Source: Candidatus Gottesmanbacteria bacterium
GTDB lineage: Bacteria > Patescibacteriota > Microgenomatia > UBA10105 > UBA927
Direction of reading: 5' to 3'
Assembly: GCA_963701185.1 (NCBI GenBank)
Contig: OY969569.1
Location: forward strand, 549,486 to 613,485
Length of the DNA stretch: 64,000 nt
Positions 1-64,000 of this stretch are shown here, one piece after another. The notes beneath the pieces are model-generated. The model was given only the letters and a program-made list of their open reading frames with translations, did no database searches and was not told the origin of the DNA. The translations under genes and the position numbers were made by a program. Each line of letters begins with the position of its first letter. The stretch's first letter is position 1.

Positions 1-178
1 AGCTAACTTGTTAAAGTTTTAAGAGATTTATCATTTGACAAAACAATCGATTGTTTGGTTCAATGGGGTTAAACACTCGGTTTGATATTTGTCAAGTTTT
101 GTGCTAGAGTGTTCAATCTGGAGCGACAGTACGGTATAAAATCGTACTTTAGAGGACATTAAAATCTTGGCTTTGATG

Positions 179-250
179 CGCCCCGCCAGAGAGTCGAACT
201 CTGAACTTAGATTTAGCATATCTGTGCTATATCCATTTAACTAGCGGGGC
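179..250 (-). tRNA. tRNA on the minus strand. My fold gives anticodon GCU (Ser) but only a 4-nt variable region, which is class-I-like, so identity is uncertain.
   Basis: A 7-bp acceptor stem GCCCCGC/GCGGGGC, a GG-containing D-loop, a T-arm CAGAG-TTCGACT-CTCTG, and an anticodon loop AUGCUAA, all read by eye on the reverse complement. Confidence 0.55.
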
Positions 251-315
251 CTATCAAAATCACGATTTTAGATGCAATAACTATACGCTTTTCGAGCGTA
301 ATTTTCAAGGTAATT

Positions 316-582
316 ATGGCTGAAGATTCTGTACCAAAAAAAATAGTTACTCTGAATGTTAAAAGCGGGACAATTATAGGTAGCACCTATTCTCAAGTTG
401 CCGGGGTTACTGTTACAGATAATGAAGTAACAATAGAGTTTGTATATATTAATCCACAAATTAGGACAGAAGGACAGACAGTTGCTCGAATCACCATGCC
501 GAGAAAATCTGCCCAAGAACTAGCAAAGATTATTCCTGAAACAATAACAAAACATGAATCTAAAAAATCTGCTTCTGAATAA
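316..582 (+). CDS. Small hypothetical protein of 88 aa in an AT-rich islet.
   Basis: An ORF with clean codon usage and low GC, immediately upstream of the DUF433 gene. I recognise no motif. Confidence 0.4.
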   Translation: MAEDSVPKKIVTLNVKSGTIIGSTYSQVAGVTVTDNEVTIEFVYINPQIRTEGQTVARITMPRKSAQELAKIIPETITKHESKKSASE

Positions 583-811
583 GTTAATTACAGTTGATCC
601 GAATATTCGTGATGGTACACCTTGTTTCAAAAACACAAGGATTCCCGTTTCCTATGTATTAAAGCATTTTAAATTAGGATGGAATATTGATGAAATAGTT
701 AAACTATTTCCAGAACTCAGTAAAAGTAAAATATCTCAAGTTTTATCTTATTTTGATCACTTAGTGGAGTATGACAAAGAAAAAATCAACAAGTGGAGAG
801 TTAACCCCTGA
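554..811 (+). CDS. DUF433-family protein, the putative antitoxin-like partner of a type II TA-like pair.
   Basis: The motif DPNIRDGTPCFKNTRIPVSYVL...GWNIDEIVKLFPELSKSKISQVLSYF matches the DUF433 pattern as I recall it. Confidence 0.65.
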   Translation: MNLKNLLLNKLITVDPNIRDGTPCFKNTRIPVSYVLKHFKLGWNIDEIVKLFPELSKSKISQVLSYFDHLVEYDKEKINKWRVNP

Positions 812-1160
812 TAAAGCTGTTTACTCTAAAATAATCTCTGAATTCCAAGCAAATGGGTGGACTATTAGGCCGATACCAAAGACTATTAGAGATACAGCAA
901 GTGATGAATATATAGCGAAAACCGTCGGTAAAGGTAGATGTGTGATGTTAACATATGACCATACAGCTTATACCCACAATGTAAAACGGGGTTTTGTGGG
1001 ATATATTGAGTATGATCCACCCGAAAAAGAAAAATTTGATAATTTTATTTTAGATTTTAGGAAAGTTAGTAAACCATTAAAAAGAAAAGATATAACTGGT
1101 TATAGATTAGTATTTAAAAATGGTAAATATGATAAACAAAAACTTCCAAAAATCAGATAA
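771..1160 (+). CDS. Hypothetical protein, possibly the DUF5615/PIN-like partner of the DUF433 gene.
   Basis: It overlaps the 3' end of the DUF433 ORF, the typical gene order for DUF433-DUF5615 pairs. The segment ASDEYIAKTVGKGRCVMLTYDHTAY loosely resembles the D..E.L..A..E.R.L.T.D.DF core. This is a weak call. Confidence 0.4.
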   Translation: MTKKKSTSGELTPDKAVYSKIISEFQANGWTIRPIPKTIRDTASDEYIAKTVGKGRCVMLTYDHTAYTHNVKRGFVGYIEYDPPEKEKFDNFILDFRKVSKPLKRKDITGYRLVFKNGKYDKQKLPKIR

Positions 1161-1266
1161 ACAACGAAGCAAATCATAAAATAAATATTTAAAAACGGGA
1201 TAATTGTCTATTTAGCCTCTTGACAGTATCAGGCGGCAACAGTACGTTAAGAGTTAGGAGGCAAAT

Positions 1267-1509
1267 ATGGCAAAAAGAAAAGTGCGTAGTGATCTCATGT
1301 CCTGGAATTTTATTCTATTTCTCACGCTCGCATTTATTCTTCTTGTCGTTGTTCTCTCTGCCATGCGCCGCCTGACGTTTGATGTCCGGTCACGCGCAGG
1401 ACTTGAATGCCCCCAGGTAATTCTTCCGCGGGCAGAAGACTGCAGCACGGGATGGGTATATAAACGAAATACGACGAATGGATGTTTGGCGTTCTTCTGT
1501 AACCCTTAA
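1267..1509 (+). CDS. Small membrane protein of 80 aa, hypothetical.
   Basis: An N-terminal hydrophobic helix (FILFLTLAFILLVVVLSA) and a Cys-containing tail. A palindrome plus T-run terminator follows it. Confidence 0.4.
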   Translation: MAKRKVRSDLMSWNFILFLTLAFILLVVVLSAMRRLTFDVRSRAGLECPQVILPRAEDCSTGWVYKRNTTNGCLAFFCNP

Positions 1510-1745
1510 ACAGCAGCCGCGGCTTTTTTGAGGTCAAATCTCACCCGTTTTATACAATTTGTACATGCACGAACGCGGGTATCGAGGCCGCCGATCTTCA
1601 TCGTGACATAGTGCAAATTCGGCGCAAAGGAGCGGAACGTTGTTTGAGCACGCTTTTTCCACTGTCCGCCGGCAACTCCGGTGTGATGCGTGTGCTGACG
1701 GCCGGCCATGGTTTTCTTGGAACAAATCTCGCATTGATACGCCAT
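1506..1745 (-). CDS. rpmB: 50S ribosomal protein L28.
   Basis: The sequence MAYQCEICSKK...RSFAPNLHYVTMKIGG...RVRACTNCIK carries the L28 hallmarks (R.F.PNL, a zinc-ribbon-like Cys pair). It is the internal Met of a longer six-frame ORF. Confidence 0.8.
   Translation of the reverse strand: MAYQCEICSKKTMAGRQHTHHTGVAGGQWKKRAQTTFRSFAPNLHYVTMKIGGLDTRVRACTNCIKRVRFDLKKAAAAV
1511..1532 (+). terminator. Rho-independent terminator-like hairpin.
   Basis: The palindrome AGCCGCGGCT is followed by TTTTTTG directly after the 1509 stop. It overlaps the convergent rpmB stop region. Confidence 0.4.
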
Positions 1746-1764
1746 AAGGGTTATACTATACCAT

Positions 1765-2370
1765 ATGTTGGACTTCGTATTCAACCTCATCGCGCTTATT
1801 GTAGCGATTGATATCCACGAATTCTCCCACGCGTGGGCAGCAGAGCGTCTGGGAGACCCTACGCCACGCCTGCAGGGCCGGTTAACCCTCAACCCGCTGG
1901 CTCACCTGGATCCTATCGGAACGATCCTATTAATTCTCGTACGTTTCGGCTGGGGTAAACCCGTCCAATTCGATCCGTTTAACCTCAGAAATCCACGCCG
2001 CGACAGCGCGCTTATCTCCCTTGCGGGTCCGGTTTCAAACATGATTGTTGCAACAATCTGTGCTTTACTTTTTCGTTTACCGATGCCGTCAGTTCTTTCC
2101 TACCTTCTTTTCATGATTCTTCAGATGAACGTGGTATTGGGCATATTTAACCTGATACCCATTCACCCCTTAGACGGGTTTAAAATCGTCGAGGGAATTC
2201 TACCCGAAGAGCAGGCACACGAGTGGCACGGGCTCGAACGGTACGGCATGATTTTCCTTATTTTTCTTCTCTTCCCTATTTTCGGCGGTGTTGCCCCAAT
2301 CCAGCGCATCATTTCCCCCGTTATTAATTTCTTTATAAGCTTTTTCCTTCCGGCAACCCCGTTGCTATAA
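1765..2370 (+). CDS. Site-2 protease family (M50-like) integral membrane zinc metalloprotease.
   Basis: An HEFSHAW (HExxH) motif sits inside a TM helix, with several further TM segments and an LDG motif, as in COG1994-type proteins. Confidence 0.75.
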   Translation: MLDFVFNLIALIVAIDIHEFSHAWAAERLGDPTPRLQGRLTLNPLAHLDPIGTILLILVRFGWGKPVQFDPFNLRNPRRDSALISLAGPVSNMIVATICALLFRLPMPSVLSYLLFMILQMNVVLGIFNLIPIHPLDGFKIVEGILPEEQAHEWHGLERYGMIFLIFLLFPIFGGVAPIQRIISPVINFFISFFLPATPLL

Positions 2371-2380
2371 CGGCCGATTT

Positions 2381-3094
2381 TTGCTATACTACAAAGGATC
2401 CACACGCAGTCATTTTTATTTTTCGCATATGATGAAGGAAAGACCTCTGGACTCAATGAAAGAATTAACAATTGCAATCCTTGCCATAAAAAAATGCTTT
2501 CAGGGTGATGCGGATTTAGTACGCGGGAGTGCTGCAGTCCATCGCGTCGAGGTTACCGAGGGTAATATGATTACCCCCCTTTCGGAAGGCAATTATAATG
2601 CCAGAATTCCTGACGGCTCCACAAAGGAAATGAATGCAATAAAACAGGCCAAAATTGTTGCATTTATGTGCGAAGATTTCCGGCAGTCACATAAGGCTGC
2701 TCGAGAATTCAACGCGGATATTGTATTCGCTTCGGCAGGCGGCGTCGTTCAGCCGGATGAGGTTCGCCGTGAGACAATGGTGAATTTAGCCCTCGCCATG
2801 CACCACGTAAATCCGAACGCAAAATTTCTATTTGCTTTCCATACGGAAGTGTGCGGCGGAGCCAAACATTTTACCGGCGGCGAAGGCGGTAAAATGGATA
2901 CAATTTACAAAAATCAGGGAGTTGCCGGCGAGCTGTTGGAAATGACCAAGTATGCCAGACGATTTGTGGCTGATTTATTGAAGGCGGGTTTTCCGGAAGA
3001 CCGTATACAACTTCACGCGGTCCATTTGCACAATGGACACTCATCCGAAGGTCATTCTCATTACATAAAGGAAATTCAGCGAATTTCTCATTAG
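2381..3094 (+). CDS. Hypothetical protein with a His-rich C-terminus.
   Basis: An ORF of 237 aa (the true start is possibly a downstream Met near 2429). I recognise no family. Confidence 0.5.
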   Translation: MLYYKGSTRSHFYFSHMMKERPLDSMKELTIAILAIKKCFQGDADLVRGSAAVHRVEVTEGNMITPLSEGNYNARIPDGSTKEMNAIKQAKIVAFMCEDFRQSHKAAREFNADIVFASAGGVVQPDEVRRETMVNLALAMHHVNPNAKFLFAFHTEVCGGAKHFTGGEGGKMDTIYKNQGVAGELLEMTKYARRFVADLLKAGFPEDRIQLHAVHLHNGHSSEGHSHYIKEIQRISH

Positions 3095-3109
3095 AAGTAC
3101 TATAGACTC

Positions 3110-3679
3110 ATGAAAGTCTATTTCACGGCTTCCATCACCGGAAAAAAACAGTATTTGCCGAACTATCTGGCAATCGTCCGATACCTCGAATCCAAAGGGT
3201 ATAAAATCCAGGCTCACCATATTCTCGATTCTACCGAATCCGAAATGCGCCTCAAAACCAGGGAGGATCGCCTGCGATTTCATAAACAGCTTGCCGCATG
3301 GATCCAGGAAGCAGATTTTATGATTGTAGAAGCTTCTTTCCCCAGTATCAGCGTCGGCTATGAGATCTCGCTTGCCCTGCAGAGCCGAAAACCTATCCTC
3401 ATCCTCTACAGTGAAGGCGACGCGCCAAACCTTTTTGCCTCATTCAGCGATGACAAACTGGTATGTGAAAAATATACCATGGAGACGGTAACAGGGCTCA
3501 TTGATGATTTCATTGGCTATGCCAACGGCGCCTGCGATACCCGTTTTACCTTTTTCATTACGCCAAAAATCGCGGTTTTTTTGGATGAGGTTTCGGTTGA
3601 AGAAAAAATTCCAAAATCCGTGTATTTACGTAAACTTATCGAAGCTCACATCCGAAGCGCCCGCGCTAAAAGCTCCTGA
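3110..3679 (+). CDS. Nucleoside 2-deoxyribosyltransferase-like (SLOG/Rossmann-like) domain fused to a C-terminal ribbon-helix-helix domain.
   Basis: The N-terminal pattern MKVYFTASITG...ADFMIVEASFPSISVGYEISLAL..KPILILY resembles the NDT/Rcl fold family. The C-terminal TFFITPKIAVFLDEVSVEEKIPKSVYLRKLIEAHI looks like a CopG/Arc-type RHH. Confidence 0.5.
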   Translation: MKVYFTASITGKKQYLPNYLAIVRYLESKGYKIQAHHILDSTESEMRLKTREDRLRFHKQLAAWIQEADFMIVEASFPSISVGYEISLALQSRKPILILYSEGDAPNLFASFSDDKLVCEKYTMETVTGLIDDFIGYANGACDTRFTFFITPKIAVFLDEVSVEEKIPKSVYLRKLIEAHIRSARAKSS

Positions 3680-3958
3680 TGCATCACGGTGATGCATTGA
3701 GTAATACCCGCCTCTCTAATATCCTATAGCTAGTTTTCTAAAACCGCCACCCATGGCCCATTTTTTGTACTCGATAAAGAGCAATATTCTGCAGGCAGTA
3801 CGCGGCACGATTTTTCTCTGGTCGAATGGGTTTCATAGTGCATGGGATCATCTTTCCCTGACGGATAAGTGCATCTGGCTGTTGTTTTTCAGCAACACCA
3901 TCGCACTTATTTCCCTACTGGAATATTTGCTTCTCGGACACCCCTAGCCCCCCCCCGC

Positions 3959-3987
3959 TTGACAACAGTTCATAATGCATTTACGAT
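3959..3987 (+). promoter_or_regulatory. Sigma70-like promoter, TTGACA-N17-TACGAT.
   Basis: A consensus -35 with a 17-nt spacer and a near-consensus -10. No downstream CDS follows before tRNA-Thr, so it may drive an ncRNA or the tRNA. Confidence 0.35.
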
Positions 3988-4238
3988 ACGTATGCCCGTG
4001 TGAGAACTTGAAGTTTAATTTTTCTCTACAAGTTCAACACAAATGAGGTAGTCCCTTAATTTTTACGGGGCAACAGGACATAGTTCTCGACTAGCTGTGG
4101 CTAGGCGGACAGTCCATCCGATTAACTCGATCGGGAAAAATGCTTCAAGTCACCGGGCGAAATAATTAAAACGCACCAACTCTCTTGACATCCCCACGAA
4201 TTGCCGTTCCCTGTGAAAGTTTAGTATAATTGGATCGT

Positions 4239-4309
4239 GCCTCCATAGCTCAGTGGCAGAGCGACGGTTTTGTAAACCGCTGATGTCAGTTCGATTCTGA
4301 CTGGGGGCT
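4239..4309 (+). tRNA. tRNA-Thr (anticodon UGU).
   Basis: Acceptor GCCTCCA/TGGGGGC, D-arm GCTCAGTGGCAGAGC, anticodon loop UUUGUAA, T-arm GTCAG-TTCGATT-CTGAC. It is preceded by TTGCCG-N18-TATAAT. Confidence 0.85.
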
Positions 4310-4597
4310 CAAAAATTTACGAAGCAACACAATCATTTCTTTTACCGCACCTTCCTCAACGTAATACGTGACAAGCCTGCCGGCTTTGGTCTTCGTTACC
4401 AACCCGGCGCCCATTAATTGTTTGAGGTGGTGGGAAAGAAGGCTCGGAGACATCTTCAGGCGGTGGGCTAGCCGTCCGAATTCCATAGGCTCCCGGATCA
4501 GTATATACAGGATAGATAACCGGCTGATATTCCCGATGGCATGGAATCGACCGGCGTGGGGTTTAACTTTATTATGCAGGGTAACCCGGGATAGCAT
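4286..4597 (-). CDS. ArsR/SmtB-family HTH transcriptional regulator.
   Basis: ISRLSILYILIREPMEFGRLAHRLKMSPSLLSHHLKQLMGAGLVTKTKAGRLVTYYV is a typical ArsR winged helix. Its last 8 codons overlap the 3' part of tRNA-Thr on the opposite strand. Confidence 0.7.
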   Translation of the reverse strand: MLSRVTLHNKVKPHAGRFHAIGNISRLSILYILIREPMEFGRLAHRLKMSPSLLSHHLKQLMGAGLVTKTKAGRLVTYYVEEGAVKEMIVLLRKFLSPQSESN

Positions 4598-4602
4598 AGA
4601 GG

Positions 4603-4914
4603 TTACGGGATAATAGTAATCGTATCCGCGTACAGCGTGTTACCGGAATATTGGCCGGTCGCGGAAACTTTTTTTCCGATGTAATCATCCAGATTCAATG
4701 TATAGGAGGCAACACCGACAGACCCTCCGGAATTGATAATTACGTGAGTAAAATCGCTTTGGGCGACCGTCGATTTCTGCAGTATCCCTGTTTTGGTAAC
4801 GGCGGCTGATGTAAACGTCTGGCCGGGAGCCGGTTTATAATAATATTTCAGCCCGATATACGCACCGGCGCCGACAATAACGAGAAAGAGTATTCCGATA
4901 AGAAATGCTTTCAT
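4603..4914 (-). CDS. Small N-terminally membrane-anchored hypothetical protein.
   Basis: A signal-anchor helix (FLIGILFLVIVGAGAYIGL) and a 103-aa ORF immediately downstream of tRNA-Tyr. Confidence 0.5.
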   Translation of the reverse strand: MKAFLIGILFLVIVGAGAYIGLKYYYKPAPGQTFTSAAVTKTGILQKSTVAQSDFTHVIINSGGSVGVASYTLNLDDYIGKKVSATGQYSGNTLYADTITIIP

Positions 4915-4919
4915 ATGTG

Positions 4920-5002
4920 TCAGGACCAGGATTCGAACCTGGGTAGCCTGTTAGGGCGACAGTTTTACAGACTGTTGCGTTTGACCGCTCCGCCATCCTG
5001 AC
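4920..5002 (-). tRNA. tRNA-Tyr (anticodon GUA), with a long variable arm.
   Basis: From the reverse complement: acceptor GTCAGGA/TCCTGAC, anticodon stem ACAGT/ACTGT with loop CUGUAAA, an extra arm, and T-arm CCAGG-TTCGAAT-CCTGG. Confidence 0.85.
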
Positions 5003-5068
5003 GTACTTTCGTATTATACCAAACTTCCCTCTTGCAATTCTGCAGAAATCCTTTTATATTACTCCTAT

Positions 5069-5572
5069 ATGGAAAACGAAGAACAATCCCCACCCATGGG
5101 AACAAAACAATATTACGTCCTCGGATTCATTGTTCTTATCGCCATCGTGATTGCCGGATATTTACTGCGCAGCAAATCAACGTCACCCGCGACAACGACG
5201 ACGCCTGTTGCAGATGTTACAGCGCCAACGCCCACACCGGGACCCATAACGAAGTTAGACTGCGATACTCAGTATTACAATCCGGTTGTCGGTTTTCCGA
5301 AATATTATCTGTCGGCAGAAGGCGGAGATATTTCCACAGCGAAAACGGTGACATGTACGTTTACGGTCACTGTCGATAACAAAGTCGTCGCCACCCAGAC
5401 TGTATCCAGTCCGCTGACGGATAAACCGCAGCGCGGAGGAAGTACGTTCCGCTGCACATCACCCGCTGTCGAGATTGCGCCCAATACGCCGGCTGTTGTC
5501 GATGTAATTCTCAAGGATGATCTCAAAGCATCCTCTACCTGCAGCTCAACATTCCTGTTCCCTGCTCCCTAA
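5069..5572 (+). CDS. Membrane-anchored or secreted hypothetical protein, Thr/Pro-rich.
   Basis: An N-terminal TM helix, a TTTTPVADVTAPTPTPGP linker, and a Cys-containing extracellular domain. Confidence 0.55.
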   Translation: MENEEQSPPMGTKQYYVLGFIVLIAIVIAGYLLRSKSTSPATTTTPVADVTAPTPTPGPITKLDCDTQYYNPVVGFPKYYLSAEGGDISTAKTVTCTFTVTVDNKVVATQTVSSPLTDKPQRGGSTFRCTSPAVEIAPNTPAVVDVILKDDLKASSTCSSTFLFPAP

Positions 5573-6549
5573 CGGAGATATTTCCCGAAGAACGTGATGT
5601 CGCGGGAAACGACGGTGCTCCAATCCGGCATCATATTGTGGTCCGCGACGGGATAGGTAAAATAGTTGATGCCCGGCATTTTCTTCACTAATTCGTCGCT
5701 CCATTTTTTGGGCACCGATTCATCTCCCGCACCCTGATGCAATTGCACCGGTCCCGTTATTCTCTCAACATAATTTGTCAGAGAATATAATTCCGTATCG
5801 TACTCTTTTTCAAAATCCGCAAGGCGCTTCCGAAGTAATTTCCCGTGATCGTCCGCCTCATCGGTGTAGTACAAAATGGAATACGGAAACGGTTTTGATA
5901 CCGGTGCCCATAACGTTGCCGGTATGGGACGACCTAATATTTCAAGCACCGTGAGTGCTATCTGCCCCCCATTACTATGCCCCCATATGCCGACCTTCAA
6001 AGGATCTGCCATCGGCAGCGACCCCACGGAGGCAAGCAAATTCAGTGCGGTCGTATATGTTTCAAACCGTTCCTCAAACACATCGGGAGAAGGCATGTCA
6101 CTCCCGCCGTATCCCAAAAAATCGGGTGCAAGAGATATAAACCCGTTCTGGGCGAAGACTTCGGCACTCCTCTGAGTCCCCTCGCCGGGAAAATATTTCT
6201 CCCGGTCCGCATATCCGCGAAATTGTACGATAACGGGAAATCTTTTATTTTCCCCATTCGGTATATGAGCAACACCCGTTACTTTTTTGCCATCACTCGT
6301 AAAGTGAAACATATATTTCGTATATGCGCTTGTTGTCGCAACCGGCTCATCAAGAATAATCTGACTGCCGGTAAATACCCGCCCACTTAAACGGAGAATC
6401 GAATATTTTTCCAGAGGCTTTTCAAAAAATTTTCCGAGGGGAGACACTGTTTGATGCGAGGAAATATAATTCTCAACTGCGCCTTTTCCGTAATATGTGC
6501 CAATGACAATGAGGGCACCGATGAAAATTCCGAGGAAGACCTTTCTCAT
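5569..6549 (-). CDS. Alpha/beta-hydrolase fold enzyme (dienelactone hydrolase / S9 peptidase-like), membrane-anchored.
   Basis: A GIWGHSNGG nucleophile elbow (GxSxG), downstream Asp and His candidates, and an N-terminal TM helix. Confidence 0.7.
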   Translation of the reverse strand: MRKVFLGIFIGALIVIGTYYGKGAVENYISSHQTVSPLGKFFEKPLEKYSILRLSGRVFTGSQIILDEPVATTSAYTKYMFHFTSDGKKVTGVAHIPNGENKRFPVIVQFRGYADREKYFPGEGTQRSAEVFAQNGFISLAPDFLGYGGSDMPSPDVFEERFETYTTALNLLASVGSLPMADPLKVGIWGHSNGGQIALTVLEILGRPIPATLWAPVSKPFPYSILYYTDEADDHGKLLRKRLADFEKEYDTELYSLTNYVERITGPVQLHQGAGDESVPKKWSDELVKKMPGINYFTYPVADHNMMPDWSTVVSRDITFFGKYLR

Positions 6550-6558
6550 GAAACCAGT

Positions 6559-7746
6559 CTACAGCACCCCTAACTCTTTTCCAACTTTGGCGAACATGGC
6601 AAGGCCGATGTCGAGGTCTTTTTTGGAATGACTTGCCGAGGGCATGACGCGGATGCGTGCGCGTCCTAAGGCGACCATAGGATATTTAATCGGCGTGGCA
6701 AACACCCCGTTTTCAAATAACTTTGCCGAAAAATTTTTGGCAAGATTTTCGTCACCGAGCATCACCGGCGTAATCGGTGTTTCGCTGTTGCCGATATCGA
6801 ACCCGAGCTTCGTAAATCCCCGTTTGAGATATTCTGCATTATCCCAGAGCTTATTGACCAGTGAGCTCGATTTCGTAAGCACTCTGATGGCTTCTATAAT
6901 TGCGGCGGTATCGGCAACCGTAAGTCCCGTTGAAAACAAAAACGGCCTACCCTTTTGTTTGTAATACTCAATGAGTTCTTTCTTTCCTGCAATCACGCCG
7001 CCCAACACGCCGAATGCCTTGGAAAATGTACCGACTTCGATATCCACTTTTCCGTGAAGATTAAAGTTATGCACAATGCCGCGTCCTCCTCCTAACACTC
7101 CTTCGCCGTGCGCATCGTCCACCATCGTAATAGCACCGTATTTTTTAGCCAACCTTACGATCGCGGGGAGGCGCGCAATATCCCCGTCCATACTAAACAC
7201 GCCGTCGGTGGCAATCATGATGATGTGTTGGCCGGGAATTTTTTTTGCTTCTTTCAGTTTTGCTTCCAGATCTCCCATGTCCCCGTGTTTGAAAATAAAT
7301 TTGTTTTTAATCTGCGCAATTTTTATGGCATCGATAATGGACGCGTGATTCAGTTCATCGGAGATAACGATGTCTTCCTTTCCCATCACGGTTTGGATGG
7401 CAACGATGTTTGCAATAAACCCGCCGGGGAGCAAGAATGCCGCTTCTGCATGTTTGAAGCGCGCAATCGCTTCCTCCGCCTGTTCATGTAACTTCAGATT
7501 TCCGGAAAGAGGACGGACAGCTCCCGGTCCGACGCCGTATTCGTGTACTGCCGCTACTACCGCATCGACCAGTCTTTTATCTGATGCAAATCCCAGATAA
7601 TTATTGGAGCAAAAATTCAAAACACGTTTCCCGTTCACCTGTAACCAGGATCCCTGCGGGGATTCAACGGTCCGGAGAGTCGTATACAACCCCTTGGCCT
7701 TCATGTCTTCAATCGTATCGTAATATGGTTTCAGCGGATCAATCAT
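6559..7746 (-). CDS. kbl: 2-amino-3-ketobutyrate CoA ligase (glycine C-acetyltransferase) / 8-amino-7-oxononanoate synthase family PLP enzyme.
   Basis: Class-II aminotransferase pattern: the motifs [22 protein letters not shown] and GTFSKAFG (PLP lysine). It sits directly upstream of a tdh-like gene. Confidence 0.8.
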
Positions 7747-7817
7747 AATTATTAATTTTAAATTTTCAATTTTTAATCAATTTTCAAATTACAAATTTTA
7801 AATTTCAAATTTGAGTA
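7747..7817. repeat. AT-rich intergenic tract with repeated AATTTTCAA / AAATTTCAA units.
   Basis: About five imperfect copies of the A2T3-4CAA motif between kbl and tdh, seen directly. Confidence 0.6.
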
Positions 7818-8759
7818 TTACAGAATACCAAATTTACGCTTTAAATTACGAATCATAACAGCTGTCATCTTTGAAAGTGTGTACTCATGTTTCCATCCCC
7901 AGTCGCGGCGGGCGACGGAATCATCAATGGACTGGGGCCAGCTGTCTGCTATGTTTTGACGGTGATCCGGCTTGTATGTAACGTGAACTTTTATATGTTT
8001 ATTTATTTCGCGGGCGAGCTCTTCCGCCGTAAAACTGATTGCTGCAAGATTATAACTATTATGAATCGTTAATTTTTTAGGATCGGCTTCCATAAGTTCA
8101 ATCGTTGCGCGGATGCCGTCATCCATGTACATCATGGGCAGTTTTGTATCCGGCCGCACGAAACACTCGTACATTCCCTTTTGCAACCCGTCATAAAAAA
8201 TCGCAACGGCAAAATCCGTGGTTCCCCCGCCGGGCGGTGCTTTCCAGCTGATAAGACCCGGATACCGGACGCTCCGCACATCAACACCATATTTGAAATG
8301 ATAATAATTAACTAAATTTTCCCCTGCTAATTTCGTTACGCCATACATCGTCGTCGGTTCCAACACTGTCCGCTGCGGCGTCCGGACTCGCGGAGTTGTC
8401 GGACCGAATGCGGCAATAGAGCTTGGCCAAAAAACTTTCAGTTTATTTTCCACCGCATAATCCAAAACGGTTTTGAGTCCGTTCATATTAATATTCCAGG
8501 TAAGCGACGGATCAATTTCTCCTTTGGCCGAAAGAAGCGATACGAGATGATAGATCGTGCCGACGTTATGTTCTTTAAGAATTGCGGTAACTGCTTTACC
8601 ATCCGTAATTTCAACTGATTCGACGATGCCGTCAAAATTTTCCGGAATATGATGATGTCCTACGGCAACCACATTATTCTTGCCGTATGATTTCTGAAGC
8701 ATCGGAATGAGTTCCGATCCGATTTGCCCGAACGCGCCGGTCACAAGAATCTTCTTCAT
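7818..8759 (-). CDS. tdh: L-threonine 3-dehydrogenase of the UDP-glucose-4-epimerase-like (extended SDR) type.
   Basis: MKKILVTGAFGQIGSEL Rossmann start and an NAD-dependent epimerase fold. The start is the internal Met of the six-frame ORF (ATG at 8757-8759). The pairing with kbl supports Tdh. Confidence 0.7.
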   Translation of the reverse strand: MKKILVTGAFGQIGSELIPMLQKSYGKNNVVAVGHHHIPENFDGIVESVEITDGKAVTAILKEHNVGTIYHLVSLLSAKGEIDPSLTWNINMNGLKTVLDYAVENKLKVFWPSSIAAFGPTTPRVRTPQRTVLEPTTMYGVTKLAGENLVNYYHFKYGVDVRSVRYPGLISWKAPPGGGTTDFAVAIFYDGLQKGMYECFVRPDTKLPMMYMDDGIRATIELMEADPKKLTIHNSYNLAAISFTAEELAREINKHIKVHVTYKPDHRQNIADSWPQSIDDSVARRDWGWKHEYTLSKMTAVMIRNLKRKFGIL

Positions 8760-8970
8760 ATAACAATAGTCGCTATCATAGCACAAATCATTCAATTTCT
8801 GATAAAATACACTGGAAGCCCGGGTAGTTCATCGGTGGAACGCTTTCTTGGTAAGAAAGAGGCAATGGGTCCAATTCCCATCCCGGGCTCCAAATGTACA
8901 GAAGTAACTATAAACTGATATAAAGTTACTAGAAACTTACATAAACTAACAATAAGTATAGAATAAAAGT

Positions 8971-9816
8971 ATGAGCAAAGCTAAAAAAATATTGGGTGTG
9001 ATCATCAGATTTTTTGCGGTTGCCATCCTTTCAATACTGTCACTTCTGAATCTGTTTGCAGTACTACTTGCACCATTATCTCGAGATATTTCTCAAATGC
9101 CTCAGATTGTATCCATACTTTATAAGATTTTTAATATTTTCTTCTTGGTTGTTTTTGTTTACTGCACTTATTTGCTCATTAGGAATAATCGAAAGTACTT
9201 GAAACTATCAGCATATTTTCTTCCGGCGTATTTTTTATTCATGACTATATATCGCTTTTTCTTTGTAACGCATGGTCAGTTTGAGGGCGCAGATTTTAGT
9301 AATTTTTTGTTTTTTTTGGCTCCGCTTGGTTTAATGTTCATTAGTTATAAATTGGAACCTGTTGGAATCAGTCAAGAAAACTTGCTGATGACAGACCATT
9401 CTGCAAACGAGCCTTTCTCTCCACTCCGGTATCAAGGATTTATAGTGCGAGGCTTGGCCAACATCATTGATCAGGTATTAGTTATTGTTCCATTTGTTGC
9501 AATAGCATCATTAACGAAAACAGGACCTGCCTATTCGGAGACATATATGACAGTTGGTGGATTGCTATTTTTCGCTTATTTGATAATAGCCGAGGCTGTT
9601 TGGGGACAAACTCTGGGTAAAAAGCTTTTTGGTATAAAAGTAATGATGCAAGATGGCAGAAAATGTACTGTGTTGGGTGCGATTCTTAGAAACGTTTTCA
9701 GGTTGATAGACGTGATATTTGGTGGATATTTGCTTGCAATAATTGTTATGACGCTTACACCCAGAAGGCAGCGGGTTGGCGATTTGATAGCTAGAACAGT
9801 AGTTATTAAACCTTAA
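8971..9816 (+). CDS. RDD-family membrane protein.
   Basis: Multi-TM N-terminal half and a C-terminal RDD-like region (RGLANIIDQVLVIVPF...RRQRVGDLIARTVV). Confidence 0.65.
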   Translation: MSKAKKILGVIIRFFAVAILSILSLLNLFAVLLAPLSRDISQMPQIVSILYKIFNIFFLVVFVYCTYLLIRNNRKYLKLSAYFLPAYFLFMTIYRFFFVTHGQFEGADFSNFLFFLAPLGLMFISYKLEPVGISQENLLMTDHSANEPFSPLRYQGFIVRGLANIIDQVLVIVPFVAIASLTKTGPAYSETYMTVGGLLFFAYLIIAEAVWGQTLGKKLFGIKVMMQDGRKCTVLGAILRNVFRLIDVIFGGYLLAIIVMTLTPRRQRVGDLIARTVVIKP

Positions 9817-10149
9817 AGTTTTAAGATTCGGTCTCTGCGGCTAAGGTGGATCACATTTTGTGCCATCAGCTCCCTAAAAAGGTACGTTCACCGCAGAGAT
9901 CATTCGGTACCCAAATATTACCATATTTTTCTATCTTTGCGCCGTTTGCCAAATACTTCTAGAAATAAAAATGGATTTATTTTCTCAAGATAGTCTTTAA
10001 AGACATTAAGTTGTAAAATCAGATCAGCTGTAACGTAATAGCGAAGACCAATTTTAACAGCAGTAATAAGTGGAATATGAGGGTCGAGTAGATATTGTTT
10101 GATATACTCGTCCTGGCTAAATAGGTCCGAGCCAATTACGGTATCCAGC

Positions 10150-12761
<2,612 letters not shown>

Positions 12762-12909
12762 GCGACACTCGGTATATATATTTTTTTTGTGTTTGTCAAA
12801 TCCAAAAATGCTTGACTCCTGTAAAAAAGCATTCATAATAAAAATAGTCATTGACATTCAATGAAAAATGTCATTATCTACATATAGAAAGAATTTATTT
12901 TTTACTACT

Positions 12910-13296
12910 ATGTTGAACGCACCGGATAAAAAACACGACCAATATTTCGGACAGGAACTCATATTAAATTTATATGAGTGCAATCCTGAAAAAATTTCGT
13001 CCGGAGAAGAAATTAAAAAATTTGTCATTGAACTCTGCGACAACGTCATAAAAATGAAACGATATGGGGAAGCATTCATTCCCCATTTCGGTCATGAAAA
13101 TCCCATGACGAGCGGCTACTCACTGGTACAACTTATCGAAACCAGTTCCGTGACTGCACATTTTTCCGAGTACAAAAAAAGCGTGTATCTGAATATTTTT
13201 TCCTGCGCGTGGTATGATCCGGTGAAAACCCGCGACTTCTGTGCAAAATTTTTCGAAGCAAAACGATTCGAAGAACATCTCATCATGCGCGAATAA
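12910..13296 (+). CDS. S-adenosylmethionine decarboxylase proenzyme-like (small SpeH type, pyruvoyl-dependent).
   Basis: LILNLYEC...GYSLVQLIETSSVTAHFSEY...NIFSCAWYDP follows the SpeH pattern (LYEC, ESH..HTWPE, D.F.CG). The processing site reads ETSS. Confidence 0.55.
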   Translation: MLNAPDKKHDQYFGQELILNLYECNPEKISSGEEIKKFVIELCDNVIKMKRYGEAFIPHFGHENPMTSGYSLVQLIETSSVTAHFSEYKKSVYLNIFSCAWYDPVKTRDFCAKFFEAKRFEEHLIMRE

Positions 13297-13313
13297 TCTG
13301 CTATGATAGATGT

Positions 13314-14174
13314 ATGAATCCGCTTTCCCTCTTCGCGTTCGTCATCTTTGCCGCAGAGACAGTGATATCACCGATTCCGGACGATATGATAACCGCAACA
13401 CCCCTCCCGCCGAAACCCGACGTTTCTTTTGGTCAAATTGTTGACGTGCCCACACCAACCCCTGAGATTCTTGGAGTAACAACAATCGCTCCTACTCCTT
13501 CGCCAACGCCAAACGTCACTCAAAAGAAATCCTACACCATCGCATTTTTAGGCGACTCGATGATCGATACCATGGGACCGGGACTTCCTGCGGTTACTAA
13601 TCAACTGTCCCAAACATATCCGGCAACGCATTTTACCCTGTTGAATTACGGTGCCGGCGGCACGAATATTGATTACGGCATTGAACGTATAACGAATGGC
13701 TATACGTATTTAGGGAAGCAAATACCGTCACTCGTATCCATGAATCCCGATATCGTCGTCTTGGAATCGTTTGCGTATAATCCGTTTCCCAATGAAAGCG
13801 GCGTCGACCGTCATTGGATGGCACTGGCCAAAGCTGTTGATACGGTACGCAAAAATGTACCCGGGGCAAAAATCATTATCGCGGCAACTATTGCTCCCAA
13901 CAGTACGGCGTTCGGCGACGGGGCACCCGGCATTGCATTTAGCCCGCAGGAAAAAATCCAACGGACAACCGTCATCAAACAATATCTGGACAGTACGGTC
14001 AAGTTTGCCGCCAGCCAGCATCTGCCGTTGGCCGATGCCTATCATGCAAGTATCGGCGGTAACGGGGACGGAATACTCACATATATAAATAGCGGCGACC
14101 ACATCCATTATTCCGACGCCGGACGCGCACTGTTTGCAAAAAAAGTAGTCGCCGCCATCCAGGCTGTGCTATAA
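13314..14174 (+). CDS. Secreted SGNH/GDSL-family hydrolase.
   Basis: Signal peptide, an IAFLGDSMID (GDS) block, the YGAGGTN motif, and a C-terminal DHIHYS (DxxH) block. Confidence 0.7.
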   Translation: MNPLSLFAFVIFAAETVISPIPDDMITATPLPPKPDVSFGQIVDVPTPTPEILGVTTIAPTPSPTPNVTQKKSYTIAFLGDSMIDTMGPGLPAVTNQLSQTYPATHFTLLNYGAGGTNIDYGIERITNGYTYLGKQIPSLVSMNPDIVVLESFAYNPFPNESGVDRHWMALAKAVDTVRKNVPGAKIIIAATIAPNSTAFGDGAPGIAFSPQEKIQRTTVIKQYLDSTVKFAASQHLPLADAYHASIGGNGDGILTYINSGDHIHYSDAGRALFAKKVVAAIQAVL

Positions 14175-14183
14175 TACGCTCCT

Positions 14184-14357
14184 ATGGCTAAAAAAGACCA
14201 ACGAGCACTCTTGGCCCTCGTCTGTTCTGTATGCAAACACCAGAACTACATTTCCGTGCGCAATAAGGTGAATACACCGGAAAAAATAACCCTGAATAAA
14301 TATTGCCGGTATTGTAAAAAGCACACACTGCACAAAGAGACGAGCAAACTTGATTAA
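14184..14357 (+). CDS. rpmG: 50S ribosomal protein L33 (57 aa, below the ORF-track cutoff).
   Basis: The translation MAKKDQRALLALVCSVCKHQNYISVRNKVNTPEKITLNKYCRYCKKHTLHKETSKLD has L33 Cys-x2-Cys pairs and NTP..L.L.KYC..C.KHT.H.E. Confidence 0.85.
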   Translation: MAKKDQRALLALVCSVCKHQNYISVRNKVNTPEKITLNKYCRYCKKHTLHKETSKLD

Positions 14358-14363
14358 CGCTGT

Positions 14364-14876
14364 ATGCATCGAAATACCCTGCTTCTGGTAAGTATCCTTG
14401 CGATATGCGCGGCGCTACTTATCGGCGTCAATATCGGGAAACGGCTGCAAAAACAAACACCCTCTCCTGCAGTACTCCAAGACCCTACTCCAACACCGGG
14501 TATTACCACACAAACGTATATGAACACGTACTGCGGATTTTCACTCTCGTATCCCACAACCTACACTATGTTGGAAAATGCATCCGGCAGCGCCATTTTA
14601 AATAGTCCGACGGATAAAACGCAGTCCATAACGCTCACGTGCCAAAAGGGAATCCCCAGACCGGCACTTCCCGCGGATAAAATTGAAACCCTGACTATTT
14701 CTACAACTACCGGATCTAGTATATCCGCGAAGTTGTATCACAACAGTTCCGCAAGTACAGGGACGCCGATTGACGCCGTTATTTTCCGTCACCCGACCCG
14801 CGGCATGGACGGCTTCATCGCCGGCTATGGAGATGCATTCAATGCCGCCATCCAAACCCTCCAGATACTCCCTTAA
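14364..14876 (+). CDS. Membrane-anchored hypothetical protein.
   Basis: N-terminal TM helix and a TPTPG linker. It sits directly downstream of rpmG. Confidence 0.5.
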   Translation: MHRNTLLLVSILAICAALLIGVNIGKRLQKQTPSPAVLQDPTPTPGITTQTYMNTYCGFSLSYPTTYTMLENASGSAILNSPTDKTQSITLTCQKGIPRPALPADKIETLTISTTTGSSISAKLYHNSSASTGTPIDAVIFRHPTRGMDGFIAGYGDAFNAAIQTLQILP

Positions 14877-14926
14877 CATACCTCTTGTTTCCATAAAACG
14901 GACCTCCTATAATGGTTATATAACCT

Positions 14927-15622
14927 ATGTCGTACTCTCAAAAATATAGAAACAGAGCAATCATATTGCGCAAAAAAGGATATTCAGTCAAAGAAATTGC
15001 CAAAATAATGAAAATCTCAGTCAGCTCTTCTTCTACATGGTGTTCCACGGTCAAAATCGGTAAAAAAGCTCAAAGAATATTAGCTACCAAACAGAAATTG
15101 TCTCTTATCCGTGCGAACCAAACACTTAGTGATAGTAGAAAAAAATTCGACACGTTTATGCACCAAAGCGCGAAACATGAACTATCCTCACTGCGTTTTT
15201 CGAAACCACTTTGTAAGCTCTTATGTGCTATTTTTGTCTGGACCGAGGGTGGAAAAGCCGAAAAATATCGAGTAACGTTTACTAATTCGGATCCAATGAT
15301 GATCCAAACATTTCTTACATTACTTCGTACTAGTTTTGATATCGATGAAAGAAAATTTCGAGGTTTAATTCACGTTCATGAATATCATAATGAAAAACAA
15401 ATGAAAATTTTTTGGTCATTAATAACAAAAATTCCTATCAACCAGTTTAATAATAGTTTTCATAAAGCTAATACTAAGAAACGAATACGCCTTGATTATA
15501 AAGGCAGCATGCATGTGACTTACTATGATACGAAAGTTGCCCACGAACTCCGAGCATTATACAATACGTTTGCACAACAATTTGTGCCTAACCTCAAAAC
15601 ATTGGGGAAAAGAGAATTATAG
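14927..15622 (+). CDS. Putative LAGLIDADG-type homing-endonuclease-like protein with an N-terminal HTH.
   Basis: Very AT-rich gene. N-terminal HTH (ILRKKGYSVKEIAKIM). The motif LLCAIFVWTEGGK resembles a degenerate LAGLIDADG dodecapeptide. The stop overlaps the first nucleotides of tRNA-Trp. Confidence 0.4.
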   Translation: MSYSQKYRNRAIILRKKGYSVKEIAKIMKISVSSSSTWCSTVKIGKKAQRILATKQKLSLIRANQTLSDSRKKFDTFMHQSAKHELSSLRFSKPLCKLLCAIFVWTEGGKAEKYRVTFTNSDPMMIQTFLTLLRTSFDIDERKFRGLIHVHEYHNEKQMKIFWSLITKIPINQFNNSFHKANTKKRIRLDYKGSMHVTYYDTKVAHELRALYNTFAQQFVPNLKTLGKREL

Positions 15623-15694
15623 GGGCGTGGTGAAATGGTATCACAGCAGTCTCCAAAACTGCTTTTTCAGGTTCGAATCCTGACGCCCCTGCCA
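15621..15694 (+). tRNA. tRNA-Trp (anticodon CCA), with the 3' CCA encoded.
   Basis: Acceptor AGGGGCG/CGCCCCT, anticodon stem GCAGT/ACTGC with loop CUCCAAA, T-arm TCAGG-TTCGAAT-CCTGA. Confidence 0.85.
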
Positions 15695-16190
15695 GACGTG
15701 CAATGTTCTACCCGTCCACGAGGGTACCCTCGAATAGCTTGCTGTGGCTTGCTAATTCCTTCGCATTTCAACATTTTTCACTTCAACGGCCTGTAAAACA
15801 CGGTTGTGGGACTATGTAATGCGGAGTGCGCGGTTGTGGAGGACAAACTTGGCTTGATAAATGCTCTCCCGCTCATCAGACTCACTGGATTTGCGTGCAT
15901 ACAAACAGTATGCAATTGTTGAGGTTTCGGTCGTTATGATATCCATAGGCGTATATGTTTTTTCAGGCGTTTTGACGTCATAAAGAACCGATCAATATAC
16001 ACCCGGTCATGCGTCAGAAGATACTTATAAAAATACCGTTCACACCTGTTCACCCGCTTTTCAAGGATCGCTTTTTCTCTTTCCTTTTCCATCAGGGTAT
16101 ACAGTACCGCAACGGTGGGTGAAGTCTAGAGGGAAAGAGCTATAAGGATAGAACTACGGTAGGGATTAAAAGCCACAACGTTAATCTGAT

Positions 16191-18065
16191 CTATTTTGAA
16201 GATCCGTTGAGTAACTGTTTTTTCAATTTCAAATACCTCTCTGTAAAATATACTCCATTTTGGGATTCTCTTAAATCAAACCCAAAAGCACGTCTACTAA
16301 CGGCAATAATCGGTGGAGCTTGTATTCGTTTAAAATAATTATTCTTAAAAAGCTTCCATTTGTGCTCTAAATCAGCAATAAATTCATTTGCTGTAGGAAA
16401 ATATTTATTAACCAACCCTTTTTTTATCATTAATGCCTCTTCCAACTTTCCACTTTGGTATAAGTCTAAGATGTATTCAGGATCACGTCTAAATTCTATA
16501 AAAGCTCTCATTAGCTTGTCATGATACGGATAGAGAATCGGATCTCCCATCCCTTTTGTAACATCCTGTTTACTACTGAGTTCCGCGGAGGGCACAACAT
16601 CGATAATCTCTTGAGGGATAATCTTCTTTCCATGAATTTTATTAATGTACTTTGCCAACTGATAGATCTCCCATTTATATAAATCTCCAAGCGGAGCAAT
16701 TGCCCCGTTAACATCCCCATATAGCGTAGAATACCCCAACGCTATTTCGGTTTTATTGCCGTTGTTTACGAATAATGCTCCTAAACTGGCAGCGATACCA
16801 GCCAATACTCTGCCACCTCTGTCTCTGGCCTGAATATTTTCTGAAACAGCCTCCGTTACCGAAAATCCGCCGTTGTTGAGCTCGTGAACCGTTAAATCTA
16901 CAGACTCCTGTATGGGAAATACGTGATAGTTAATACCTAGATTTTCTGCCAGCTTCTTTGCTGCGGTCCTTGTCAGATTGGAATTGAATTTTGACGGCAT
17001 ATTCACGGCATGGACATTTTCCTTACCTAATGCTTCTGTCAGCAAACATGCCGAAACCGCCGAATCAATACCACCGCTTATGCCAATAACGACTTTCTTG
17101 CTTAATCCGTTAAAAAATTTTCTGATTCCGTAAATCAGTCCCCGGTGTAATTCCTCCGTATCGCGTTCGTCGGATGAAGGAAGGGATTTGATTTCGGCTG
17201 TTTTTGTCAAACCCACTACAACGTCAACCGTTTCCTCCTTATATTCATTTGCGGTTATCATGATAGAACCGTCGGGATTATATACCGTTGTTCCACCGTC
17301 AAAAAGGAAAATATTTTTACCATTATTTTGGATACCAACATTATTATCATAGATAAATGGAATAGGGTCTTTTTCGAGAAGCGCCCTGACAATCCTATGT
17401 CTTTTGTCATTTTTTCTCCATGTCCATGGAGATGCTGACACATTGACGATAACTTCCGCACCGTTTCTCACTAAAATATTAGTTGGGTTAACGGCATAAT
17501 CATTGCACCACATATCTTCACACAGAATAGCCCCGACCATAATAGAATTTTTATCGATTTTGATAGGAAACGGCTTCAGAAGATTATTTAAACTTACCCC
17601 TCGTTCTGCCGCCAATTTCGACATTGAATAAAAATGCCGTTCTTCATCGAATTCCCGATATTTGGGCATGAGTGTTTTATATGTATGTCCATCGAACACA
17701 CCATTAGGTACCCATTCACCTTCCTGAGCAATATGGACTGCATTATATTTTCTCGTTCTCCCATCCTCACCAATTTTGCTAAAATCGGCTTGAACATTTC
17801 CCCACATAATCGCAATTCCTGAGCTTGCAGCAAGAATCCGCTCGTTAAACCCCATCAAATCAGCGATAAAACTATCATTTTCCCATTCATCACCCAACAA
17901 ATATCCCGGAACTGCCATTTCGGGGAAAATAATAATATCAATTTTTCTCTTTTTCGCTAACTCTGTTTCCTTAAGAATTTTTGCAACGTTCACATCAGGA
18001 TGACCGGGAGATACATCCATTTGTGTTAAGGCAAAATTAATTTCTCGATTCATGGCAAAAAGCAT
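16191..18065 (-). CDS. nadE: Glutamine-dependent NAD+ synthetase (N-terminal nitrilase/CN-hydrolase domain plus NAD synthetase domain).
   Basis: CN-hydrolase motifs (FPEMAVPGY, active-site Cys region) and the PP-loop GISGGIDSAV. Confidence 0.9.
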   Translation of the reverse strand: MLFAMNREINFALTQMDVSPGHPDVNVAKILKETELAKKRKIDIIIFPEMAVPGYLLGDEWENDSFIADLMGFNERILAASSGIAIMWGNVQADFSKIGEDGRTRKYNAVHIAQEGEWVPNGVFDGHTYKTLMPKYREFDEERHFYSMSKLAAERGVSLNNLLKPFPIKIDKNSIMVGAILCEDMWCNDYAVNPTNILVRNGAEVIVNVSASPWTWRKNDKRHRIVRALLEKDPIPFIYDNNVGIQNNGKNIFLFDGGTTVYNPDGSIMITANEYKEETVDVVVGLTKTAEIKSLPSSDERDTEELHRGLIYGIRKFFNGLSKKVVIGISGGIDSAVSACLLTEALGKENVHAVNMPSKFNSNLTRTAAKKLAENLGINYHVFPIQESVDLTVHELNNGGFSVTEAVSENIQARDRGGRVLAGIAASLGALFVNNGNKTEIALGYSTLYGDVNGAIAPLGDLYKWEIYQLAKYINKIHGKKIIPQEIIDVVPSAELSSKQDVTKGMGDPILYPYHDKLMRAFIEFRRDPEYILDLYQSGKLEEALMIKKGLVNKYFPTANEFIADLEHKWKLFKNNYFKRIQAPPIIAVSRRAFGFDLRESQNGVYFTERYLKLKKQLLNGSSK

Positions 18066-18181
18066 TATATATCACTAGTCTATAAAATATCTAACTTTAT
18101 CGCCTAATAGAGCCTTCCGTGTATTAGGGTTTGAGTAAAAATGGAGAAATGTATGGCTTTAATAAATGGCGATTTTTACTT

Positions 18182-19228
18182 TTATCTATATAGCGATAAA
18201 TAATCTACCATCTTCTGCCAATACCGTTGCGGATCTTTTACATCCATAGCAACTTGGATTGTGTGTAGTCCAAAATCTTTATTTGCCATATACTCACGAG
18301 CTGTTCCGATTGCTCCCGTCTGATCTACCATGACTTGCATGGGATAAATTTCAAAATTCCCTGGATCAAGTTGAACAAGTTGTGCAGTTAAATCATGTAT
18401 GGCAGCACCATCAAAATTGATTCTATTATATGGAGGTCTTCTATTCCCTCTTGTATTTTCAGGAAAAGTGAAGAAATTATAATATGTAGAATCCGAACCA
18501 ATGAATGTTTTCATTATACCTGCCATTGATTGGGAACCTCTTAATTGCAATTCTTTATAGAGCCATTCAAATCTATCTCGTGTAAGCCCAAGTTTCGGTT
18601 TTTGTGTAAGATCAATGGGAACAAGAGTGAAGGGAATTCCTCCTAAATTACAGCTTCGTAAAACCATTTCTAATGCTTGTGGATCATTAGACAAATTCCA
18701 TTCTACATTCATGCTAAAATTACCTTCTTCAAACAAAGTTCCCCCCATTACGGTAACGCTTTTTACTTTCCCTTCCATATCTGGACGGGTAATCATTCTT
18801 GCTAATTCTGTTACCGCTCCTAATGAAATTACGTGAGCTGTTGCCTCTGGATTTGCTGCCAAATGATCATAAATTACTCCAGATGGTTCTAATGTCCGAT
18901 TTGAAGATCTTTGTATTCCTTCCATTCCATTCGCACCCATAATAAAATCAGCATTTCCTGAATACGCTAGTTTTCCATGTAAAGCTTGCTCAGCTCCAGA
19001 ATAATAGAATCGTTCTGGAAAAGACGCATCAGATTGACGAAGTTCATCAATAAGTGTTCCTAATGTAAGAAGATTTTTCCCAGTCTGTTTGGTTGAATCA
19101 TTACCATAAATAGCAATTGAATCAATTTCAGTAAATTGTTCGGAAGCAGCAGCGGTAGCCGCTAAGACAGCGACTGCGTCATCAATACCAGGATCAGTAT
19201 TTATAACAATCTGTTTGTCAATTTTTAT
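18182..19228 (-). CDS. Inosine-uridine-preferring nucleoside hydrolase family protein. The N-terminus is recovered upstream of the listed ORF, and the start codon is unclear.
   Basis: In-frame extension upstream of MGANG gives IKIDKQIVINTDPGIDDAVAVLAA (the DxDxxxDD Ca-binding motif). There is no ATG/GTG/TTG in frame after the upstream stop; candidate starts are ATA/ATT at about 19228/19222. Confidence 0.65.
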   Translation of the reverse strand: MKIDKQIVINTDPGIDDAVAVLAATAAASEQFTEIDSIAIYGNDSTKQTGKNLLTLGTLIDELRQSDASFPERFYYSGAEQALHGKLAYSGNADFIMGANGMEGIQRSSNRTLEPSGVIYDHLAANPEATAHVISLGAVTELARMITRPDMEGKVKSVTVMGGTLFEEGNFSMNVEWNLSNDPQALEMVLRSCNLGGIPFTLVPIDLTQKPKLGLTRDRFEWLYKELQLRGSQSMAGIMKTFIGSDSTYYNFFTFPENTRGNRRPPYNRINFDGAAIHDLTAQLVQLDPGNFEIYPMQVMVDQTGAIGTAREYMANKDFGLHTIQVAMDVKDPQRYWQKMVDYLSLYR

Positions 19229-20343
19229 AGTAGTTTCATTCGAGGATTATCGATATATTTTCGTCCAACTTTCGCAATTTCTTTTTTTCCAACTTTTACA
19301 ATATCTGCGGTAAAATCATTTTTACCATCAAACATTGCAGAACCAACAGCATACACATCTACTGGCGTATTTTTTTGCTCAAACCAAAGAATTTTTTCCT
19401 TATTAAATCCTCCAGAGGTAATAATTTTTACATGAACGAAGCCTTTTTTATTTAATGCCTCTCGTACCATTTTTACTAATGTAGGATTTACCCCGCGTAA
19501 CTCAGTTTTACTTTCAGAAGGTCTTTTAAGACTTTTGTCTACCATGTTTTCTGATGTATCCAATCGTATTCCCCACAATTTCCCTCCAAATTTTTCTGCG
19601 GCTTGTAGTGCAGTTCGAACACAGTCATTCTCAAAATCTACAAGTGCAATCAGGTGCCTTTTTGGAAAGTATTTAGCATATTGGCTGGTCGTTTCAATTG
19701 TATCGCCGTTATTAATAGCAATGAGTGCATGGGGTATTGTCCCCACTGCTTCACCTTTAAACCATTTACCCTGTGCTTGAGTACAAATATTTGTTACTCC
19801 TCCAATTCGCGCAGCGTAACCATCAGCCTCTTGATTAAGAAAGTAGTCAAACCTGTCTGCAAAAAATAATACGGGTTTTCCATTTGCCGCGGTAACTATC
19901 TTACTGGCATTTGTTGCAATACGGGTTTGTCTCGCCAATATCCCAAGATATAACGACTCTAAATGTGCAAAGTAGGAATAGGAGCCAGTTATATGCATAA
20001 CTGGCTCTCCTTTATTTATAATCTTTCCCTCAGGAAGTGTTTTTATTGCTAACGTGTCATATTTGGACACCCACATAGAATCTTCAAAATATCCTGTTCC
20101 AATCTTTAGAAGTTCTATTACTTGATTTATTCCACACAATGTTGCGTTGTTTTGTTTTTGGAAAATTTGCATGGTAACTGATTTAAGGTTATTCTCGTGG
20201 AGAAGAATTTCTTTTGTCCTATTGAAGTACACAGCAGAATAATATCCCTTTCGAATTTTTTTAATTGTTGAGTTATTCCAAATTTTCATAATAAGCGAAA
20301 CATAATTGAGTGGATAAGCAATTACCTTCACTGTACATGGCAA
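19225..20343 (-). CDS. Nicotinate phosphoribosyltransferase family protein.
   Basis: The blocks VGTIPHALIAI and GIRLDTS (GxRxDSG-like) match NAPRTase-family proteins. Confidence 0.7.
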   Translation of the reverse strand: MPCTVKVIAYPLNYVSLIMKIWNNSTIKKIRKGYYSAVYFNRTKEILLHENNLKSVTMQIFQKQNNATLCGINQVIELLKIGTGYFEDSMWVSKYDTLAIKTLPEGKIINKGEPVMHITGSYSYFAHLESLYLGILARQTRIATNASKIVTAANGKPVLFFADRFDYFLNQEADGYAARIGGVTNICTQAQGKWFKGEAVGTIPHALIAINNGDTIETTSQYAKYFPKRHLIALVDFENDCVRTALQAAEKFGGKLWGIRLDTSENMVDKSLKRPSESKTELRGVNPTLVKMVREALNKKGFVHVKIITSGGFNKEKILWFEQKNTPVDVYAVGSAMFDGKNDFTADIVKVGKKEIAKVGRKYIDNPRMKLL

Positions 20344-20391
20344 GTATTATATATCGACTTTCCGATATAAAAATGGCCAGTTTTTCTAATT

Positions 20392-21930
20392 TTATTTTTG
20401 TGAACGAAGAATAATCGCCGCGTGACGAAGCGCTTTAGTAAATTCTGCTGGATTTCTTAGCACTATATCAGCCGAACGTAAAAATTCAGGTGCATCTTTC
20501 GTCATATCAAGATTACCCTCAATACCAATAACAACGCCCCGTCTCATCTTGGTCACTTCTGCAATTGGTGTGTCTCCAAACCCATCCGCCACAAAACCCC
20601 AGGTTCCTTCTAGTTTTTCTGCTGCTATTCCCTTATGTATTATTTTTCCGTCTAATGTCCCTTTGATTCCAACTATAGCAAGATTTCCATTTTCTTCGCT
20701 TGGTTGCATTCGATAAAAGTTAACAGCGACATCTCTGTCATAACTAAGTCCATGTCGGTCTGCTATTGTTCGAAACACCGGTTCAAATATTGTAGAAACT
20801 ATCTCAGCGTCATGTGAAGTATCTTCATCATATTCAAACCAAAATGAAGATCTACAGTCTCCTTGCCATTGATAATTACCGGCACAGAAGGCAAATTTAC
20901 CTTTTTGTGTTGCTACTCGAACATCGTGCCACCTTGAAAGAAATCCCGCGTGATTTTCCAATACGCCCCGCATATTTTCCATGAATAGTCTATGGTTTGG
21001 GTGTCCGAGATATTCGATTGCACCGTGTTGGACTATTTTTTGACCCTCTTCTAAAATAGCCGGGCCGGAAAGTTGCAATCCTTGTTCACGTAAATAGTTT
21101 GTGACATGTATCCCTCTGCCTGTCGCAGGGCCAATTATTATCCCTTGAGCTTCAAGAAGCTGAAGTGTTGGGATAATATCAAGCGTGGTAAATCGAGGGT
21201 CATGAAGGCTATCTGCATGGAAAACTACTCCGTCCATATCCAAAAGTAATTGAGGTTGCGTTTGTGATATGAAATGATTAGCCAATAACTCACCCGCCCT
21301 TTTAACTATTGGCTCTCGTTGCGCTGCCTCTTTTTTGTCAGGAACTTGTTGAAACCGGTCAGTAGACATAAGGAGAAGTATATCAATATAGGCAGCTATT
21401 GCGGGGCCTACGAGATCGGTTATATCCTCGCCTGCCATCACTTTGGCTCGCACCTCCGTTGATGAAACAGCTACTTCATTTACTCCACTTATAGGAACCA
21501 TTCCCTTCAGTAAGTTTTCCATCGGATAATTTGGCCTTGGATAAACGTAAACAGTAAACTGTTCCAGCAGCTCACGGTACTTATACCATTTAGGGAAACT
21601 TGCAATGTTATCGCTGCCAATGACCCATGCAAATGTGTTGGAGGGCTGCGATTCCTCAAAATGTCTTAAAGTTTCATAAGAATAGCTTGTGGTTTCCTTT
21701 TCTAATTCATATTTTTCAATTCTAACTGGTTTTTCCCAAAAATCTTGAACAAAAAGTTGAAGCATCGCCAAACGATGATCCCCCTCAGTTAACGATTTAG
21801 AAAATGCATGTTTTCTTGCCGGGATTAACCATACTTCATCCGCGGTATATTTAGCAAGAAGGCCGGACACGATTTCTCGGTGACCGTTGTGAGGAGGGTT
21901 AAAGCTGGCACCCACAATCTCAATGTTCAT
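20392..21930 (-). CDS. nadD: Nicotinate/nicotinamide-mononucleotide adenylyltransferase fused to a C-terminal HAD-like hydrolase domain.
   Basis: N-terminal GASFNPPHNGH (HxGH nucleotidyltransferase), a C-terminal LLLDMDGVVF (DxDG HAD motif I), and later HAD blocks. Confidence 0.75.
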   Translation of the reverse strand: MNIEIVGASFNPPHNGHREIVSGLLAKYTADEVWLIPARKHAFSKSLTEGDHRLAMLQLFVQDFWEKPVRIEKYELEKETTSYSYETLRHFEESQPSNTFAWVIGSDNIASFPKWYKYRELLEQFTVYVYPRPNYPMENLLKGMVPISGVNEVAVSSTEVRAKVMAGEDITDLVGPAIAAYIDILLLMSTDRFQQVPDKKEAAQREPIVKRAGELLANHFISQTQPQLLLDMDGVVFHADSLHDPRFTTLDIIPTLQLLEAQGIIIGPATGRGIHVTNYLREQGLQLSGPAILEEGQKIVQHGAIEYLGHPNHRLFMENMRGVLENHAGFLSRWHDVRVATQKGKFAFCAGNYQWQGDCRSSFWFEYDEDTSHDAEIVSTIFEPVFRTIADRHGLSYDRDVAVNFYRMQPSEENGNLAIVGIKGTLDGKIIHKGIAAEKLEGTWGFVADGFGDTPIAEVTKMRRGVVIGIEGNLDMTKDAPEFLRSADIVLRNPAEFTKALRHAAIILRSQK

Positions 21931-22153
21931 TCTGGCATTATATCACTGTCTTATATTGCATAAGTTACGACACTTTTTAGACATTGCAGAGCAATGTCAG
22001 TCTTGAAATACGGTAAATCCGGTGTTCTCTCGCATGCATACCCAATCCTGAGTAGAATCAGAGGCCTCAAGGGGGTGATGCCTGTGATTGCTAGTCTACG
22101 GAAGTTTGATCATGAAGAGGTAGCAAAGGAACGGATGGAGGCCCTGCAAAGTA

Positions 22154-22762
22154 TTATCCCGCCAGCTGAAGAATTGCGGTTGAGGGAATTTCAAACCAGT
22201 AGGCCGGACCGCGCGATCCGTCATCTTTCGACGTATAGATAATAAGGAGCGTGCCGGATGCCCACCCCGTCGCCTCACGGATCGTGTACGGTATCTTTTT
22301 TTCCTTCCATACGGCACCGACATCGATCAATGATCCGCCTGTTGATTTCATCACAAGATAATCCGGCACTCCGCTGTTTATTTCCTCCAAAAATACGTAC
22401 GTATCCGTCGGATCCCAACTGTTGTCGGGAAGTTTCATAACACTACCGGCGGGCAGTGTTTTTTCAAATAATATTCTCCGATTTTCGCCGGATATATCTG
22501 CAACAATATATGAGTACAGTGTCATTCCGCCGGATTGAGGTATAACACGAAGTATTAATTGTTTATCCGCATGTGAGGAATGAACTGAAATTTCTGACGT
22601 TCCGCGCGCGGCTTTCGCAGTCACCGCAGGCGTTATCCCTGTTGATGCTTCCGCAGTTGTGGTATTTCGCCCTTGGTACCATATCGTCGTGACAACGGCG
22701 ATGGCGACAAGAAACACAAATACGAGGAATGATTTGAGAAGCGACTGTTCGTTTCTGTTCAT
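22154..22762 (-). CDS. Membrane-anchored hypothetical protein, starting at an internal Met.
   Basis: MNRNEQSLLKSFLVFVFLVAIAVV signal anchor. The upstream part of the long six-frame ORF looks non-protein-like. Confidence 0.45.
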   Translation of the reverse strand: MNRNEQSLLKSFLVFVFLVAIAVVTTIWYQGRNTTTAEASTGITPAVTAKAARGTSEISVHSSHADKQLILRVIPQSGGMTLYSYIVADISGENRRILFEKTLPAGSVMKLPDNSWDPTDTYVFLEEINSGVPDYLVMKSTGGSLIDVGAVWKEKKIPYTIREATGWASGTLLIIYTSKDDGSRGPAYWFEIPSTAILQLAG

Positions 22763-22781
22763 AGATCCAGTATACCATTGG

Positions 22782-23849
22782 CTAGACCCAAGACAACAGG
22801 AATATAAGCTGCAGCCAGTGGGTAACGCCGAGCGGCTGGAACGAGGCAAACACAAACCACGCGGCAAACACGATACACCGCAGCCGGTCGCGGGCCCAAA
22901 GCGCTTTCCCGCTGACAATACACCAGCCGGTAAACAGAATCAGCCCGACTATTCCGGACCACAATGTTACGTCTAAAAACAAATTGTGCGACCGATCGAC
23001 CATAAAATCGATAAGGCGGACGTTTATCTGTTGAAAAGCCCGGTTGTAGATTGCTTCGCCCGATTCCGCGCCATACCCCAAGACCGGCCGCAAAACCGCC
23101 TCCCGTACTCCTAATTGCCAAAACAATGAACGGCTTTCATATACGGACTGCGGGCGCACCTGTGTTAAGATTAATCCGATTCCGATGATGCCTAATACTG
23201 CCATGACTCGCCTCCCTGCCAGTCCAAGTGTAACGATGAGCGCCGTGGCGATACCAACTCGTGATCCTGTCGCCGCAATTGCAAATAGCGTGAGTATATA
23301 TAATAGTAACCGTACCCGTTTGGTGAAATCCGAAGAAGCGATCCAAAACAATCCGATCGCCAGAAATCCGGCAACGGCATTGGGCTCACCCAGTGTCCCC
23401 AACGGCCGGGCGGACCACCCGATAATTTTCTGCCATATAATAATGAAGCTTTCAATAACAATACCGCACGCAAGCAGGTTCTTCAGTGTCTGATGTTGTT
23501 TCAAAGACAACTCCCTGAGCATCAGCAATATCAGGAACACCGTAAAGAAAAATAATACGCCTTGGTGCCGGTAGCTGCCGCCGATTACGGAATCAAAAGG
23601 ATGAATCCCCGCGATACTTGCAATGAATAAAACCAACAGCCACAGAAGAAACCATGTCATCCCGGTATCGATCTTGGGGAACCTGGAATGAAGTATTCTC
23701 ATGATCCACCATACGGTAAGAAAAAATCCGCCTATCCACAACCAAAAAACTTTCGGCCCTTCATATGCGCCGTACATGACGATAAACGGAAACGCGGCAA
23801 GCCAAAGAATAGCGATACCCATGTAGATGTAGTATACAAGTACTTGCAT
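22782..23849 (-). CDS. O-antigen ligase / Wzy-like polymerase family polytopic membrane protein.
   Basis: More than ten TM helices and a periplasmic-loop motif GEPNAVAGFL...GSRVGI typical of the O-antigen ligase domain. Confidence 0.65.
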   Translation of the reverse strand: MQVLVYYIYMGIAILWLAAFPFIVMYGAYEGPKVFWLWIGGFFLTVWWIMRILHSRFPKIDTGMTWFLLWLLVLFIASIAGIHPFDSVIGGSYRHQGVLFFFTVFLILLMLRELSLKQHQTLKNLLACGIVIESFIIIWQKIIGWSARPLGTLGEPNAVAGFLAIGLFWIASSDFTKRVRLLLYILTLFAIAATGSRVGIATALIVTLGLAGRRVMAVLGIIGIGLILTQVRPQSVYESRSLFWQLGVREAVLRPVLGYGAESGEAIYNRAFQQINVRLIDFMVDRSHNLFLDVTLWSGIVGLILFTGWCIVSGKALWARDRLRCIVFAAWFVFASFQPLGVTHWLQLIFLLSWV

Positions 23850-23878
23850 TTATATTCCGCGTTCATTACGATAAGAAT

Positions 23879-25435
23879 GTGAAAACTTCGTGGATCAAAA
23901 TACTTTTTGCAGGTTTGTTACTTGCAGGACTTCCTATTTTCATCTGGGCAGTAGCGACGCAGCGAATTGAACTTCGCAAACGGGCAGCAACCGCAGAACC
24001 CACGGAAATCTGCTGGAGCCGCGTCGTCGTTTTCAACGATGCCTATAATTGGCCCAATAGCTGCAGGGGGAACCCGGGCGTTCAGGGGTGTATGGATGTT
24101 CTCGTCCCTCTGACAGCTGAAGAAATAACCGGGTACAATAGCTGGGTATCCGCAGGCAAACCGTATATCCCCGGCTGCGGATCGACCCCCAAGCCGACCG
24201 TACCGCCACCTACACCGACCTGCCAACCGAGACCGCCCTGCCTGGACGCAATACCCCGATGCTTGATGCCGGAAACGTCGGATATGTGTCCGCCGATAGA
24301 TCAAAATTCCTGTACGGGAGCTAAAGACGGAACATCCTGTGTCGATACGTGTGCGAGGGCTTGCCCGCCGGATGTAAAGTTTTGTACGGATCAGTGCACG
24401 ACACGAAACGGAGTCTGCATCGGCGGCCGGTGTGAAACATGGATTACGCCCACAATCACCCGGTATCCCACTCCGTCACTTTATCCGACGCTGACGCGGT
24501 ATCCCACTCCGACATATTATGTAACGCCGACACCGCCCCAAATGTTTACGCTCAGCGTCAACGGGGCAGTACCCGAACTTCTTCCAAATCAGGTTATGCC
24601 GCTTACCATAAACGTACAAGAGTACGATGGTTCAGCCGGTACACCAACCGAAGGTTTTAATGCGCAGGTGGCTGTTGACGTTTTACCGCTCGTTGGTACT
24701 ACGCCATCGGTCTTTAGTCAAAATGCTATCTTTAATCCAAACACACAGCGATGGGAAGTAACCGTTCCAAGACCGCAAAATGAAGGGACGTACCGACTTC
24801 AAGTACACGCATATTGCGCACAGGATAATAGTCTGTGTACAACGAGATACGGACGGAGTCGCCAACTTTCATGGGAGTATCAATTTAAAGCCGTGATTCC
24901 CCAACCGCAAAATCTTGCCTTTAAGGTAAAACTCGCGGGCGTCTCCGGCGCGGAGGCAAAAGGAGCGACAATAACGGTGAAGCTGAAACTCAAGGACGGC
25001 AGAGTTCTGCCGCTGGATAAACCATTGCTTCTGGAATCCGTCGGCAACGGCGTCTACACGGCAACCGCAACACTTACCAATCCTCTCCCTGCCGGTACTG
25101 CCCTGCGGGTTCTGGTCAAAGGAGAAAAACATTCGCAGGTCGTCTTCTGCCGGCAAGCAGGACAAACAGAACCATGCAATGACACGGAGTATATAACGCC
25201 GGTTTCGTACACATTTGATTTTACGAGCCGGCCGCTGCCTCCGGGTGACCTCAATCAGGACGGAAGAGTGAACACCGGCGATATCACGCTCATTACAGAA
25301 CTTTTTAAGAAACCAAGTTCGCAGCAGACTGCGCAGGATCTCAAAACCGCAGACGTGAATTACAGCGGAAAAGTCGATTCACTGGATTTGAGTCTTATTT
25401 TTCAAACACTGGAGACCAGATACGATGAACAATAA
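23879..25435 (+). CDS. Secreted Cys-rich protein with a C-terminal type-I dockerin module.
   Basis: Signal anchor, Pro/Thr linkers, and many Cys pairs. C-terminal duplicated Ca-binding segments DLNQDGRVNTGDITLI and DVNYSGKVDSLDLSLI (DxNxDGxVNxxD). Confidence 0.7.
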   Translation: MKTSWIKILFAGLLLAGLPIFIWAVATQRIELRKRAATAEPTEICWSRVVVFNDAYNWPNSCRGNPGVQGCMDVLVPLTAEEITGYNSWVSAGKPYIPGCGSTPKPTVPPPTPTCQPRPPCLDAIPRCLMPETSDMCPPIDQNSCTGAKDGTSCVDTCARACPPDVKFCTDQCTTRNGVCIGGRCETWITPTITRYPTPSLYPTLTRYPTPTYYVTPTPPQMFTLSVNGAVPELLPNQVMPLTINVQEYDGSAGTPTEGFNAQVAVDVLPLVGTTPSVFSQNAIFNPNTQRWEVTVPRPQNEGTYRLQVHAYCAQDNSLCTTRYGRSRQLSWEYQFKAVIPQPQNLAFKVKLAGVSGAEAKGATITVKLKLKDGRVLPLDKPLLLESVGNGVYTATATLTNPLPAGTALRVLVKGEKHSQVVFCRQAGQTEPCNDTEYITPVSYTFDFTSRPLPPGDLNQDGRVNTGDITLITELFKKPSSQQTAQDLKTADVNYSGKVDSLDLSLIFQTLETRYDEQ

Positions 25436-26606
25436 ACTGTTCTCATTCCTCACGGCATTCGCGTTCAGTTTTCTGGCGCTCGCGTATCCGGCCGCACACG
25501 CACAGGCGGCCCCAAGTCTTCTGTTTAATCCGACGAGCGCCGTCGTCGTACAAAACGACACGGTAACACTGACAATCGGCATCAATGTAGACGCCAACAC
25601 CGTAAAGACAAGCGACATCACGATCCAGTATGCCGCCAATGACCTGGACTTCGTATCAGCGACAAACGGAAATTTTTTCCCGTTCTTCGATCCCGCGCCT
25701 GACCCGGCGCATAATGTCCTTGAACTGCATGCATATACGACATCACCTATCGGGACGACCGGCAACGGCACCTATGCGACGGTTGTTTTTAAAGCGAAAA
25801 AAACTTCCGGGAGCAGTACCGTTTCATTTGACTGCGCGAATACGCATATTTACTCTACCGACCTTCAAAACGTTCTCTCCTCGTGTCCATCGCAAACGAA
25901 CATGGTTGCCCTGACGTACAGCGACGGCTCCGTGCCTACCCCCACACCGACGGTTGGAGCCGGCACGCCGACCCCCACCGCAACCCCGACGCCGACCTCC
26001 GGTGGCCAGGGAGGTACGAATACAATCCCCAGCTGTGTCACATTATCAAGCGATACTTCGATCGGCACCGGCACGCCGCTTACCGTACGGTTTACGTGTT
26101 CCGGCATGGACCCGGACGGCTATATCAATGCTGCGGAATTTACCTTCGGCGATAATACCCGCGATACAATTTATAAAAATGCGGGCAGTCCGGGATCTAT
26201 TTCCACGACACACACGTATACGACAATCGGCACGCTGGGCGCTACCTGCCGGGTGCGCGACAACAACAATGTTTTTTCCAATGCCACGAACGATTGTAAA
26301 AGGATTATCGTCATCAACCCGAAGCCCGCCAATACAGCTGCAACGTCGTATTACCAGCGCGTCATCGCCGGGGAAAAAGGAAATGTTATTCCGGTCGTTT
26401 CACCGACCCCCGAAGAAGTGGCAATCGTCTATGAAACACCTACACCCCCTGTCATCCCGACGCTCGCCCGCGAGCCTACCAAAAATCCTCTCGAAAATCT
26501 CATCTGGTGGATAGTGGGAATCTTTGTCGCAATCCTCCTGGCTATTTTACTTCTGCGTAAGAAAAAATCGCCCCCACCGCCGTATATACAACCACCAGCG
26601 GTTTAA
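25425..26606 (+). CDS. Cell-surface protein with a cohesin-like N-terminal domain, a PKD-like domain, and a C-terminal TM anchor.
   Basis: Signal peptide. VVVQNDTVTLTIGINVDANTVKTSDITIQYAANDLDFVSAT...GTYATVVFKAKKTSGSSTVSFD follows the cohesin beta-sandwich pattern. FTCSGMDPDGYINAAEFTFGDNT...HTYTTIGTLGATCRVRDNNN is PKD-like. C-terminal LIWWIVGIFVAILLAILLLRKKK. Confidence 0.55.
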   Translation: MNNKLFSFLTAFAFSFLALAYPAAHAQAAPSLLFNPTSAVVVQNDTVTLTIGINVDANTVKTSDITIQYAANDLDFVSATNGNFFPFFDPAPDPAHNVLELHAYTTSPIGTTGNGTYATVVFKAKKTSGSSTVSFDCANTHIYSTDLQNVLSSCPSQTNMVALTYSDGSVPTPTPTVGAGTPTPTATPTPTSGGQGGTNTIPSCVTLSSDTSIGTGTPLTVRFTCSGMDPDGYINAAEFTFGDNTRDTIYKNAGSPGSISTTHTYTTIGTLGATCRVRDNNNVFSNATNDCKRIIVINPKPANTAATSYYQRVIAGEKGNVIPVVSPTPEEVAIVYETPTPPVIPTLAREPTKNPLENLIWWIVGIFVAILLAILLLRKKKSPPPPYIQPPAV

Positions 26607-26617
26607 CCTCTCAATGT

Positions 26618-27355
26618 ATGCAATGCCCCGCAGGAGACGCCGAACTAACCAACCACACCACGCAAGGCGCAAACGGTCTGACGGTTTCCTATGCAACCTG
26701 CCCCACGTGCCGCGGGTACTGGATGGATTCGTTTTCCGCTAATTACATAACAACAAACAGTCTTGACGCATCAACAACAAAACCCATTGCGCCCGCGTAT
26801 CACTGTCCGGTTTGTACAAAACAGCTTGTCCGGTCTTCAGGCGCGAATATCCCCGACACAGTGTTCGTTTTTGATTGTCCTGCCCATCACGGCTATTTTT
26901 TTCCTACAGGACAACTTGCTGCATTCAAAAAAGCGCAGCAAACCAAAATCGAATACCACAAACTTTGGCAGATCCCCATGCCTAATGTTGCAAGTATTCT
27001 CCTGGGCAGTATCGTCCTTCTTCTTTTGTCCGGGGGACTCGCAGTAACCTTCCGGGCATTAGAGCAGCGCCAAACCAGCCAGTCGCAGGCAAAACAGATC
27101 CTTACGGGCCATGCAGTCTATACGTCTGCCGACCATACCGCGATACTCATCACGGCAACAACCGGCACGGATGCGGCACTCACGGTTCACATCCCGGCAC
27201 TTCATAATTTTACGGCTGTCCTGCAGTCCGAAAACAACCGGACGCACCAACTCACGATTCCAAACATCCCTCCCGGCACCTATCACTATTTCTTTACCAT
27301 TGCGGTATCAGGCAAAGAAATTCAATCAGACACATTTACATTTACCAATCCGTGA
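26618..27355 (+). CDS. Zinc-ribbon membrane protein, hypothetical.
   Basis: CPxC...CPVC...CPAHH Cys clusters at the N-terminus, one TM helix, and an extracytoplasmic tail. Confidence 0.5.
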   Translation: MQCPAGDAELTNHTTQGANGLTVSYATCPTCRGYWMDSFSANYITTNSLDASTTKPIAPAYHCPVCTKQLVRSSGANIPDTVFVFDCPAHHGYFFPTGQLAAFKKAQQTKIEYHKLWQIPMPNVASILLGSIVLLLLSGGLAVTFRALEQRQTSQSQAKQILTGHAVYTSADHTAILITATTGTDAALTVHIPALHNFTAVLQSENNRTHQLTIPNIPPGTYHYFFTIAVSGKEIQSDTFTFTNP

Positions 27356-28068
27356 CCAATAATACATATATGAAGAAATTTATCAGTTTTTTCGTATTAT
27401 TTCTGGCAACGTTTGTCCTTTTGCAATCCAAAAAACCGCACGTTCAAACAGAGCCGCTTGCAGATCCTCTTTCCCTTTCCAAACTCATTGCCGGTGAAAC
27501 GCTGCCGGAACCCACGGATGGACAGTATGGAATTTTTCACGGCATCGAAGCGCTTCCGCCGCGCCTTGCAAGCCTTCGTCAAACCAGCCGAATTTTAGGA
27601 GTGACATCTCCTACCAATAAACGCATTGAAGTGGATCTTGCAAAACAAAAAGTGTATGCGTACGAGGGCAATACCAAGATATTTGATTTTACCGTATCAA
27701 CCGGCAAATGGGGCCGTACGCCGACGGGTACCTTCCGCATCTGGGCCAAAGTGAGGAGTCAACTGATGTCCGGCGGCTCTCAGTCAGACGGCACGTATTA
27801 TTATCTGCCCAATGTCCCGTACGTGGAATTTTTTTACAACAGTGAAACCCCAAAATCCATGGGGTACAGCTTCCATGGCACATATTGGCACCATAACTTC
27901 GGCCATCCGATGAGCCACGGGTGCATCAACATGCGCACGGAAGACGCCGCAAAACTCTACGATTGGACGACGCCGGAAGTGACCAATCCGAAAGCCTGGA
28001 GCACGATCGCGACACGCGATAATCCCGGAACGGAAGTGGTTATCTACGGAAATCCTCCTGCGGAGTAG
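27352..28068 (+). CDS. L,D-transpeptidase (YkuD family).
   Basis: The catalytic block SHGCINM plus the conserved YAYEG / TG.W.TP upstream segment, and a signal anchor. Confidence 0.8.
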   Translation: MTNNTYMKKFISFFVLFLATFVLLQSKKPHVQTEPLADPLSLSKLIAGETLPEPTDGQYGIFHGIEALPPRLASLRQTSRILGVTSPTNKRIEVDLAKQKVYAYEGNTKIFDFTVSTGKWGRTPTGTFRIWAKVRSQLMSGGSQSDGTYYYLPNVPYVEFFYNSETPKSMGYSFHGTYWHHNFGHPMSHGCINMRTEDAAKLYDWTTPEVTNPKAWSTIATRDNPGTEVVIYGNPPAE

Positions 28069-28177
28069 TTCTTGATGTCATTCCCGCTTTGGGTTCACTT
28101 TTTGAATTAAATTCAACTTCCAATGTGTAAAACCTTTAATAAAATAGACATAATAATGACGAAGTCGCATAGACAAA

Positions 28178-28195
28178 ACCAATACCGATCCTCGC
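28178..28195. terminator. Hairpin CCTCGC-CTTC-GCGAGG, a possible bidirectional terminator between convergent genes.
   Basis: Perfect 6-bp GC stem seen directly. It lies between the L,D-transpeptidase (+) and galU (-) 3' ends, with a weak T-run on the minus strand. Confidence 0.35.
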
Positions 28196-28212
28196 CTTCG
28201 CGAGGATGACAA

Positions 28213-29100
28213 CTAAAGACGGAGGCTTTTGAGATATTCGCGGAAATCACCATTCAGATCTTTGTGCTGAAGCGCAAACTCAACGACGGTTTTGAGATAT
28301 TCCAATTTATTTCCCGTATCGTAGTATTTGGCATGCTCGACCTCGCAGGCATACACCGGACGGGATTTCATGAGGATTTTGATCGCGTCGGTGAGCCAGA
28401 CTTCTCCGCTTTTTCCGGGGCCTAACTTTTCCAGAATCGGGAAAATGTCCGGCGTTAAGACATAGCAACCATGAGCGGCTAAATTTCCCGGCGCTTCTTC
28501 ACGGCTCGGCTTTTCGATAAGCCGCTTGATCTGGCCGACGTTTTTTTCAACTTCCGTTATCTCGACAATACCGTACCGGGAGACGTCATCTTTCGGCACG
28601 CGGATTGCGGAAATAACCGGATCGCCGTATTTTTCAAATACCTCGATGCATTGTTTTGCCCGCGGCGGGTGGGCGTAAATAAACTCGTCGCCCCATATGG
28701 CCACAAACGGTTCATCACCGATCACCGATCTGGCGCAGAGTACGGGCGTTCCGTTACCGTACGGACCTTTCTGCCGGATGTAGATAAAGTTGGCAAGCTC
28801 GGCCGTTTTTTTGACCGATTCCAAAAGTTCCTCTTTTCCCTGATCTTTAAGCATTTGAATAAGTTCATTGGGATAATCAAAATGGTCTTCAATGGCGCGT
28901 TTGTGCCAGCCGGTGACAATAACGATATCCGTAATGCCGGAGGCAACCAGTTCTTCCACGACGTATTGAATGACGGGTTTATCCACGATCGGAAGCATTT
29001 CCTTGGGCATGGCCTTGGTCTGGGGAAGAAACCGCGTCCCGAAACCCGCCGCCGGAATCACTGCTTTTCGGATCGTCTGTTTATTCATGCGTACTCTCAA
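28213..29100 (-). CDS. galU: UTP--glucose-1-phosphate uridylyltransferase.
   Basis: KAVIPAAGFGTRFLPQTKAMPKEMLPIVDKP is the canonical GalU N-terminus (the true start is probably MNKQ at 29088). Confidence 0.85.
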   Translation of the reverse strand: MRVRMNKQTIRKAVIPAAGFGTRFLPQTKAMPKEMLPIVDKPVIQYVVEELVASGITDIVIVTGWHKRAIEDHFDYPNELIQMLKDQGKEELLESVKKTAELANFIYIRQKGPYGNGTPVLCARSVIGDEPFVAIWGDEFIYAHPPRAKQCIEVFEKYGDPVISAIRVPKDDVSRYGIVEITEVEKNVGQIKRLIEKPSREEAPGNLAAHGCYVLTPDIFPILEKLGPGKSGEVWLTDAIKILMKSRPVYACEVEHAKYYDTGNKLEYLKTVVEFALQHKDLNGDFREYLKSLRL

Positions 29101-29142
29101 TTGTATCGCTCCTGCAAGATGCTTGTCAATTTGCTATGATGA

Positions 29143-30858
29143 ATGTACATGCGGTATATCCGGAATTTTTTCATTCTGTTTACGATATGCTTCTTTCTTG
29201 CCGGAGCCCTGCCTGTCTCTGCGGTTGACTCATTATTTTCCGTTTCCGGGTGCAATGATCCCAGCCAAACCTGCGCAACAACCGGCGACGGCGTCAATAC
29301 AATCGTACCGTTAAGTCAAACCCAAACTCTGATTGCCAATACTGCGGCCCAACTCTTAGGCCCGAAAAATATTATCACGAAAATATTCGGTTCGTTGAAA
29401 CCGCTCGGATCATACAATACCGGCAGTGAAAAGCTCACGAATTTTTCCAACCAAATCCAAACTGCGAGCGATTTTGAGTTAAACCCGGCATCACTGCAGT
29501 CGATTGAGCAACATGACGAAACCAGCAAATCCGCCTCCATGACCAGCCGCGAGTGCGTGTATAACCCGCAAACCGGCGCACTCGAAGCGGATATAGTAAG
29601 CGGCGAAACCATAATAACCGCTGACGTACCGTGGATCCGTCCGGGAGCCGAAGGCGCACGGAGACTCTCATCGTTCACCACGGGATACACACAGGAATCG
29701 CAGGACTATAACCTTCCCAATATAACGATCAAACAGAATGCGGCTCTCCCCTGCGGATCACAGTTGAGCGGCATTGAAAAAAATCAAAATCCTACGGCAT
29801 TTCAAAATGAAAACACGTACGGAGGTCCAGGGAACGGTACTATTAGTTTTGTCGTTAACGTTTTAAACAGCATGATCAAATTATTCACCAGCCCTGAAGG
29901 GTCCGCTAGCGCCAAGGCAGATATTACCGTCCAGGCTCACATCGTGGGGACAGCCCAAAATCCGTACACCGGGCACACCGCGGCGCTCACGGCCGGATGC
30001 GCAACATCATCGGATTTATCTTCCGTTTCCTACGCAACAGATGAACAAAAACGGAAGCTCTGCGAATCCGGCGGATTTGTCAACAGCATGTACCGTCAGG
30101 ACCAAATTGATCCCACATATAAATCCGATCTCAACGCAAAAGACCCCAATCAACAATGGGTACAGACGATCACCAACGATCAGCCCACCGCCGCCAACAG
30201 CAGCGCATTTGCGGCCCGCGTCGAAGCCGCCGGAGATTATACTAACTGTACGCTCACGCAGGCCGACTACCAAACGACCGCCGTCCCCGACGGCGCCTGC
30301 AACACAAACTGGGTGGGTTCTGCGGCCGCCGGAGGCGGATGGAATTGCAGTAATGTGGGCGAACGATCCGTCCCGGGATTAAACTCCGGCGCCGGACAAT
30401 CATATGCAAACATACTCTATGGTCCATGTACGAGCGGCAAGGAGAATGCATGGGAAAAATGCAAAAATGATGTCATCGCACGTGCCGCAAAAGCATGCGT
30501 GGATCCGGTGTTCGCCCTGGCTATCTGGCTTCACGAATCCGGCGCCAGCAACTATACGTGCGGTCAGCAGCTGTCCGGCGGCAAAGTGCAGGATTTTGGT
30601 GTTAATATTTCGAGCGTCGCTGAAAATTTTAGCGAGCAACTTGACCGGTTTCTCCAATTGCCGGGCTACTACGGCTCAAAGTGTTCAGGGAAAACCATGC
30701 AGGATTTCGTCGCTATGTTTTGGATCGGAGACGGCTGTTACAATACGCTCTCCTCTGCGAATAAGGCTAAAATTGACGGATATATCACGGAATTGCAGGG
30801 TATCTACTCCGTTATCGCCCCCGGGAAAAAACTTCCAAAATGGCCGGGAGGCTGTTGA
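29143..30858 (+). CDS. Large secreted hypothetical protein, possibly with a C-terminal lysozyme/transglycosylase-like domain.
   Basis: Signal peptide. Over 500 aa rich in Ser/Thr/Gly/Asn. The C-terminal LAIWLHESGASNY segment resembles an E-S catalytic pair of lysozyme-like folds. This is a weak call. Confidence 0.55.
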   Translation: MYMRYIRNFFILFTICFFLAGALPVSAVDSLFSVSGCNDPSQTCATTGDGVNTIVPLSQTQTLIANTAAQLLGPKNIITKIFGSLKPLGSYNTGSEKLTNFSNQIQTASDFELNPASLQSIEQHDETSKSASMTSRECVYNPQTGALEADIVSGETIITADVPWIRPGAEGARRLSSFTTGYTQESQDYNLPNITIKQNAALPCGSQLSGIEKNQNPTAFQNENTYGGPGNGTISFVVNVLNSMIKLFTSPEGSASAKADITVQAHIVGTAQNPYTGHTAALTAGCATSSDLSSVSYATDEQKRKLCESGGFVNSMYRQDQIDPTYKSDLNAKDPNQQWVQTITNDQPTAANSSAFAARVEAAGDYTNCTLTQADYQTTAVPDGACNTNWVGSAAAGGGWNCSNVGERSVPGLNSGAGQSYANILYGPCTSGKENAWEKCKNDVIARAAKACVDPVFALAIWLHESGASNYTCGQQLSGGKVQDFGVNISSVAENFSEQLDRFLQLPGYYGSKCSGKTMQDFVAMFWIGDGCYNTLSSANKAKIDGYITELQGIYSVIAPGKKLPKWPGGC

Positions 30859-30920
30859 TGCAGACGGATACCGCGTCTATCTTTACTTTTTTTGTCCGCT
30901 TTGCTATACTGACTTCCGTA

Positions 30921-30944
30921 CCCCTGGGAGGGGGTTTTTCATAG
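30921..30944 (+). terminator. Rho-independent terminator, CCCCTGGGAGGGG plus TTTTT.
   Basis: 5-bp GC stem with a GGG loop followed by a T5 run, 60 nt after the 30858 stop. Confidence 0.5.
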
Positions 30945-30957
30945 ATCCGCCGAAGCC

Positions 30958-31209
30958 TTGGCGAAGGCGGAGTTGGTAGGATATAATGGAACTATGGATA
31001 CAACGGTAAAACCAAATATTCCCAATGTGGCACCGGGAAAGTTTCTGCGCGAGGTGATTTCGGAACTCAAAAAAGTCACCTGGCCGACGCGGGAAGAAAC
31101 AGTGAAGCTGACGGTTGTTGTCATCGTCATATCCGTCCTCGTCGGCGCTTTTATCGGCGGACTGGACTCATTATTTGTCAAAATAACAACAATACTATTT
31201 AAACGATAA
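30958..31209 (+). CDS. secE: Preprotein translocase subunit SecE.
   Basis: KFLREVISELKKVTWPTREETVKLTVVVIVISVLVGAFIG is the SecE signature with one TM helix. An alternative start is MDTT at 30994, just after a TATAAT. Confidence 0.75.
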   Translation: MAKAELVGYNGTMDTTVKPNIPNVAPGKFLREVISELKKVTWPTREETVKLTVVVIVISVLVGAFIGGLDSLFVKITTILFKR

Positions 31210-31213
31210 ACCT

Positions 31214-31750
31214 ATGGATACACCATCACATGCAAAATGGTACGTAGTTCACACCTACTCCGGCCATGAAAACAAAGTCGCCGCAAACCTGAAACAGCGC
31301 ATCGACACAATGAAGCTGGCGGACAAAATATTTGAAATCATCGTCCCAACACGCAATATCGTACATGTCCGCCACGGAAAAAAGGAAGAACAAAAGGAAA
31401 AAATTTTCCCGGGCTATATTCTCGTCAAAATGGTTCTGGATGACACGTCGTGGCTGGCGGTCCGCACTACACAGGGCGTCACCGCATTTGTCGGCGCCGG
31501 CAACAAACCTACCCCGATTTCCGATAAAGAAGTCGATACGATTTTGAAATTTATGCAGATGGAAGCGCCCAAATACAAGGCATCGTTTTCGGTGGGCGAA
31601 GCCGTCAAAATCGTGGACGGGCCGTTTGCGGATTTCTTAGGCACCATTGACACCATTGATGAGGAAAAAGGGAAAATCAAAGTCCTGGTCTCTATTTTTG
31701 GAAGAGAGACGCCCGTTGAACTGGACTTCCTGCAGGTTGCCAAACTCTAA
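31214..31750 (+). CDS. nusG: Transcription termination/antitermination factor NusG.
   Basis: WYVVHTYSGHENKV N-terminal NGN domain and a C-terminal KOW (GEAVKIVDGPFADFLGTI). Classic secE-nusG-rplK order. Confidence 0.9.
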   Translation: MDTPSHAKWYVVHTYSGHENKVAANLKQRIDTMKLADKIFEIIVPTRNIVHVRHGKKEEQKEKIFPGYILVKMVLDDTSWLAVRTTQGVTAFVGAGNKPTPISDKEVDTILKFMQMEAPKYKASFSVGEAVKIVDGPFADFLGTIDTIDEEKGKIKVLVSIFGRETPVELDFLQVAKL

Positions 31751-31827
31751 AAAATTTGCTATACTTCCCCATACTACCCTGACGCTCACGAGCAGTTGGG
31801 TGGGAGAAATCTCAAAGGGGTTTCGCT

Positions 31828-32256
31828 ATGGCAGTCAAAAAAGTCAAAACCATCATTAAGCTTAATCTTCCCGCCGGCAGTGCCACTGCGGCTCCCCCAG
31901 TCGGACCAGCGCTTGGACAACATGGACTTCCGATCATGGAGTTTGTGAAGGCCTACAACGAACGCACCGCCAAGCTCAAAGGTGAAACAATTCCCGCCGT
32001 TATCACCGTCTACGAAGACCGCACATTCAGCTTTATTACTAAGCTTCCCCCCGTTGCCGCCATGATTAAAAAGCTTCTGGCGTTGGAAAAGGCAGGCGGC
32101 AAAGCCGGCCATGAATCGGCAGGCAAACTCACGCAAGAACAGGTCAAAAAAATCGCAACCGATAAATTGCCGGATTTGAATACCGACAACGTCGAAGCAG
32201 CCATGAAAGTAGTCAAAGGAACCGCCCGCAGTATGGGCATTACGGTGGAAGGATAA
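31828..32256 (+). CDS. rplK: 50S ribosomal protein L11.
   Basis: The motifs KLNLPAGSATAAPPVGPALGQHGLPIMEFVKAYN and PAVITVYEDRTFSF are canonical L11. Confidence 0.95.
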   Translation: MAVKKVKTIIKLNLPAGSATAAPPVGPALGQHGLPIMEFVKAYNERTAKLKGETIPAVITVYEDRTFSFITKLPPVAAMIKKLLALEKAGGKAGHESAGKLTQEQVKKIATDKLPDLNTDNVEAAMKVVKGTARSMGITVEG

Positions 32257-32260
32257 GACT

Positions 32261-33088
32261 ATGGGTAAAATCAGAGCCGTCGCCATGGGCGACGAACGAG
32301 AGGAAAAAGAGCAAAAACGCCGGGCCGAAGCAAGGCGTCAGACCAAAGATTCCAAAAAACAGAAGGTGGAAGGCATCGAGGTGGCCGAAGGCACCGATAT
32401 CAAGCCGGAATTTAAAAAATTGATTGAAGAGGTTGAATCCGGAGAAAAGCCTGCGGTAAAAAAAGCCAAGAAAGAAAAGAAAGCACGCGTCCGCTCAAAA
32501 CGGTATGTTGAGGCTGCTTCCCTGGTTGATAAAACCAAAGTCTATCCCCTGGGCGATGCAGTGTCGCTCGTGAAGAAAACAAGCCTCACGAAATTTGACG
32601 GATCCGTGGAACTGCATATTAATCTCAATCCTGCATCTTTGGGTGAAAAGAAAGATATGCGCGGCTCCGTATCCTTACCGCACGGAACAGGAAAACAGGT
32701 ACGCGTCCTTATCGCGGACGAATCTATTATTGCCGACGTTGCCGAGGGAAAAATCAATTTTGATATTCTGGTAGCCTCTCCCGCCATGATGCCGCGTCTT
32801 GCCAAAGTCGCCCGGATTTTGGGTCCCAAGGGGCTTATGCCCAACCCGAAAACCGGCACCGTGACGGAAGACACCGCCAAGCGCGCCAAAGAGTTATCGA
32901 CCGGCAAAGTCAACTTCAAAACCGAACCCGACCAGCCGCTCATCCATCTCTTGGTGGGCAAAGTATCGTTTGATGACAAAAAGCTTGAGGACAACATCAG
33001 CGCAATCTTAAACGCAGTCGGACGGGGCAAAATTGCCAAGGCTACTCTTGCGTCCACCATGGGTCCGGGAGTTAAAATTCAGATATAA
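32261..33088 (+). CDS. rplA: 50S ribosomal protein L1 with an N-terminal Lys/Glu-rich extension of about 75 aa.
   Basis: The core KRYVEAASLVDKTKVYPLGDAVSLVKK...KFDGSVELHINLN...GTGKQVRV aligns to canonical L1 from about residue 76. The preceding segment is KE-rich low complexity. Confidence 0.9.
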   Translation: MGKIRAVAMGDEREEKEQKRRAEARRQTKDSKKQKVEGIEVAEGTDIKPEFKKLIEEVESGEKPAVKKAKKEKKARVRSKRYVEAASLVDKTKVYPLGDAVSLVKKTSLTKFDGSVELHINLNPASLGEKKDMRGSVSLPHGTGKQVRVLIADESIIADVAEGKINFDILVASPAMMPRLAKVARILGPKGLMPNPKTGTVTEDTAKRAKELSTGKVNFKTEPDQPLIHLLVGKVSFDDKKLEDNISAILNAVGRGKIAKATLASTMGPGVKIQI

Positions 33089-33324
33089 ATTCTATGGCTG
33101 GCTCCCCCTCAGAATTTCGTATCGGTCACCCTTATGGACTCGTGCGGGATACCAGATATTTTCGTGTGACCCTCATGTCTGTTGACGCATCCGTACAACC
33201 ACCTCGGGCACATGTTATTATCCAAGAGCACTCGGTCGAATCATTTATTGAGGGGACAGGTACCCGAAAACGCCATAAATATCGTGGCGATCCCGTTCCC
33301 TGTGCCAATGTTCCGCTTACCGAC

Positions 33325-33455
33325 CTTATTGATATCGGGTAAATAATCTGCTATACTCTTTTTATCCTAAAGACCGTAGGTATCCCGATCAGATCGGGAG
33401 GAAATCCTACCGAGGGAATATTTTCCTCGCTTTTGGCGGGGATTTTTTTATATAT
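33325..33455 (+). promoter_or_regulatory. Promoter TTGATA-N17-TATACT plus a structured rplJ leader (candidate L10 leader autoregulatory element).
   Basis: Consensus-like promoter seen directly. Downstream hairpins: CCCGATC-AG-GATCGGG nested in GTAGG...CCTAC, and CGAGG-GAATATTTTC-CCTCG. The position matches the known L10(L12)4-binding leader upstream of rplJ. Confidence 0.45.
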
Positions 33456-33974
33456 ATGGCTACACAACGAAAAATAGATGCAGTGACGGAACTGACCGGA
33501 AAAATCGCTAAAGCGAAATCCATTGTCTTGGCCGATTACCGCGGCCTCAAGCATAAACAGCTTGAAGAACTGCGCCGGGCCCTCAAAAAAACCGACGCAG
33601 ACTTTAGCGTGATCAAGAATCGTTTATTTACCAAAGCTTTGGGAAATAAGGCAAAATCCATCGAAAACCAACTCACACAATCGACAGCGGCACTGTTTGC
33701 ATATGCTGATGAAGTAGCTCCCCTTACCGTCCTGCTTAAATTTTTCAAAACAGCAGGAGCAGGGATTACAAAAGGCGGACTGTTGGGCGACAATGTGTTG
33801 ACCGAAGCAGATATTACAAAATTAGCGGCACTCCCCGCCCGTTCCGTTCTGTTGGCCCGCTTAGTCGGCCAGCTCAATGCACCGATCCAGGGCTTGCACT
33901 ACGCACTTTCGTGGAATATAAACAGGCTCGTTTGGGCATTGAAGGAGGTGACTGTACATGGCAAAACTAACTAA
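33456..33974 (+). CDS. rplJ: 50S ribosomal protein L10.
   Basis: [35 protein letters not shown] is a canonical L10 N-terminus. Confidence 0.9.
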
Positions 33975-34344
33975 AGACGAAATACTGAAAGCAGTTGAAG
34001 AAATGACGGTATTGGAGCTTTCCGACTTAGTGAAGGCTCTTGAGGAAAAATTCGGAGTTTCTGCCGCACCAGTCGCAGTAGCTGCAGGAGCAGCGCCGGC
34101 GGCAGATGCAGGCGAACCGAAGGAAGAACAAACGGTTTTCAACGTGGTTCTTAAGGAAGCAGGAGCAAACCGCATCGGCGCAATTAAAGCGGTGCGCGAA
34201 CTCGTACCGACCTTGGGACTTCAGGAAGCCAAAACACTCGTGGAATCGGCTCCGAAAGAAGTTTTAACCGGCGTCAACAAAAGTACCGCTGAAGAGGCAA
34301 AGAAAAAGCTCGAGGCAGCAGGTGCAAAAGTTGAATTGAAGTAA
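33958..34344 (+). CDS. rplL: 50S ribosomal protein L7/L12.
   Basis: [34 protein letters not shown], an Ala/Pro hinge, then [12 protein letters not shown]-like and C-terminal [10 protein letters not shown]. Confidence 0.95.
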
Positions 34345-34356
34345 TAAAACAAAAAC

Positions 34357-34392
34357 GTATAGAAACGTACCCCGCTTCTCGTGAGAGGCGGG
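34357..34392 (+). terminator. Rho-independent terminator after rplL: CCCCGC-TTCTCGTGAGAG-GCGGGG plus TTTTTT.
   Basis: 6-bp GC stem and a T6 run seen directly. It may act bidirectionally for the convergent 34398 gene. Confidence 0.6.
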
Positions 34393-34397
34393 GTTTT

Positions 34398-36650
34398 TTA
34401 TGACCGCTTTTTCTGATTTGGTGTGTATTGAAAAAGTTTGATCTCATCAAAACGGCTCTTTGACCACGCTGCCGGTTCTACTAATTCTATCAGTGAAGGC
34501 TCCGTGGGATCTTTTGCGTCTGTTTGTATAAGACGATACCCTGCATACCTCCCCTGCATGTCATCCAGGAGTTTCTCCATAAATGCGATAAGACCCGACC
34601 CCGAAAGGACCGTTCCGTCCATGTCGATACTCTGAAAGGGATAGATGCATATCTCCGTAAGGTGTTCTTCCTCCCCGCGGGATAGGGACAAGACAAATTT
34701 TTCCCGAACTATCAGGTTTCCGATGGATCCAGCGCGTACACCGTTCCTCTTTCCGGCGATAAACTCCTCCCGTTCTTTCTTTGATTGAATGGTAATAAAT
34801 TTCCGCACAGAATCAATAGCCGCTGTTTTATGCGTTCCCGCAACGATAGACACCTGCCACCCCGACCCCGCAAGGAGCGTACGATAATGGTCAAGCAATG
34901 CCTCACGAAATTCTTCAACCTTCGCGAGCCGCAATGGTATATTCCTGCGCTCTTCTTCCGAAAAATTATCTTCATGGATAACGAAATTGTGGCTGAAATC
35001 ATCGTTCACTGGTTCGTGCAAGCTTTTAAACCATTTTCGCTCTTCAGATTTCAAGGGCCGCTTATCATGCAAGAGCAGAAGCGCTTTGCCCCCGACCGGT
35101 TTCTCCGTCTGACGCCGAAGTATTGTATGGGTGACATCTTTCAGGTGTATTTCGTCCAATTCGGGCGGATATTTCAAAAACTTCGCCAAGCCGTTTTCAA
35201 ACAGGCTATCGTCTACAACCATATGCTGTTCGATGACCGGAATTGCAGTAAAAAATTCCGCGATGATCATAAGCATCTCACCGCGCATCCGTTTGGCGGC
35301 ATCACTCTGGACATTGGACGGAATGTTTTTGTACGGGTGCAAACCCAACACATGCAGCATCTGCACAAACGGCCGCTCGATGGCGCTGGCAACTTCGTTT
35401 ATCGGGTAATGCTGTTGAAACGAGTTTTTCGTTTTCTGCATTTCACCGGCAATATAACGCGGAATCCGTTCGGGAAATTCCAGAGCACGCTTTACAATAT
35501 CCCGCGGCTTACGGAGCCTAACGGCAAGTTCATCGACAAACCGCGCGTCCAGATCTTTTAGGAGCTGGGTGTGTTGATCCAGCCGCAGGGCAATCACCTG
35601 AGGCCAAATTGCCCGGAGTGCCGCTACGGTGTCGACACCTCTTGCTGAGATAAATGGGGTAATATCTACCCCCATTCGCACATATAGCTCCTGCACCGTC
35701 CCGCGAAGCGCATAATTTAATATGTTGCGGGCTTTTCGGACTTGGGCCGTTGGCATAGAAACCAGTGCGTCCGGCAACTGCTCCGGCGTAAACTCCCGCA
35801 TATATAAACTCGCAGTAAGTAAATCCGTTGACCTGGGCGGCTTTTGACCATTTTCTCTGTCCCGCGTGCGTTCATCGGTAAACCCCATCATCATCTGCGC
35901 CGCAAGAAATCCGCGAAGCAACTCATTATGTCCGCATTGACCCAACCCTGAAACCTCCGGCTTTTTATGCCACCTGCGGACGAGGTTAATCTGTTTTTTC
36001 ATCTCATCAAGAAACGATTGCTCATAACTCCTGATTTCCTGCATCACGCGGGTAAACTCCAAGCCTTGTATCTGCCGCGCGTCGGCGGAAAGTATCACAT
36101 CACCGGCCTGCGCCTGCGTCAAATGGCCGACGATATGAAGATTTTCCTCGTATCGGGTGGTTACATATCCGTTGTTGAATAATTGTTCTAGTTCGTTGGG
36201 TGTGACACTCACAAGCTGATTCGCGCCATCTTCACGCGGTTGGTGGAGAGAAATGGCACCGGACCGCACCGGCATGACGGTAAGAAATGCTTCGCGTCCT
36301 GCTCGTTTGCCGTTGACCCGATATGGTATGGGGCTCCCGTGCCCGATGGAATCTTGGAGATTTCGCAGGGACTCGCGTGTAAGAAGTGATTTTTCAAACA
36401 CTTTCCTCATGCCGGCATGCAAAAGATCTTCTCCCGGATTAATCTCTCCTCCTATTGCAGTGACCAATTTCGTATCGACTTTTTTGACCAAAATCACTTC
36501 GATACAAGAAATCTCTTGGAAAGATTTTCCAGCAGCAAGCAATCCTTCTAGTTGCTCAGCCCGTATCGGCGCCACGGCAAACACCCGCACGCTGCGGTGG
36601 ACGTTTTCATGAGAATCAAGAGATGACAGTCGTTCTGTTTTCGACGGCAT
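34398..36650 (-). CDS. Large hypothetical protein of 750 aa with a degenerate N-terminal Nudix-like box.
   Basis: Long clean ORF. GGEINPGEDLLHAGMRKVFEK fits G-x5-E-x7-R-[EK]-U-x-E, which is incomplete relative to REUxEExGU. I recognise no other motif. Confidence 0.55.
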   Translation of the reverse strand: MPSKTERLSSLDSHENVHRSVRVFAVAPIRAEQLEGLLAAGKSFQEISCIEVILVKKVDTKLVTAIGGEINPGEDLLHAGMRKVFEKSLLTRESLRNLQDSIGHGSPIPYRVNGKRAGREAFLTVMPVRSGAISLHQPREDGANQLVSVTPNELEQLFNNGYVTTRYEENLHIVGHLTQAQAGDVILSADARQIQGLEFTRVMQEIRSYEQSFLDEMKKQINLVRRWHKKPEVSGLGQCGHNELLRGFLAAQMMMGFTDERTRDRENGQKPPRSTDLLTASLYMREFTPEQLPDALVSMPTAQVRKARNILNYALRGTVQELYVRMGVDITPFISARGVDTVAALRAIWPQVIALRLDQHTQLLKDLDARFVDELAVRLRKPRDIVKRALEFPERIPRYIAGEMQKTKNSFQQHYPINEVASAIERPFVQMLHVLGLHPYKNIPSNVQSDAAKRMRGEMLMIIAEFFTAIPVIEQHMVVDDSLFENGLAKFLKYPPELDEIHLKDVTHTILRRQTEKPVGGKALLLLHDKRPLKSEERKWFKSLHEPVNDDFSHNFVIHEDNFSEEERRNIPLRLAKVEEFREALLDHYRTLLAGSGWQVSIVAGTHKTAAIDSVRKFITIQSKKEREEFIAGKRNGVRAGSIGNLIVREKFVLSLSRGEEEHLTEICIYPFQSIDMDGTVLSGSGLIAFMEKLLDDMQGRYAGYRLIQTDAKDPTEPSLIELVEPAAWSKSRFDEIKLFQYTPNQKKRS

Positions 36651-37148
36651 AGCACGAATGCATAGTATACCCTAATCATGCCTCATTATGCAAAAAACGA
36701 CACGTCTACGGGCAATACAGAGGCTGGCGCTCCTTTCCGTATTCTGCCAACATGGTTCAATTACCTATTTACTACAGGTTGATCACCTATGATATAGCCG
36801 TGTGTATGGGGCATTTTGCATTTTTTGGTGTTTTCCGCATATTTCCGTATGACAAAGCATTGTGGATTGTTTGTGCGATATTGTGGATATTATTGAACAA
36901 TATTAGTGTTCAATTACGTAGCTTTGATAATGTTACAAAAAATGGGTTTTTTGAAAAATATTGTGTTGCCACTTTTTGTCACCCCCAAATTTATTTTTCA
37001 TAGTTTTTTGGACACTCCTCTGAATTTTTTGCCGCCGCTCACTGTTTTTTTCTTTTTAATACTATTTTACTTTTCCGTTTCAATATATATCATACTAGCT
37101 GCATGCATTTGATGTCTCTTGACAATGTTTGACTGACGATGTACTGTT

Positions 37149-37394
37149 GTGATGAATATTGATCTTAAATTCTTGCCCGAAAAAGGAGCTAGTATGGCAC
37201 TTGGTGATGAATGGCCGGATTTGTTGACCGTGCGGGAAGTGGCAAAAATTTTACGCGTATCTCCTCTGACAATCAAGCGGTGGGGCAAGCGCGGGAAGTT
37301 GCCCGCCATCCGCATAAACTCGCGCGGAGACCGCCGGTATAAGAAAGAGGCGGTACTCTGGCTCCTGGGACTTCAGCAAAAAGGGGCGGTGTAA
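37149..37394 (+). CDS. Small excisionase/MerR-like HTH DNA-binding protein.
   Basis: LLTVREVAKILRVSPLTIKRWGKRGKLPAIRINSRGDRRYKKEAV matches the Xis/HTH_17 pattern (the start is possibly MALGD at 37194). Confidence 0.6.
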   Translation: MMNIDLKFLPEKGASMALGDEWPDLLTVREVAKILRVSPLTIKRWGKRGKLPAIRINSRGDRRYKKEAVLWLLGLQQKGAV

Positions 37395-37398
37395 AAGG

Positions 37399-38256
37399 TT
37401 ATATCGCAGTTTCTTTAATTTCAGTCGCGGCCTGCGCGGGATCTACGACATTGACGTTTAGGCCGGTCCCCAGCTCAAACCCCGCGCGGTGGATAAAACG
37501 CGGAATAATACGGATAAACCAATTGATACCGTGGTAAATGTAATAGTTGTAGACAAACGCATTGTCAGAACGGTCTTTCGGTTTAATCGTCGAAGCCAGA
37601 TATATTTTTTCCAACCGTATAAGAACGCGCTGCAGGACTCCGGCCAAATCAGGAAGCTCCGCCTCCGGCGTATCGCCGAATTTACTTCCTTCACTTTTGG
37701 GCGCGATCCACGTCTCATAGGGCCACTGCGAAAAATCCGGACAATAGGTGATAAAAAAGGTATTTTCATCGACAATGTTGGCAATCGGCTCCCGGTACAG
37801 TGAATCCAGGTTAATCTGCTTGGGAACCACAACCAATTGGGAATGCGGATGGATAAGGCTTGCTCCCGCATGAAACCCGTGATTGCAGAAGATAATGACC
37901 TGCCCGTCGCCCTCATGAGCGCGGTAACGGTCGCGGTACACGGTCAGAATCCGGGTTACCTGCTCAACCGGAAGGTGTTCCAGATCATCCGTATGATTAG
38001 GCGTATGAATAATAACCTCGTGAATGTCGGTAATGGCGTATTTATTGGGGACCACGCGTACCTGCCAGCCCGGCTTATCCTTCTCCCCACTCCCTATCCG
38101 GTACACCTCCTGCGGCGTGAGACTTTCGTTTCCCTCGCAAAATGCACAAACTGGTTCACCTGTTTTCGGAGCGGCTGCTTCGTCCGGGCGTTTGCTGCGG
38201 GCGGCCGCGATAATCACCCACCGCTGTGTCTTGACATCGGGAACATATTTTGCCAC
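37399..38256 (-). CDS. GalT-family (HIT superfamily) nucleotidyltransferase: galactose-1-phosphate uridylyltransferase-like / NDP-sugar phosphorylase.
   Basis: CAFCEGNE Cys cluster, VRVVPNKYA, and the HPHSQ (HxHxQ) active-site motif. GTG start. Confidence 0.7.
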   Translation of the reverse strand: MAKYVPDVKTQRWVIIAAARSKRPDEAAAPKTGEPVCAFCEGNESLTPQEVYRIGSGEKDKPGWQVRVVPNKYAITDIHEVIIHTPNHTDDLEHLPVEQVTRILTVYRDRYRAHEGDGQVIIFCNHGFHAGASLIHPHSQLVVVPKQINLDSLYREPIANIVDENTFFITYCPDFSQWPYETWIAPKSEGSKFGDTPEAELPDLAGVLQRVLIRLEKIYLASTIKPKDRSDNAFVYNYYIYHGINWFIRIIPRFIHRAGFELGTGLNVNVVDPAQAATEIKETAI

Positions 38257-38261
38257 ACATC

Positions 38262-38303
38262 TAGTATTGCGTATTGCGTATCGGGTATCAAGTATCAGGT
38301 GTC
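38262..38303. repeat. Six tandem imperfect heptamers (TTGCGTA TTGCGTA TCGGGTA TCAAGTA TCAGGTG TCAAGAG) in the 5' region of the galT-like gene.
   Basis: Seen directly. A 7-nt period with the core TYRNGTA. Confidence 0.6.
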
Positions 38304-38314
38304 AAGAGAAGAGG

Positions 38315-38743
38315 TTATGTTTTCTCCGGCCAGATAACCGTACCGGGAAAACGCTCCTCCACCAAATGGAGTGCCTTTTCCCAACCGGGAGAATCAAGAA
38401 CCACCGTCATGGGCTTATGGGCCGGCAATCGATAAACAAACGTGGATTTAGATTCTACGTAATCTTTTTGATAGGATCCGAGCATCCTGATAAAAACCTT
38501 CATAGCGAACTCTGAATCTTTATGCGCTTCGAATATACAACCCGTTGAAATTGAGGATTCTTCGTAATACTTCAGGTCAAACGGATCCTCATCCGTTAAC
38601 ATAACATGCGGGGTTTTCTCCCCAGCATTAAGCCTATCTTTCCGGATTACGCGAAGATGGTGCTGTTGTAAAAATGTAACTCCGTGATTAAACTCGTCTT
38701 GTTGCTCTTTATTTTGGAATATCAGCTCTTGTTTCGCCACCAT
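38315..38743 (-). CDS. Hypothetical protein.
   Basis: 142 to 149 aa ORF (ATG at 38743, or a GTG at 38764 overlapping the upstream stop). I recognise no family. Confidence 0.45.
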   Translation of the reverse strand: MVAKQELIFQNKEQQDEFNHGVTFLQQHHLRVIRKDRLNAGEKTPHVMLTDEDPFDLKYYEESSISTGCIFEAHKDSEFAMKVFIRMLGSYQKDYVESKSTFVYRLPAHKPMTVVLDSPGWEKALHLVEERFPGTVIWPEKT

Positions 38744-38763
38744 AGTTCTCCATATATACCACA

Positions 38764-39716
38764 CTAAACAAATTTATTCAACAATTCCTTGGCTTCCGAC
38801 TGTTTTTCCGGCGTCACGAGAACCTCGACTAATCCCTGTCCGGGCTGACCGTAATAGACGACGGCCCCGGGCGGTCCGTAGGCAATGGCGGGAAGCGCCA
38901 GAAGATCTTCTTCCCCGGTCACCGTCAGCACCAATTTCTCTTCCGGATGCAGGCTCCATTTTTTAATGACGTCTATCGCCTCCTGGGCGATAAATCCGGG
39001 GCCGCTTGGCACATGAATGCGGAAAATACCTAAACCCGCAAACCGTCCGTCCAACTCCGGATAGGGTTTGCGCTCCACCTGAAAATCAATAATGGAAAGA
39101 GACGGGATGACACCGGCAGTCAGAAATGTTTTGGTCGTAATATCGCCCACGGTGACAATAACGCCGCTCCGGTGGGCTTCGATCGAGCTTCCTATGGCGT
39201 CGCCGATAAGAATCCTGCCTACAGGCTTCCCAAGCTCCGGCCGCATGGTATCCGGTAGAATCAACCGGCCTGTTTTATCAATCTCTCCGTCGCGAACTCT
39301 GGTTGATGAGATCGGTACTGCATCCGCAGCCGGCACAAGCGGAACAAGGAGTAGTCCCAACGGTGCCAGACCTTTTTCCTTACGGATGCGGTTTATTTCC
39401 CCGCCGCGCGATGTATTGTCCGGGGTGACCACAAGCACCTCGAGGTCGTGAGGCTCGCCGCCGGCTCGTACGGGTCGTCGATGGAAAGTATCATCGTCTT
39501 ATCACTATATCCGTTGCTACTCAGCCATTGTTCCAGATCCGCCTTACGATCTGAAAACGCCGAAATCGCATGATCTTTCTTGAATCTGGCAACAAAGGTA
39601 TCTGACGTGAGGCCTATGGTCACATTCTCCCCCGCCTCATACGCCGCAGTCAGAACAGCCTCATGGCCCGTATGGAGTCTGTCAAACGTGCCGGCAACAA
39701 GTACACGGTGGTACAT
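38764..39716 (-). CDS. coaD: Phosphopantetheine adenylyltransferase (archaeal-type cytidylyltransferase) fused to a GTP-dependent dephospho-CoA kinase (DUF359), interrupted by a frameshift near 39440-39460.
   Basis: Upstream frame: VLVAGTFDRLHTGHEAVL (nucleotidyltransferase HxGH). Downstream frame: DLEVLVVTPDNT...ISSTRVRDGEI (PPAT C-terminal motif) then GRILIGDAIG...IVTVGDITT...GVIPSLSIIDFQVERKP (the DUF359 pattern). The frames switch within the GC-rich run GCCGGCGGCGAGCC. Confidence 0.6.
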
Positions 39717-39757
39717 GAGGTAATAGTACGATGAAACAAAGCGGGAGTAAAGAACAC

Positions 39758-40216
39758 CTACGGTCCTATTTCGTTTATGTACTCGCGATATCGCGATTCA
39801 TATCGATGATAAAAGTCACGTTCTTCAGCGGATAGTCCTTTTTTTCCGGATAATCTTTCCATTTTTCCCATAATGTCCGCCTCAACTGTGTGTATTTGAT
39901 CAAGAACCGTTCCGATTAATCCCCCGTGGGGAGGGAAAACACCAATTTGATCCACACGTGTACTGACCCCTTTTTCAACATCAAAAATTGTGGTTCTGCG
40001 TATCTCACGAATAAAGCCACCTTCCATATGAATACCGCCTGACGTTCTCAAATGTCTTAATGCGTCGTCAAAATATATCGCCAGTTCCGGATGGCGTTCT
40101 TCTATGAATGCTTTTGTGTCTTCGTAGTTTTGTCCGTAATGACCCTCTTGGACTTGGTGTTCTCTCGGCATAGGATTTGTATCCCATAATATATCATTAT
40201 GTACCTGCGGAGTCAA
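39758..40216 (-). CDS. Hypothetical protein.
   Basis: 152-aa ORF, operonic with its neighbours. No recognised motif. Confidence 0.45.
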   Translation of the reverse strand: MTPQVHNDILWDTNPMPREHQVQEGHYGQNYEDTKAFIEERHPELAIYFDDALRHLRTSGGIHMEGGFIREIRRTTIFDVEKGVSTRVDQIGVFPPHGGLIGTVLDQIHTVEADIMGKMERLSGKKGLSAEERDFYHRYESRYREYINEIGP

Positions 40217-40220
40217 TAAT

Positions 40221-41060
40221 TTAGGGATACATCAAAGAAGCACGGAACAAAACTGAATGAAACTGTGATGCTTTGGCCAAGGTAAGGTAAGGTTCAAGAC
40301 GGGAATTTTTGAATGAATTTAAATAATCTGCAAACTGCTGTATTCGATCAAGAATTTGTCTGGCTTCTTTAAAATATCCGCCTTTAATATCCATTTCCCC
40401 TTTCTCAAGCATATCAAGAAGTATTTTGTTGGATTCTGTCATTTCACCTTTAAGAAGACGATGAATATCCGTTTCTGTAATACGTTCGTCAGGCCTACGA
40501 AGAGCTATCGGAGCATATCTCTTTGCTGCTCTTGCGATTTCCGCTTCAGTTATTTTGTAGGCTGCTGCTATATCACCTGAATTTTCCTTTTTTGCCATAA
40601 ACTCAAACATGCCCCGCCACTGAATAAAGCCGGGTGCGGGAGAGCCTGTGAAGGGCATGGAGAGAAAATACCCTGTCCTTTTTTCCGGGATGAGATTACG
40701 ATCGTCGTAATGAACAGGGATAATGCAAATATTTCCGTCCTGAAAAAAAACGGGTTTTATACGGTTGTCAGCGGCGGAAACCTCGGTAACAAGGGAACCT
40801 CCGCGTTCTGCACGAAGACGGGAATGTATCCCGGTGAGGATAGGATTATTCGGATCGGATTGTACTTTTATTGTCGTCTCCGCCAGTTTTTGAAAAACAT
40901 TCCTGAAACGTAGAGTGGTGTTTTTTGCCGCGTGATGGATATCTGAAATCGTGTGAGGGGCAATAATTTCCCAGTTTCTGCCTTTGAATGCCAAAAGCTC
41001 TTTACTTCGGGGTAATAGATCTTCAACGATGCCAACAGTATTATTTGGTTTTTCCGTCAT
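40221..41060 (-). CDS. Hypothetical protein.
   Basis: 279-aa ORF at the head of the minus-strand cluster 37399-41060. No recognised motif. Confidence 0.5.
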   Translation of the reverse strand: MTEKPNNTVGIVEDLLPRSKELLAFKGRNWEIIAPHTISDIHHAAKNTTLRFRNVFQKLAETTIKVQSDPNNPILTGIHSRLRAERGGSLVTEVSAADNRIKPVFFQDGNICIIPVHYDDRNLIPEKRTGYFLSMPFTGSPAPGFIQWRGMFEFMAKKENSGDIAAAYKITEAEIARAAKRYAPIALRRPDERITETDIHRLLKGEMTESNKILLDMLEKGEMDIKGGYFKEARQILDRIQQFADYLNSFKNSRLEPYLTLAKASQFHSVLFRASLMYP

Positions 41061-41088
41061 AGTTTTTCTGATTTTACCTTATAGTATG

Positions 41089-41412
41089 TACTGCATGCAA
41101 ATGGATATCCGGCTGTATACAGAGTATACTATGCGCGGTATGACACCTAATGAAAAACAGCCAAACAGCGTTCGGCACTACTTTGAAACAGAGGTATATC
41201 CTGAACATGCTGCTGCCATAAAGGCAGCAGAAAAGAAAAAAGTCCCTCATTTTATTCCTCGCCGCCGCAGCAGGCATGAAGATGAACCCATGCAAACGAG
41301 GTGGGATTGCGGATGTGTCACGACCCTCGCCCCTGATGGGACAATTCTTCGCTCGCAATGCGGAACTGACGATTGCCTCTATGACCAGGGCATGGCCAAC
41401 AGAGTAAAATGA
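41089..41412 (+). CDS. Possible small Cys-containing protein, hypothetical.
   Basis: The only substantial + frame in the 41061-41460 gap. Starting at an internal Met avoids overlap with the divergent gene. Weak call. Confidence 0.3.
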   Translation, partial: YCMQMDIRLYTEYTMRGMTPNEKQPNSVRHYFETEVYPEHAAAIKAAEKKKVPHFIPRRRSRHEDEPMQTRWDCGCVTTLAPDGTILRSQCGTDDCLYDQGMANRVK

Positions 41413-41460
41413 ACAAAGCTCCCCCTCGTTTTTCCCTCTGGTATCTTTTATACTGAGTAC

Positions 41461-42123
41461 ATGCATCCCTTTGCCCAATACCTCGATTTTGCCAACCACC
41501 GAGCCAGTGCGACGCCCGCGGATATCGAGAACCTATGCGCATCAGTCGTGGAACATGGTTTCCACGCGGCTTTTATGAATGCGTGCTATATTAGTCCCGC
41601 CCACACCAAATACGCGGCGGGACTAAAAATCGGAACGGTGGTAAGTTTTCCGCTGGGCCAGGATACGGTTGCCGCAAAGGTGGCCGCGACCAACGAAGCG
41701 GTGCAACTGGGCGCGGACGAACTGGATATCGTCCCCAATATCGGCACGTTCCTCTCCGGCGACACCGACGGGTTTGTGGCGGAAATGAAAGCTATTGTTG
41801 ACGGCGCACGGATGGTAGGTCAGCCCGTGATCGTAAAGTTTATTCTCGACCCCGGGTACATAACTACCCCGGATCAAATGAAACAGGCCGCACTGGCAAT
41901 CCAGCAGTCCGGCGCGGATTTTGTCAAAATAGGAAGCGGCATGGGGCCCAGAGGCCCGTCCGTTGAGGATGTAAAAATCGTGCGGGACGCAGTCGGTCCG
42001 GATATGAAAATTAAAGTCGCCGGAGGCATTGATACCTACGAAGAAGCCAAGGCATTCATCGACGCGGGAGTGGTCCGTATCGGCACGTCGCACGCGATAG
42101 ACATTGTATGCGCAAAAAGATAA
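41461..42123 (+). CDS. deoC: Deoxyribose-phosphate aldolase family.
   Basis: TIM-barrel class I aldolase pattern. FVKIGSG matches the Schiff-base Lys region (FVKTSTGF) of DeoC, with C-terminal VRIGTS. Confidence 0.8.
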   Translation: MHPFAQYLDFANHRASATPADIENLCASVVEHGFHAAFMNACYISPAHTKYAAGLKIGTVVSFPLGQDTVAAKVAATNEAVQLGADELDIVPNIGTFLSGDTDGFVAEMKAIVDGARMVGQPVIVKFILDPGYITTPDQMKQAALAIQQSGADFVKIGSGMGPRGPSVEDVKIVRDAVGPDMKIKVAGGIDTYEEAKAFIDAGVVRIGTSHAIDIVCAKR

Positions 42124-43463
42124 CGTCCGTTGAGATTGCCGTTTTTGTCGCCATAGGCCTCATTGCAATCCTTTTAAACCGCATGGGGGTCCGCTTTGAT
42201 TTACGTCTGCGGGCCACCGGAATTCCGGCAAATATTGTCGTTTCGACGAAAACCGGACTGACCCCCTTCCCTACCGCGTTTTACCATGCATTTGCCCAGG
42301 GAGGCGAAGAAAAAACGGACATGCTTTCCCCGGTTGCCTCTGCCGTCCGCGCACTCAAGCCCGCATACATCCGCATTGATCATATTTTTGACAGCTACCG
42401 CGTGGTGCACAAAGAAAACGGCACCCTCACGTTTGATTTTACCCGGCTGGATCGGACTGTCGATACGATCCGTGGCACCGGCGCAACCCCGGTCCTTTCC
42501 CTTTCCTACATGCCCGCGGCAATTGCAAAAGACGGAATCATCACCAATCCACCGGACAATTGGAATGATTGGGTGTCGATTGTGCGGGAGACAATAGAAC
42601 ATTACAGCGGCAAAACCAATAAAAATCTCTCCGGCGTGTATTATGAAGTCTGGAATGAGCCTGACCTGCCGCAGTTCGGGAGCTGGAAAACCTACGGCAA
42701 CAAAAATTATCTCACCCTGTACGGCTATGCCGCCGACGGCGCCAATTCTGCCCGCAATGTCAATACGTTTTATTTCGGCGGACCTGCAACAACAGGACTG
42801 TACAAAGATTGGGTCACGGCCATCCGTAAAACCGGCTCCCGTATGGATTTCGTGAGCTGGCATATATATAACAGCGACCCGAAACGTTTCAGCCGGGACC
42901 GGCAAACCGCAGGCGAATGGGGCATTCCGACACTCATCACCGAATTCGGATTCACCGGGAATAAAGATGAACGCTATGGCACAACGTATGGGGCCGCCTA
43001 CATGGCTGCGGTCATCCGGCAGATCGTTTCAGACCCGCCGGCCGGCTTGTTTACCTTTGAACTGAAAGACGGACCCGCGGATACGACTGACGGATGGGGG
43101 CTTTTGCCGCATGAAAACGCGGGAGGAGATCCAAAACCGCGGTATCAGCTCTTTCCCCTGCTGGATGAATTATCCGGCGACATGCTGCAGGTTTCCGGCG
43201 AGGGCACGTGGGTGACGGCGATCGCGTCTACCCGCAGCGGCACCGTCAGGACGCTTCTGGTTAATTTCCATCCCGACGGCAACCACTCCGAAAACGTCCC
43301 CGTCACATTTACCGGACTTATCCCAGGGCAATACGCGTTCCGGCAGTACCAACTTTTGGGTCACGATGCAACAATACGGGTAACAATTCCTGCGGAAAAC
43401 TGGCAGACAAATGTCTTCATGCCTCCCAATGCCGTCACCCTCCTGACACTGACGCGTTTGTGA
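42108..43463 (+). CDS. Membrane-anchored clan GH-A glycoside hydrolase (GH39/GH5-like).
   Basis: N-terminal TM helix. YYEVWNEPDL (NEP acid/base Glu) and ITEFG (nucleophile Glu) are spaced as in GH-A enzymes. Confidence 0.65.
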   Translation: MRKKITSVEIAVFVAIGLIAILLNRMGVRFDLRLRATGIPANIVVSTKTGLTPFPTAFYHAFAQGGEEKTDMLSPVASAVRALKPAYIRIDHIFDSYRVVHKENGTLTFDFTRLDRTVDTIRGTGATPVLSLSYMPAAIAKDGIITNPPDNWNDWVSIVRETIEHYSGKTNKNLSGVYYEVWNEPDLPQFGSWKTYGNKNYLTLYGYAADGANSARNVNTFYFGGPATTGLYKDWVTAIRKTGSRMDFVSWHIYNSDPKRFSRDRQTAGEWGIPTLITEFGFTGNKDERYGTTYGAAYMAAVIRQIVSDPPAGLFTFELKDGPADTTDGWGLLPHENAGGDPKPRYQLFPLLDELSGDMLQVSGEGTWVTAIASTRSGTVRTLLVNFHPDGNHSENVPVTFTGLIPGQYAFRQYQLLGHDATIRVTIPAENWQTNVFMPPNAVTLLTLTRL

Positions 43464-44086
43464 GGCGTTCGATGGCGCCTGCGACATTGGCAGGGTCTTT
43501 GAAGATAAAACTTGTGGAAACCAGCCGCGTAGCACCCGCTTCCGTCACCACACGTACGGTCTTATCATTTATTCCCCCTGAAACTTCTATCGGGAGGTGG
43601 GGTAAATACCTGCGGATCGATTTAATTTTTTCCAGACACTCCGGTAAAAACGCCGCGCCGGAAAAGCCTGCTTCCACCATCATCACCAAAACAAAGTCCA
43701 CTTCCTCCAAAAACGGCTCAACGGTCTCAAATTCCGTGGGTCCGTCGATGGCGATACCCACCTCTACTTCTTCATGTTTCACCGCATCCAAAAAAAGCCG
43801 CGGATCATGTGCTTCAACATGGGCAATAAGCCGCCTGAAACCGGCATCCGCGGCCGGTTTTATGTATTTTTCGGGGGATGTGACCATGAAGTGGGCTTCC
43901 AATTGGGGAGATAAGGGTGATAAGGGGAAATCGGGAAAAATCTAAAAATGTTGTATTGGGTACCATCGTGTTATCCGCAAACTCAATCTGCACCCAGTCA
44001 ACAAGACCTGTCACCAGGCGAATTCTCTCCTCGATCATTTCCCACTCTTTTTCTAAAATTCCGGGGATGATATCAATTGTGCTCAC
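43435..44086 (-). CDS. rpe: Ribulose-phosphate 3-epimerase, split by a frameshift near 43905-43912.
   Basis: The N-terminal ORF (44086-43814) has IIPGILE...WVQIEFADNTMVPNTTFLDF. The C-terminal ORF (43902-43435) begins LEAHFMVTSPEKYI (Rpe LDVHLMV block) and has GADFV-like and GGIN blocks. The frames switch at the CCCCAATTGG homopolymer. Confidence 0.65.
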
Positions 44087-44158
44087 TTTGGAAGTTTATT
44101 GCCCAATGCTTCGTCCCACTTCGTCCCGCATGGCGGGACTTCGCGGGACTCATATTGT

Positions 44159-44470
44159 TTATTTAGGTAACTTGTTACTTAAACTTTCGTATGCGCCGTC
44201 CAGCTTGGTGAACGTCTCATCGCCCATGGCATCCTGTGCCCAGGCCACCGACAGTAAACTGCGTACGCCCGCGACACTCCCTGCGGCATCGCGGAGTTTC
44301 ATATCGCGCTCACGTCGGTCCCGGCGCGATACGCCGTCCGCGATGATTGTAAGGGTTTTGAGCCCTAACTTCTGTGCCCGCTCGATAACTTCGTTTTCCC
44401 CTCCCAGAGCACAAAGGTCTAATACCGCCGTATACGACATCTGCCACAGTTTATCGTCATGGAAACTCAT
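44159..44470 (-). CDS. Hypothetical 103-aa protein downstream of the PAS protein.
   Basis: An ORF 19 nt after the PAS-protein stop. No recognised motif. It could be a detached output domain. Confidence 0.4.
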   Translation of the reverse strand: MSFHDDKLWQMSYTAVLDLCALGGENEVIERAQKLGLKTLTIIADGVSRRDRRERDMKLRDAAGSVAGVRSLLSVAWAQDAMGDETFTKLDGAYESLSNKLPK

Positions 44471-44489
44471 GAGTAGAATTATAACACAC

Positions 44490-45257
44490 TCACAGGGCCT
44501 TGTCCGCCTCCGTAAGCTCGCGGATCGTGGTCACGCGGACACGCTGGCCGCGGTATTGAGCCATTTGACCGCAAATTTCTACGTGTGCTACCGTCCCGTC
44601 TTTTTTATGCGCCGTCACGCGGTAGCACCCTGCTGCTTCTTCGGTAATGTGTTTTTTGACGAGATCCTGCGATTCCGCCGGAAAAAAGTCCAGCACGTGT
44701 TTACCGATCATCTCGGCAACCGTATATCCGGACATATCGGCAAGCTTCGTGTTGCAGAGTAAAATAATGCCGTTGTCATGGATCGCGATGCCTTCCTGTG
44801 CCACTTCTGACAATATCCGGAACCGTTCTTCGCTTTCCAAGAGCGATCCTTCCGCACGTTTCAAATTGCTGACATCTTCACCGATACTTAACGTACCCAG
44901 GGGTGCACCCGCCGGATCTTTGAGAACCGCATTTGTCCAGGAAATTTGCCGCAGTTCACCGGATTTTGTAAAAATAGCATTTTCGTACCGTGTATAGCTT
45001 TCTTTCGCAAGAATCTCGGCAAATGTTGAAACGAGCATGGAGCGTAACGGCTGGGGAATAAATGTTTCAAACCAATTTTTCCCGATGACTTCTTCCGACG
45101 TAAACCCGGTAACCGTCAGAAAAAACGGATTGACATACGTCACCTTGCCCTGGGTATCCAGCCCGACACCCAACAGCGGCATATGTTCAAAGAAGGTCGT
45201 GAGTACCCGCTCAGTGGCCAAATCGGAGAAAATGGGGTTCGTCGGCAGATCAGACAT
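44490..45257 (-). CDS. Tandem PAS/PAC sensor protein with no attached output domain.
   Basis: Two PAS-like segments (GKVTYVNPFFLTVTGFTSEEVIGKNWFE... and GIILLCNTKLADMSGYTVAEMIGKHVLDFF...), each followed by a PAC-like block. Confidence 0.65.
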   Translation of the reverse strand: MSDLPTNPIFSDLATERVLTTFFEHMPLLGVGLDTQGKVTYVNPFFLTVTGFTSEEVIGKNWFETFIPQPLRSMLVSTFAEILAKESYTRYENAIFTKSGELRQISWTNAVLKDPAGAPLGTLSIGEDVSNLKRAEGSLLESEERFRILSEVAQEGIAIHDNGIILLCNTKLADMSGYTVAEMIGKHVLDFFPAESQDLVKKHITEEAAGCYRVTAHKKDGTVAHVEICGQMAQYRGQRVRVTTIRELTEADKAL

Positions 45258-45310
45258 AACCTACGGCATCAGTATCACACGATAAAAAGTGTTTTGCAAG
45301 ACACATTTGC

Positions 45311-45712
45311 TTACTGAATAATAATTTTGGGGGCAACAGTAGCCGAAGGTGTCGCGGGGCCTATATTGATCGGCGCCACATCGATAATCTTATTTGCATC
45401 GACACGGTATAATATTGCTTTCTTTGCCTTCATATAGATAATCACTTTGTCTCCGTTCACCGCATTAGCAAAAAACGGCTGATCTTTCAACAAGGTGATA
45501 TCCTTCACCTGCATAACCGTAGGCTCCTCTCCCTGCGGCAGCATCATGAGCTTTGAAACGGCGGCAATCGTGACTTTGGCATCCTGCTTGGCGACTTCGG
45601 TCGGGTTATCCAATTTAAACTGGGCCTTTTGGTACTGCCGGAAAAAATAAACTGACGGAAAAACGGCTAAAATCACAAGAAGGACGATACCGATTGCGAG
45701 TTTATATTTCAT
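45311..45712 (-). CDS. Membrane-anchored hypothetical protein.
   Basis: N-terminal TM helix (LAIGIVLLVILAVFPSVYFF). 133 aa. Confidence 0.45.
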   Translation of the reverse strand: MKYKLAIGIVLLVILAVFPSVYFFRQYQKAQFKLDNPTEVAKQDAKVTIAAVSKLMMLPQGEEPTVMQVKDITLLKDQPFFANAVNGDKVIIYMKAKKAILYRVDANKIIDVAPINIGPATPSATVAPKIIIQ

Positions 45713-45734
45713 AAAACGTATTATAATACAAGCG

Positions 45735-46349
45735 ATGTCAAAACCATACTATTCCGTCATTCTCCCGATCCGCAACGAGGAAGAATCCCTGCCGCAGCTT
45801 TTTGCCGAAATAGAACAGGCGTTTGCCGGAAAACAGTATGAAATCATTGCCGTCGATGATGCATCGGGGTATGCCGATCATCCGGGAAAATGGGAGGCAC
45901 TCCGGGCCGGCATAGACCGGGCAAAGGGATCGGTTGTCATCACGATGGATGCGGACCTCCAGGACGATCCAAAGGAAATAAAAAAACTTCTTGTACCCGG
46001 TTTTGATGTGGTGTCCGGATGGCGTTCCCCCCGCAGGGATGCATTCTATAAAATTGTCCTCACCCGTATCGCCAATCTCCTCTTCGGATTTAAAGATTTT
46101 TCAAGTCCCTACAAAGTCTATCGAAAAGACGCACTTGCCCGGCTTCCGAAAGAAGGATCACTCCTTCGGTATTCATATCTTTTTGCCCGCAAATTCGGCA
46201 TGCGTATTGTCGAGGTGCCGGTTTCTCATCGGCCCAGATTGTACGGAAAATCAAAATTCGGAGTTATCAAATACTTCCGGATTTTTTATGATCTAGTCCT
46301 CCTCTCTTTGCTATTTCGCGGATCAGGAAGACTGGAGAAACGTATATGA
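45735..46349 (+). CDS. Family 2 glycosyltransferase (polyprenyl-phosphate sugar synthase / DPM1-like).
   Basis: YSVILPIRNEEESL, AVDDASG, and VVITMDADLQDDP (DxD) blocks. Confidence 0.8.
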   Translation: MSKPYYSVILPIRNEEESLPQLFAEIEQAFAGKQYEIIAVDDASGYADHPGKWEALRAGIDRAKGSVVITMDADLQDDPKEIKKLLVPGFDVVSGWRSPRRDAFYKIVLTRIANLLFGFKDFSSPYKVYRKDALARLPKEGSLLRYSYLFARKFGMRIVEVPVSHRPRLYGKSKFGVIKYFRIFYDLVLLSLLFRGSGRLEKRI

Positions 46350-47443
46350 TTCCCGTATCCCGACCGCTTCCTGCGCCACACACGCAATCATATCTTATTG
46401 ATTGTGCGCGATCCGGCTGGTTTTCGTCTCACGGACCGTATGTAGCGAGGTTTGAACAGGCATTCGCCTCATACCTGGGTATTTCCCATGCCGCAGCTGT
46501 CCCCAGCGGCACCGCCGCACTACATCTGGCTCTTGCGGCCCTGGATATCCATAAAGGAGACGAAGTCATCGTCCCCACATTCACGATGTTTTCCCCGGTT
46601 GCGGCAATTCTGTATACCGGTGCCACACCGATCTTTGTCGATAGTGATCCCCGTTCATGGACACTCGACGTGACCCACGTTGCACAAAAGATAACGAAAC
46701 GGACCCGTGCAATTCTTGCTGTCCACATCTACGGTCATCCGGCGGACATGGATCCGCTCCGGGCACTCGCCAAAAAACACAATGTCTTTCTTATCGAAGA
46801 CGCTGCAGAAGGGTTAGGCGCGCTCTATAAAGGAAAAAAAGTCGGAACACTCTCAGATATCGCGTGTTTCAGCTTTTACGCAAATAAGCTGGTCACGACC
46901 GGCGAAGGCGGTATGGCGGTAACTAATAGTATACGTCTTTATACCCGCATCAAGAGCCTTGCGGACATGGCCTACCACCCGAAAAAACGGTTTCTCCATA
47001 CGGATCTGGGATTTACATACCGGATGAGCAACATGCAGGCTGCGGTAGGCCTCGCCTATCTTGAAGAAATTGAGAAAACGATTCAGAAAAAACGCGCGAT
47101 TGCATCGTTGTACAACCGGCTTTTGACAGACGTGCAGGACATTACCAGACATGAACAGGAATCCTGGGCGTCGCCCGTATGGTGGATGTACGGCATTCTT
47201 ACCCCCAATCGCGATGAGGTGAGGAAGAAATTATTTGCGCACGGCATAGATACCCGTGATTTCTTTGTTCCCTGCCACCGCCAACCGGCTCTCGGCAAAC
47301 TCGGGGTCCGTGCATTCGGACACTTTCCTGCTGCAGATATGCTCTCTGCCCGAGGCATCTATTTGCCATCAGGACCTGCTATCGACGACCGTGATATCCG
47401 TACGGTCTGCCGAGCGATCAAAAAAATCTATGCAGCGTTGTAG
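46346..47443 (+). CDS. DegT/DnrJ/EryC1/StrS-family PLP-dependent sugar aminotransferase.
   Basis: The VPSGTAALHLAL and ILAVHIYGHPADMD blocks and a FSFYANKLVTTGEGG (PLP Lys) block, typical of ArnB/WecE-like enzymes. Confidence 0.85.
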   Translation: MIPVSRPLPAPHTQSYLIDCARSGWFSSHGPYVARFEQAFASYLGISHAAAVPSGTAALHLALAALDIHKGDEVIVPTFTMFSPVAAILYTGATPIFVDSDPRSWTLDVTHVAQKITKRTRAILAVHIYGHPADMDPLRALAKKHNVFLIEDAAEGLGALYKGKKVGTLSDIACFSFYANKLVTTGEGGMAVTNSIRLYTRIKSLADMAYHPKKRFLHTDLGFTYRMSNMQAAVGLAYLEEIEKTIQKKRAIASLYNRLLTDVQDITRHEQESWASPVWWMYGILTPNRDEVRKKLFAHGIDTRDFFVPCHRQPALGKLGVRAFGHFPAADMLSARGIYLPSGPAIDDRDIRTVCRAIKKIYAAL

Positions 47444-48626
47444 ATTGTGTGGTCATCAGACAAAAGCATTTCTTGATTTAGGGCGCGTGCCGCTCCCGGA
47501 AGAATTCCGGCTGAAAAAAGATAGAGAAAAACGCATCATCACCTATCCCCTGGGGCTTTCCTATTGCATCCGCTGTTTCCATGTACAGCTGACACGACCC
47601 GTCGGGGCGGATCCTATTTACAAAAATAATTATTTTTATGATTATTCCGTTACCGCGGCAGGACGCGCCCATTGGCAACAGTTAGCACGACTCCTGGGGA
47701 GCACGCTCACCAAAAAAGATCTTGTCGTTGATGTCGGCAGTAATACCGGTACGCTGTTATCCTATTTCAAAGCGTCGGGCTTCCGAATTCTCGGCGTGGA
47801 TCCGGCGGGAAAATTGGTCCGTATCGCCCGCGCAAACGGTATTCCCACCATCAACGCATACTTTACTCCCGCGATAGCACAAAAAATAGTGAAACAATAC
47901 GGCCGGGCACGTGTCATTACGTGCACGAATGTTTTTGACCACGTTGCGGAGCTTGACCGGATCACCAAAGCGTTCCGGCTGCTTTTGGCACCCGGCGGCA
48001 CCCTTGTTATTGAAGTGCCCTATTTCTACCGAATGCTTACAAAATGTACTCATATTGTCTACCACCAGCAAATCGACTATATGATGCTTACCCAACTCGT
48101 TTCGTATTTCCGATCATTCGGTTTGACGGTCGTTGATGCCCAGGAAATCCCTCTCCACGGCGGTTCGATGCGACTCTATGTGAAACATAAAGGAAACGCG
48201 ACCAAACGCCTCGGACAACTTCTTGTCCATGAGAAAAAAATCATATCGCAGTATCCAAAAAGGCTTGTGCAATTTGGCGAACGGGTACTCCATCAACGGG
48301 ATGCCTTTGCGACCGCCATCAAAAAACTCAAAAAACAACACAAAACGATCGCCGCCGTCGGGGCATCGGCCAAAGGCATCACGCTTCTGAATTATTCCGG
48401 TCTGGGGCCCACAGACATCGCTTTTATCACCGAAAAATCTCCGCTTAAAATCGGACGGTTCACGCCAAACGGCATACCGGTTGTGAAGGACGGTATTCTT
48501 CTGACACGCCAACCCGACTATGCCATCCTCCTTTCCTGGAATTTTGCAGGAGAAATCATGGGTCATCTTACATCTTATACCGGACACTGGATCATACCTG
48601 TCCCTTCCCTACGGGTACTATCATGA
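47430..48626 (+). CDS. SAM-dependent sugar C-methyltransferase-like protein with an N-terminal zinc ribbon.
   Basis: MQRCRLCGH...CIRCFHVQL Cys4, VVDVGSNTGTLL (SAM motif I), and the C-terminal domain typical of NDP-hexose C-methyltransferases (TylC3-like). The start is at an internal Met overlapping the DegT 3' end. Confidence 0.65.
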   Translation: MQRCRLCGHQTKAFLDLGRVPLPEEFRLKKDREKRIITYPLGLSYCIRCFHVQLTRPVGADPIYKNNYFYDYSVTAAGRAHWQQLARLLGSTLTKKDLVVDVGSNTGTLLSYFKASGFRILGVDPAGKLVRIARANGIPTINAYFTPAIAQKIVKQYGRARVITCTNVFDHVAELDRITKAFRLLLAPGGTLVIEVPYFYRMLTKCTHIVYHQQIDYMMLTQLVSYFRSFGLTVVDAQEIPLHGGSMRLYVKHKGNATKRLGQLLVHEKKIISQYPKRLVQFGERVLHQRDAFATAIKKLKKQHKTIAAVGASAKGITLLNYSGLGPTDIAFITEKSPLKIGRFTPNGIPVVKDGILLTRQPDYAILLSWNFAGEIMGHLTSYTGHWIIPVPSLRVLS

Positions 48627-49612
48627 ATATTCTGTTTTTATCCCGGAAACGATCACAAGATATCGGTGGATTAAGCCGGTTTATCCTGGAGCTTACCCGC
48701 TATTTTCCCGACACCGACTGGCGGCGCCACATTGATTGTATTCACACGACAGACGCGACACTCATGCTGTTGGGCGTCTTTCTCAAACTATTATTCCGGG
48801 CTCCTCTTACGGTTACCGCCCACGGCAAAGATATAACGTGGCCCAACGCGATCTATCAAAAGATATTCTTCCTCTGCAGTCCATTTGTCAACGCGTGGGT
48901 CGTTGACAGCGAAGCTGCAGCTACTTTGCTCAAACGAAAGGGCGCCAAAAACATTCACATTATCGCGCCCGGCATCTCTGTCAATCACATAAAACAACAT
49001 ACACCGCTTGCACGTCCTGCATTTGACGGGAAAACGATACTGACAACTGTCGGAAACCTCGTTCTCCGCAAGGGTCATGTGTGGTTTATCCGACATGTTC
49101 TTACAAAACTCCCGTCACGCTTCATATATATAATAGTCGGAGCGGGAAAAGAGGCAAAACGCATCCATGAGGCGAGTGTACAAAAACGTGTACACCAGCG
49201 TGTTTTTTGTTTAGGGCAGCTGGACAACGGATACCTTGCATGGCTTTTTACCCGCGCACATATTTACGTCGCTCCGAATCAGCACGTTCCGGGTGATTTT
49301 GAAGGATTTGGCATCGCGGCCGGTGAGGCAGCGGCCATGGGACTTCCGGTGCTGGCAAGTCGTATTGACGGCCTCCCTGCGGTTATTCATCACAACAAAA
49401 ACGGGCTGCTCGTCCAAACAACACCGAACGCGTGGGCTCGCGCCATTCTGTCTATGGAATCCCCCAACGCACGCACCGCCTTAGGAGCAAAAGCACGAAG
49501 ATATACAAGGGTACACTTTTCCTGGAAAAAAACGGTCAGAGAGTATTCCGACCTCTTCCGAGAAGCCGCCGGTAAAAGGAAATTGTCCCCGAAGCGGTTT
49601 TTTCCCACGTAA
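48623..49612 (+). CDS. Family 1 (GT4-like) glycosyltransferase.
   Basis: C-terminal EGFGIAAGEAAAMGLPVLASRIDG (E-x7-E GT4 motif). Confidence 0.75.
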   Translation: MNILFLSRKRSQDIGGLSRFILELTRYFPDTDWRRHIDCIHTTDATLMLLGVFLKLLFRAPLTVTAHGKDITWPNAIYQKIFFLCSPFVNAWVVDSEAAATLLKRKGAKNIHIIAPGISVNHIKQHTPLARPAFDGKTILTTVGNLVLRKGHVWFIRHVLTKLPSRFIYIIVGAGKEAKRIHEASVQKRVHQRVFCLGQLDNGYLAWLFTRAHIYVAPNQHVPGDFEGFGIAAGEAAAMGLPVLASRIDGLPAVIHHNKNGLLVQTTPNAWARAILSMESPNARTALGAKARRYTRVHFSWKKTVREYSDLFREAAGKRKLSPKRFFPT

Positions 49613-50672
49613 GCAGACGGGCCTTTTGGCGGCTTACTTCACCAAATTTTGTCCGGTTTTTAAGCGAGTTTTCAATCTTTTTCGCCAACTCGTGAGGGTC
49701 CGTGGGTTCAACGATGTACCCATTCTCCCCATCTTTCAAAATATGAGGGTCTGCTGCGTCCGGCGAAAGTAACAGTGCCAAACCGTAAGCTGCAGCTTCA
49801 TGTGCGGCGAGAGCGACCCCCCCTTCGGCGACTGACGGAAGCACAAAAATATCGGCTGCAGAGAAATACGGCGAGGCGTCTTCAATAAATCCAAGAAACC
49901 GGGCGTTTGACGGCGCAATGGATTCCAAAATTTTCCGCTCTTTCCCTTGTCCGATAATAACCCCTGCAACATGTTTACGTTTTTTTTGAAGAAAAGCAAG
50001 TGCATGCAGAATCGTGTCGACATGTTTACGGGCAACCAGACGCCCTACGTAAAGAATCACTGCCGGTCTCCCGGGTATGGCGGGCCTGTTGCGACGCTGT
50101 TTTCGAACCCGGGGCGCAGCCAAAGGAACGACAGACATTGCTTGACCCGCGAGTGTATAGCGTTTGACAACATATTGCTTTTCACTTTCCGTATGGAACA
50201 GAAGCCCGTCGGCATGGTGAAAAATAAATGACTCCGCCATAATAAGAGGTTGATATATCGATCGTTTTATCGGCGGCGCGTACTGCGCCATTTGGTCCCA
50301 CGTATTATGTACGGAAACCACTATCCGACCGATATTTTTCGGACGAAAAAGAAGAAAAAATAGTGCGGTGAGTTGATTCGCATGTAGTATATCAAATTGT
50401 TTAGTATGATATCGTACTATAAAGTAAACATACTCTAAAAATCCTAATAACAGCTGGTTGCCAAAACAAAATGGCACCAGGTGAATGCTGACCCGCCGAA
50501 CTGATTTCCAGTAGTGCTTCCGATTGCCCCGTTGCTCCGCAAGCACGGTGACGTTCATCCCTTCCCGGGCCAAATTGGTCACTAATTCCTTCCCCCACAC
50601 CCCCTGTCCGCCGATAAATGACGGATAAAAGTCTTCCGTAGCAAACAGTACCCGCAGCGCGTTTTTTTTCAC
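49536..50672 (-). CDS. Family 1 (GT4-like) glycosyltransferase.
   Basis: LFATEDFYPSFIGGQGVWGKEL N-terminus. C-terminal SVAEGGVALAAHEAAAYGLALL and NGYIVEP. Confidence 0.75.
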   Translation of the reverse strand: MKKNALRVLFATEDFYPSFIGGQGVWGKELVTNLAREGMNVTVLAEQRGNRKHYWKSVRRVSIHLVPFCFGNQLLLGFLEYVYFIVRYHTKQFDILHANQLTALFFLLFRPKNIGRIVVSVHNTWDQMAQYAPPIKRSIYQPLIMAESFIFHHADGLLFHTESEKQYVVKRYTLAGQAMSVVPLAAPRVRKQRRNRPAIPGRPAVILYVGRLVARKHVDTILHALAFLQKKRKHVAGVIIGQGKERKILESIAPSNARFLGFIEDASPYFSAADIFVLPSVAEGGVALAAHEAAAYGLALLLSPDAADPHILKDGENGYIVEPTDPHELAKKIENSLKNRTKFGEVSRQKARLLTWEKTASGTISFYRRLLGRGRNTL

Positions 50673-50704
50673 ACCGCTAGTGTACCATATGGTATACTTC
50701 GCCC

Positions 50705-51370
50705 ATGACTGGGTACCGTTTCACTGAACACATAAAAGGGTATGCCTTGGGCGCGACGCTTCAACCCTGGAGGCCGCAATTTACCACAATCATCTCATGG
50801 GTGCCGGAAGGATCACGTGTACTTGACATCGGCTGCGGCGACGGCGTTTTGGGTGTAAAACTCATCCGGGAAAAAAACTGCCGCGTGTGGGGATTTGACC
50901 TGGATCCGACCGGTGTAGCGGAGGCAAAGCGTAAGGGGGTCCATGCCGTCACTCACGATGCCAACATGTCATTTCCCTACAAAGCCCGGCAGTTTGATAT
51001 CGTCATCTGCAACGAACTGTTGGAATTTGTTTCCGACCCGAATCTGGTCGTCTCCGAAGCCCTGCGGGTTTCCAAAAAAACGGTCATCATGGAGTTTCCG
51101 AATTTCGGATTTTGGTTGTACCGGCTGGAGCTGCTTTTGGGCCGATTCCCGCGGCTTGCCCTCTACGGCCACCGGTGGTGGAACACCCGGCAGATAAAAT
51201 TTTTCAGCTACCATGATTTCCTTTCATTGCCGGTCATGAAAAAAGCATACGTGTCCCGTATTGCCGGCATAGACTGGCGCAACCGCCGTGTAAGTTGGTT
51301 TGCTTCCCGCTTCCCGAATTTTTTTGCCCGCAGCGTCCTTATCATACTGGAGAAAAATACCCGCCTGTGA
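50705..51370 (+). CDS. Class I SAM-dependent methyltransferase.
   Basis: VLDIGCGDGVLG motif I and the DIVICNELLEFV motif II/III region. Confidence 0.7.
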   Translation: MTGYRFTEHIKGYALGATLQPWRPQFTTIISWVPEGSRVLDIGCGDGVLGVKLIREKNCRVWGFDLDPTGVAEAKRKGVHAVTHDANMSFPYKARQFDIVICNELLEFVSDPNLVVSEALRVSKKTVIMEFPNFGFWLYRLELLLGRFPRLALYGHRWWNTRQIKFFSYHDFLSLPVMKKAYVSRIAGIDWRNRRVSWFASRFPNFFARSVLIILEKNTRL

Positions 51371-52038
51371 CGACAACGATTCTTATTATCGCCAAAAACG
51401 AATCGCGGGGCATCAGGCACATCATCCGGTCGGTGAAACCATACGCGGATGAAATTATTGTCGTTGACGGCCGTTCCACCGATGCCACGGCAACGCTCGC
51501 TCAAAAAGAAACCGGTATTGTGCTCTCCGATCATGGGAAAGGCCGCGGCGACGGCGTAAAAACGGGACTGGCGGCGGCATCGGGAGATATTGTCGTCCTT
51601 TTTGATGCAGACGGATCGCATAATCCGAAAGATATCCCGACACTGACCGCACCCATCAGGCACGGAAAAGCGGATATTGTCATCGGATCGCGCCGCACAG
51701 GAGGAACGCTTGATACAAATAAAGGAGTGGACAGCCTCATCCGCTCTCTGGGAGCCGACATATTTGCCTATCTGGTGAATCGCCGGTTCGATACGCAATT
51801 CACTGATATCCTGTTCAGCTTCCGTGCAGTCCGGCGGCCCGTCGTACCTATTCTGCGTCTTACCGCCGACACATTCGCCATAGAACAGGAAATGGTCATC
51901 TCAGCACTGCGCCATCGCCTTCGGGTCCGGGAAATACCCATGAGGGAATTTGCACGTGCGTGGGGCAGCTCAAAACTGGCGACAAAAACAGGTATTGGGC
52001 TTCTCGTTACACTTCTGTGGCAGTTATGGGGACCGTGA
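51367..52038 (+). CDS. Family 2 glycosyltransferase.
   Basis: ILIIAKNESRGI, IIVVDGRSTDAT, and VLFDADGSHNP (DxD) blocks. GTG start overlapping the upstream stop (GTGA). Confidence 0.75.
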   Translation: MTTTILIIAKNESRGIRHIIRSVKPYADEIIVVDGRSTDATATLAQKETGIVLSDHGKGRGDGVKTGLAAASGDIVVLFDADGSHNPKDIPTLTAPIRHGKADIVIGSRRTGGTLDTNKGVDSLIRSLGADIFAYLVNRRFDTQFTDILFSFRAVRRPVVPILRLTADTFAIEQEMVISALRHRLRVREIPMREFARAWGSSKLATKTGIGLLVTLLWQLWGP

Positions 52039-53548
52039 CAGATCGTAAAGATATAAATCCGCGTTATCACTGTGCACCGCATCCTTCATGGCCCCCATAC
52101 GGGTAAGCTGTCCGAGAAAATATTTTTCTTCGTCCACCGGTCCCCAGTTGTAGACGTGAGAAAATAATACCCACACGCGGGGGTTTCCCCGTAATTTTGC
52201 AAGATCTTGTGCATACGCAGAGAGATCTGTCGTCCGGGAAATCCCGACAACATACTCTGATGGTTGTATCCCATACCGGTCAGAGTAATAGGAAAACGCA
52301 TAGGCGCTGGCATAATACAAATACAACGTATCACCGGTTTTCCGGTGCGTTTGGTAATAGGAAAGAAGCGGGGTAATAACCTCAAACCGTTCCGGATGCT
52401 GTAATCTGTAGAAACCCAGGTAGGATGTATTGATGACGAGTCCTGCCACAAGCAGCGCGCTTACCACACGCATGCTTACCCACGGACCATGCCATGCCCA
52501 CACGCCGATCTGCCACAATCCGTACGTCATAAGAAGGATCAGTCCCGGGGAAAAAAACAGCAAAAAACGTCCGGAAAAAGGATAGTAGTGCAGTGCTGAT
52601 GCAACAAACGCCAGAAAAAGCGGCAGAAATAACAGAACCAGCAGTTTTGGTTTGGTGCGGGAAAGATACCACGCGCCCACCGTCACGCTCACGACCCCGA
52701 TCGGCCAAAAATCGATGCCTCCGGGCCGGCGGAAAAATTGTACCACGGTATCCGCATACCACGCCCAGTCCGCAACCGACCGGATGGGAAACGGGGCATA
52801 AAAATCTGTCCAAACGTCCCGGTAGCGTCCGTAGTAGGCGCCCAGGGTGATGCCGCTTTGAACAAGAAAGCTTATCAGCCATCCCATACTTATCCCTACC
52901 CACACAAAAAACAGACGTCCGTTTCTCTTTGTCAGACTGTCTATCATTCCGACTATTCCGATTGCCGCTAATATAAAGACGATCGCCTGCGAAAACCACA
53001 GGCCCGACTATCCCCAACATACCTATGGTCGCAAGCATACGGCCCGTTGGTTTGTGGGTAGTGATAAATATCCGAACAGACAGCAAGGTAAGAAATACCC
53101 CGACGGTCATATCCAACGCGTACGGTTTCACTTCAGATGCATAATAGATAAGAGGCGCTGAAAAAACAAAAAGCAGCAGCGCCATATGCGCAAACGCCAC
53201 CGGCAGGACATCAAGGGCCAAAGCCGCCATCCCTCCCAGCGACACAAAACTGACAACGAGCGGAAATGCACGTAAGACAAACTCATCTTTCCCCGCGAGC
53301 GTTACCAGAAGTTTCTCAATGATAAGAAACCCGATCGGCGCCTGCTGTTCATACTCCAGGGGAGCAAAAAGGCCGCTGAATGATCGTGTGAGAATGTTCA
53401 TCGTCAGCATAGCCTCATCAAGCCATAACGGACGATGGGAAAGATACTGGGAGAACCGGAGAAGAATTCCCGTCACAATAAGTATCCACAGAAGTTCTGC
53501 GGGGTGTTTTCGCATAAAATTACTGTAGACCTTCAACCTGAATGACAT
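52024..53548 (-). CDS. Polytopic GT-C type glycosyltransferase (GT39 / PMT- or ArnT-like), split by a frameshift near 52990.
   Basis: The N-terminal ORF (53548 down to about 52995) has 5-6 TM helices and becomes low-complexity nonsense after about 190 aa. The in-frame hydrophobic continuation FSQAIVFILAAIGIVGMIDSL joins the second ORF. The switch is at GTGGTTTTCGCAGG. Confidence 0.55.
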
Positions 53549-55602
53549 GTATTAATTTTGCACAACCGGTATGTGTTATGTCCCAAAACCGTACTGTGTC
53601 GCCTGCCGTACCGGGAAATGAAAGCGTGGCTGATACATCGGAAGATTGAGAAATCCACGGAATCATATAGGTTTCATTTTTCCCGTCGCCGATACTCCAG
53701 ACGAGGTTTTGTTGAGTAATACACCGGATATCGTCTGCCGATACGGAAACATTCAGTATCCGAAGGGCATTGGGAATACGAACGTCCACCCGATCGGTCC
53801 CGCGAAATACTGACGTCTTCGCACGCAGTACGTCTGTTCCGATCGTTTGCCGCGTACCCGTCATCTTTGTGTGCGTACTGTCATTTTTCCAAATTTTGGC
53901 GATCACGACGCCGTCCACTTTCACCTCGTACACCGGCTTAACAAACGTTTCCAGATAGTTATAGGGAAAAACTGCCGGCGGTTTAGGATAGACAATGGAA
54001 GCGATGTATTCCCCTTTCCCGTCAAATCCGGAAAAATACGACCCTATCCGTATGTCCGGCCGAAGCCAGGTCGGCGAAAGAGCAAGCATCGTGCCATCCA
54101 GATGTGCCAAACGTGCATCTTTTTGGGCATGGGCATCCATCCATGACGCAAGCTCCCGGTATGGCGCATCATAAAGCGTTTCCCACGTATACAATCCGAC
54201 GGATTGGGCCCCTTTGAGACCTCCGATAAACGAATTGAAATAGAGGTGTTCATAGGGATGCAGCCGGACCAGCAGCACCACGTGCACGAGGATAAACATG
54301 CCAAAAAATATTCCGTAGAAGATACGCTTTCTTACGCGCTTCAGTATCCATGCACTCCCCGCCCCGACCAATACGGCAAATGCGGGGAGAAACTCCATAA
54401 AATGTCTGATCGATCCGAATACTTCGGAGGTCTGCCAAATAACGCGAATGAAAGGCACAATAAACCAAAGAGCGATAAGCAACCCCGTCGCATTTTTCGC
54501 GGTATATTTTTCTGAATATCAATCCGACGGCTCCTAGAGATGCCAATATCAGCATAATTGGCGGCGACATGGAAAAGAAAAAAAGCACGGCCTTGGCGTC
54601 AAACCCGCCGAAGAGCGGGGTCGGAGACGGCTGTTGTACCCGCAGATCCCGTACGGCAAGCGTTGCATAATAACTGAAGGTATTCAGAAGTTTATATACT
54701 GTTTGTGTCCAATAAAACGGATATGCAAGAATAAGGAGGATAAACGGGATGATGACGCAAAGGACGCCATACAGAATTAATTTTCGGAACGTAAAACGCG
54801 TATGTAATTCAGACGTATACCATATCCATATGGTCCACGGTACCAATGCAATCGGCGCAAATAGAATATTCCATTTTGTCCCCAATGCCATAAAGACCGA
54901 AAGTATGCACAACACGAGCCAATCGACGGACAACCGTCTGGTGACGGTAAAATACCAGGAAACTACTGCCATCGTGTAAAATCCCATCTGCACCGGATCT
55001 TTGATATTAAAATGGCTCTCCGCAAATATCACGGGATACATTGCCAGAGATACGACCGCTATGATTGCGGCAAATCGTCCAAAAGCATCCTCAACGAACA
55101 GATAGACGAATACCAATGATAGTGCAACGACGATAAGAGAATATACCTGATATCCGTCCACGTCCGACAGAACGCCGAGCCATTCATATGTCACCCGGTT
55201 GACCGCCGCCATAAGCATGTCGGATACGGCAGGATGTCCCTGATTTTCCGTAAGCTCCCATATGTTTGCTGTCCACGCATCGTTCTTATAGATGCTGATG
55301 CGGCGGCCTGCGGCAGTTTCTTTATTTTGATATGGAGAGATTTGCACGACAGGAGAAAAGAGTTCTTCTGACGCATTCGGCTTATAGACAGAAATCCGCT
55401 GCCCGGGGGTAAACATGACCGGAGAACGGGCGGCAGGGATACCAAACTGTCCGGACCTCCCCAGGATACGCTCCAAAAAATATTGCCCGCGCAAAAAATG
55501 GAACGGGCTGTCCTCATGCATGCCGTAGTGGGACATGGTTCCCACACCAACAATAAAGAAGGCTCCGGCGAGAATCCATGGAAGAAATTTCTTCATAAAC
55601 AC
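53520..55602 (-). CDS. Second polytopic GT-C (GT39/PMT-like) glycosyltransferase with a large C-terminal extracytoplasmic domain, split by a frameshift near 54480-54540.
   Basis: The N-terminal ORF has more than 9 TM helices and DE-containing first-loop motifs, and its tail after GLIFRKIYRE is nonsense. The second ORF continues in frame upstream of its TTG (KNATGLLIALWFIVPF). The switch is at AAAAATGCGACGGGG. Confidence 0.55.
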
Positions 55603-55662
55603 GTATAGACTATAACAAATTTTGGTACAAATTTGTAAAAACTATGAAACCCAGCCTCATGT

Positions 55663-56283
55663 CTATGGACCGCCGGCAGATAGCGTGGCTGACGCTGAAG
55701 CTTCCACGGTTACGGTCGGGACCAGTGTGGGGATGGCGGACGACGTTGCGGTTACGCCAAGGATATCCGAGACCGGTGGTACAAGAAGAGTCGACGTCGA
55801 ACCGGTTCCGTCTATACTCTTCCCCACAATCGTCCTCCCGCCGGAAACCGTCAGGGCAAACCAGTTGTATGTCAAATCCCGCGGCACCGGACCGTTAAGG
55901 ACTATGCTAAAGCCGCTGGTTGTGACATTGGTTACGGCGGCCTGCACGCCCTCGGCAAGAAATGCGCTGTTTGAAGCTTGCGGCAACACCAACGTAATGG
56001 TGACAATAGGCGGTGTATCAAAGGAACGTTCAAACGGTACGTCGACACTCATGGTGGACTTCGGAATGACCGCAATACCAGCCGAGTCTGAACCTACCGT
56101 CACGTGTCCCTGGAATATGACATCACTCAATACTTTCAGCACACCGTTGACGGTTACCTGCCCCTGAACAATAAGATCCTGTACAAATGTCGCAATCGCA
56201 TTAACAACAAACGGCCCGTTAAATGTGCTTGCTCCGGAGGCCACTATGTCGCCCGTAACTGCAAGTCCACGGGTGGTAAACAA
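55663..56283 (-). CDS. Probable frameshifted C-terminal continuation of the collagen-like giant protein (beta-helix-like repeats), or a separate small paralog.
   Basis: It overlaps the giant ORF's last 40 nt in another frame. The [23 protein letters not shown] / [10 protein letters not shown] segments resemble the giant protein's C-terminal [27 protein letters not shown] units. Confidence 0.45.
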
Positions 56284-59200
56284 GATCCGACATGTTGGGC
56301 ACTTGCCGTCGCAAGCGTACTATATAATGCAGACAGATTTGAAAGTGTGTCGGAATAGATTTCAAGTCCTTCAATCTTGTTGGCCCGGATGCTATCCGCT
56401 GTCACCATCCCTTTAAATACGGCGTTCCCTGAACTATCAACGGTAAAGATATCCGCTCCCGCATTTCCTTTCACCGCCAACAATCCGTTCTCCGGCGCCA
56501 GTTCAATGGTAAGCGCATTGTTGATAGGCCGAATGACGTTAAGTCCCACCGTATTGATTTTCGCTTGCTGGGATTCTATAAACCCGGCCTTTAAGTTTGC
56601 GATGACGCTTTGCGCCCACGCAGAAACAGCGCTCACGGGAGACCCTGTCTCTGTCTTTGCCTGATACGTGGTAAAGTAATCGACATTTGCATCCGGATAG
56701 AGGAGCACTTTGTTTAACATGTCCCCGGTAAGGTCACCTTGACTGGCCAGCTCATACCAATCGGTTTGAACTCTGGCAAGCACCATACCCACGTCTGCGG
56801 GAAGCGATTGCTGCGGCGCATCAGGGTCCCGCGTTTCCACTCCGGTCCACGGTTCCAGGGCCCAGCCGACAATCCTGCCCGTGGTCGTGGCTCTTGCGGC
56901 TATCCCGGACACTGAAGATATTGTCAAAGGATCGCCCGGCGAAACGGGACCATTTTCAAGGGATGTTTTCACCCACACCTGACCGAGCATACCGACGTCT
57001 GCATACCGCGGGTCGCCTTTTTTCGTTAACTCTTCCCACCCTTGCTGTACATAATCATTAAATCCTGTCCCGCGGGTGGTCACAACACCCAACATCCAAT
57101 CTCTGGAATTTGCATCCGCTTTTGTTACTTTGTACGTTGAAGAGCGGGATACCATCATGACATCGCCGGGCTCGCTTCCTCCGACGGGATCCTGATCGAA
57201 ATATTCTGAATAGTCAGCCCAGCTGTTGACTCCCGACTTAAATGTGTATGAATTGGAGCCGCTGCGTATCCAAATACGGCCGCTGGTTGCGGCGGTACCG
57301 ACGTTCCCCAGTTTCAACTCTCCGCTTACCACGTTTGTGGCAGCAGGTGCCGCACCGTTATTATCAAAAAAGACCACGTGCGTATCCGCCACGGTGTTAC
57401 CGAGGTTAATGGTGGTTGCGTTGGCACCTGTTGCCGTTCCAGTACCAATATTGACCGTCACGATACCGCTTGCAGGACTACCGGTACCGATATTAAGTGT
57501 ATTTGCGACATTTCCTGTACCAATGGAAATGATTTTGGCGTTAGCGCCAGTGCCAATCGAGAGCGCACCTGTTCCGTTGGTATCAATAGAAAGAGTCTCA
57601 TTGGCATCCGCGGTCGTGATGGTGGCACCGGCATCTCCTGCATAACCCAAAGTCAGATCATCGGTATAGAGATCTGTTGCAATAGCTGCATCCTGATAGA
57701 GATACGTTCCACCGTCAATCCAATAATTTACACCGCTACCGGTAGCTCCAGTGGGGCCGGCGGGTCCGGCCGTTCCCGTAGCGCCGGTTGATCCTGATGG
57801 ACCGGTAGCCCCGGCCGTTCCCGTGGCTCCTGTTGCACCTGTGGGGCCGGTAACTGCCGCACCCTGATTTCCCGTGGCTCCGGTAGAGCCTGTGGGACCA
57901 CCTGTTCCGGCTGATCCGGTTGCTCCGGTAGAGCCTGTGGGACCAAAGTTTTGTCCGGTTGGACCGGTAGCGCCGGTGGGACCATTGGCCCCTACACCTC
58001 CACCTGTTCCAGTGGCTCCGGTTGCACCTGTGGGGCCGGAAGAACCGACACCGCCTTGTGTTCCTGTCGCGCCGGTTGCGCCTGTGGGGCCGGAAGAACC
58101 GACACCGCCTTGTGTTCCTGTCGCGCCGGTTGCACCTGTGGGGCCGGAAGAACCGACACCGCCTTGTGTTCCTGTCGCGCCGGTTGCGCCTGTGGGGCCG
58201 GATCCGCCTGCGGTTCCCTGGGTTCCCGTGGCTCCGGTTGCGCCTGTGGGGCCGGATCCGCCTGCGGTTCCCTGGGTTCCCGTGGCTCCGGTTGCGCCTG
58301 TGGGGCCGGAAGAACCGACACCGCCTTGTGTTCCTGTCGCGCCGGTTGAACCGGTGGGACCGGAGGATCCCGCGGTTCCCTGGGTTCCCGTGGCTCCGGT
58401 TGCGCCTGTAGGACCGGATCCGCCTGCAGTTCCCTGCGTTCCCGTGGCTCCGGTATTACCTGTGGGACCCGATCCTCCCGCTGTTCCCTGAGTGCCCGTG
58501 GCTCCGGTATTACCTGTGGGACCGCCTGCTCCGCCTGTACCGGCTGATCCGGTGGCTCCGGTGGCTCCGGTTGAACCACTAGGACCAGTCGCACCTGCAG
58601 CTCCGCCTTGTGAACCGGTTGGACCGGTTGCGCCGGTTGGACCGCCTACACCATTTGCACCTGTGGAACCCGTTGGGCCATTAGTTCCTGTGCCTCCGGT
58701 TGAACCGGTGGGGCCACCTGCTCCGCCGCTTCCGGCAGTTCCCGTGCCTCCCGTTGAGCCTGTGGGACCGGATCCTCCGGCTGTTCCTTGAGTACCCGTG
58801 GCGCCGGTTGACCCTGTGGGACCGGATCCTCCGGCTGTTCCCTGAGTACCCGTGGCGCCGGTTGAACCGGTGGGGCCACCTGCTCCGCCGCTTCCGGCAG
58901 TTCCCGTGCCTCCCGTTGAGCCTGTGGGACCGGATCCTCCGGCTGTTCCTTGAGTACCCGTGGCGCCGGTTGACCCTGTGGGACCACCTGCGCCCGCTCC
59001 ACCTGCATTACCTGTGGCACCAGTTGAACCTGTGGGACCGTTACCGCCGGTGGCGCCTGTTGAGCCTGTGCGTCCTGTTGGGCCATTGGCACCTGCTGAT
59101 CCCGTGGCGCCGGTTGAACCGGTGGGACCGGAAATTCCGGCAACTCCCGAGGCACCGGTTGCACCTGTGGGACCGGATCCTCCGGCTGTTCCCTGAGTAC

Positions 59201-60881
59201 CCGTGGCGCCGGTTGAACCGGTGGGTCCGGCGCCTCCTCCTGCCGCTCCTGTGCCGCCGGTTCCGCCTGTGGGGCCTGCAGTCCCGTTATTCCCGGCATT
59301 CCCTGTGGCTCCGGTTGCTCCTGACGGACCGGCCCCGCCACCGATTCCTGTCGCGCCTGTGGATCCTGTCGGACCACTCGCTCCGGCTGACCCGGTCGCG
59401 CCGGTTGAGCCGGTCCGTCCTGTTGGGCCATTTGCTCCTGCAGATCCCGTGGCGCCGGTTGAGCCGGTGGGACCGCCTACACCGTTTCCTCCGGCTGATC
59501 CCGTGGCGCCTGTTGAACCTGTGGGGCCACCGGCACCTGCTCCTCCGGCAGTTCCCGTGCCTCCGGTTGCACCAGTCGGACCGTTTGTGCCGGTTGCACC
59601 CGTGGCGCCGGTTGAACCGGTCGGGCCGGCATCACCATTTGCGCCGGTTTCCCCTGTTGCACCCGTGGGACCCGAACTGCCGGACGCACCGCCGCTCCCT
59701 CCTACACCTGTTGCACCGGTCGGGCCAGTGACGGACGTTCCGTTTGTTCCGTTTGTCCCATTCGTTCCGTTTGTTCCGTTTGTCCCTGCCGGACCCGTGG
59801 CGCCGGTTGACCCCGCACTGCCGATCCCGCCGGCTGACACAAGCTGAGTAAGCAACTGGGTTAACCCTCCCTGAACATTCGTAAATTGGGGAATAAGTTG
59901 AGCGAGGTTTCCGACAGCTCCTACGGCAACCCCCTGCGGAGATCCCAACCTGACAGTCCCCTCATCCAAATCTCGCTGGGCAACGACGGCGTTTGATACA
60001 AACGCCCCCGGTTGACTATACTCAGGATTTTCGTCCGTCGTAACACCTAATATATTAATGCTCATATCTCCTTGGCTCTCAAAATATAATTTCAGTATCT
60101 CCCGCTCCGTCAATAATGTTGCCGGATCAGGCGAAGTCAAAGTCGGGGTAGCTACCACCTGCGATAGTTGACCCCGCGGCGATACATACCCTGTTACCTG
60201 CTTTCTGTCGGCATATTCAAACAAACGAAACCCTCCGACCAATGCTCCGTTGCGGATGGTCGCGTCGCGGAATTCCGCCGGCAAAATCGTCCCATCCGGC
60301 AACCGTATGCCTGCAATGAGCGGATATGCTATGAATGCCGTTTCACGCGCTCCCTTTTTCGTCATAAACAGGACGGATTTATCCTCTATTTCCGCCATCA
60401 TGCCGTAATCCCCGTTGGGATAATGGAGGGTCACATCTCCATCAAAATGACCGTCTATCAGAATGCCCTGATCTACCACTGCATAGGAATACGATCCGTC
60501 AATCCGGGTAACGACGACAAGAAACGGTCCGGAAAAATCGCTTTTAGCAAACACATTCGCCGTGAGATTGGATATCGGCACGGGAACGGTTTTTTCCGGC
60601 GGCCGCAGATCCAGAGAAGTGATGTACATGGGGACATTCACCCCTCTACGGAAAACCGTGATGCCTACGGACAAGAGAATGATAATGAACAGCAATGCAA
60701 AGATGGAAACTGTCCCTGTTTGCGTTTGTATGAATTGGTACGAAATGGTACTTTTTTTAGTATAAACTGGTAAAAACCTGCAAATCCGTGTTTTTGCAGC
60801 CACAAACCACCTTCCTAATAAAATGAGAATGCCGCCCGAAGGCGGATTTGCGGAGGGTACCGAGGTAAAAAAAAACCTCAT
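56244..60881 (-). CDS. Giant (at least 1545 aa) membrane-anchored collagen-like protein. It has an N-terminal anchor and globular domain, about 780 aa of Gly-X-Thr triplets, and a C-terminal domain of about 410 aa.
   Basis: TM helix [18 protein letters not shown]. Uninterrupted [22 protein letters not shown]... (G-X-Y with Thr at Y, Pro/Ser/Ala at X). The C-terminal domain has Gly/Thr/Asn beta-helix-like repeats. The 5' 190 nt may be non-coding (alternative starts TTG at about 60695 or ATG at about 60628). Confidence 0.8.
57480..59790. repeat. Collagen-like coding repeat tract (9/18/27-nt periodic GGN-CCN/NCN-ACN units).
   Basis: Seen directly. Long near-identical blocks (e.g. GTGGGGCCGGAAGAACCGACACCGCCTTGTGTTCCTGTCGCGCCGGTTGC at least 3 times). 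It generates many Pro/Val-rich shadow ORFs on both strands. Confidence 0.8.
60815..60845 (-). terminator. Terminator/attenuator-like hairpin CCGCC-UUCG-GGCGG followed by CAUUCUCAUUUUAUU on the minus strand.
   Basis: 5-bp GC stem with a UUCG tetraloop and a U-rich tail, 35 nt downstream of the regulator stop and inside the annotated 5' end of the giant ORF. Confidence 0.4.
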
Positions 60882-62797
60882 GGACTCCCTCCCTCGCCCA
60901 CGGATGTGTGCTTCAAGGCATAGCTCAGTTCAAATATGAGCGCGGCAACTATGATACAGAGGATAATGAAACTTGCGACGATAATATTTGCCGTATTGGA
61001 AAGAGCATAAATTTTGTTAAAAGGGGCCTTCAGTGCAATCGCCCAATGGAGAGAGGAGTTGATGCTTGTATACACAATCAGTGAATAAATACCATCGTAG
61101 GTATCTCCCTGGGCCATGCCTGTTTTTCCCTGAATACCCAGCAGTGTCGGATCATTGGGCTCCGTATCCGTACCGATAAGCGAGGGAACCGGATGCATGA
61201 TCCGTTTCCCATGGCTGTCCAAAACCACAATATATTCTCCGCGATCCGTCACCGCGATCTTTTGCAATCGGGCGCTGATGGCATCCAGATCGACAGATGC
61301 GCCGAGTATTCCGACAAATTGCTTATCAGCGGTAAAAAGCGGCATTGAAATAATAATGACTTTCCGGTGCGCACGGTCTACGAGCGACTCAAAAACATCG
61401 GAAATATAGACGTTACCGGTATCCCGCGCCCGGATAAAGTAATCCCGGAACGATAAATCCGTCTGATCAAATGTCCCCAAGGGATACAGGAAAAGCCCTG
61501 TGCCGTTCTTATCCAATATGACAATCCGGCGGATACTGTCGCTGCTGTCAAACATGATGCGGCTCAAATTCATCAGTTCCGTTGTGTTGTTCTTTTGTAC
61601 CGCGGCAACCAGATCCGGATTTATGGACGCGGTCATGACAGTAGATTTAACGCTCTGGATGTCGGTTTCAATCATTGTACGGGCAAAATCCACTTTCTGA
61701 GCATCTTCCCGTTTGACGACGGTAACGACATTAAGCTGGCTGACATACACCATCAGAATACCTATAATGATCACGGCAGTTATTACTCCGAACATGCCGA
61801 TGGCAACACCCTGTGCTTTTCTGTTCCTGGTCATTGAGAGATTTTTCCATGACGGCAGATACATGCACGTCAACCCGACGATCATGAAATAAAACGAACG
61901 GGCCCAAAATTGATGTTGCGCGAATGAAAATCCCAGAAGGAAATACGTACCCGCCGCCACATACGAACAAACCCAAAATAGCGCTTTTTTCCGGTACAAC
62001 CCAAGCCAAAGGAGCAGGATAAATCCGAAACAGACAAAGGATAATCCTATTCCCAGGACAACCGGCGTCACATGCAGCGCGGCTGTTACAGCCATCACGT
62101 GGGAATCCGCGGGCGCGGCAAATGCCACGACCGGCGCGACCAAAGCCAGAAGTGTCAGAAGCAGGACAAACGGCATGATCTTCCCTAAACGGACAAACAG
62201 GGTAAGTCCGGTGATAAGCGTCAATGTTCCGTAGATACCTATGGCATCAATATCCCGCACCAGCACTAAAATGATCGTCATGATGATCCCGGCAACCACC
62301 AGGAGGCCGCGGAATACTTTGTGCCATGTCTGATGGGTATCGTACGCGAGATTGGTTAAAAGTATCCCTATTCCCCCGCCTATTAAGAGGATTCGTATTA
62401 TGGACACGACCGGCGTAACCGACTGAACATACACGGTGTCAAACGTCTGGTTAAAAAGAAACAACGCGGCACCGGATATGACTGCAGCAATACCGACAAA
62501 CCAATCAAAGATGTTTGCCGTCACGCCATGAGCCCGGCCGAATACTGAAAAAGAAAACCGCGATGCACTTTCATGCGGGGTGATGACTTCCGTATCCTGT
62601 ATCGCGACCGCATCGGTCATCGGACTTTGACCCTTGGAAATCAAAAGCAGCCGGTGTAATTCGCTTTGCGGAATGCGGAATCTTCCCTTTCCTACTCGAA
62701 TTCCCTTAATGCGATGTTCTTTGAGGAAGGTATAAATGCTGTTGGTGCTGTACCCCAATATTTCTGCGATTTGTTTGACGGTGTATGTGGCAGCCAT
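60878..62797 (-). CDS. Membrane-bound one-component regulator: N-terminal excisionase/MerR-like HTH, an 8-TM domain, an extracytoplasmic dCache-like sensor, and a C-terminal TM.
   Basis: The HTH is [37 protein letters not shown]. There is a long polytopic segment. The double Cache pattern is ...[13 protein letters not shown]...DLSFRDYF...[10 protein letters not shown]...VIIISMPLF...[10 protein letters not shown]...[16 protein letters not shown] final TM helix follows. The stop overlaps the giant-gene ATG (ATGA). Confidence 0.7.
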
Positions 62798-62937
62798 AGC
62801 CTCATTTTTTCTAAATTATTACAAGTTTACACAACTCTATATCTACTATGTAATAATAAATGGAGTGTTGTCAATAGGGTAATTAATCTTATCATTTTCT
62901 TATCATCCATGATATAATCACGAACACATACAACCAT

Positions 62938-63873
62938 ATGCTCTCACTTTCCTACACGTCTACACTTCAATTACGGGACACGCTCAATACCGTCAACCGA
63001 CTCCGGTCGCAGATTCTCACATTGCCCATTCCGCCGAAAACCGAAGCCAAACTTGCCTGGGAAGGCACGGCAATCCGGACATGGGCAACGCTCTCACTTG
63101 CGGGCTATGATATCCAGAAACATGAAGTAGCAACGATTCTTGCCAATCCGGTCAAGCCGACCCCTGCGGTTGCACGGATCCTAGGATTGCGGCGAACCTA
63201 TGATGCCATACACAGGGAATGGCGCGCCAATCCGCGACCTGTCAGCCTGTCGGCTCTGGAAATGCTGTATTCCTTAAGTTGCCCGCACGATACGGGATCA
63301 TTTTCGATCATTGAACCCGCACTCAAAGAACTTCTCTCGTATCTCGGAGCCCAGGAAGAACATCCTGTCATTGCCGCCGCCATTGCCCACATGTATATCA
63401 TGACGATACCGAAATTCACTGAGCCGGGAATATGCGCGCGACTGACCCATTATTTGTTTTTAACCAAATACGGCTTTGACATCCGCGGGTGGATCACTCC
63501 CGAACGGATCTGGCAAACGGATGCCGCAACGTATACGCGCTTCATCAACACCTACCAAAACGATCATACTATCACAAAATGGATCGAATATATTGCCCAA
63601 TCCATGCAAACGAATCTGGAAGCACTCGCCGCTGATATCACGGAATCCCGATTCCACATCGAATACCCGGCGTCATTCTGGACACTCTCCGACCGGCAAA
63701 AGGAAATTCTCACGCTTATGAATGTACCCAACGCCTCAATTACGAACAGATACATACATAAACGGTTCAAAGTATCTCAAATCACCGCCTCGCGGGACCT
63801 TGCGAAACTCACCGCTCTGGGACTTCTCTACCCGCACGGGAAAGGGAGGGCGGTGTACTATACGAAGATCTAG
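62938..63873 (+). CDS. Fic/Doc-fold-like protein with a degenerate FIC motif and a C-terminal winged HTH.
   Basis: HMYIMTIPKFTEPGICARLTHYL sits where HPFx[DE]GNGRxxR would be (His kept, catalytic core lost). The C-terminal LSDRQKEILTLM...ITNRYIHKRFKVSQITASRDLAKLTALGLLYPHGKGRAVYY is a wHTH. Confidence 0.45.
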   Translation: MLSLSYTSTLQLRDTLNTVNRLRSQILTLPIPPKTEAKLAWEGTAIRTWATLSLAGYDIQKHEVATILANPVKPTPAVARILGLRRTYDAIHREWRANPRPVSLSALEMLYSLSCPHDTGSFSIIEPALKELLSYLGAQEEHPVIAAAIAHMYIMTIPKFTEPGICARLTHYLFLTKYGFDIRGWITPERIWQTDAATYTRFINTYQNDHTITKWIEYIAQSMQTNLEALAADITESRFHIEYPASFWTLSDRQKEILTLMNVPNASITNRYIHKRFKVSQITASRDLAKLTALGLLYPHGKGRAVYYTKI

Positions 63874-64000
63874 CTACTTTACTGTCGCGGTACTCCCCAA
63901 CATTGTGGCTTTTGTTCGAAAAAATTGTTTCAACTCATCAAGTGTTACCGGCGCAATCATGCGTGGTAAGGCGGTAAAATCTTCGACCGTAAGGATATCT

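Follow-up and report, generated by a model that had tools for sequence, protein, structure and literature searches.

The putative fibre-protein gene and its neighbours

The window, that is, the whole stretch of 64,000 nucleotides analysed here, carries on its minus strand a 1,545-aa ORF for a fibre-like protein (Table 1). From the N- to the C-terminus, the ORF encodes a transmembrane anchor, an N-domain, a collagen stalk, a β-rich region with repeated 'xINIGTG' motifs and a domain resembling the chaperone of phage phi29 gp12. In a Kyte-Doolittle profile averaged over 19 residues, only the hydrophobic helix at aa 58-77, a putative signal anchor, exceeds 1.6 (peak 2.9). The adjoining N-terminal domain, which we assign to the extracellular side, matched no family in Pfam, NCBIfam or PHROG. 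It is conserved, with 36% identity to the homologue at locus L014, 33% to that at L031 and 68% to protein P0013, and was recovered in eight metagenome loci (L085, 69% identical; L086, 58%).

The ATG of the fibre ORF overlaps the stop codon of the upstream gene (ATGA), which encodes an HTH_17 domain, a transmembrane region and a dCache_1 domain. In L014, L031 and L083, too, this HTH_17-dCache_1 gene directly precedes the orthologue, and it is common to both Gottesmanbacteria orthologue loci. On the other side of the fibre gene lies a glycosylation cluster that may belong to the fibre system: GT2, a DegT aminotransferase, a sugar C-methyltransferase, two GT1/GT4 proteins, a MetW-like methyltransferase, a further GT2 and PMT_2. 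Similar genes adjoin the orthologue in L083. The gene neighbourhood suggests that the stalk is possibly glycosylated.

Table 1. Features of the fibre locus, in window coordinates
Feature	Position	Strand	Remarks
Upstream partner, HTH_17 - transmembrane region - dCache_1	60878..62797	-	639 aa
Fibre-protein ORF	56244..60881	-	1,545 aa; 3' end truncated by frameshift
Transmembrane / signal-anchor helix	60651..60710	-	aa 58-77
Conserved N-terminal domain	59832..60644	-	aa ~80-350
Gly-X-Y tract	57732..59831	-	aa 351-1050
9-nt micro-repeat	59737..59783	-	encodes (GTN)x5; N-terminal end of tract
62-nt exact repeat	59164..59225	-	second copy 58813..58874
162-nt higher-order duplication	58683..59040	-	2.2 copies, 90% matches
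128-nt exact copies	58696..58823 and 58858..58985	-	within the 162-nt duplication
Most homogeneous sub-array	58005..58524	-	period 54 nt
Post-collagen β-rich region, 'xINIGTG' motifs	57345..57731	-	aa 1051-1179
Homologue of the C-terminal intramolecular chaperone domain of phi29 gp12 / Peptidase_G2	56727..57344	-	aa 1180-1385
D-Y-S-E motif	57204..57215	-	aa 1223-1226
Approximate 1-nt frameshift site	56285..56300	-	frame 0 to frame 2
Displaced C-terminal part, β-rich linker and H-type lectin	55663..56283	-	separate ORF
Adjoining glycosylation cluster	45735..55602	.	membership in fibre system inferred

The collagen-like tract and its behaviour in assemblies

The tract spans 700 aa (2,100 nt) and contains 231 Gly-X-Y triplets, in six runs separated by five register interruptions. 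It matched Pfam Collagen (PF01391) at E=3e-51 with 171.5 bits, passing the gathering threshold of 27.2, and TRF scores over it reached 574. The first-pass annotation had recognised a collagen-like repeat, which is indeed present, but had extended it over 2.3 kb, from 57480 to 59790; the ~250 nt at its left end (57480..57731) belong to the 'NIGTG' part of the C-terminal module, which is rich in Gly and Thr but is not collagen. The Y position is mostly Thr, which is the most frequent residue there in all but one of the six runs, and at 68% GC the tract stands out as an island from its flanks, which have about 47-52%. Charged residues make up 0.6% of the tract and Pro 6%, so that a stable triple helix can only be presumed.

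The tract is built of 43 units, each opening with GP[TSA]G. The commonest size is 18 aa or 54 nt (22 units), followed by 15 aa or 45 nt (9 units) and 12 aa (4 units), while the others range from 6 to 23 aa. The blocks of 27 to 60 nt described earlier agree roughly with these sizes, but the description of the repeat as near-perfect went too far. Compared in pairs, the 22 units of 54 nt are on average 68% identical in nucleotides (median 67%); just 7 of the 231 pairs reach at least 95%, and four pairs are identical. Near-identical DNA occurs only in two sub-blocks. One is the period-54 sub-array of 18-aa units, with a variant ending in GGVGSS, which includes units that are identical or differ by 1 nt, as well as 77-nt exact repeats; the other is the 162-nt duplication. 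Thus, the tract DNA is a degenerate 54-nt repeat carrying two recently duplicated blocks, the identical 54- and 162-nt units pointing to recent duplication or gene conversion. The longest exact direct repeats measure 128, 77, 77, 62 and 61 nt, and the tract holds no repeated 151-mer. The long exact repeats (52 to 128 nt) are all spaced by multiples of 9 nt; matches of 20 to 26 nt alone fall at other offsets, all still divisible by 3. The remaining reading frames of the tract contain ORFs that had rightly been regarded as shadows, and a public gene call has in fact annotated such shadow-frame ORFs in L084.

Short-read and small-k assemblies fail at tracts of this kind. Among 23 collagen-bearing relatives, the contig ends inside the tract in 14 and an N-gap interrupts it in five (exactly 100 N in four of them), so that only four are contiguous. 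Logan contig L001, assembled at k=31 from run ERR10755943, agrees with window positions 59196..64000 at 100% identity and ends at 59196, the last unique 31-mer ahead of the 62-nt exact repeat. The fragmentation of de Bruijn-graph assemblies is explained by a degenerate repeat with two recently duplicated blocks. As to the assembly risk anticipated by the first-pass annotation, the assemblies show breakage and gaps rather than collapse.

Given this behaviour, the gene could be real and its tract length wrong, with identical units collapsed or mis-joined and the true stalk longer or shorter by whole steps of 54 or 162 nt. The long exact repeats, the 19 of 23 related loci that are broken or gapped and the break of the k=31 assembly of the same organism at the 62-nt repeat all speak for such an error, as does the nearby frameshift, which indicates that the consensus has flaws. 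However, as no 151-mer is repeated, 150-nt reads could in principle order every unit; the frame and, apart from the five interruptions, the Gly register hold over all 2,100 nt; and 59196..59831, 30% of the tract, is matched exactly by the independent assembly. In addition, a 16-residue interruption motif recurs in the distant homologue L019, and the source contig of the window, at 995 kb, suggests a long-read assembly, in which reads probably spanned the tract. A wrong length is therefore rather unlikely, though it is the alternative to be taken most seriously.

The C-terminal region: frameshift and gp12-like domain

The frameshift, a single base adjoining runs of T3 and C3, cuts the H_lectin domain (Pfam E=8e-8) off the main ORF. 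In all of the homologues checked (P0005/8/9/10, L014 and L031), this part is joined in frame, the ORF running on into H_lectin with or without SH3_3. The split could accordingly mark a decaying pseudogene that has lost its function and whose repeat is merely drifting, and overlapping ORFs at 52024..55602 hint at further frame disruptions nearby. On the other hand, a 4.6-kb ORF with a maintained Gly register would be improbable under decay, the ATGA overlap still links the start codon to the upstream gene, and a single-base shift beside short homopolymers in a 995-kb contig may be a consensus error. We consider decay improbable.

The domain following the β-rich region is related to the C-terminal intramolecular chaperone of phi29 gp12. 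Its structure model has a pLDDT of 84, as compared to 47 for the poor model of the full 495-aa C-terminal part, and Foldseek placed 3gqh_A, the C-terminal fragment of gp12 (E=1.4e-4; TM 0.47/0.58), and 3suc at the top, at a moderate fold similarity (rmsd above 6 A). A profile search against the PDB agrees: hmmsearch with the family profile (A4) found 3gqh_A at E=2.2e-5 and the chaperone domain of the Dpo31 tailspike (28nb_A) at E=1.1e-5. Pfam PF11962 (Peptidase_G2) scored 16.1 bits on the window protein (E=0.0076), below the 25-bit cut-off, and matched 3 of 11 family members at E<=0.01, the best at 4.1e-6.

[quoted passage not shown] In the profile alignment, chain residue 1 of 3gqh_A (DFAEYF) falls on the DY[AS]EYF of the family, so that the D-Y-S-E motif lies opposite DFAE, residues 1-4 of the fragment that gp12 releases; its D and E are invariant across 15 sequences. 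This alignment places a predicted self-cleavage site at A1222|D1223. The chaperone-like domain is not C-terminal, since about 320 aa of the ORF and the H_lectin part follow the motif. Cleavage at A1222|D1223, if real, would therefore release the lectin rather than display it, and aa 1051-1179 would then form the distal tip.

The resemblance to gp12 raises the question of a phage or prophage tail fibre rather than a cellular surface protein. The C-terminal core resembles many phage proteins besides gp12 (42 viral structure matches, including 'Preneck appendage protein' and phage 'Collagen triple helix repeat' proteins), and the HTH_17 of the upstream gene is of the excisionase type. However, tblastn found no match to the C-terminal module in 50,697 phage records. 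The module occurs in 15,836 cluster representatives at E<=1e-3, often at the C-terminus of giant proteins. Capsid, portal, terminase and tail genes are all absent from the neighbourhood, where glycosyltransferases and enzymes of sugar modification are found instead. Both the N-terminal membrane anchor and the recurrent dCache-HTH partner also argue against a phage tail fibre, a reading that is very improbable.

Stalk length, proposed fibre model and known systems

Three full-length orthologues of the same architecture, from two Gottesmanbacteria MAGs and one 1.17-Mb contig, carry 360, 404 and 471 triplets, as compared to 231 in the window; the ORFs of L014, L031 and L091 run contiguously from the N-domain through the collagen tract to the C-terminal module. 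The length variation expected by the first-pass annotation is thus shown between species. The nearest relatives found (P0013, L085 and L086) are just 58-69% identical in the N-terminal domain, and none is conspecific. Given the repeat offsets in multiples of 9 nt, changes in length would leave the frame and the Gly register unbroken, and in-frame unequal recombination or slippage would account for the range of 231 to 471 triplets. Although the collagen-like regions of BclA and Lcl differ in repeat number between strains (PMC10470788, PMC6460258) and the tract contains identical adjacent units, a contingency locus with on/off phase variation or antigenic variation through slippage, which the first-pass annotation mentioned for other bacteria, is scarcely credible, since copy changes of 54-, 45- or 36-nt units would stay in frame and the ~68% identity of most units makes them a poor substrate for high-frequency slippage. 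The analysis saw no indication of such switching.

We favour, with a probability of about 0.65, the reading that the tract is the 700-residue Gly-X-Thr stalk of a large cell-surface fibre, which we infer to be surface-exposed and trimeric, in a tiny and uncultured, Gottesmanbacteria-like bacterium of the Patescibacteria (Microgenomates). Folding of collagen starts with nucleation at the C-terminus, from which the helix zips up in the direction of the N-terminus (PMC11923368). In the fibre, three chains would be held in register by the gp12-like, presumably trimerising domain, and the triple helix would zip from the C- to the N-terminus. With 700 residues at 0.286 nm each, the resulting rod would extend about 200 nm outwards from its membrane anchor. 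The enzymes of the neighbouring sugar cluster possibly O-glycosylate the Thr residues of the stalk, and the distal end, with the β-rich tip, lectin and SH3, may bind a carbohydrate or cell-wall ligand. Unequal recombination or slippage would alter the stalk length with the frame kept.

Among the known systems, the exosporium nap of Bacillus anthracis/cereus offers BclA, whose collagen region is glycosylated and whose filament length is set by a strain-specific number of triplets (PMC10470788). Like the fibre, BclA has a central Gly-X-Thr region, an N-terminal attachment end and a C-terminal domain, which in BclA promotes trimerisation (PMC10470788). Among collagen-containing PDB chains, the family profile matched BclA 1wck_A alone, and did so over the GPT repeats only; the C-terminal domain of BclA was unmatched in the fold and profile searches, and that of the fibre is gp12-chaperone-like with an H-type lectin. 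Furthermore, BclA attaches to BxpB, whereas the fibre is anchored by a transmembrane helix in a non-sporulating CPR bacterium, in which glycosylation is suggested by neighbouring genes.

With phi29 gp12 (Peptidase_G2, PDB 3GQH/3SUC), the fibre shares the core-domain profile and fold, the conserved D-x-x-E at the start of the released fragment and, if the window protein is trimeric as supposed, the placement of the domain after a trimeric fibre, on its C-terminal side. The fold of this core also occurs in phage proteins named 'Collagen triple helix repeat'. Unlike gp12, the window protein lies outside a phage context and below the Pfam threshold, and its domain is internal: a coiled or β region and H_lectin come after it, as does SH3_3 in homologues.

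Lcl of Legionella and Scl1/Scl2 of Streptococcus form triple-helical stalks, and their binding is affected by a polymorphic repeat number (PMC6460258). These are likewise surface proteins with a GXY stalk, but their flanking domains differ, and Scl is anchored C-terminally whereas the window fibre is anchored N-terminally. Scl2 is rich in charged residues, in contrast to the nearly uncharged, Thr-rich tract of the window. Collagen-like surface fibres of Pasteuria, another bacterial example from an unrelated organism and domain context, are implicated in host attachment, and their polymorphism is tied to infectivity (PMC7743900).

That repeats are hard to assemble and possibly variable in length is an ordinary observation in itself. 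Here, however, collagen tracts act as systematic assembly break points, and with the gene cut or gapped in 19 of 23 related loci, public protein sets hold mostly fragments starting 'MTGPTG...' or shadow-frame ORFs. As a result, the architecture and size of the family are badly under-represented. Our literature search found no paper tying collagen-like proteins to CPR or Patescibacteria, and, to our knowledge, the attachment of CPR bacteria to their hosts is poorly understood. The conserved cassette, which pairs a membrane dCache-HTH sensor with a collagen fibre that is anchored in the membrane and carries a phage-like chaperone module and lectin/SH3 ends, is a testable candidate for a long-reach adhesin of CPR. 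More speculatively, it may represent an undescribed class of host-capture fibres of CPR/Patescibacteria, in which a probably glycosylated, membrane-anchored collagen rod of ~200 nm, by our estimate about the length of a CPR cell, would carry a phage-tailspike-derived lectin/SH3 tip that binds the host cell wall, would be controlled by the dCache-HTH protein, taken to be co-transcribed and to sense extracellular signals, and would have evolved its reach by in-frame repeat expansion.

The collagen-like tract and its repeat structure

The fibre protein is encoded by a single long minus-strand ORF spanning the region, and Pfam Collagen matches it at 171.5 bits (E=3e-51; cut-off 27.2). The tract's 231 Gly-X-Y triplets fall into six runs, with five register breaks of one or two residues between them. 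The first-pass annotation had placed a near-perfect repeat of about 2.3 kb at 57480-59790. A collagen-like repeat is indeed present, but its left edge had been drawn about 250 nt too far left and its right edge about 40 nt short; the interval 57480..57731 codes for a 'NIGTG' region, rich in Gly and Thr but non-collagenous. The description as near-perfect was also overstated. Among the 43 units starting with GP[TSA]G, 22 are 18 aa long (54 nt), nine are 15 aa and four are 12 aa, and the 22 units of 54 nt share a mean nucleotide identity of 68%, reaching at least 95% in 7 of 231 pairs, with four pairs identical. Tandem Repeats Finder reported periods of 54, 108 and 162 nt (top score 574), and high identity is limited to the two blocks listed in the table. 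The longest exact repeats in the tract measure 128 nt (58696/58858), 77, 77, 62 (58813/59164) and 61 nt, and no 151-mer is repeated within it. A search across the window found no second collagen tract.

Features of the fibre locus (window coordinates unless a locus is named)
Feature	Position	Strand	Remarks
Glycosylation / sugar-modification cluster	45735..55602		10 kb, downstream of fibre gene
H_lectin ORF	55663..56283	minus	Pfam E=8e-8
Fibre ORF	56244..60881	minus	1,545 aa
gp12-chaperone-like core	56727..57344	minus	206 aa; model pLDDT 84
Gly-X-Y tract	57732..59831	minus	aa 351-1050 of fibre ORF; 2,100 nt as assembled
Period-54 high-identity block	58005..58524	minus	Tandem Repeats Finder
Period-162 high-identity block	58683..59040	minus	Tandem Repeats Finder
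Conserved pre-TM stretch	60711..60881	minus	L083 ~10000..10170; L014 ~2139..2330; L086 ~1500..1650
HTH_17 - transmembrane region - dCache_1 gene	60878..62797	minus	directly upstream of fibre gene

The tract is a GC island (68% GC), and the encoded stalk is almost uncharged (0.6% D/E/K/R), with 23% Thr and 6% Pro. Thr, and possibly glycans, would probably be what stabilises it. The Gly-X-Thr frame runs on into non-repetitive flanks that have homologues, which identifies it as the coding one. ORFs in other frames (PVAPVGP-rich or RRL-rich) are restricted to the tract and are shadows, as had been proposed; three such shadow-frame ORFs stand within the tract in the public gene calls of the relative locus L084.

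Domains flanking the stalk

In the N-terminal part, a single strongly hydrophobic helix (aa 58-77) is followed by a domain of about 270 aa for which Pfam, NCBIfam and PHROG searches gave nothing. Identity over this domain is 36% with the Gottesmanbacteria orthologue L014, 33% with its counterpart L031, and 68% with P0013, the sole protein returned by the N-domain search; the domain is also present in eight metagenome loci. The P0013 locus, L083 (68% DNA identity), lies on a noisy long-read contig that is of no use for comparing strains. In L083 the dCache-HTH gene (8026..9940) is broken into five small ORFs and the fibre gene lies in several frames, as is typical of a consensus built from noisy long reads. 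Protein-level conservation extends, even in orthologues of 36% identity, to some 55 residues ahead of the helix (…PPSGG.L.LLG…A.K.R…FLP.YTK…). L014 lacks an ATG upstream of this stretch, which casts doubt on the start codons or on the nature of the segment. In the 58%-identity metagenome orthologue L086, an in-frame stop (2004..2006) lies inside the N-terminal domain, after which the frame is open into the collagen tract.

The C-terminal part (aa 1051-1545) has 33-41% identical homologues in Patescibacteria and no match in NCBIfam or PHROGs. In an exhaustive profile search, this module was recovered in 15,836 cluster representatives when the cut-off was E<=1e-3 and in 1,297 when it was E<=1e-30; giant proteins that carry the module C-terminally are frequent among them. 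In a further 80 genome loci, the module is preceded by collagen tracts of widely differing length or by non-collagen stalks in very large ORFs. In L007, L025, L026, L030 and L033 it closes ORFs of >3,200 codons devoid of a collagen tract, and the module is therefore paired with quite different stalk types. Many of the best-matching genome records, those of L003, L006, L010, L012, L013 and others, are titled 'uncultured Gammaproteobacteria bacterium'; since the family otherwise comes from Patescibacteria, this taxonomy looks unreliable.

Among known proteins, the auto-chaperone of phi29 gp12 and the collagen-like fibres of phages are the module's closest homologues. A model of the full 495-aa C-terminal part was discarded (pLDDT 47) and replaced by one of the 206-aa core, built on a deeper alignment. 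In the PDB, the core model best matches the phi29 gp12 C-terminal fragment 3gqh_A (E=1.4e-4) and the premature form of gp12 (3suc); trimeric decoration proteins of phages come next. An untrimmed profile of full-length homologues was flooded by low-complexity GXT matches in the PDB (uS2m, kinesin linkers), and BLAST-based trimming was therefore used; from sequence alone, the trimmed family profile matches two solved chains, 3gqh_A (E=2.2e-5) and 28nb_A (E=1.1e-5), the latter being the chaperone domain of the tailspike Dpo31. The C-terminal domain of gp12 acts as an auto-chaperone and is cleaved off once the trimer has folded (PMC3357383), leaving mature gp12* as residues 1-691 (PMC6542822). The start of the released gp12 fragment, DFAEYF, aligns with a family motif that reads A-DYSEYF in the window, where D is aa 1223; the D and E of the motif are invariant across 15 sequences. 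Pfam Peptidase_G2 matches the window protein weakly, below threshold (E=0.0076), and matches 3 of 11 family members better (best 4.1e-6). With this score and a domain that is not C-terminal, the protein falls outside Peptidase_G2 in the strict sense.

The fibre ORF stops at 56244, shortly past a ten-residue segment (not shown), and an H-type lectin domain is reached in a second frame, which carries on through 23 residues (not shown). The two halves share a single frame in homologues and in full-length orthologues, where SH3_3 often comes next, indicating a 1-nt frame disruption in the window near 56285..56300, adjoining short T and C runs. The disruption may be a real mutation or a consensus error. 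Exact-protein look-ups with the 1,545-aa ORF and two start variants of the H_lectin ORF gave no match. The intact fused protein, as read from the sequence, would be about 1,735 aa.

Length variation and assembly breakage

Variation in tract length is evident at the level of species, between orthologues that share the N- and C-domains, with 231 triplets in the window as assembled, 360 in L091, 404 in L031 and 471 in L014. Neighbouring identical units reveal recent duplication or conversion. For every long exact repeat (52 to 128 nt), the offset is divisible by 9 nt, so that a change in copy number alters length and keeps the frame. This arithmetic argues against the suggested phase variation by slipped-strand recombination, which we therefore rejected, and sets the fibre gene apart from contingency loci.

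The caution about assembly was right in practice, but what we documented is fragmentation rather than collapse. The k=31 Logan contig from the same organism (L001; run ERR10755943) matches window positions 59196..64000 at 100% and ends at 59196. The 31-mer at 59195..59225 is present twice in the window and that at 59196..59226 once; its end thus coincides precisely with entry into the 62-nt exact repeat. Among the 23 collagen-bearing loci that could be examined, 14 have a contig end within the tract (L001, L083, L004, L009, L011, L013, L016, which is borderline, L018 and L085 to L090), five have an N-gap there (exactly 100 N each in L010, L012, L019 and L084; 25 N in L038), and only four are contiguous (L014, L031, L037 and L091). 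The 100-N blocks, the change of frame across the gap in L010, L019 and L038, and the identical 100 N in ENA's own L084 record speak against masking by a tool, and the N-runs were therefore treated as scaffold gaps. The longest exact repeat is 89 nt in L031, 97 nt in L091 and 240 nt in L014, whose tract sits on a 1.22-Mb contig, as compared to 128 nt in the window, where the 995-kb source contig suggests a long-read assembly.

Gene neighbourhood and the proposed fibre

The stop of the dCache_1 gene overlaps the start of the fibre gene as ATGA, and in L014, L031 and L083 an HTH_17-dCache_1 gene likewise stands directly upstream of the orthologue. Its product may be a membrane one-component sensor that regulates, or is co-expressed with, the fibre. 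The downstream cluster encodes three GT2, a DegT aminotransferase, a sugar C-methyltransferase, two GT1/GT4, a MetW-like methyltransferase and PMT_2, and L083 is flanked by similar glycosylation genes. By analogy with BclA (PMC10470788), the cluster may O-glycosylate the Thr-rich stalk. Four long minus-strand ORFs overlap here in different frames (52024..52947, 52382..53548, 53520..54482 and 54250..55602), and the PMT_2 ORF seems to leave its frame towards the tail; additional frameshifts, or errors in the consensus, may lie within 52024..55602. On the other side, a plus-strand gene (62938..63873) has a product of 311 aa whose C-terminal HTH is DeoR/HTH_11-like (phrog_5978), and is adjoined just past the window end by an AbiEii toxin-domain gene (L001 1717..2376); the two may form an AbiE-type toxin-antitoxin pair.

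The core fold recurs in predicted viral structures, including a 'Preneck appendage protein' and phage 'Collagen triple helix repeat' proteins, so that a collagen stalk joined to a gp12-type chaperone is a phage tail-fibre design. Despite this design, the locus is not phage-like. A tblastn search of the C-terminal module against 50,697 phage records gave no match and the neighbours are glycosylation genes, on which grounds we rejected a prophage tail fibre.

From the observed domain order and homologies, we infer that the gp12-like domain would trimerise and set the register of the three chains, and that the triple helix would then zip up from the C-terminus towards the N-terminus, as it propagates in other collagens (PMC11923368). 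The distal binding end would consist of the beta-rich tip together with the lectin and SH3 domains; should self-cleavage take place between A1222 and D1223, in the manner of gp12, the lectin part would come free or stay attached by non-covalent contacts only. At the collagen rise of 0.286 nm per residue, the 700 residues would form a rod about 200 nm long, fixed at its N-terminal end by the membrane anchor. Judged by analogy, its closest functional analogues are BclA and Lcl (PMC6460258). BclA has a GXT stalk of strain-specific length and a C-terminal trimeriser, and is glycosylated (PMC10470788); the fibre protein is not of the BclA type, as its C-terminal domain differs. Our literature search found no paper tying collagen-like proteins to CPR or Patescibacteria. 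The fibre protein is a candidate long-reach adhesin of CPR bacteria, and is of more interest as such than as a caveat about repeats and assembly.

Follow-up and report, generated by a model that had tools for sequence, protein, structure and literature searches.

Within the window, that is, the whole 64-kb (64,000-nucleotide) stretch of a contig analysed here from Candidatus Gottesmanbacteria, an ultra-small and uncultured CPR bacterium, a gene on the reverse strand codes for a 639-aa membrane protein. To judge from its sequence and from that of its relatives, this protein would be a one-component sensor-regulator, tethered to the membrane and dedicated to a giant fibre that is collagen-like, anchored in the membrane and tipped with a lectin; its helix-turn-helix (HTH) domain would bind DNA repeats. 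This is the best explanation at hand and we lean, if only slightly, towards its being correct.

Architecture, topology and conservation of the sensor

The gene and the segments of its product, including its transmembrane (TM) helices, are as follows.

60878..62797, - strand: sensor-regulator gene (ORF of 639 aa; Pfam and NCBIfam matches; 153 homologs; AlphaFold2 model)
62642..62797, - strand: N-terminal Xis/MerR-like winged HTH, aa 1-52, cytoplasmic (HTH_17 score, profile match to 4J2N, conservation)
62519..62641, - strand: disordered hypervariable tether, aa 53-93 (pLDDT < 50 for aa 54-93; identity 0.16)
61832..62518, - strand: 8-TM core, aa ~94-322 (invariant N-I-F-D-W-F-V-G at the entry of TM1, W-S-R-S-F motif in TM8)
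61010..61732, - strand: extracytoplasmic double-Cache sensor, aa 356-596, between TM9 and TM10
60896..61009, - strand: TM10, aa ~597-634 (hydropathy, AlphaFold2 model)

Pfam and AlphaFold2 together give the order HTH_17, disordered linker, 8-TM core, TM9, dCache_1, TM10 and tail, with ten TM helices by hydropathy and in the model (pLDDT 83.3, pTM 0.72). The two Pfam domains are well above their cutoffs: PF12728 (HTH_17) at aa 5-51 with 36.1 bits (cutoff 27) and dCache_1 at aa 373-588 with 79.8 bits (cutoff 45). The NCBIfam profile TIGR01764 ('excise') also matches, with 33.7 bits for a cutoff of 28.8. The HTH is modelled as a winged helix (E4-6, H7-14, H18-26, E39-41, H44-50) at a moderate confidence (pLDDT 64-75), and its family profile matches the Xis protein of phage Pukovnik (4J2N; E 4.8e-5, residues 6-51), in agreement with the DNA-binding fold proposed by the sequence-only reading. 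Concerning the sensor domain, TM9 runs unbroken into the Cache stalk helix (aa 326-391) in the model, and the dCache has TM-scores of 0.8-0.85 with the ligand-binding domains of Mlp24 and PctA (Foldseek). No relative of the 8-TM core was found in Pfam or the PDB.

The sequence-only reading had described this combination of HTH, 8-TM core and dCache with the HTH as sole output, and both points hold. No Pfam match to HisKA/HATPase, MCPsignal, GGDEF/EAL or cyclase domains was found in the protein, of which only 18 residues follow TM10 by hydropathy; Trans_reg_C gave no match at E <= 1, and no C-terminal coiled-coil or effector-binding domain of the MerR type was detected with Pfam or in the AlphaFold2 model. 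Regarding topology, 10 K/R residues (RKK and a 13-residue stretch) are present in the short loops of the HTH side and none in those of the Cache side. By this positive-inside bias, the HTH is cytoplasmic and the Cache domain, flanked by TM9 and TM10, lies outside. The orientation first proposed is thus borne out, except for the word 'periplasmic': CPR cells are thought to be monoderm, so 'extracytoplasmic' is the safer term.

As for the ligand, the amino-acid motif of dCache_1AA sensors consists, in PctA, of Y121, R126, W128, Y129, Y144 and D173. In a by-eye alignment, R-D-Y-F of the sensor (R451, Y453, F454) resembles R-x-W-Y and a D/N occupies the 'S-V-D-L' position; the R is not conserved, the W is replaced by Y and the equivalent of Y121 is T or N. 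Judging from this alignment, there is no clear instance of the canonical pocket motif for amino acids. The sensing of a host metabolite, suggested by the sequence-only reading, is conjectural.

The sensor has 153 homologs, more than 115 of which are full length with both HTH_17 and dCache_1 (29-73% identity), and the recurrence of the same two Pfam domains indicates that the architecture is not due to chance. They are confined to CPR genomes of the Gottesmanbacteria and Roizmanbacteria type and amount to 42 species-level loci, all from CPR. The 8-TM core is carried by 193 proteins and is known only from this architecture; none of the 193 is long enough for an added output domain of the kinase, MCP or cyclase type. 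Family-wide, the mean pairwise identity reaches 0.82 in the HTH vs. ~0.35 in the other domains and 0.16 in the tether. The 11-residue recognition helix is invariant in 43 loci, and the focal type of HTH occurs exactly once per locus.

Promoter, repeat arrays and the junction with the fibre gene

The following features surround the sensor gene and lie at its junction with the fibre gene.

62938..63873, + strand: divergent 311-aa gene with a weak C-terminal winged HTH (wHTH), beside the sensor gene in 33/42 loci
62845..62874, - strand: sigma-70-type promoter of the sensor gene (TTGACA, 18-nt spacer, CATAGT; 10/12 consensus match)
62815..62838, - strand: O1, TTGTAA direct-repeat operator candidate in sense orientation, past the -10 and ahead of the start codon (position weight matrix, PWM, scan)
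60832..60845, - strand: GC-rich hairpin CCGCC-TTCG-GGCGG with T-rich tail (terminator-like), 33 nt past the stop codon and within the coupled frame
60722..60787, + strand: O2, inverted repeat before the membrane anchor of the fibre (19.1-bit site at 60764-60777 and 10-bp-phased degenerate TNGTA sites)
60711..60881, - strand: coupled linker frame, aa 1-57 of the annotated ORF (opens at an ATG overlapping the sensor TGA, crosses hairpin and O2 and enters the fibre protein)
56244..60881, - strand: gene of the giant collagen-like fibre, annotated with 1545 aa (Collagen, 171 bits; synteny)
60651-60710, - strand: TM anchor of the fibre, aa 58-77, within the fibre gene
60444-60566, - strand: conserved juxtamembrane block of the fibre, aa 106-146, followed by the long G-x-y region
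55663..56283, - strand: H-type lectin C-terminal part of the fibre (H_lectin, 32.7 bits)
55619..55642, + strand: O3, repeat in the 60-nt gap before the PMT_2-like gene (19.6-bit site and 5.7-bit phased neighbour)
54250..55602, - strand: PMT_2-like (GT-C) glycosyltransferase gene, downstream of the fibre gene with O3 immediately 5' of it (PMT_2, 28.4 bits)

The sequence-only reading had pointed to the region upstream of the sensor gene as a place for operator repeats, and helically phased direct repeats were indeed found both by the sensor's own promoter and before the fibre gene. The same type of promoter is present in 39/43 loci, with a spacer of a normal 17-18 nt. The unit of the PWM is AAAC-TTGTAA-AAAC, with an invariant TTGTAA core, and only three sites of at least 15 bits exist on both strands of the window, namely those of O1, O2 and O3. 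Each of these consists of one strong site with weak phased neighbours (18.0 and 6.7 bits in O1), and a strict regular-expression criterion detects no phased array in the window. Among the relatives, arrays comprise 2-5 units with spacings of 10, 11, 22 or 32 bp. The O1 motif is 12-fold enriched family-wide, in sense orientation only, and 92 of 94 O1 sites lie downstream of the -10; phased antisense arrays occupy the sensor-fibre junction in 21/41 loci.

The distribution of the arrays follows that of the HTH. Phased arrays were found in 36/43 HTH-bearing loci vs. 0/5 independent loci whose sensor lacks the HTH (Fisher p = 0.0005), the latter being without TTGTAA repeats in all five cases; seven of the 43 HTH-bearing loci have no detectable phased array. 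The link between array and HTH is also supported by the combination of an invariant recognition helix, an invariant TTGTAA core and 82% identity of the HTH. By this association, we infer that the arrays belong to the sensor HTH. Helical phasing and the use of both orientations fit recognition of double-stranded DNA. The 311-aa wHTH protein was rejected as the array binder, since array density is independent of its gene, which is tracked instead by GATAAG repeats (at 62887-62906 in the window).

At the other end of the sensor gene, the five C-terminal residues that follow TM10 in the model (...GGSP) are encoded in such a way that the CCA codon and the TGA stop create the ATG of the next frame, so that the sensor gene and the collagen-like ORF overlap by four bases (ATGA). 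An overlapping start followed by at least 39 open codons was found in 34/41 loci vs. 12.5% of shuffles (p = 1.8e-24); in eight loci this frame is a separate ORF of 39-53 codons, the stop of which again overlaps the fibre ATG. A hairpin stands at the equivalent place in about 28-33 of 41 loci, with stems that differ in sequence yet remain complementary (mean dG of -10.0 vs. -5.9 kcal/mol in shuffles), and in one clade the hairpin is present and the junction array absent. That a terminator separates the two genes, the ATGA overlap being an artefact, was ruled out, the overlapping frame being open far beyond chance. From these sequence statistics, the predicted translational coupling of the sensor to the fibre frame is real. 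The coupling claimed by the sequence-only reading therefore stands as regards the overlap, though not as a simple one, the hairpin and the operator array both lying inside the coupled frame.

The tie to the collagen-like gene, also asserted at the outset, proved to be conserved: in 45/46 loci the sensor gene has the juxtamembrane block of the fibre downstream of it. The H-type lectin part is in another frame in the window (frame switch at ~56271-56280), is fused to the fibre in relatives and matches the C-termini of the giant ORFs in 16 loci. The PMT_2-like gene is a candidate co-regulated gene. A literature search on collagen-like fibres of Gottesmanbacteria or Patescibacteria returned nothing relevant.

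Proposed mechanism and alternative explanations

A Xis/BldC-type winged HTH hangs in the cytoplasm on a flexible tether of ~40 residues from a 10-TM body, of which the double-Cache domain is the only large part outside the cytoplasm. Under the favoured explanation, several HTH copies, from clustered or dimeric membrane proteins, would bind the 10-11-bp-phased AAAC-TTGTAA-AAAC units head-to-tail. O1, past the TTGACA/CATAGT promoter, would hold the position of a roadblock or of autorepression; O2, in inverted orientation, would act just past the terminator-like hairpin and before the coding body of the fibre, and O3, in the window, would front the PMT_2-like glycosyltransferase gene. Allostery through the tether is unlikely because it is disordered and hypervariable. 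Input from the Cache/8-TM part would rather alter the number of HTHs available or clustered, hence array occupancy and transcription into the fibre genes, the input being either a small ligand or the state of the conserved juxtamembrane domain of the fibre. The stop-overlapping start and the open linker frame would couple translation of the sensor to that of the fibre anchor and so direct both to the same membrane site; it may also be that the hairpin terminator is suppressed only as long as translation of the sensor proceeds.

The HTH-less relatives bear directly on how central this regulation is. In their five independent loci the fibre gene is still directly downstream, with gaps of -4, -14, -4, 0 and +87, which makes the sensor-fibre link older than transcriptional control and not limited to it. 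HTH and arrays look as if they had been added to an older partnership of the 8TM-dCache part with the fibre, or had been lost from it in some lineages. This retention counts against the regulator reading, since regulation would then not be the core function; the translational coupling of a regulator to its own target, which is atypical, counts against it as well. The sensor may be a physical partner of the fibre. Carried further, the 8TM-dCache part would be a membrane platform, anchor or chaperone of the fibre, with the Cache perhaps holding the juxtamembrane block, the coupling serving co-insertion, the HTH an accessory (transertion pinning or minor autoregulation) and no small molecule being sensed. 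Besides the five HTH-less members, the pairing with the juxtamembrane block (45/46 loci), the conserved coupled frame (34/41 loci), an 8-TM module never fused to a signalling output and a tether that cannot transmit allostery all agree with this possibility, to which we attach about half the weight of the regulator. It has to contend with the fact that the great majority of dCache_1 domains serve signalling proteins as ligand sensors (PMC4822843), and with an extreme HTH conservation and promoter-proximal phased arrays before three genes, which argue for real transcriptional control in those members that have the HTH. The two readings are compatible and not mutually exclusive. A more elaborate and rather doubtful scheme is that of a contact-sensing device: the 8TM-dCache body, joined to the base of the fibre, would read its state (assembly, load or host engagement), and this state would set the polymerisation of the tethered HTHs on the opposed arrays flanking the sensor gene, looping the locus and pinning it to the membrane; the coupled frame would admit transcription into the 5-10-kb fibre gene only during translation and insertion of the sensor, with no second messenger involved.

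The arrays might be bound by another factor, be it a global regulator of CPR cells or an HTH_17 paralog that is soluble, or might act as RNA, with the sensor HTH employed elsewhere, for instance in protein-protein contacts like the Xis-like TorI. One genome whose local sensor is HTH-less has a 7-copy TGGTAAA array before an unrelated 69-aa gene, hence another protein could bind the motif, and further arrays nearby stand before a GT5 glycosyltransferase gene and on the 3' side of the divergent gene. Yet none of the five HTH-less loci has an array, the neighbouring wHTH gene makes no difference to the arrays, and the sensor HTH is far more strongly conserved than the other parts of the protein. 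As for RNA, O1 and O2 are reverse complements and could pair, but O1 and O2 of one genome match each other no better than those combined from different genomes (mean rank 19 vs. 20 expected, RNAduplex), and this candidate was rejected; the region 55400-63100 holds no known RNA family at E <= 1 (Rfam), and phasing in both orientations speaks for double-stranded DNA. A coding role is contradicted by the differing frames in which the array is read, no peptide being conserved. As a whole, we regard a different role for the arrays as improbable. Finally, the family label of several sources, the TIGR01764 match above cutoff and the nearest solved relative, a phage Xis, would suggest an excisionase, acting as recombination directionality factor for a prophage or an integrative element. 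This origin is effectively refuted: the protein has 639 aa, is polytopic in the membrane and carries a sensor domain outside the cytoplasm, its chromosomal synteny with the fibre gene is kept across 42 species, no relatives exist in 2.9 million viral contigs, and no integrase is among the annotated neighbours of L046 (the only annotated HTH-bearing locus) or of the HTH-less L043-L050.

Relation to known systems and significance

ToxR, CadC and TcpP, which bind DNA at the membrane, combine one TM helix with a winged helix of the OmpR/PhoB type (Trans_reg_C) and with periplasmic domains particular to each family. The sensor shares with them an N-terminal cytoplasmic DNA-binding domain, a membrane span, a C-terminal sensor outside and the absence of a phosphorelay, so that the ToxR-like logic of the sequence-only reading is upheld; it differs by its HTH_17 head, its ten TM helices, including the unassigned 8-TM core, and its dCache_1. 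Its HTH resembles those of BldC, Pukovnik Gp37 Xis (4J2N), D29 Gp36 and phage 186 Apl, which are MerR-like wHTHs with neither coiled coil nor effector domain. Xis, BldC, Gp36 and Apl bind cooperatively to direct repeats that follow each other in tandem at a distance of about one helical turn, and they can also repress from intragenic sites (PMC5859096, PMC12266134, PMC7498355). The candidate repeats are likewise tandem, about one helical turn apart, variable in number and partly in transcribed or coding DNA; the sequence is TTGTAA here vs. AATT-N4-C for BldC and GCGGC for Gp36. Unlike these soluble proteins of ~60-90 aa, which oligomerise freely, the HTH studied here is tethered to a polytopic membrane sensor, and oligomerisation on DNA must therefore come from clustering in the membrane. 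Classical MerR proteins have a C-terminal coiled coil, an effector domain and a palindromic operator in a long spacer, in contrast to the direct repeats past the -10 and the normal spacer found here.

On the sensor side, the fold, the TM-Cache-TM placement and the continuous stalk helix are those of dCache_1 receptors such as PctA, Mlp24/Mlp37, Tlp3, KinD and DctB. In these, HAMP/MCP, kinase or cyclase domains follow TM2, whereas here only 18 residues follow TM10 and the only output lies far N-terminal, beyond eight more TM helices. A 2016 census of Cache domains found transcription-factor outputs to be rare among dCache_1 proteins (300/15,569; PMC4822843), and no characterised member of that kind with the layout of the sensor was found in the literature. 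ArnR and ArnR1 of Sulfolobus (archaellum and pili) are also membrane-anchored HTH regulators, in control of a surface-filament locus, although they are archaeal, non-homologous, with another HTH, C-terminal TM helices and no extracytoplasmic Cache (PMC6396743).

Databases mislead with the name 'excisionase family DNA binding protein' in the case of this family, whose 8-TM module, found in this sensor architecture only, was previously undescribed. The family provides a self-contained hypothesis, with a sensor, a DNA-binding-type output, a 10-bp candidate operator unit at mapped positions and a fibre target near glycosyltransferases, and this hypothesis can be tested with synthetic protein and DNA, cultivation not being needed. 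A large part of bacterial diversity belongs to the CPR (Patescibacteria), whose tiny genomes contain few recognisable regulators and whose members are mostly believed to be attached to other cells. Hardly any of them can be grown in culture and, to our knowledge, next to nothing has been established on how they sense their partners and control the structures by which they attach. The fibre is probably used by these cells for attachment, and the sensor is plausible as a direct switch linking outside signals to it. The tethered regulator, if true, would extend membrane-tethered transcription factors to an Xis/BldC-type HTH joined to a polytopic Cache receptor; the contact-sensing device, if true, would be a new feedback circuit of a surface organelle specific to CPR episymbionts.

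Domain architecture and family of the sensor

The sequence-only reading took the ORF to be a tethered regulator made of an N-terminal HTH, a membrane core of eight TM helices (8-TM core) and a double-Cache domain, an architecture borne out by Pfam, NCBIfam, AlphaFold2 and Foldseek.

60878..62797, - strand: sensor gene, ORF of 639 aa
Sensor aa 5-51: HTH_17 (Pfam, 36.1 bits, cutoff 27)
Sensor aa 373-588: dCache_1 (Pfam, 79.8 bits, cutoff 45)
Sensor aa 4-50: strand-helix-helix-wing-helix domain (AlphaFold2 model)
Sensor aa 54-93: disordered stretch (AlphaFold2 model)
Sensor aa 96-322: eight packed TM helices, the 8-TM core (AlphaFold2 model)
Sensor aa 326-391: single long helix, TM9 continuing as the Cache stalk (AlphaFold2 model)
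Sensor aa 601-634: TM10 (AlphaFold2 model)

The sensor also scores above the cutoff of the NCBIfam 'excise' winged-HTH model. The AlphaFold2 model, with 40 homologs as input, is confident (pLDDT 83.3, pTM 0.72) and its Cache domain is two-lobed. Among PDB entries, Foldseek paired this domain with ligand-binding domains from KinD, DctB and the amino-acid chemoreceptors Mlp24, Mlp37, PctA/B/C, CtaA and Tlp3; target-normalised TM-scores reached 0.85. These results establish the domain identities of the sensor. As for its topology, hydropathy analysis gave ten TM helices, and K/R residues in the short loops are confined to the HTH side (10, e.g. RKK, vs. none on the Cache side), so that by the positive-inside rule the HTH is predicted to be cytoplasmic and the Cache domain to face outwards. 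The checks of topology and fold proposed earlier therefore agreed with the initial claim, the N-terminus being modelled as a strand-helix-helix-wing-helix fold. Since only 18 residues follow TM10, the sensor has no C-terminal output.

The sensor family is deep but narrow. From 5.8 billion proteins, 153 relatives were retrieved, more than 115 of them full length (about 600-700 aa), with both Pfam domains and 29-73% identity; where a source is named, it is Candidatus Gottesmanbacteria. With each species represented by one genome, a scan yielded 42 sensor loci, all from bins of Gottesmanbacteria, Roizmanbacteria or the 'Patescibacteria group', and also matched bulk-labelled TPA records with the CPR gene order of these loci. 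No viral relative was found in 2.9 million viral contigs. When 1.84 billion representative proteins were searched exhaustively with a profile of the 8-TM core, only 193 contained it. Nearly all of them are 600-690 aa or so in length, the core occupying approximately residues 80-340, and it was never fused to a kinase, cyclase or chemoreceptor domain among these 193. Because size and core position are shared by practically all core-bearing proteins, the module is confined to this one architecture.

Many TPA_asm records titled 'uncultured Gammaproteobacteria/Pseudomonadales' (L006, L007, L009, L015, L019-L023, L025, L026, L028, L035 and L038-L042) hold this CPR-restricted module in CPR-like gene order, and their titles look like bulk labels, not real taxonomy.

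Conservation along the sensor, as read from a 40-sequence alignment, is very uneven: the mean pairwise identity is 0.82 in the HTH, 0.16 in the linker, 0.32 in the 8-TM core, 0.35-0.38 in the Cache lobes and 0.19 in TM10. The 43 loci examined all have the recognition helix G-[YF]-S-T-N-S-I-Y-x-F-L unchanged. Two more stretches of the sensor are invariant: N-I-F-D-W-F-V-G, where TM1 enters from the cytoplasm, and W-S/G-R-S-F, at TM8.

Fibre gene, junction and neighbourhood

In every locus with enough sequence, the sensor gene is followed by a giant ORF, usually G-x-y collagen-rich, which encodes the fibre protein. A 41-residue juxtamembrane block stands after the N-terminal TM anchor of this protein and lies 140-430 nt past the sensor stop in 45/46 loci, including those whose sensor has no N-terminal HTH_17 (HTH-less loci). 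Pairing and coupling of the sensor with the fibre gene are universal. No literature on these collagen-like fibres was found.

56244..60881, - strand: fibre gene, collagen-like ORF
55663..56283, - strand: H-type lectin part, in another frame than the fibre ORF, with the frame switch at about 56271-56280
62938-63873, + strand: divergent gene of 311 aa, adjoining the sensor gene in 33/42 loci

The giant proteins of relatives end C-terminally in an H-type lectin domain. Fibre and lectin form a single giant protein in L012, L014, L017 and L036 and are split in the window, a split that a frameshift, programmed recoding or misassembly of the repetitive gene could explain. Locus L034 carries giant collagen-like genes on both sides of the sensor gene (323-9742 and 11848-21660; 3139 and 3270 aa). 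Glycosyltransferase genes (WecG/TagA, GT4, GT5, PMT_2) surround the module. The 311-aa protein showed only a sub-threshold C-terminal wHTH (HTH_DeoR/HTH_11), the rest having no PDB or Pfam match; the module may have in it a second regulator, a soluble one.

At the junction, the conserved sensor C-terminus, ...SP* (CCA TGA) or ...S* (TCA TGA), yields an overlapping ATG. About 20-35 nt past the sensor stop, most loci have a GC-rich hairpin with a T-rich tail (60832-60845 in the window), whose stems vary by clade and always pair (CCGCC/GGCGG, CCCGC/GCGGG, GAAATCCGC/GCGGATTTC and others), with a mean dG of -10.0 vs. -5.9 kcal/mol in shuffles. The hairpin first suggested a plain terminator with an artefactual extension of the fibre ORF, a reading ruled out by the conserved open frame: from the stop-overlapping start codon, no stop interrupts it for 39 codons or more in 34/41 loci vs. 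12.5% expected (p = 1.8e-24), and the terminator-like hairpin is preserved within it. This coupled frame is fused to the fibre protein in about 25 loci, the window included, and in eight others it forms a linker ORF of 39-53 codons whose own stop overlaps the fibre ATG (a second ATGA). The claimed translational coupling to the collagen-like gene thus holds, the overlapping frame being kept open, but the junction is not a plain ATGA, as it contains the hairpin and a repeat array.

Promoter and phased TTGTAA repeats

A promoter with TTGACA, a 17/18-nt spacer and a CATAGT-like -10 precedes the sensor gene in 39/43 loci. The stretch from this -10 to the sensor start codon contains tandem direct repeats with the core T[TG]GT[AG]A, at 2.5 sites per 200 nt vs. 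0.21 in the remaining locus sequence and 0.12 for the other strand. AAAC-TTGTAA-AAAC is the unit given by the PWM. Spacing between sites peaks at 10 bp (25 cases), 11 bp (7), 22 bp (14) and 32 bp (4), which is helical phasing. Of 94 sites, 92 lie 3' of the -10, the first ones about 10-30 nt past it, placed as a roadblock or autorepressor site would be. A second array, oppositely oriented, was found 60-130 nt past the sensor stop codon in 21/41 loci; one clade has the hairpin and no junction array. The frame in which the junction array is translated varies by clade (YKFLQV vs. FTSFYQF), so the array is conserved as DNA and not as peptide.

62874-62845, - strand: sensor promoter, canonical TTGACA / CATAGT-like match
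62887-62906: direct repeat TCTTATCAT, two copies at an 11-bp distance, reading GATAAG on the complementary strand, upstream of the sensor -35
62825-62838, - strand: O1 strong site, 18.0 bits, 5' of the sensor gene
60764-60777, + strand: O2 strong site, 19.1 bits, ahead of the fibre membrane anchor
55629-55642, + strand: O3 strong site, 19.6 bits, in a gap of 60 nt ahead of a PMT_2-like glycosyltransferase gene

These three sites are the only PWM matches of at least 15 bits on both strands of the 64 kb, and all fall within the sensor-fibre cluster, O1 being oriented opposite to O2 and O3. Each consists of one strong site with weak 10-bp-phased neighbours, so that the window itself has no array by the strict criterion and the case for arrays rests on the family. 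Across that family, the search for operator repeats upstream of the sensor gene, proposed from the sequence, did find phased repeats, represented in the window by the single strong O1.

The O3 region (55619-55642, + strand) lies where 60 nt separate the lectin ORF from the PMT_2-like gene (54250..55602, - strand), and O3 suggests that this gene belongs to the same regulon. Extra phased TTGTAA arrays occur 3' of the divergent 311-aa gene in L007, L010-L013 and L036 (around 8600-8720) and 5' of a GT5 glycosyltransferase gene resembling starch synthase in L015, L020 and L023; the regulon may include the glycosyltransferase cluster. The hexamer GAGGCT lies at 62801-62806, 2 nt before the sensor ATG, a spacing too short for a typical Shine-Dalgarno sequence, and again at 55650-55655; it recurs just ahead of the inverted O2 and O3 arrays in many loci, including the junctions of L019, L026, L028, L037 and L041.

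An RNA role of the repeats is not supported: O1:O2 pairs from the same genome are no more complementary than cross-genome pairs, the element is found in both orientations, and it has no Rfam match.

Candidate binder and proposed role

Three association tests point to the sensor HTH as the likely binder of the candidate arrays. A phased array is present in 36/43 HTH-bearing loci and in none of the five independent HTH-less ones (Fisher p = 0.0005), where no TTGTAA site was found up- or downstream (maximum PWM below 9 bits). Array density is alike with or without the adjacent 311-aa wHTH gene (2.5 vs. 2.9 sites), which argues against its product as the array factor. The occurrence of the GATAAG repeat tracks that gene (28/34 loci with it vs. 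1/9 without), so the repeat is probably its promoter or operator. Both the HTH and the TTGTAA motif are invariant from Gottesman- to Roizmanbacteria. That the arrays belong to another factor is nevertheless conceivable because L044 (GCA_041643075.1), whose local sensor is HTH-less, has seven tandem TGGTAAA repeats at 6125-6205, abutting a TTGACG -35 and preceding an unrelated acidic 69-aa ORF; a TTGTAA-type repeat is, to judge by this array, also used elsewhere. Given the distribution between HTH-bearing and HTH-less loci, we consider such a factor improbable.

A profile of the family's HTH aligns along its full length with 4J2N, the excisionase of mycobacteriophage Pukovnik (E 4.8e-5). The sensor head belongs to the Xis/BldC class, but the sensor is not a small soluble protein, and the chance that 'excisionase' is its correct label is close to nil. 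According to PMC5859096, PMC12266134 and PMC7498355, the wHTH-only proteins Xis, BldC, D29 Gp36 and Apl bind tandem direct repeats cooperatively and head-to-tail, at sites about one helical turn apart and variable in number, and proteins of this class can repress from intragenic repeats. The likeness to ToxR noted earlier, shared with CadC, holds for the general logic and not for two defining features of that family, the sensor having neither the OmpR-type winged helix nor the single TM helix. Its dCache_1 is genuine, but the output usually found downstream in dCache_1 receptors is absent. The sensor is nonetheless akin to known types, since dCache_1 proteins with transcription-factor outputs form a rare class (300/15,569; PMC4822843) and in Sulfolobus the HTH protein ArnR, bound to the membrane, regulates a surface filament (PMC6396743). 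What it adds to these is the 8-TM module, a defined candidate operator and an unusual coupled junction.

At HTH-less loci, neither hairpin nor array is present and the fibre gene begins on or at the sensor stop codon, the juxtamembrane block following 156 nt downstream in 4/5 and 252 nt in L049. HTH, O1, hairpin and O2 hence travel together and would be regulation added to a sensor-fibre pair that is older and tightly coupled. In P0208, P0212 and P0214 (L047, L048 and L043), a short 'EYxQAV'-like stretch, possibly a remnant of the HTH, stands where its first helix would be, a hint at loss of the HTH in this branch and not at its gain elsewhere.

Two paralogous sensor-fibre modules occur in one genome (isolate nzgw408; L005 and L024), with sensors 44% and 32% identical to the window protein, identical recognition helices and TTGTAA arrays at both; cross-regulation between them would be expected.

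On balance we lean slightly towards a composite role, that of a tethered sensor-regulator whose HTH acts on the arrays to gate its own and the fibre genes. A mainly structural or assembly role, with the HTH as an accessory, seems rather unlikely, though less so than a separate array factor. In the favoured composite role, tethered HTHs would bind the arrays head-to-tail, autorepressing the sensor gene at O1 and gating transcription into the fibre and glycosyltransferase genes at O2 and O3. Input at the Cache/8-TM body would cluster, sequester or release the HTH instead of acting allosterically along the disordered tether. Coupled translation would bring sensor and fibre anchor to one place and may keep the hairpin terminator from acting. 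CPR cells are ultra-small, and a membrane-tethered DNA binder would be cheap in them, as their DNA always lies close to the membrane.
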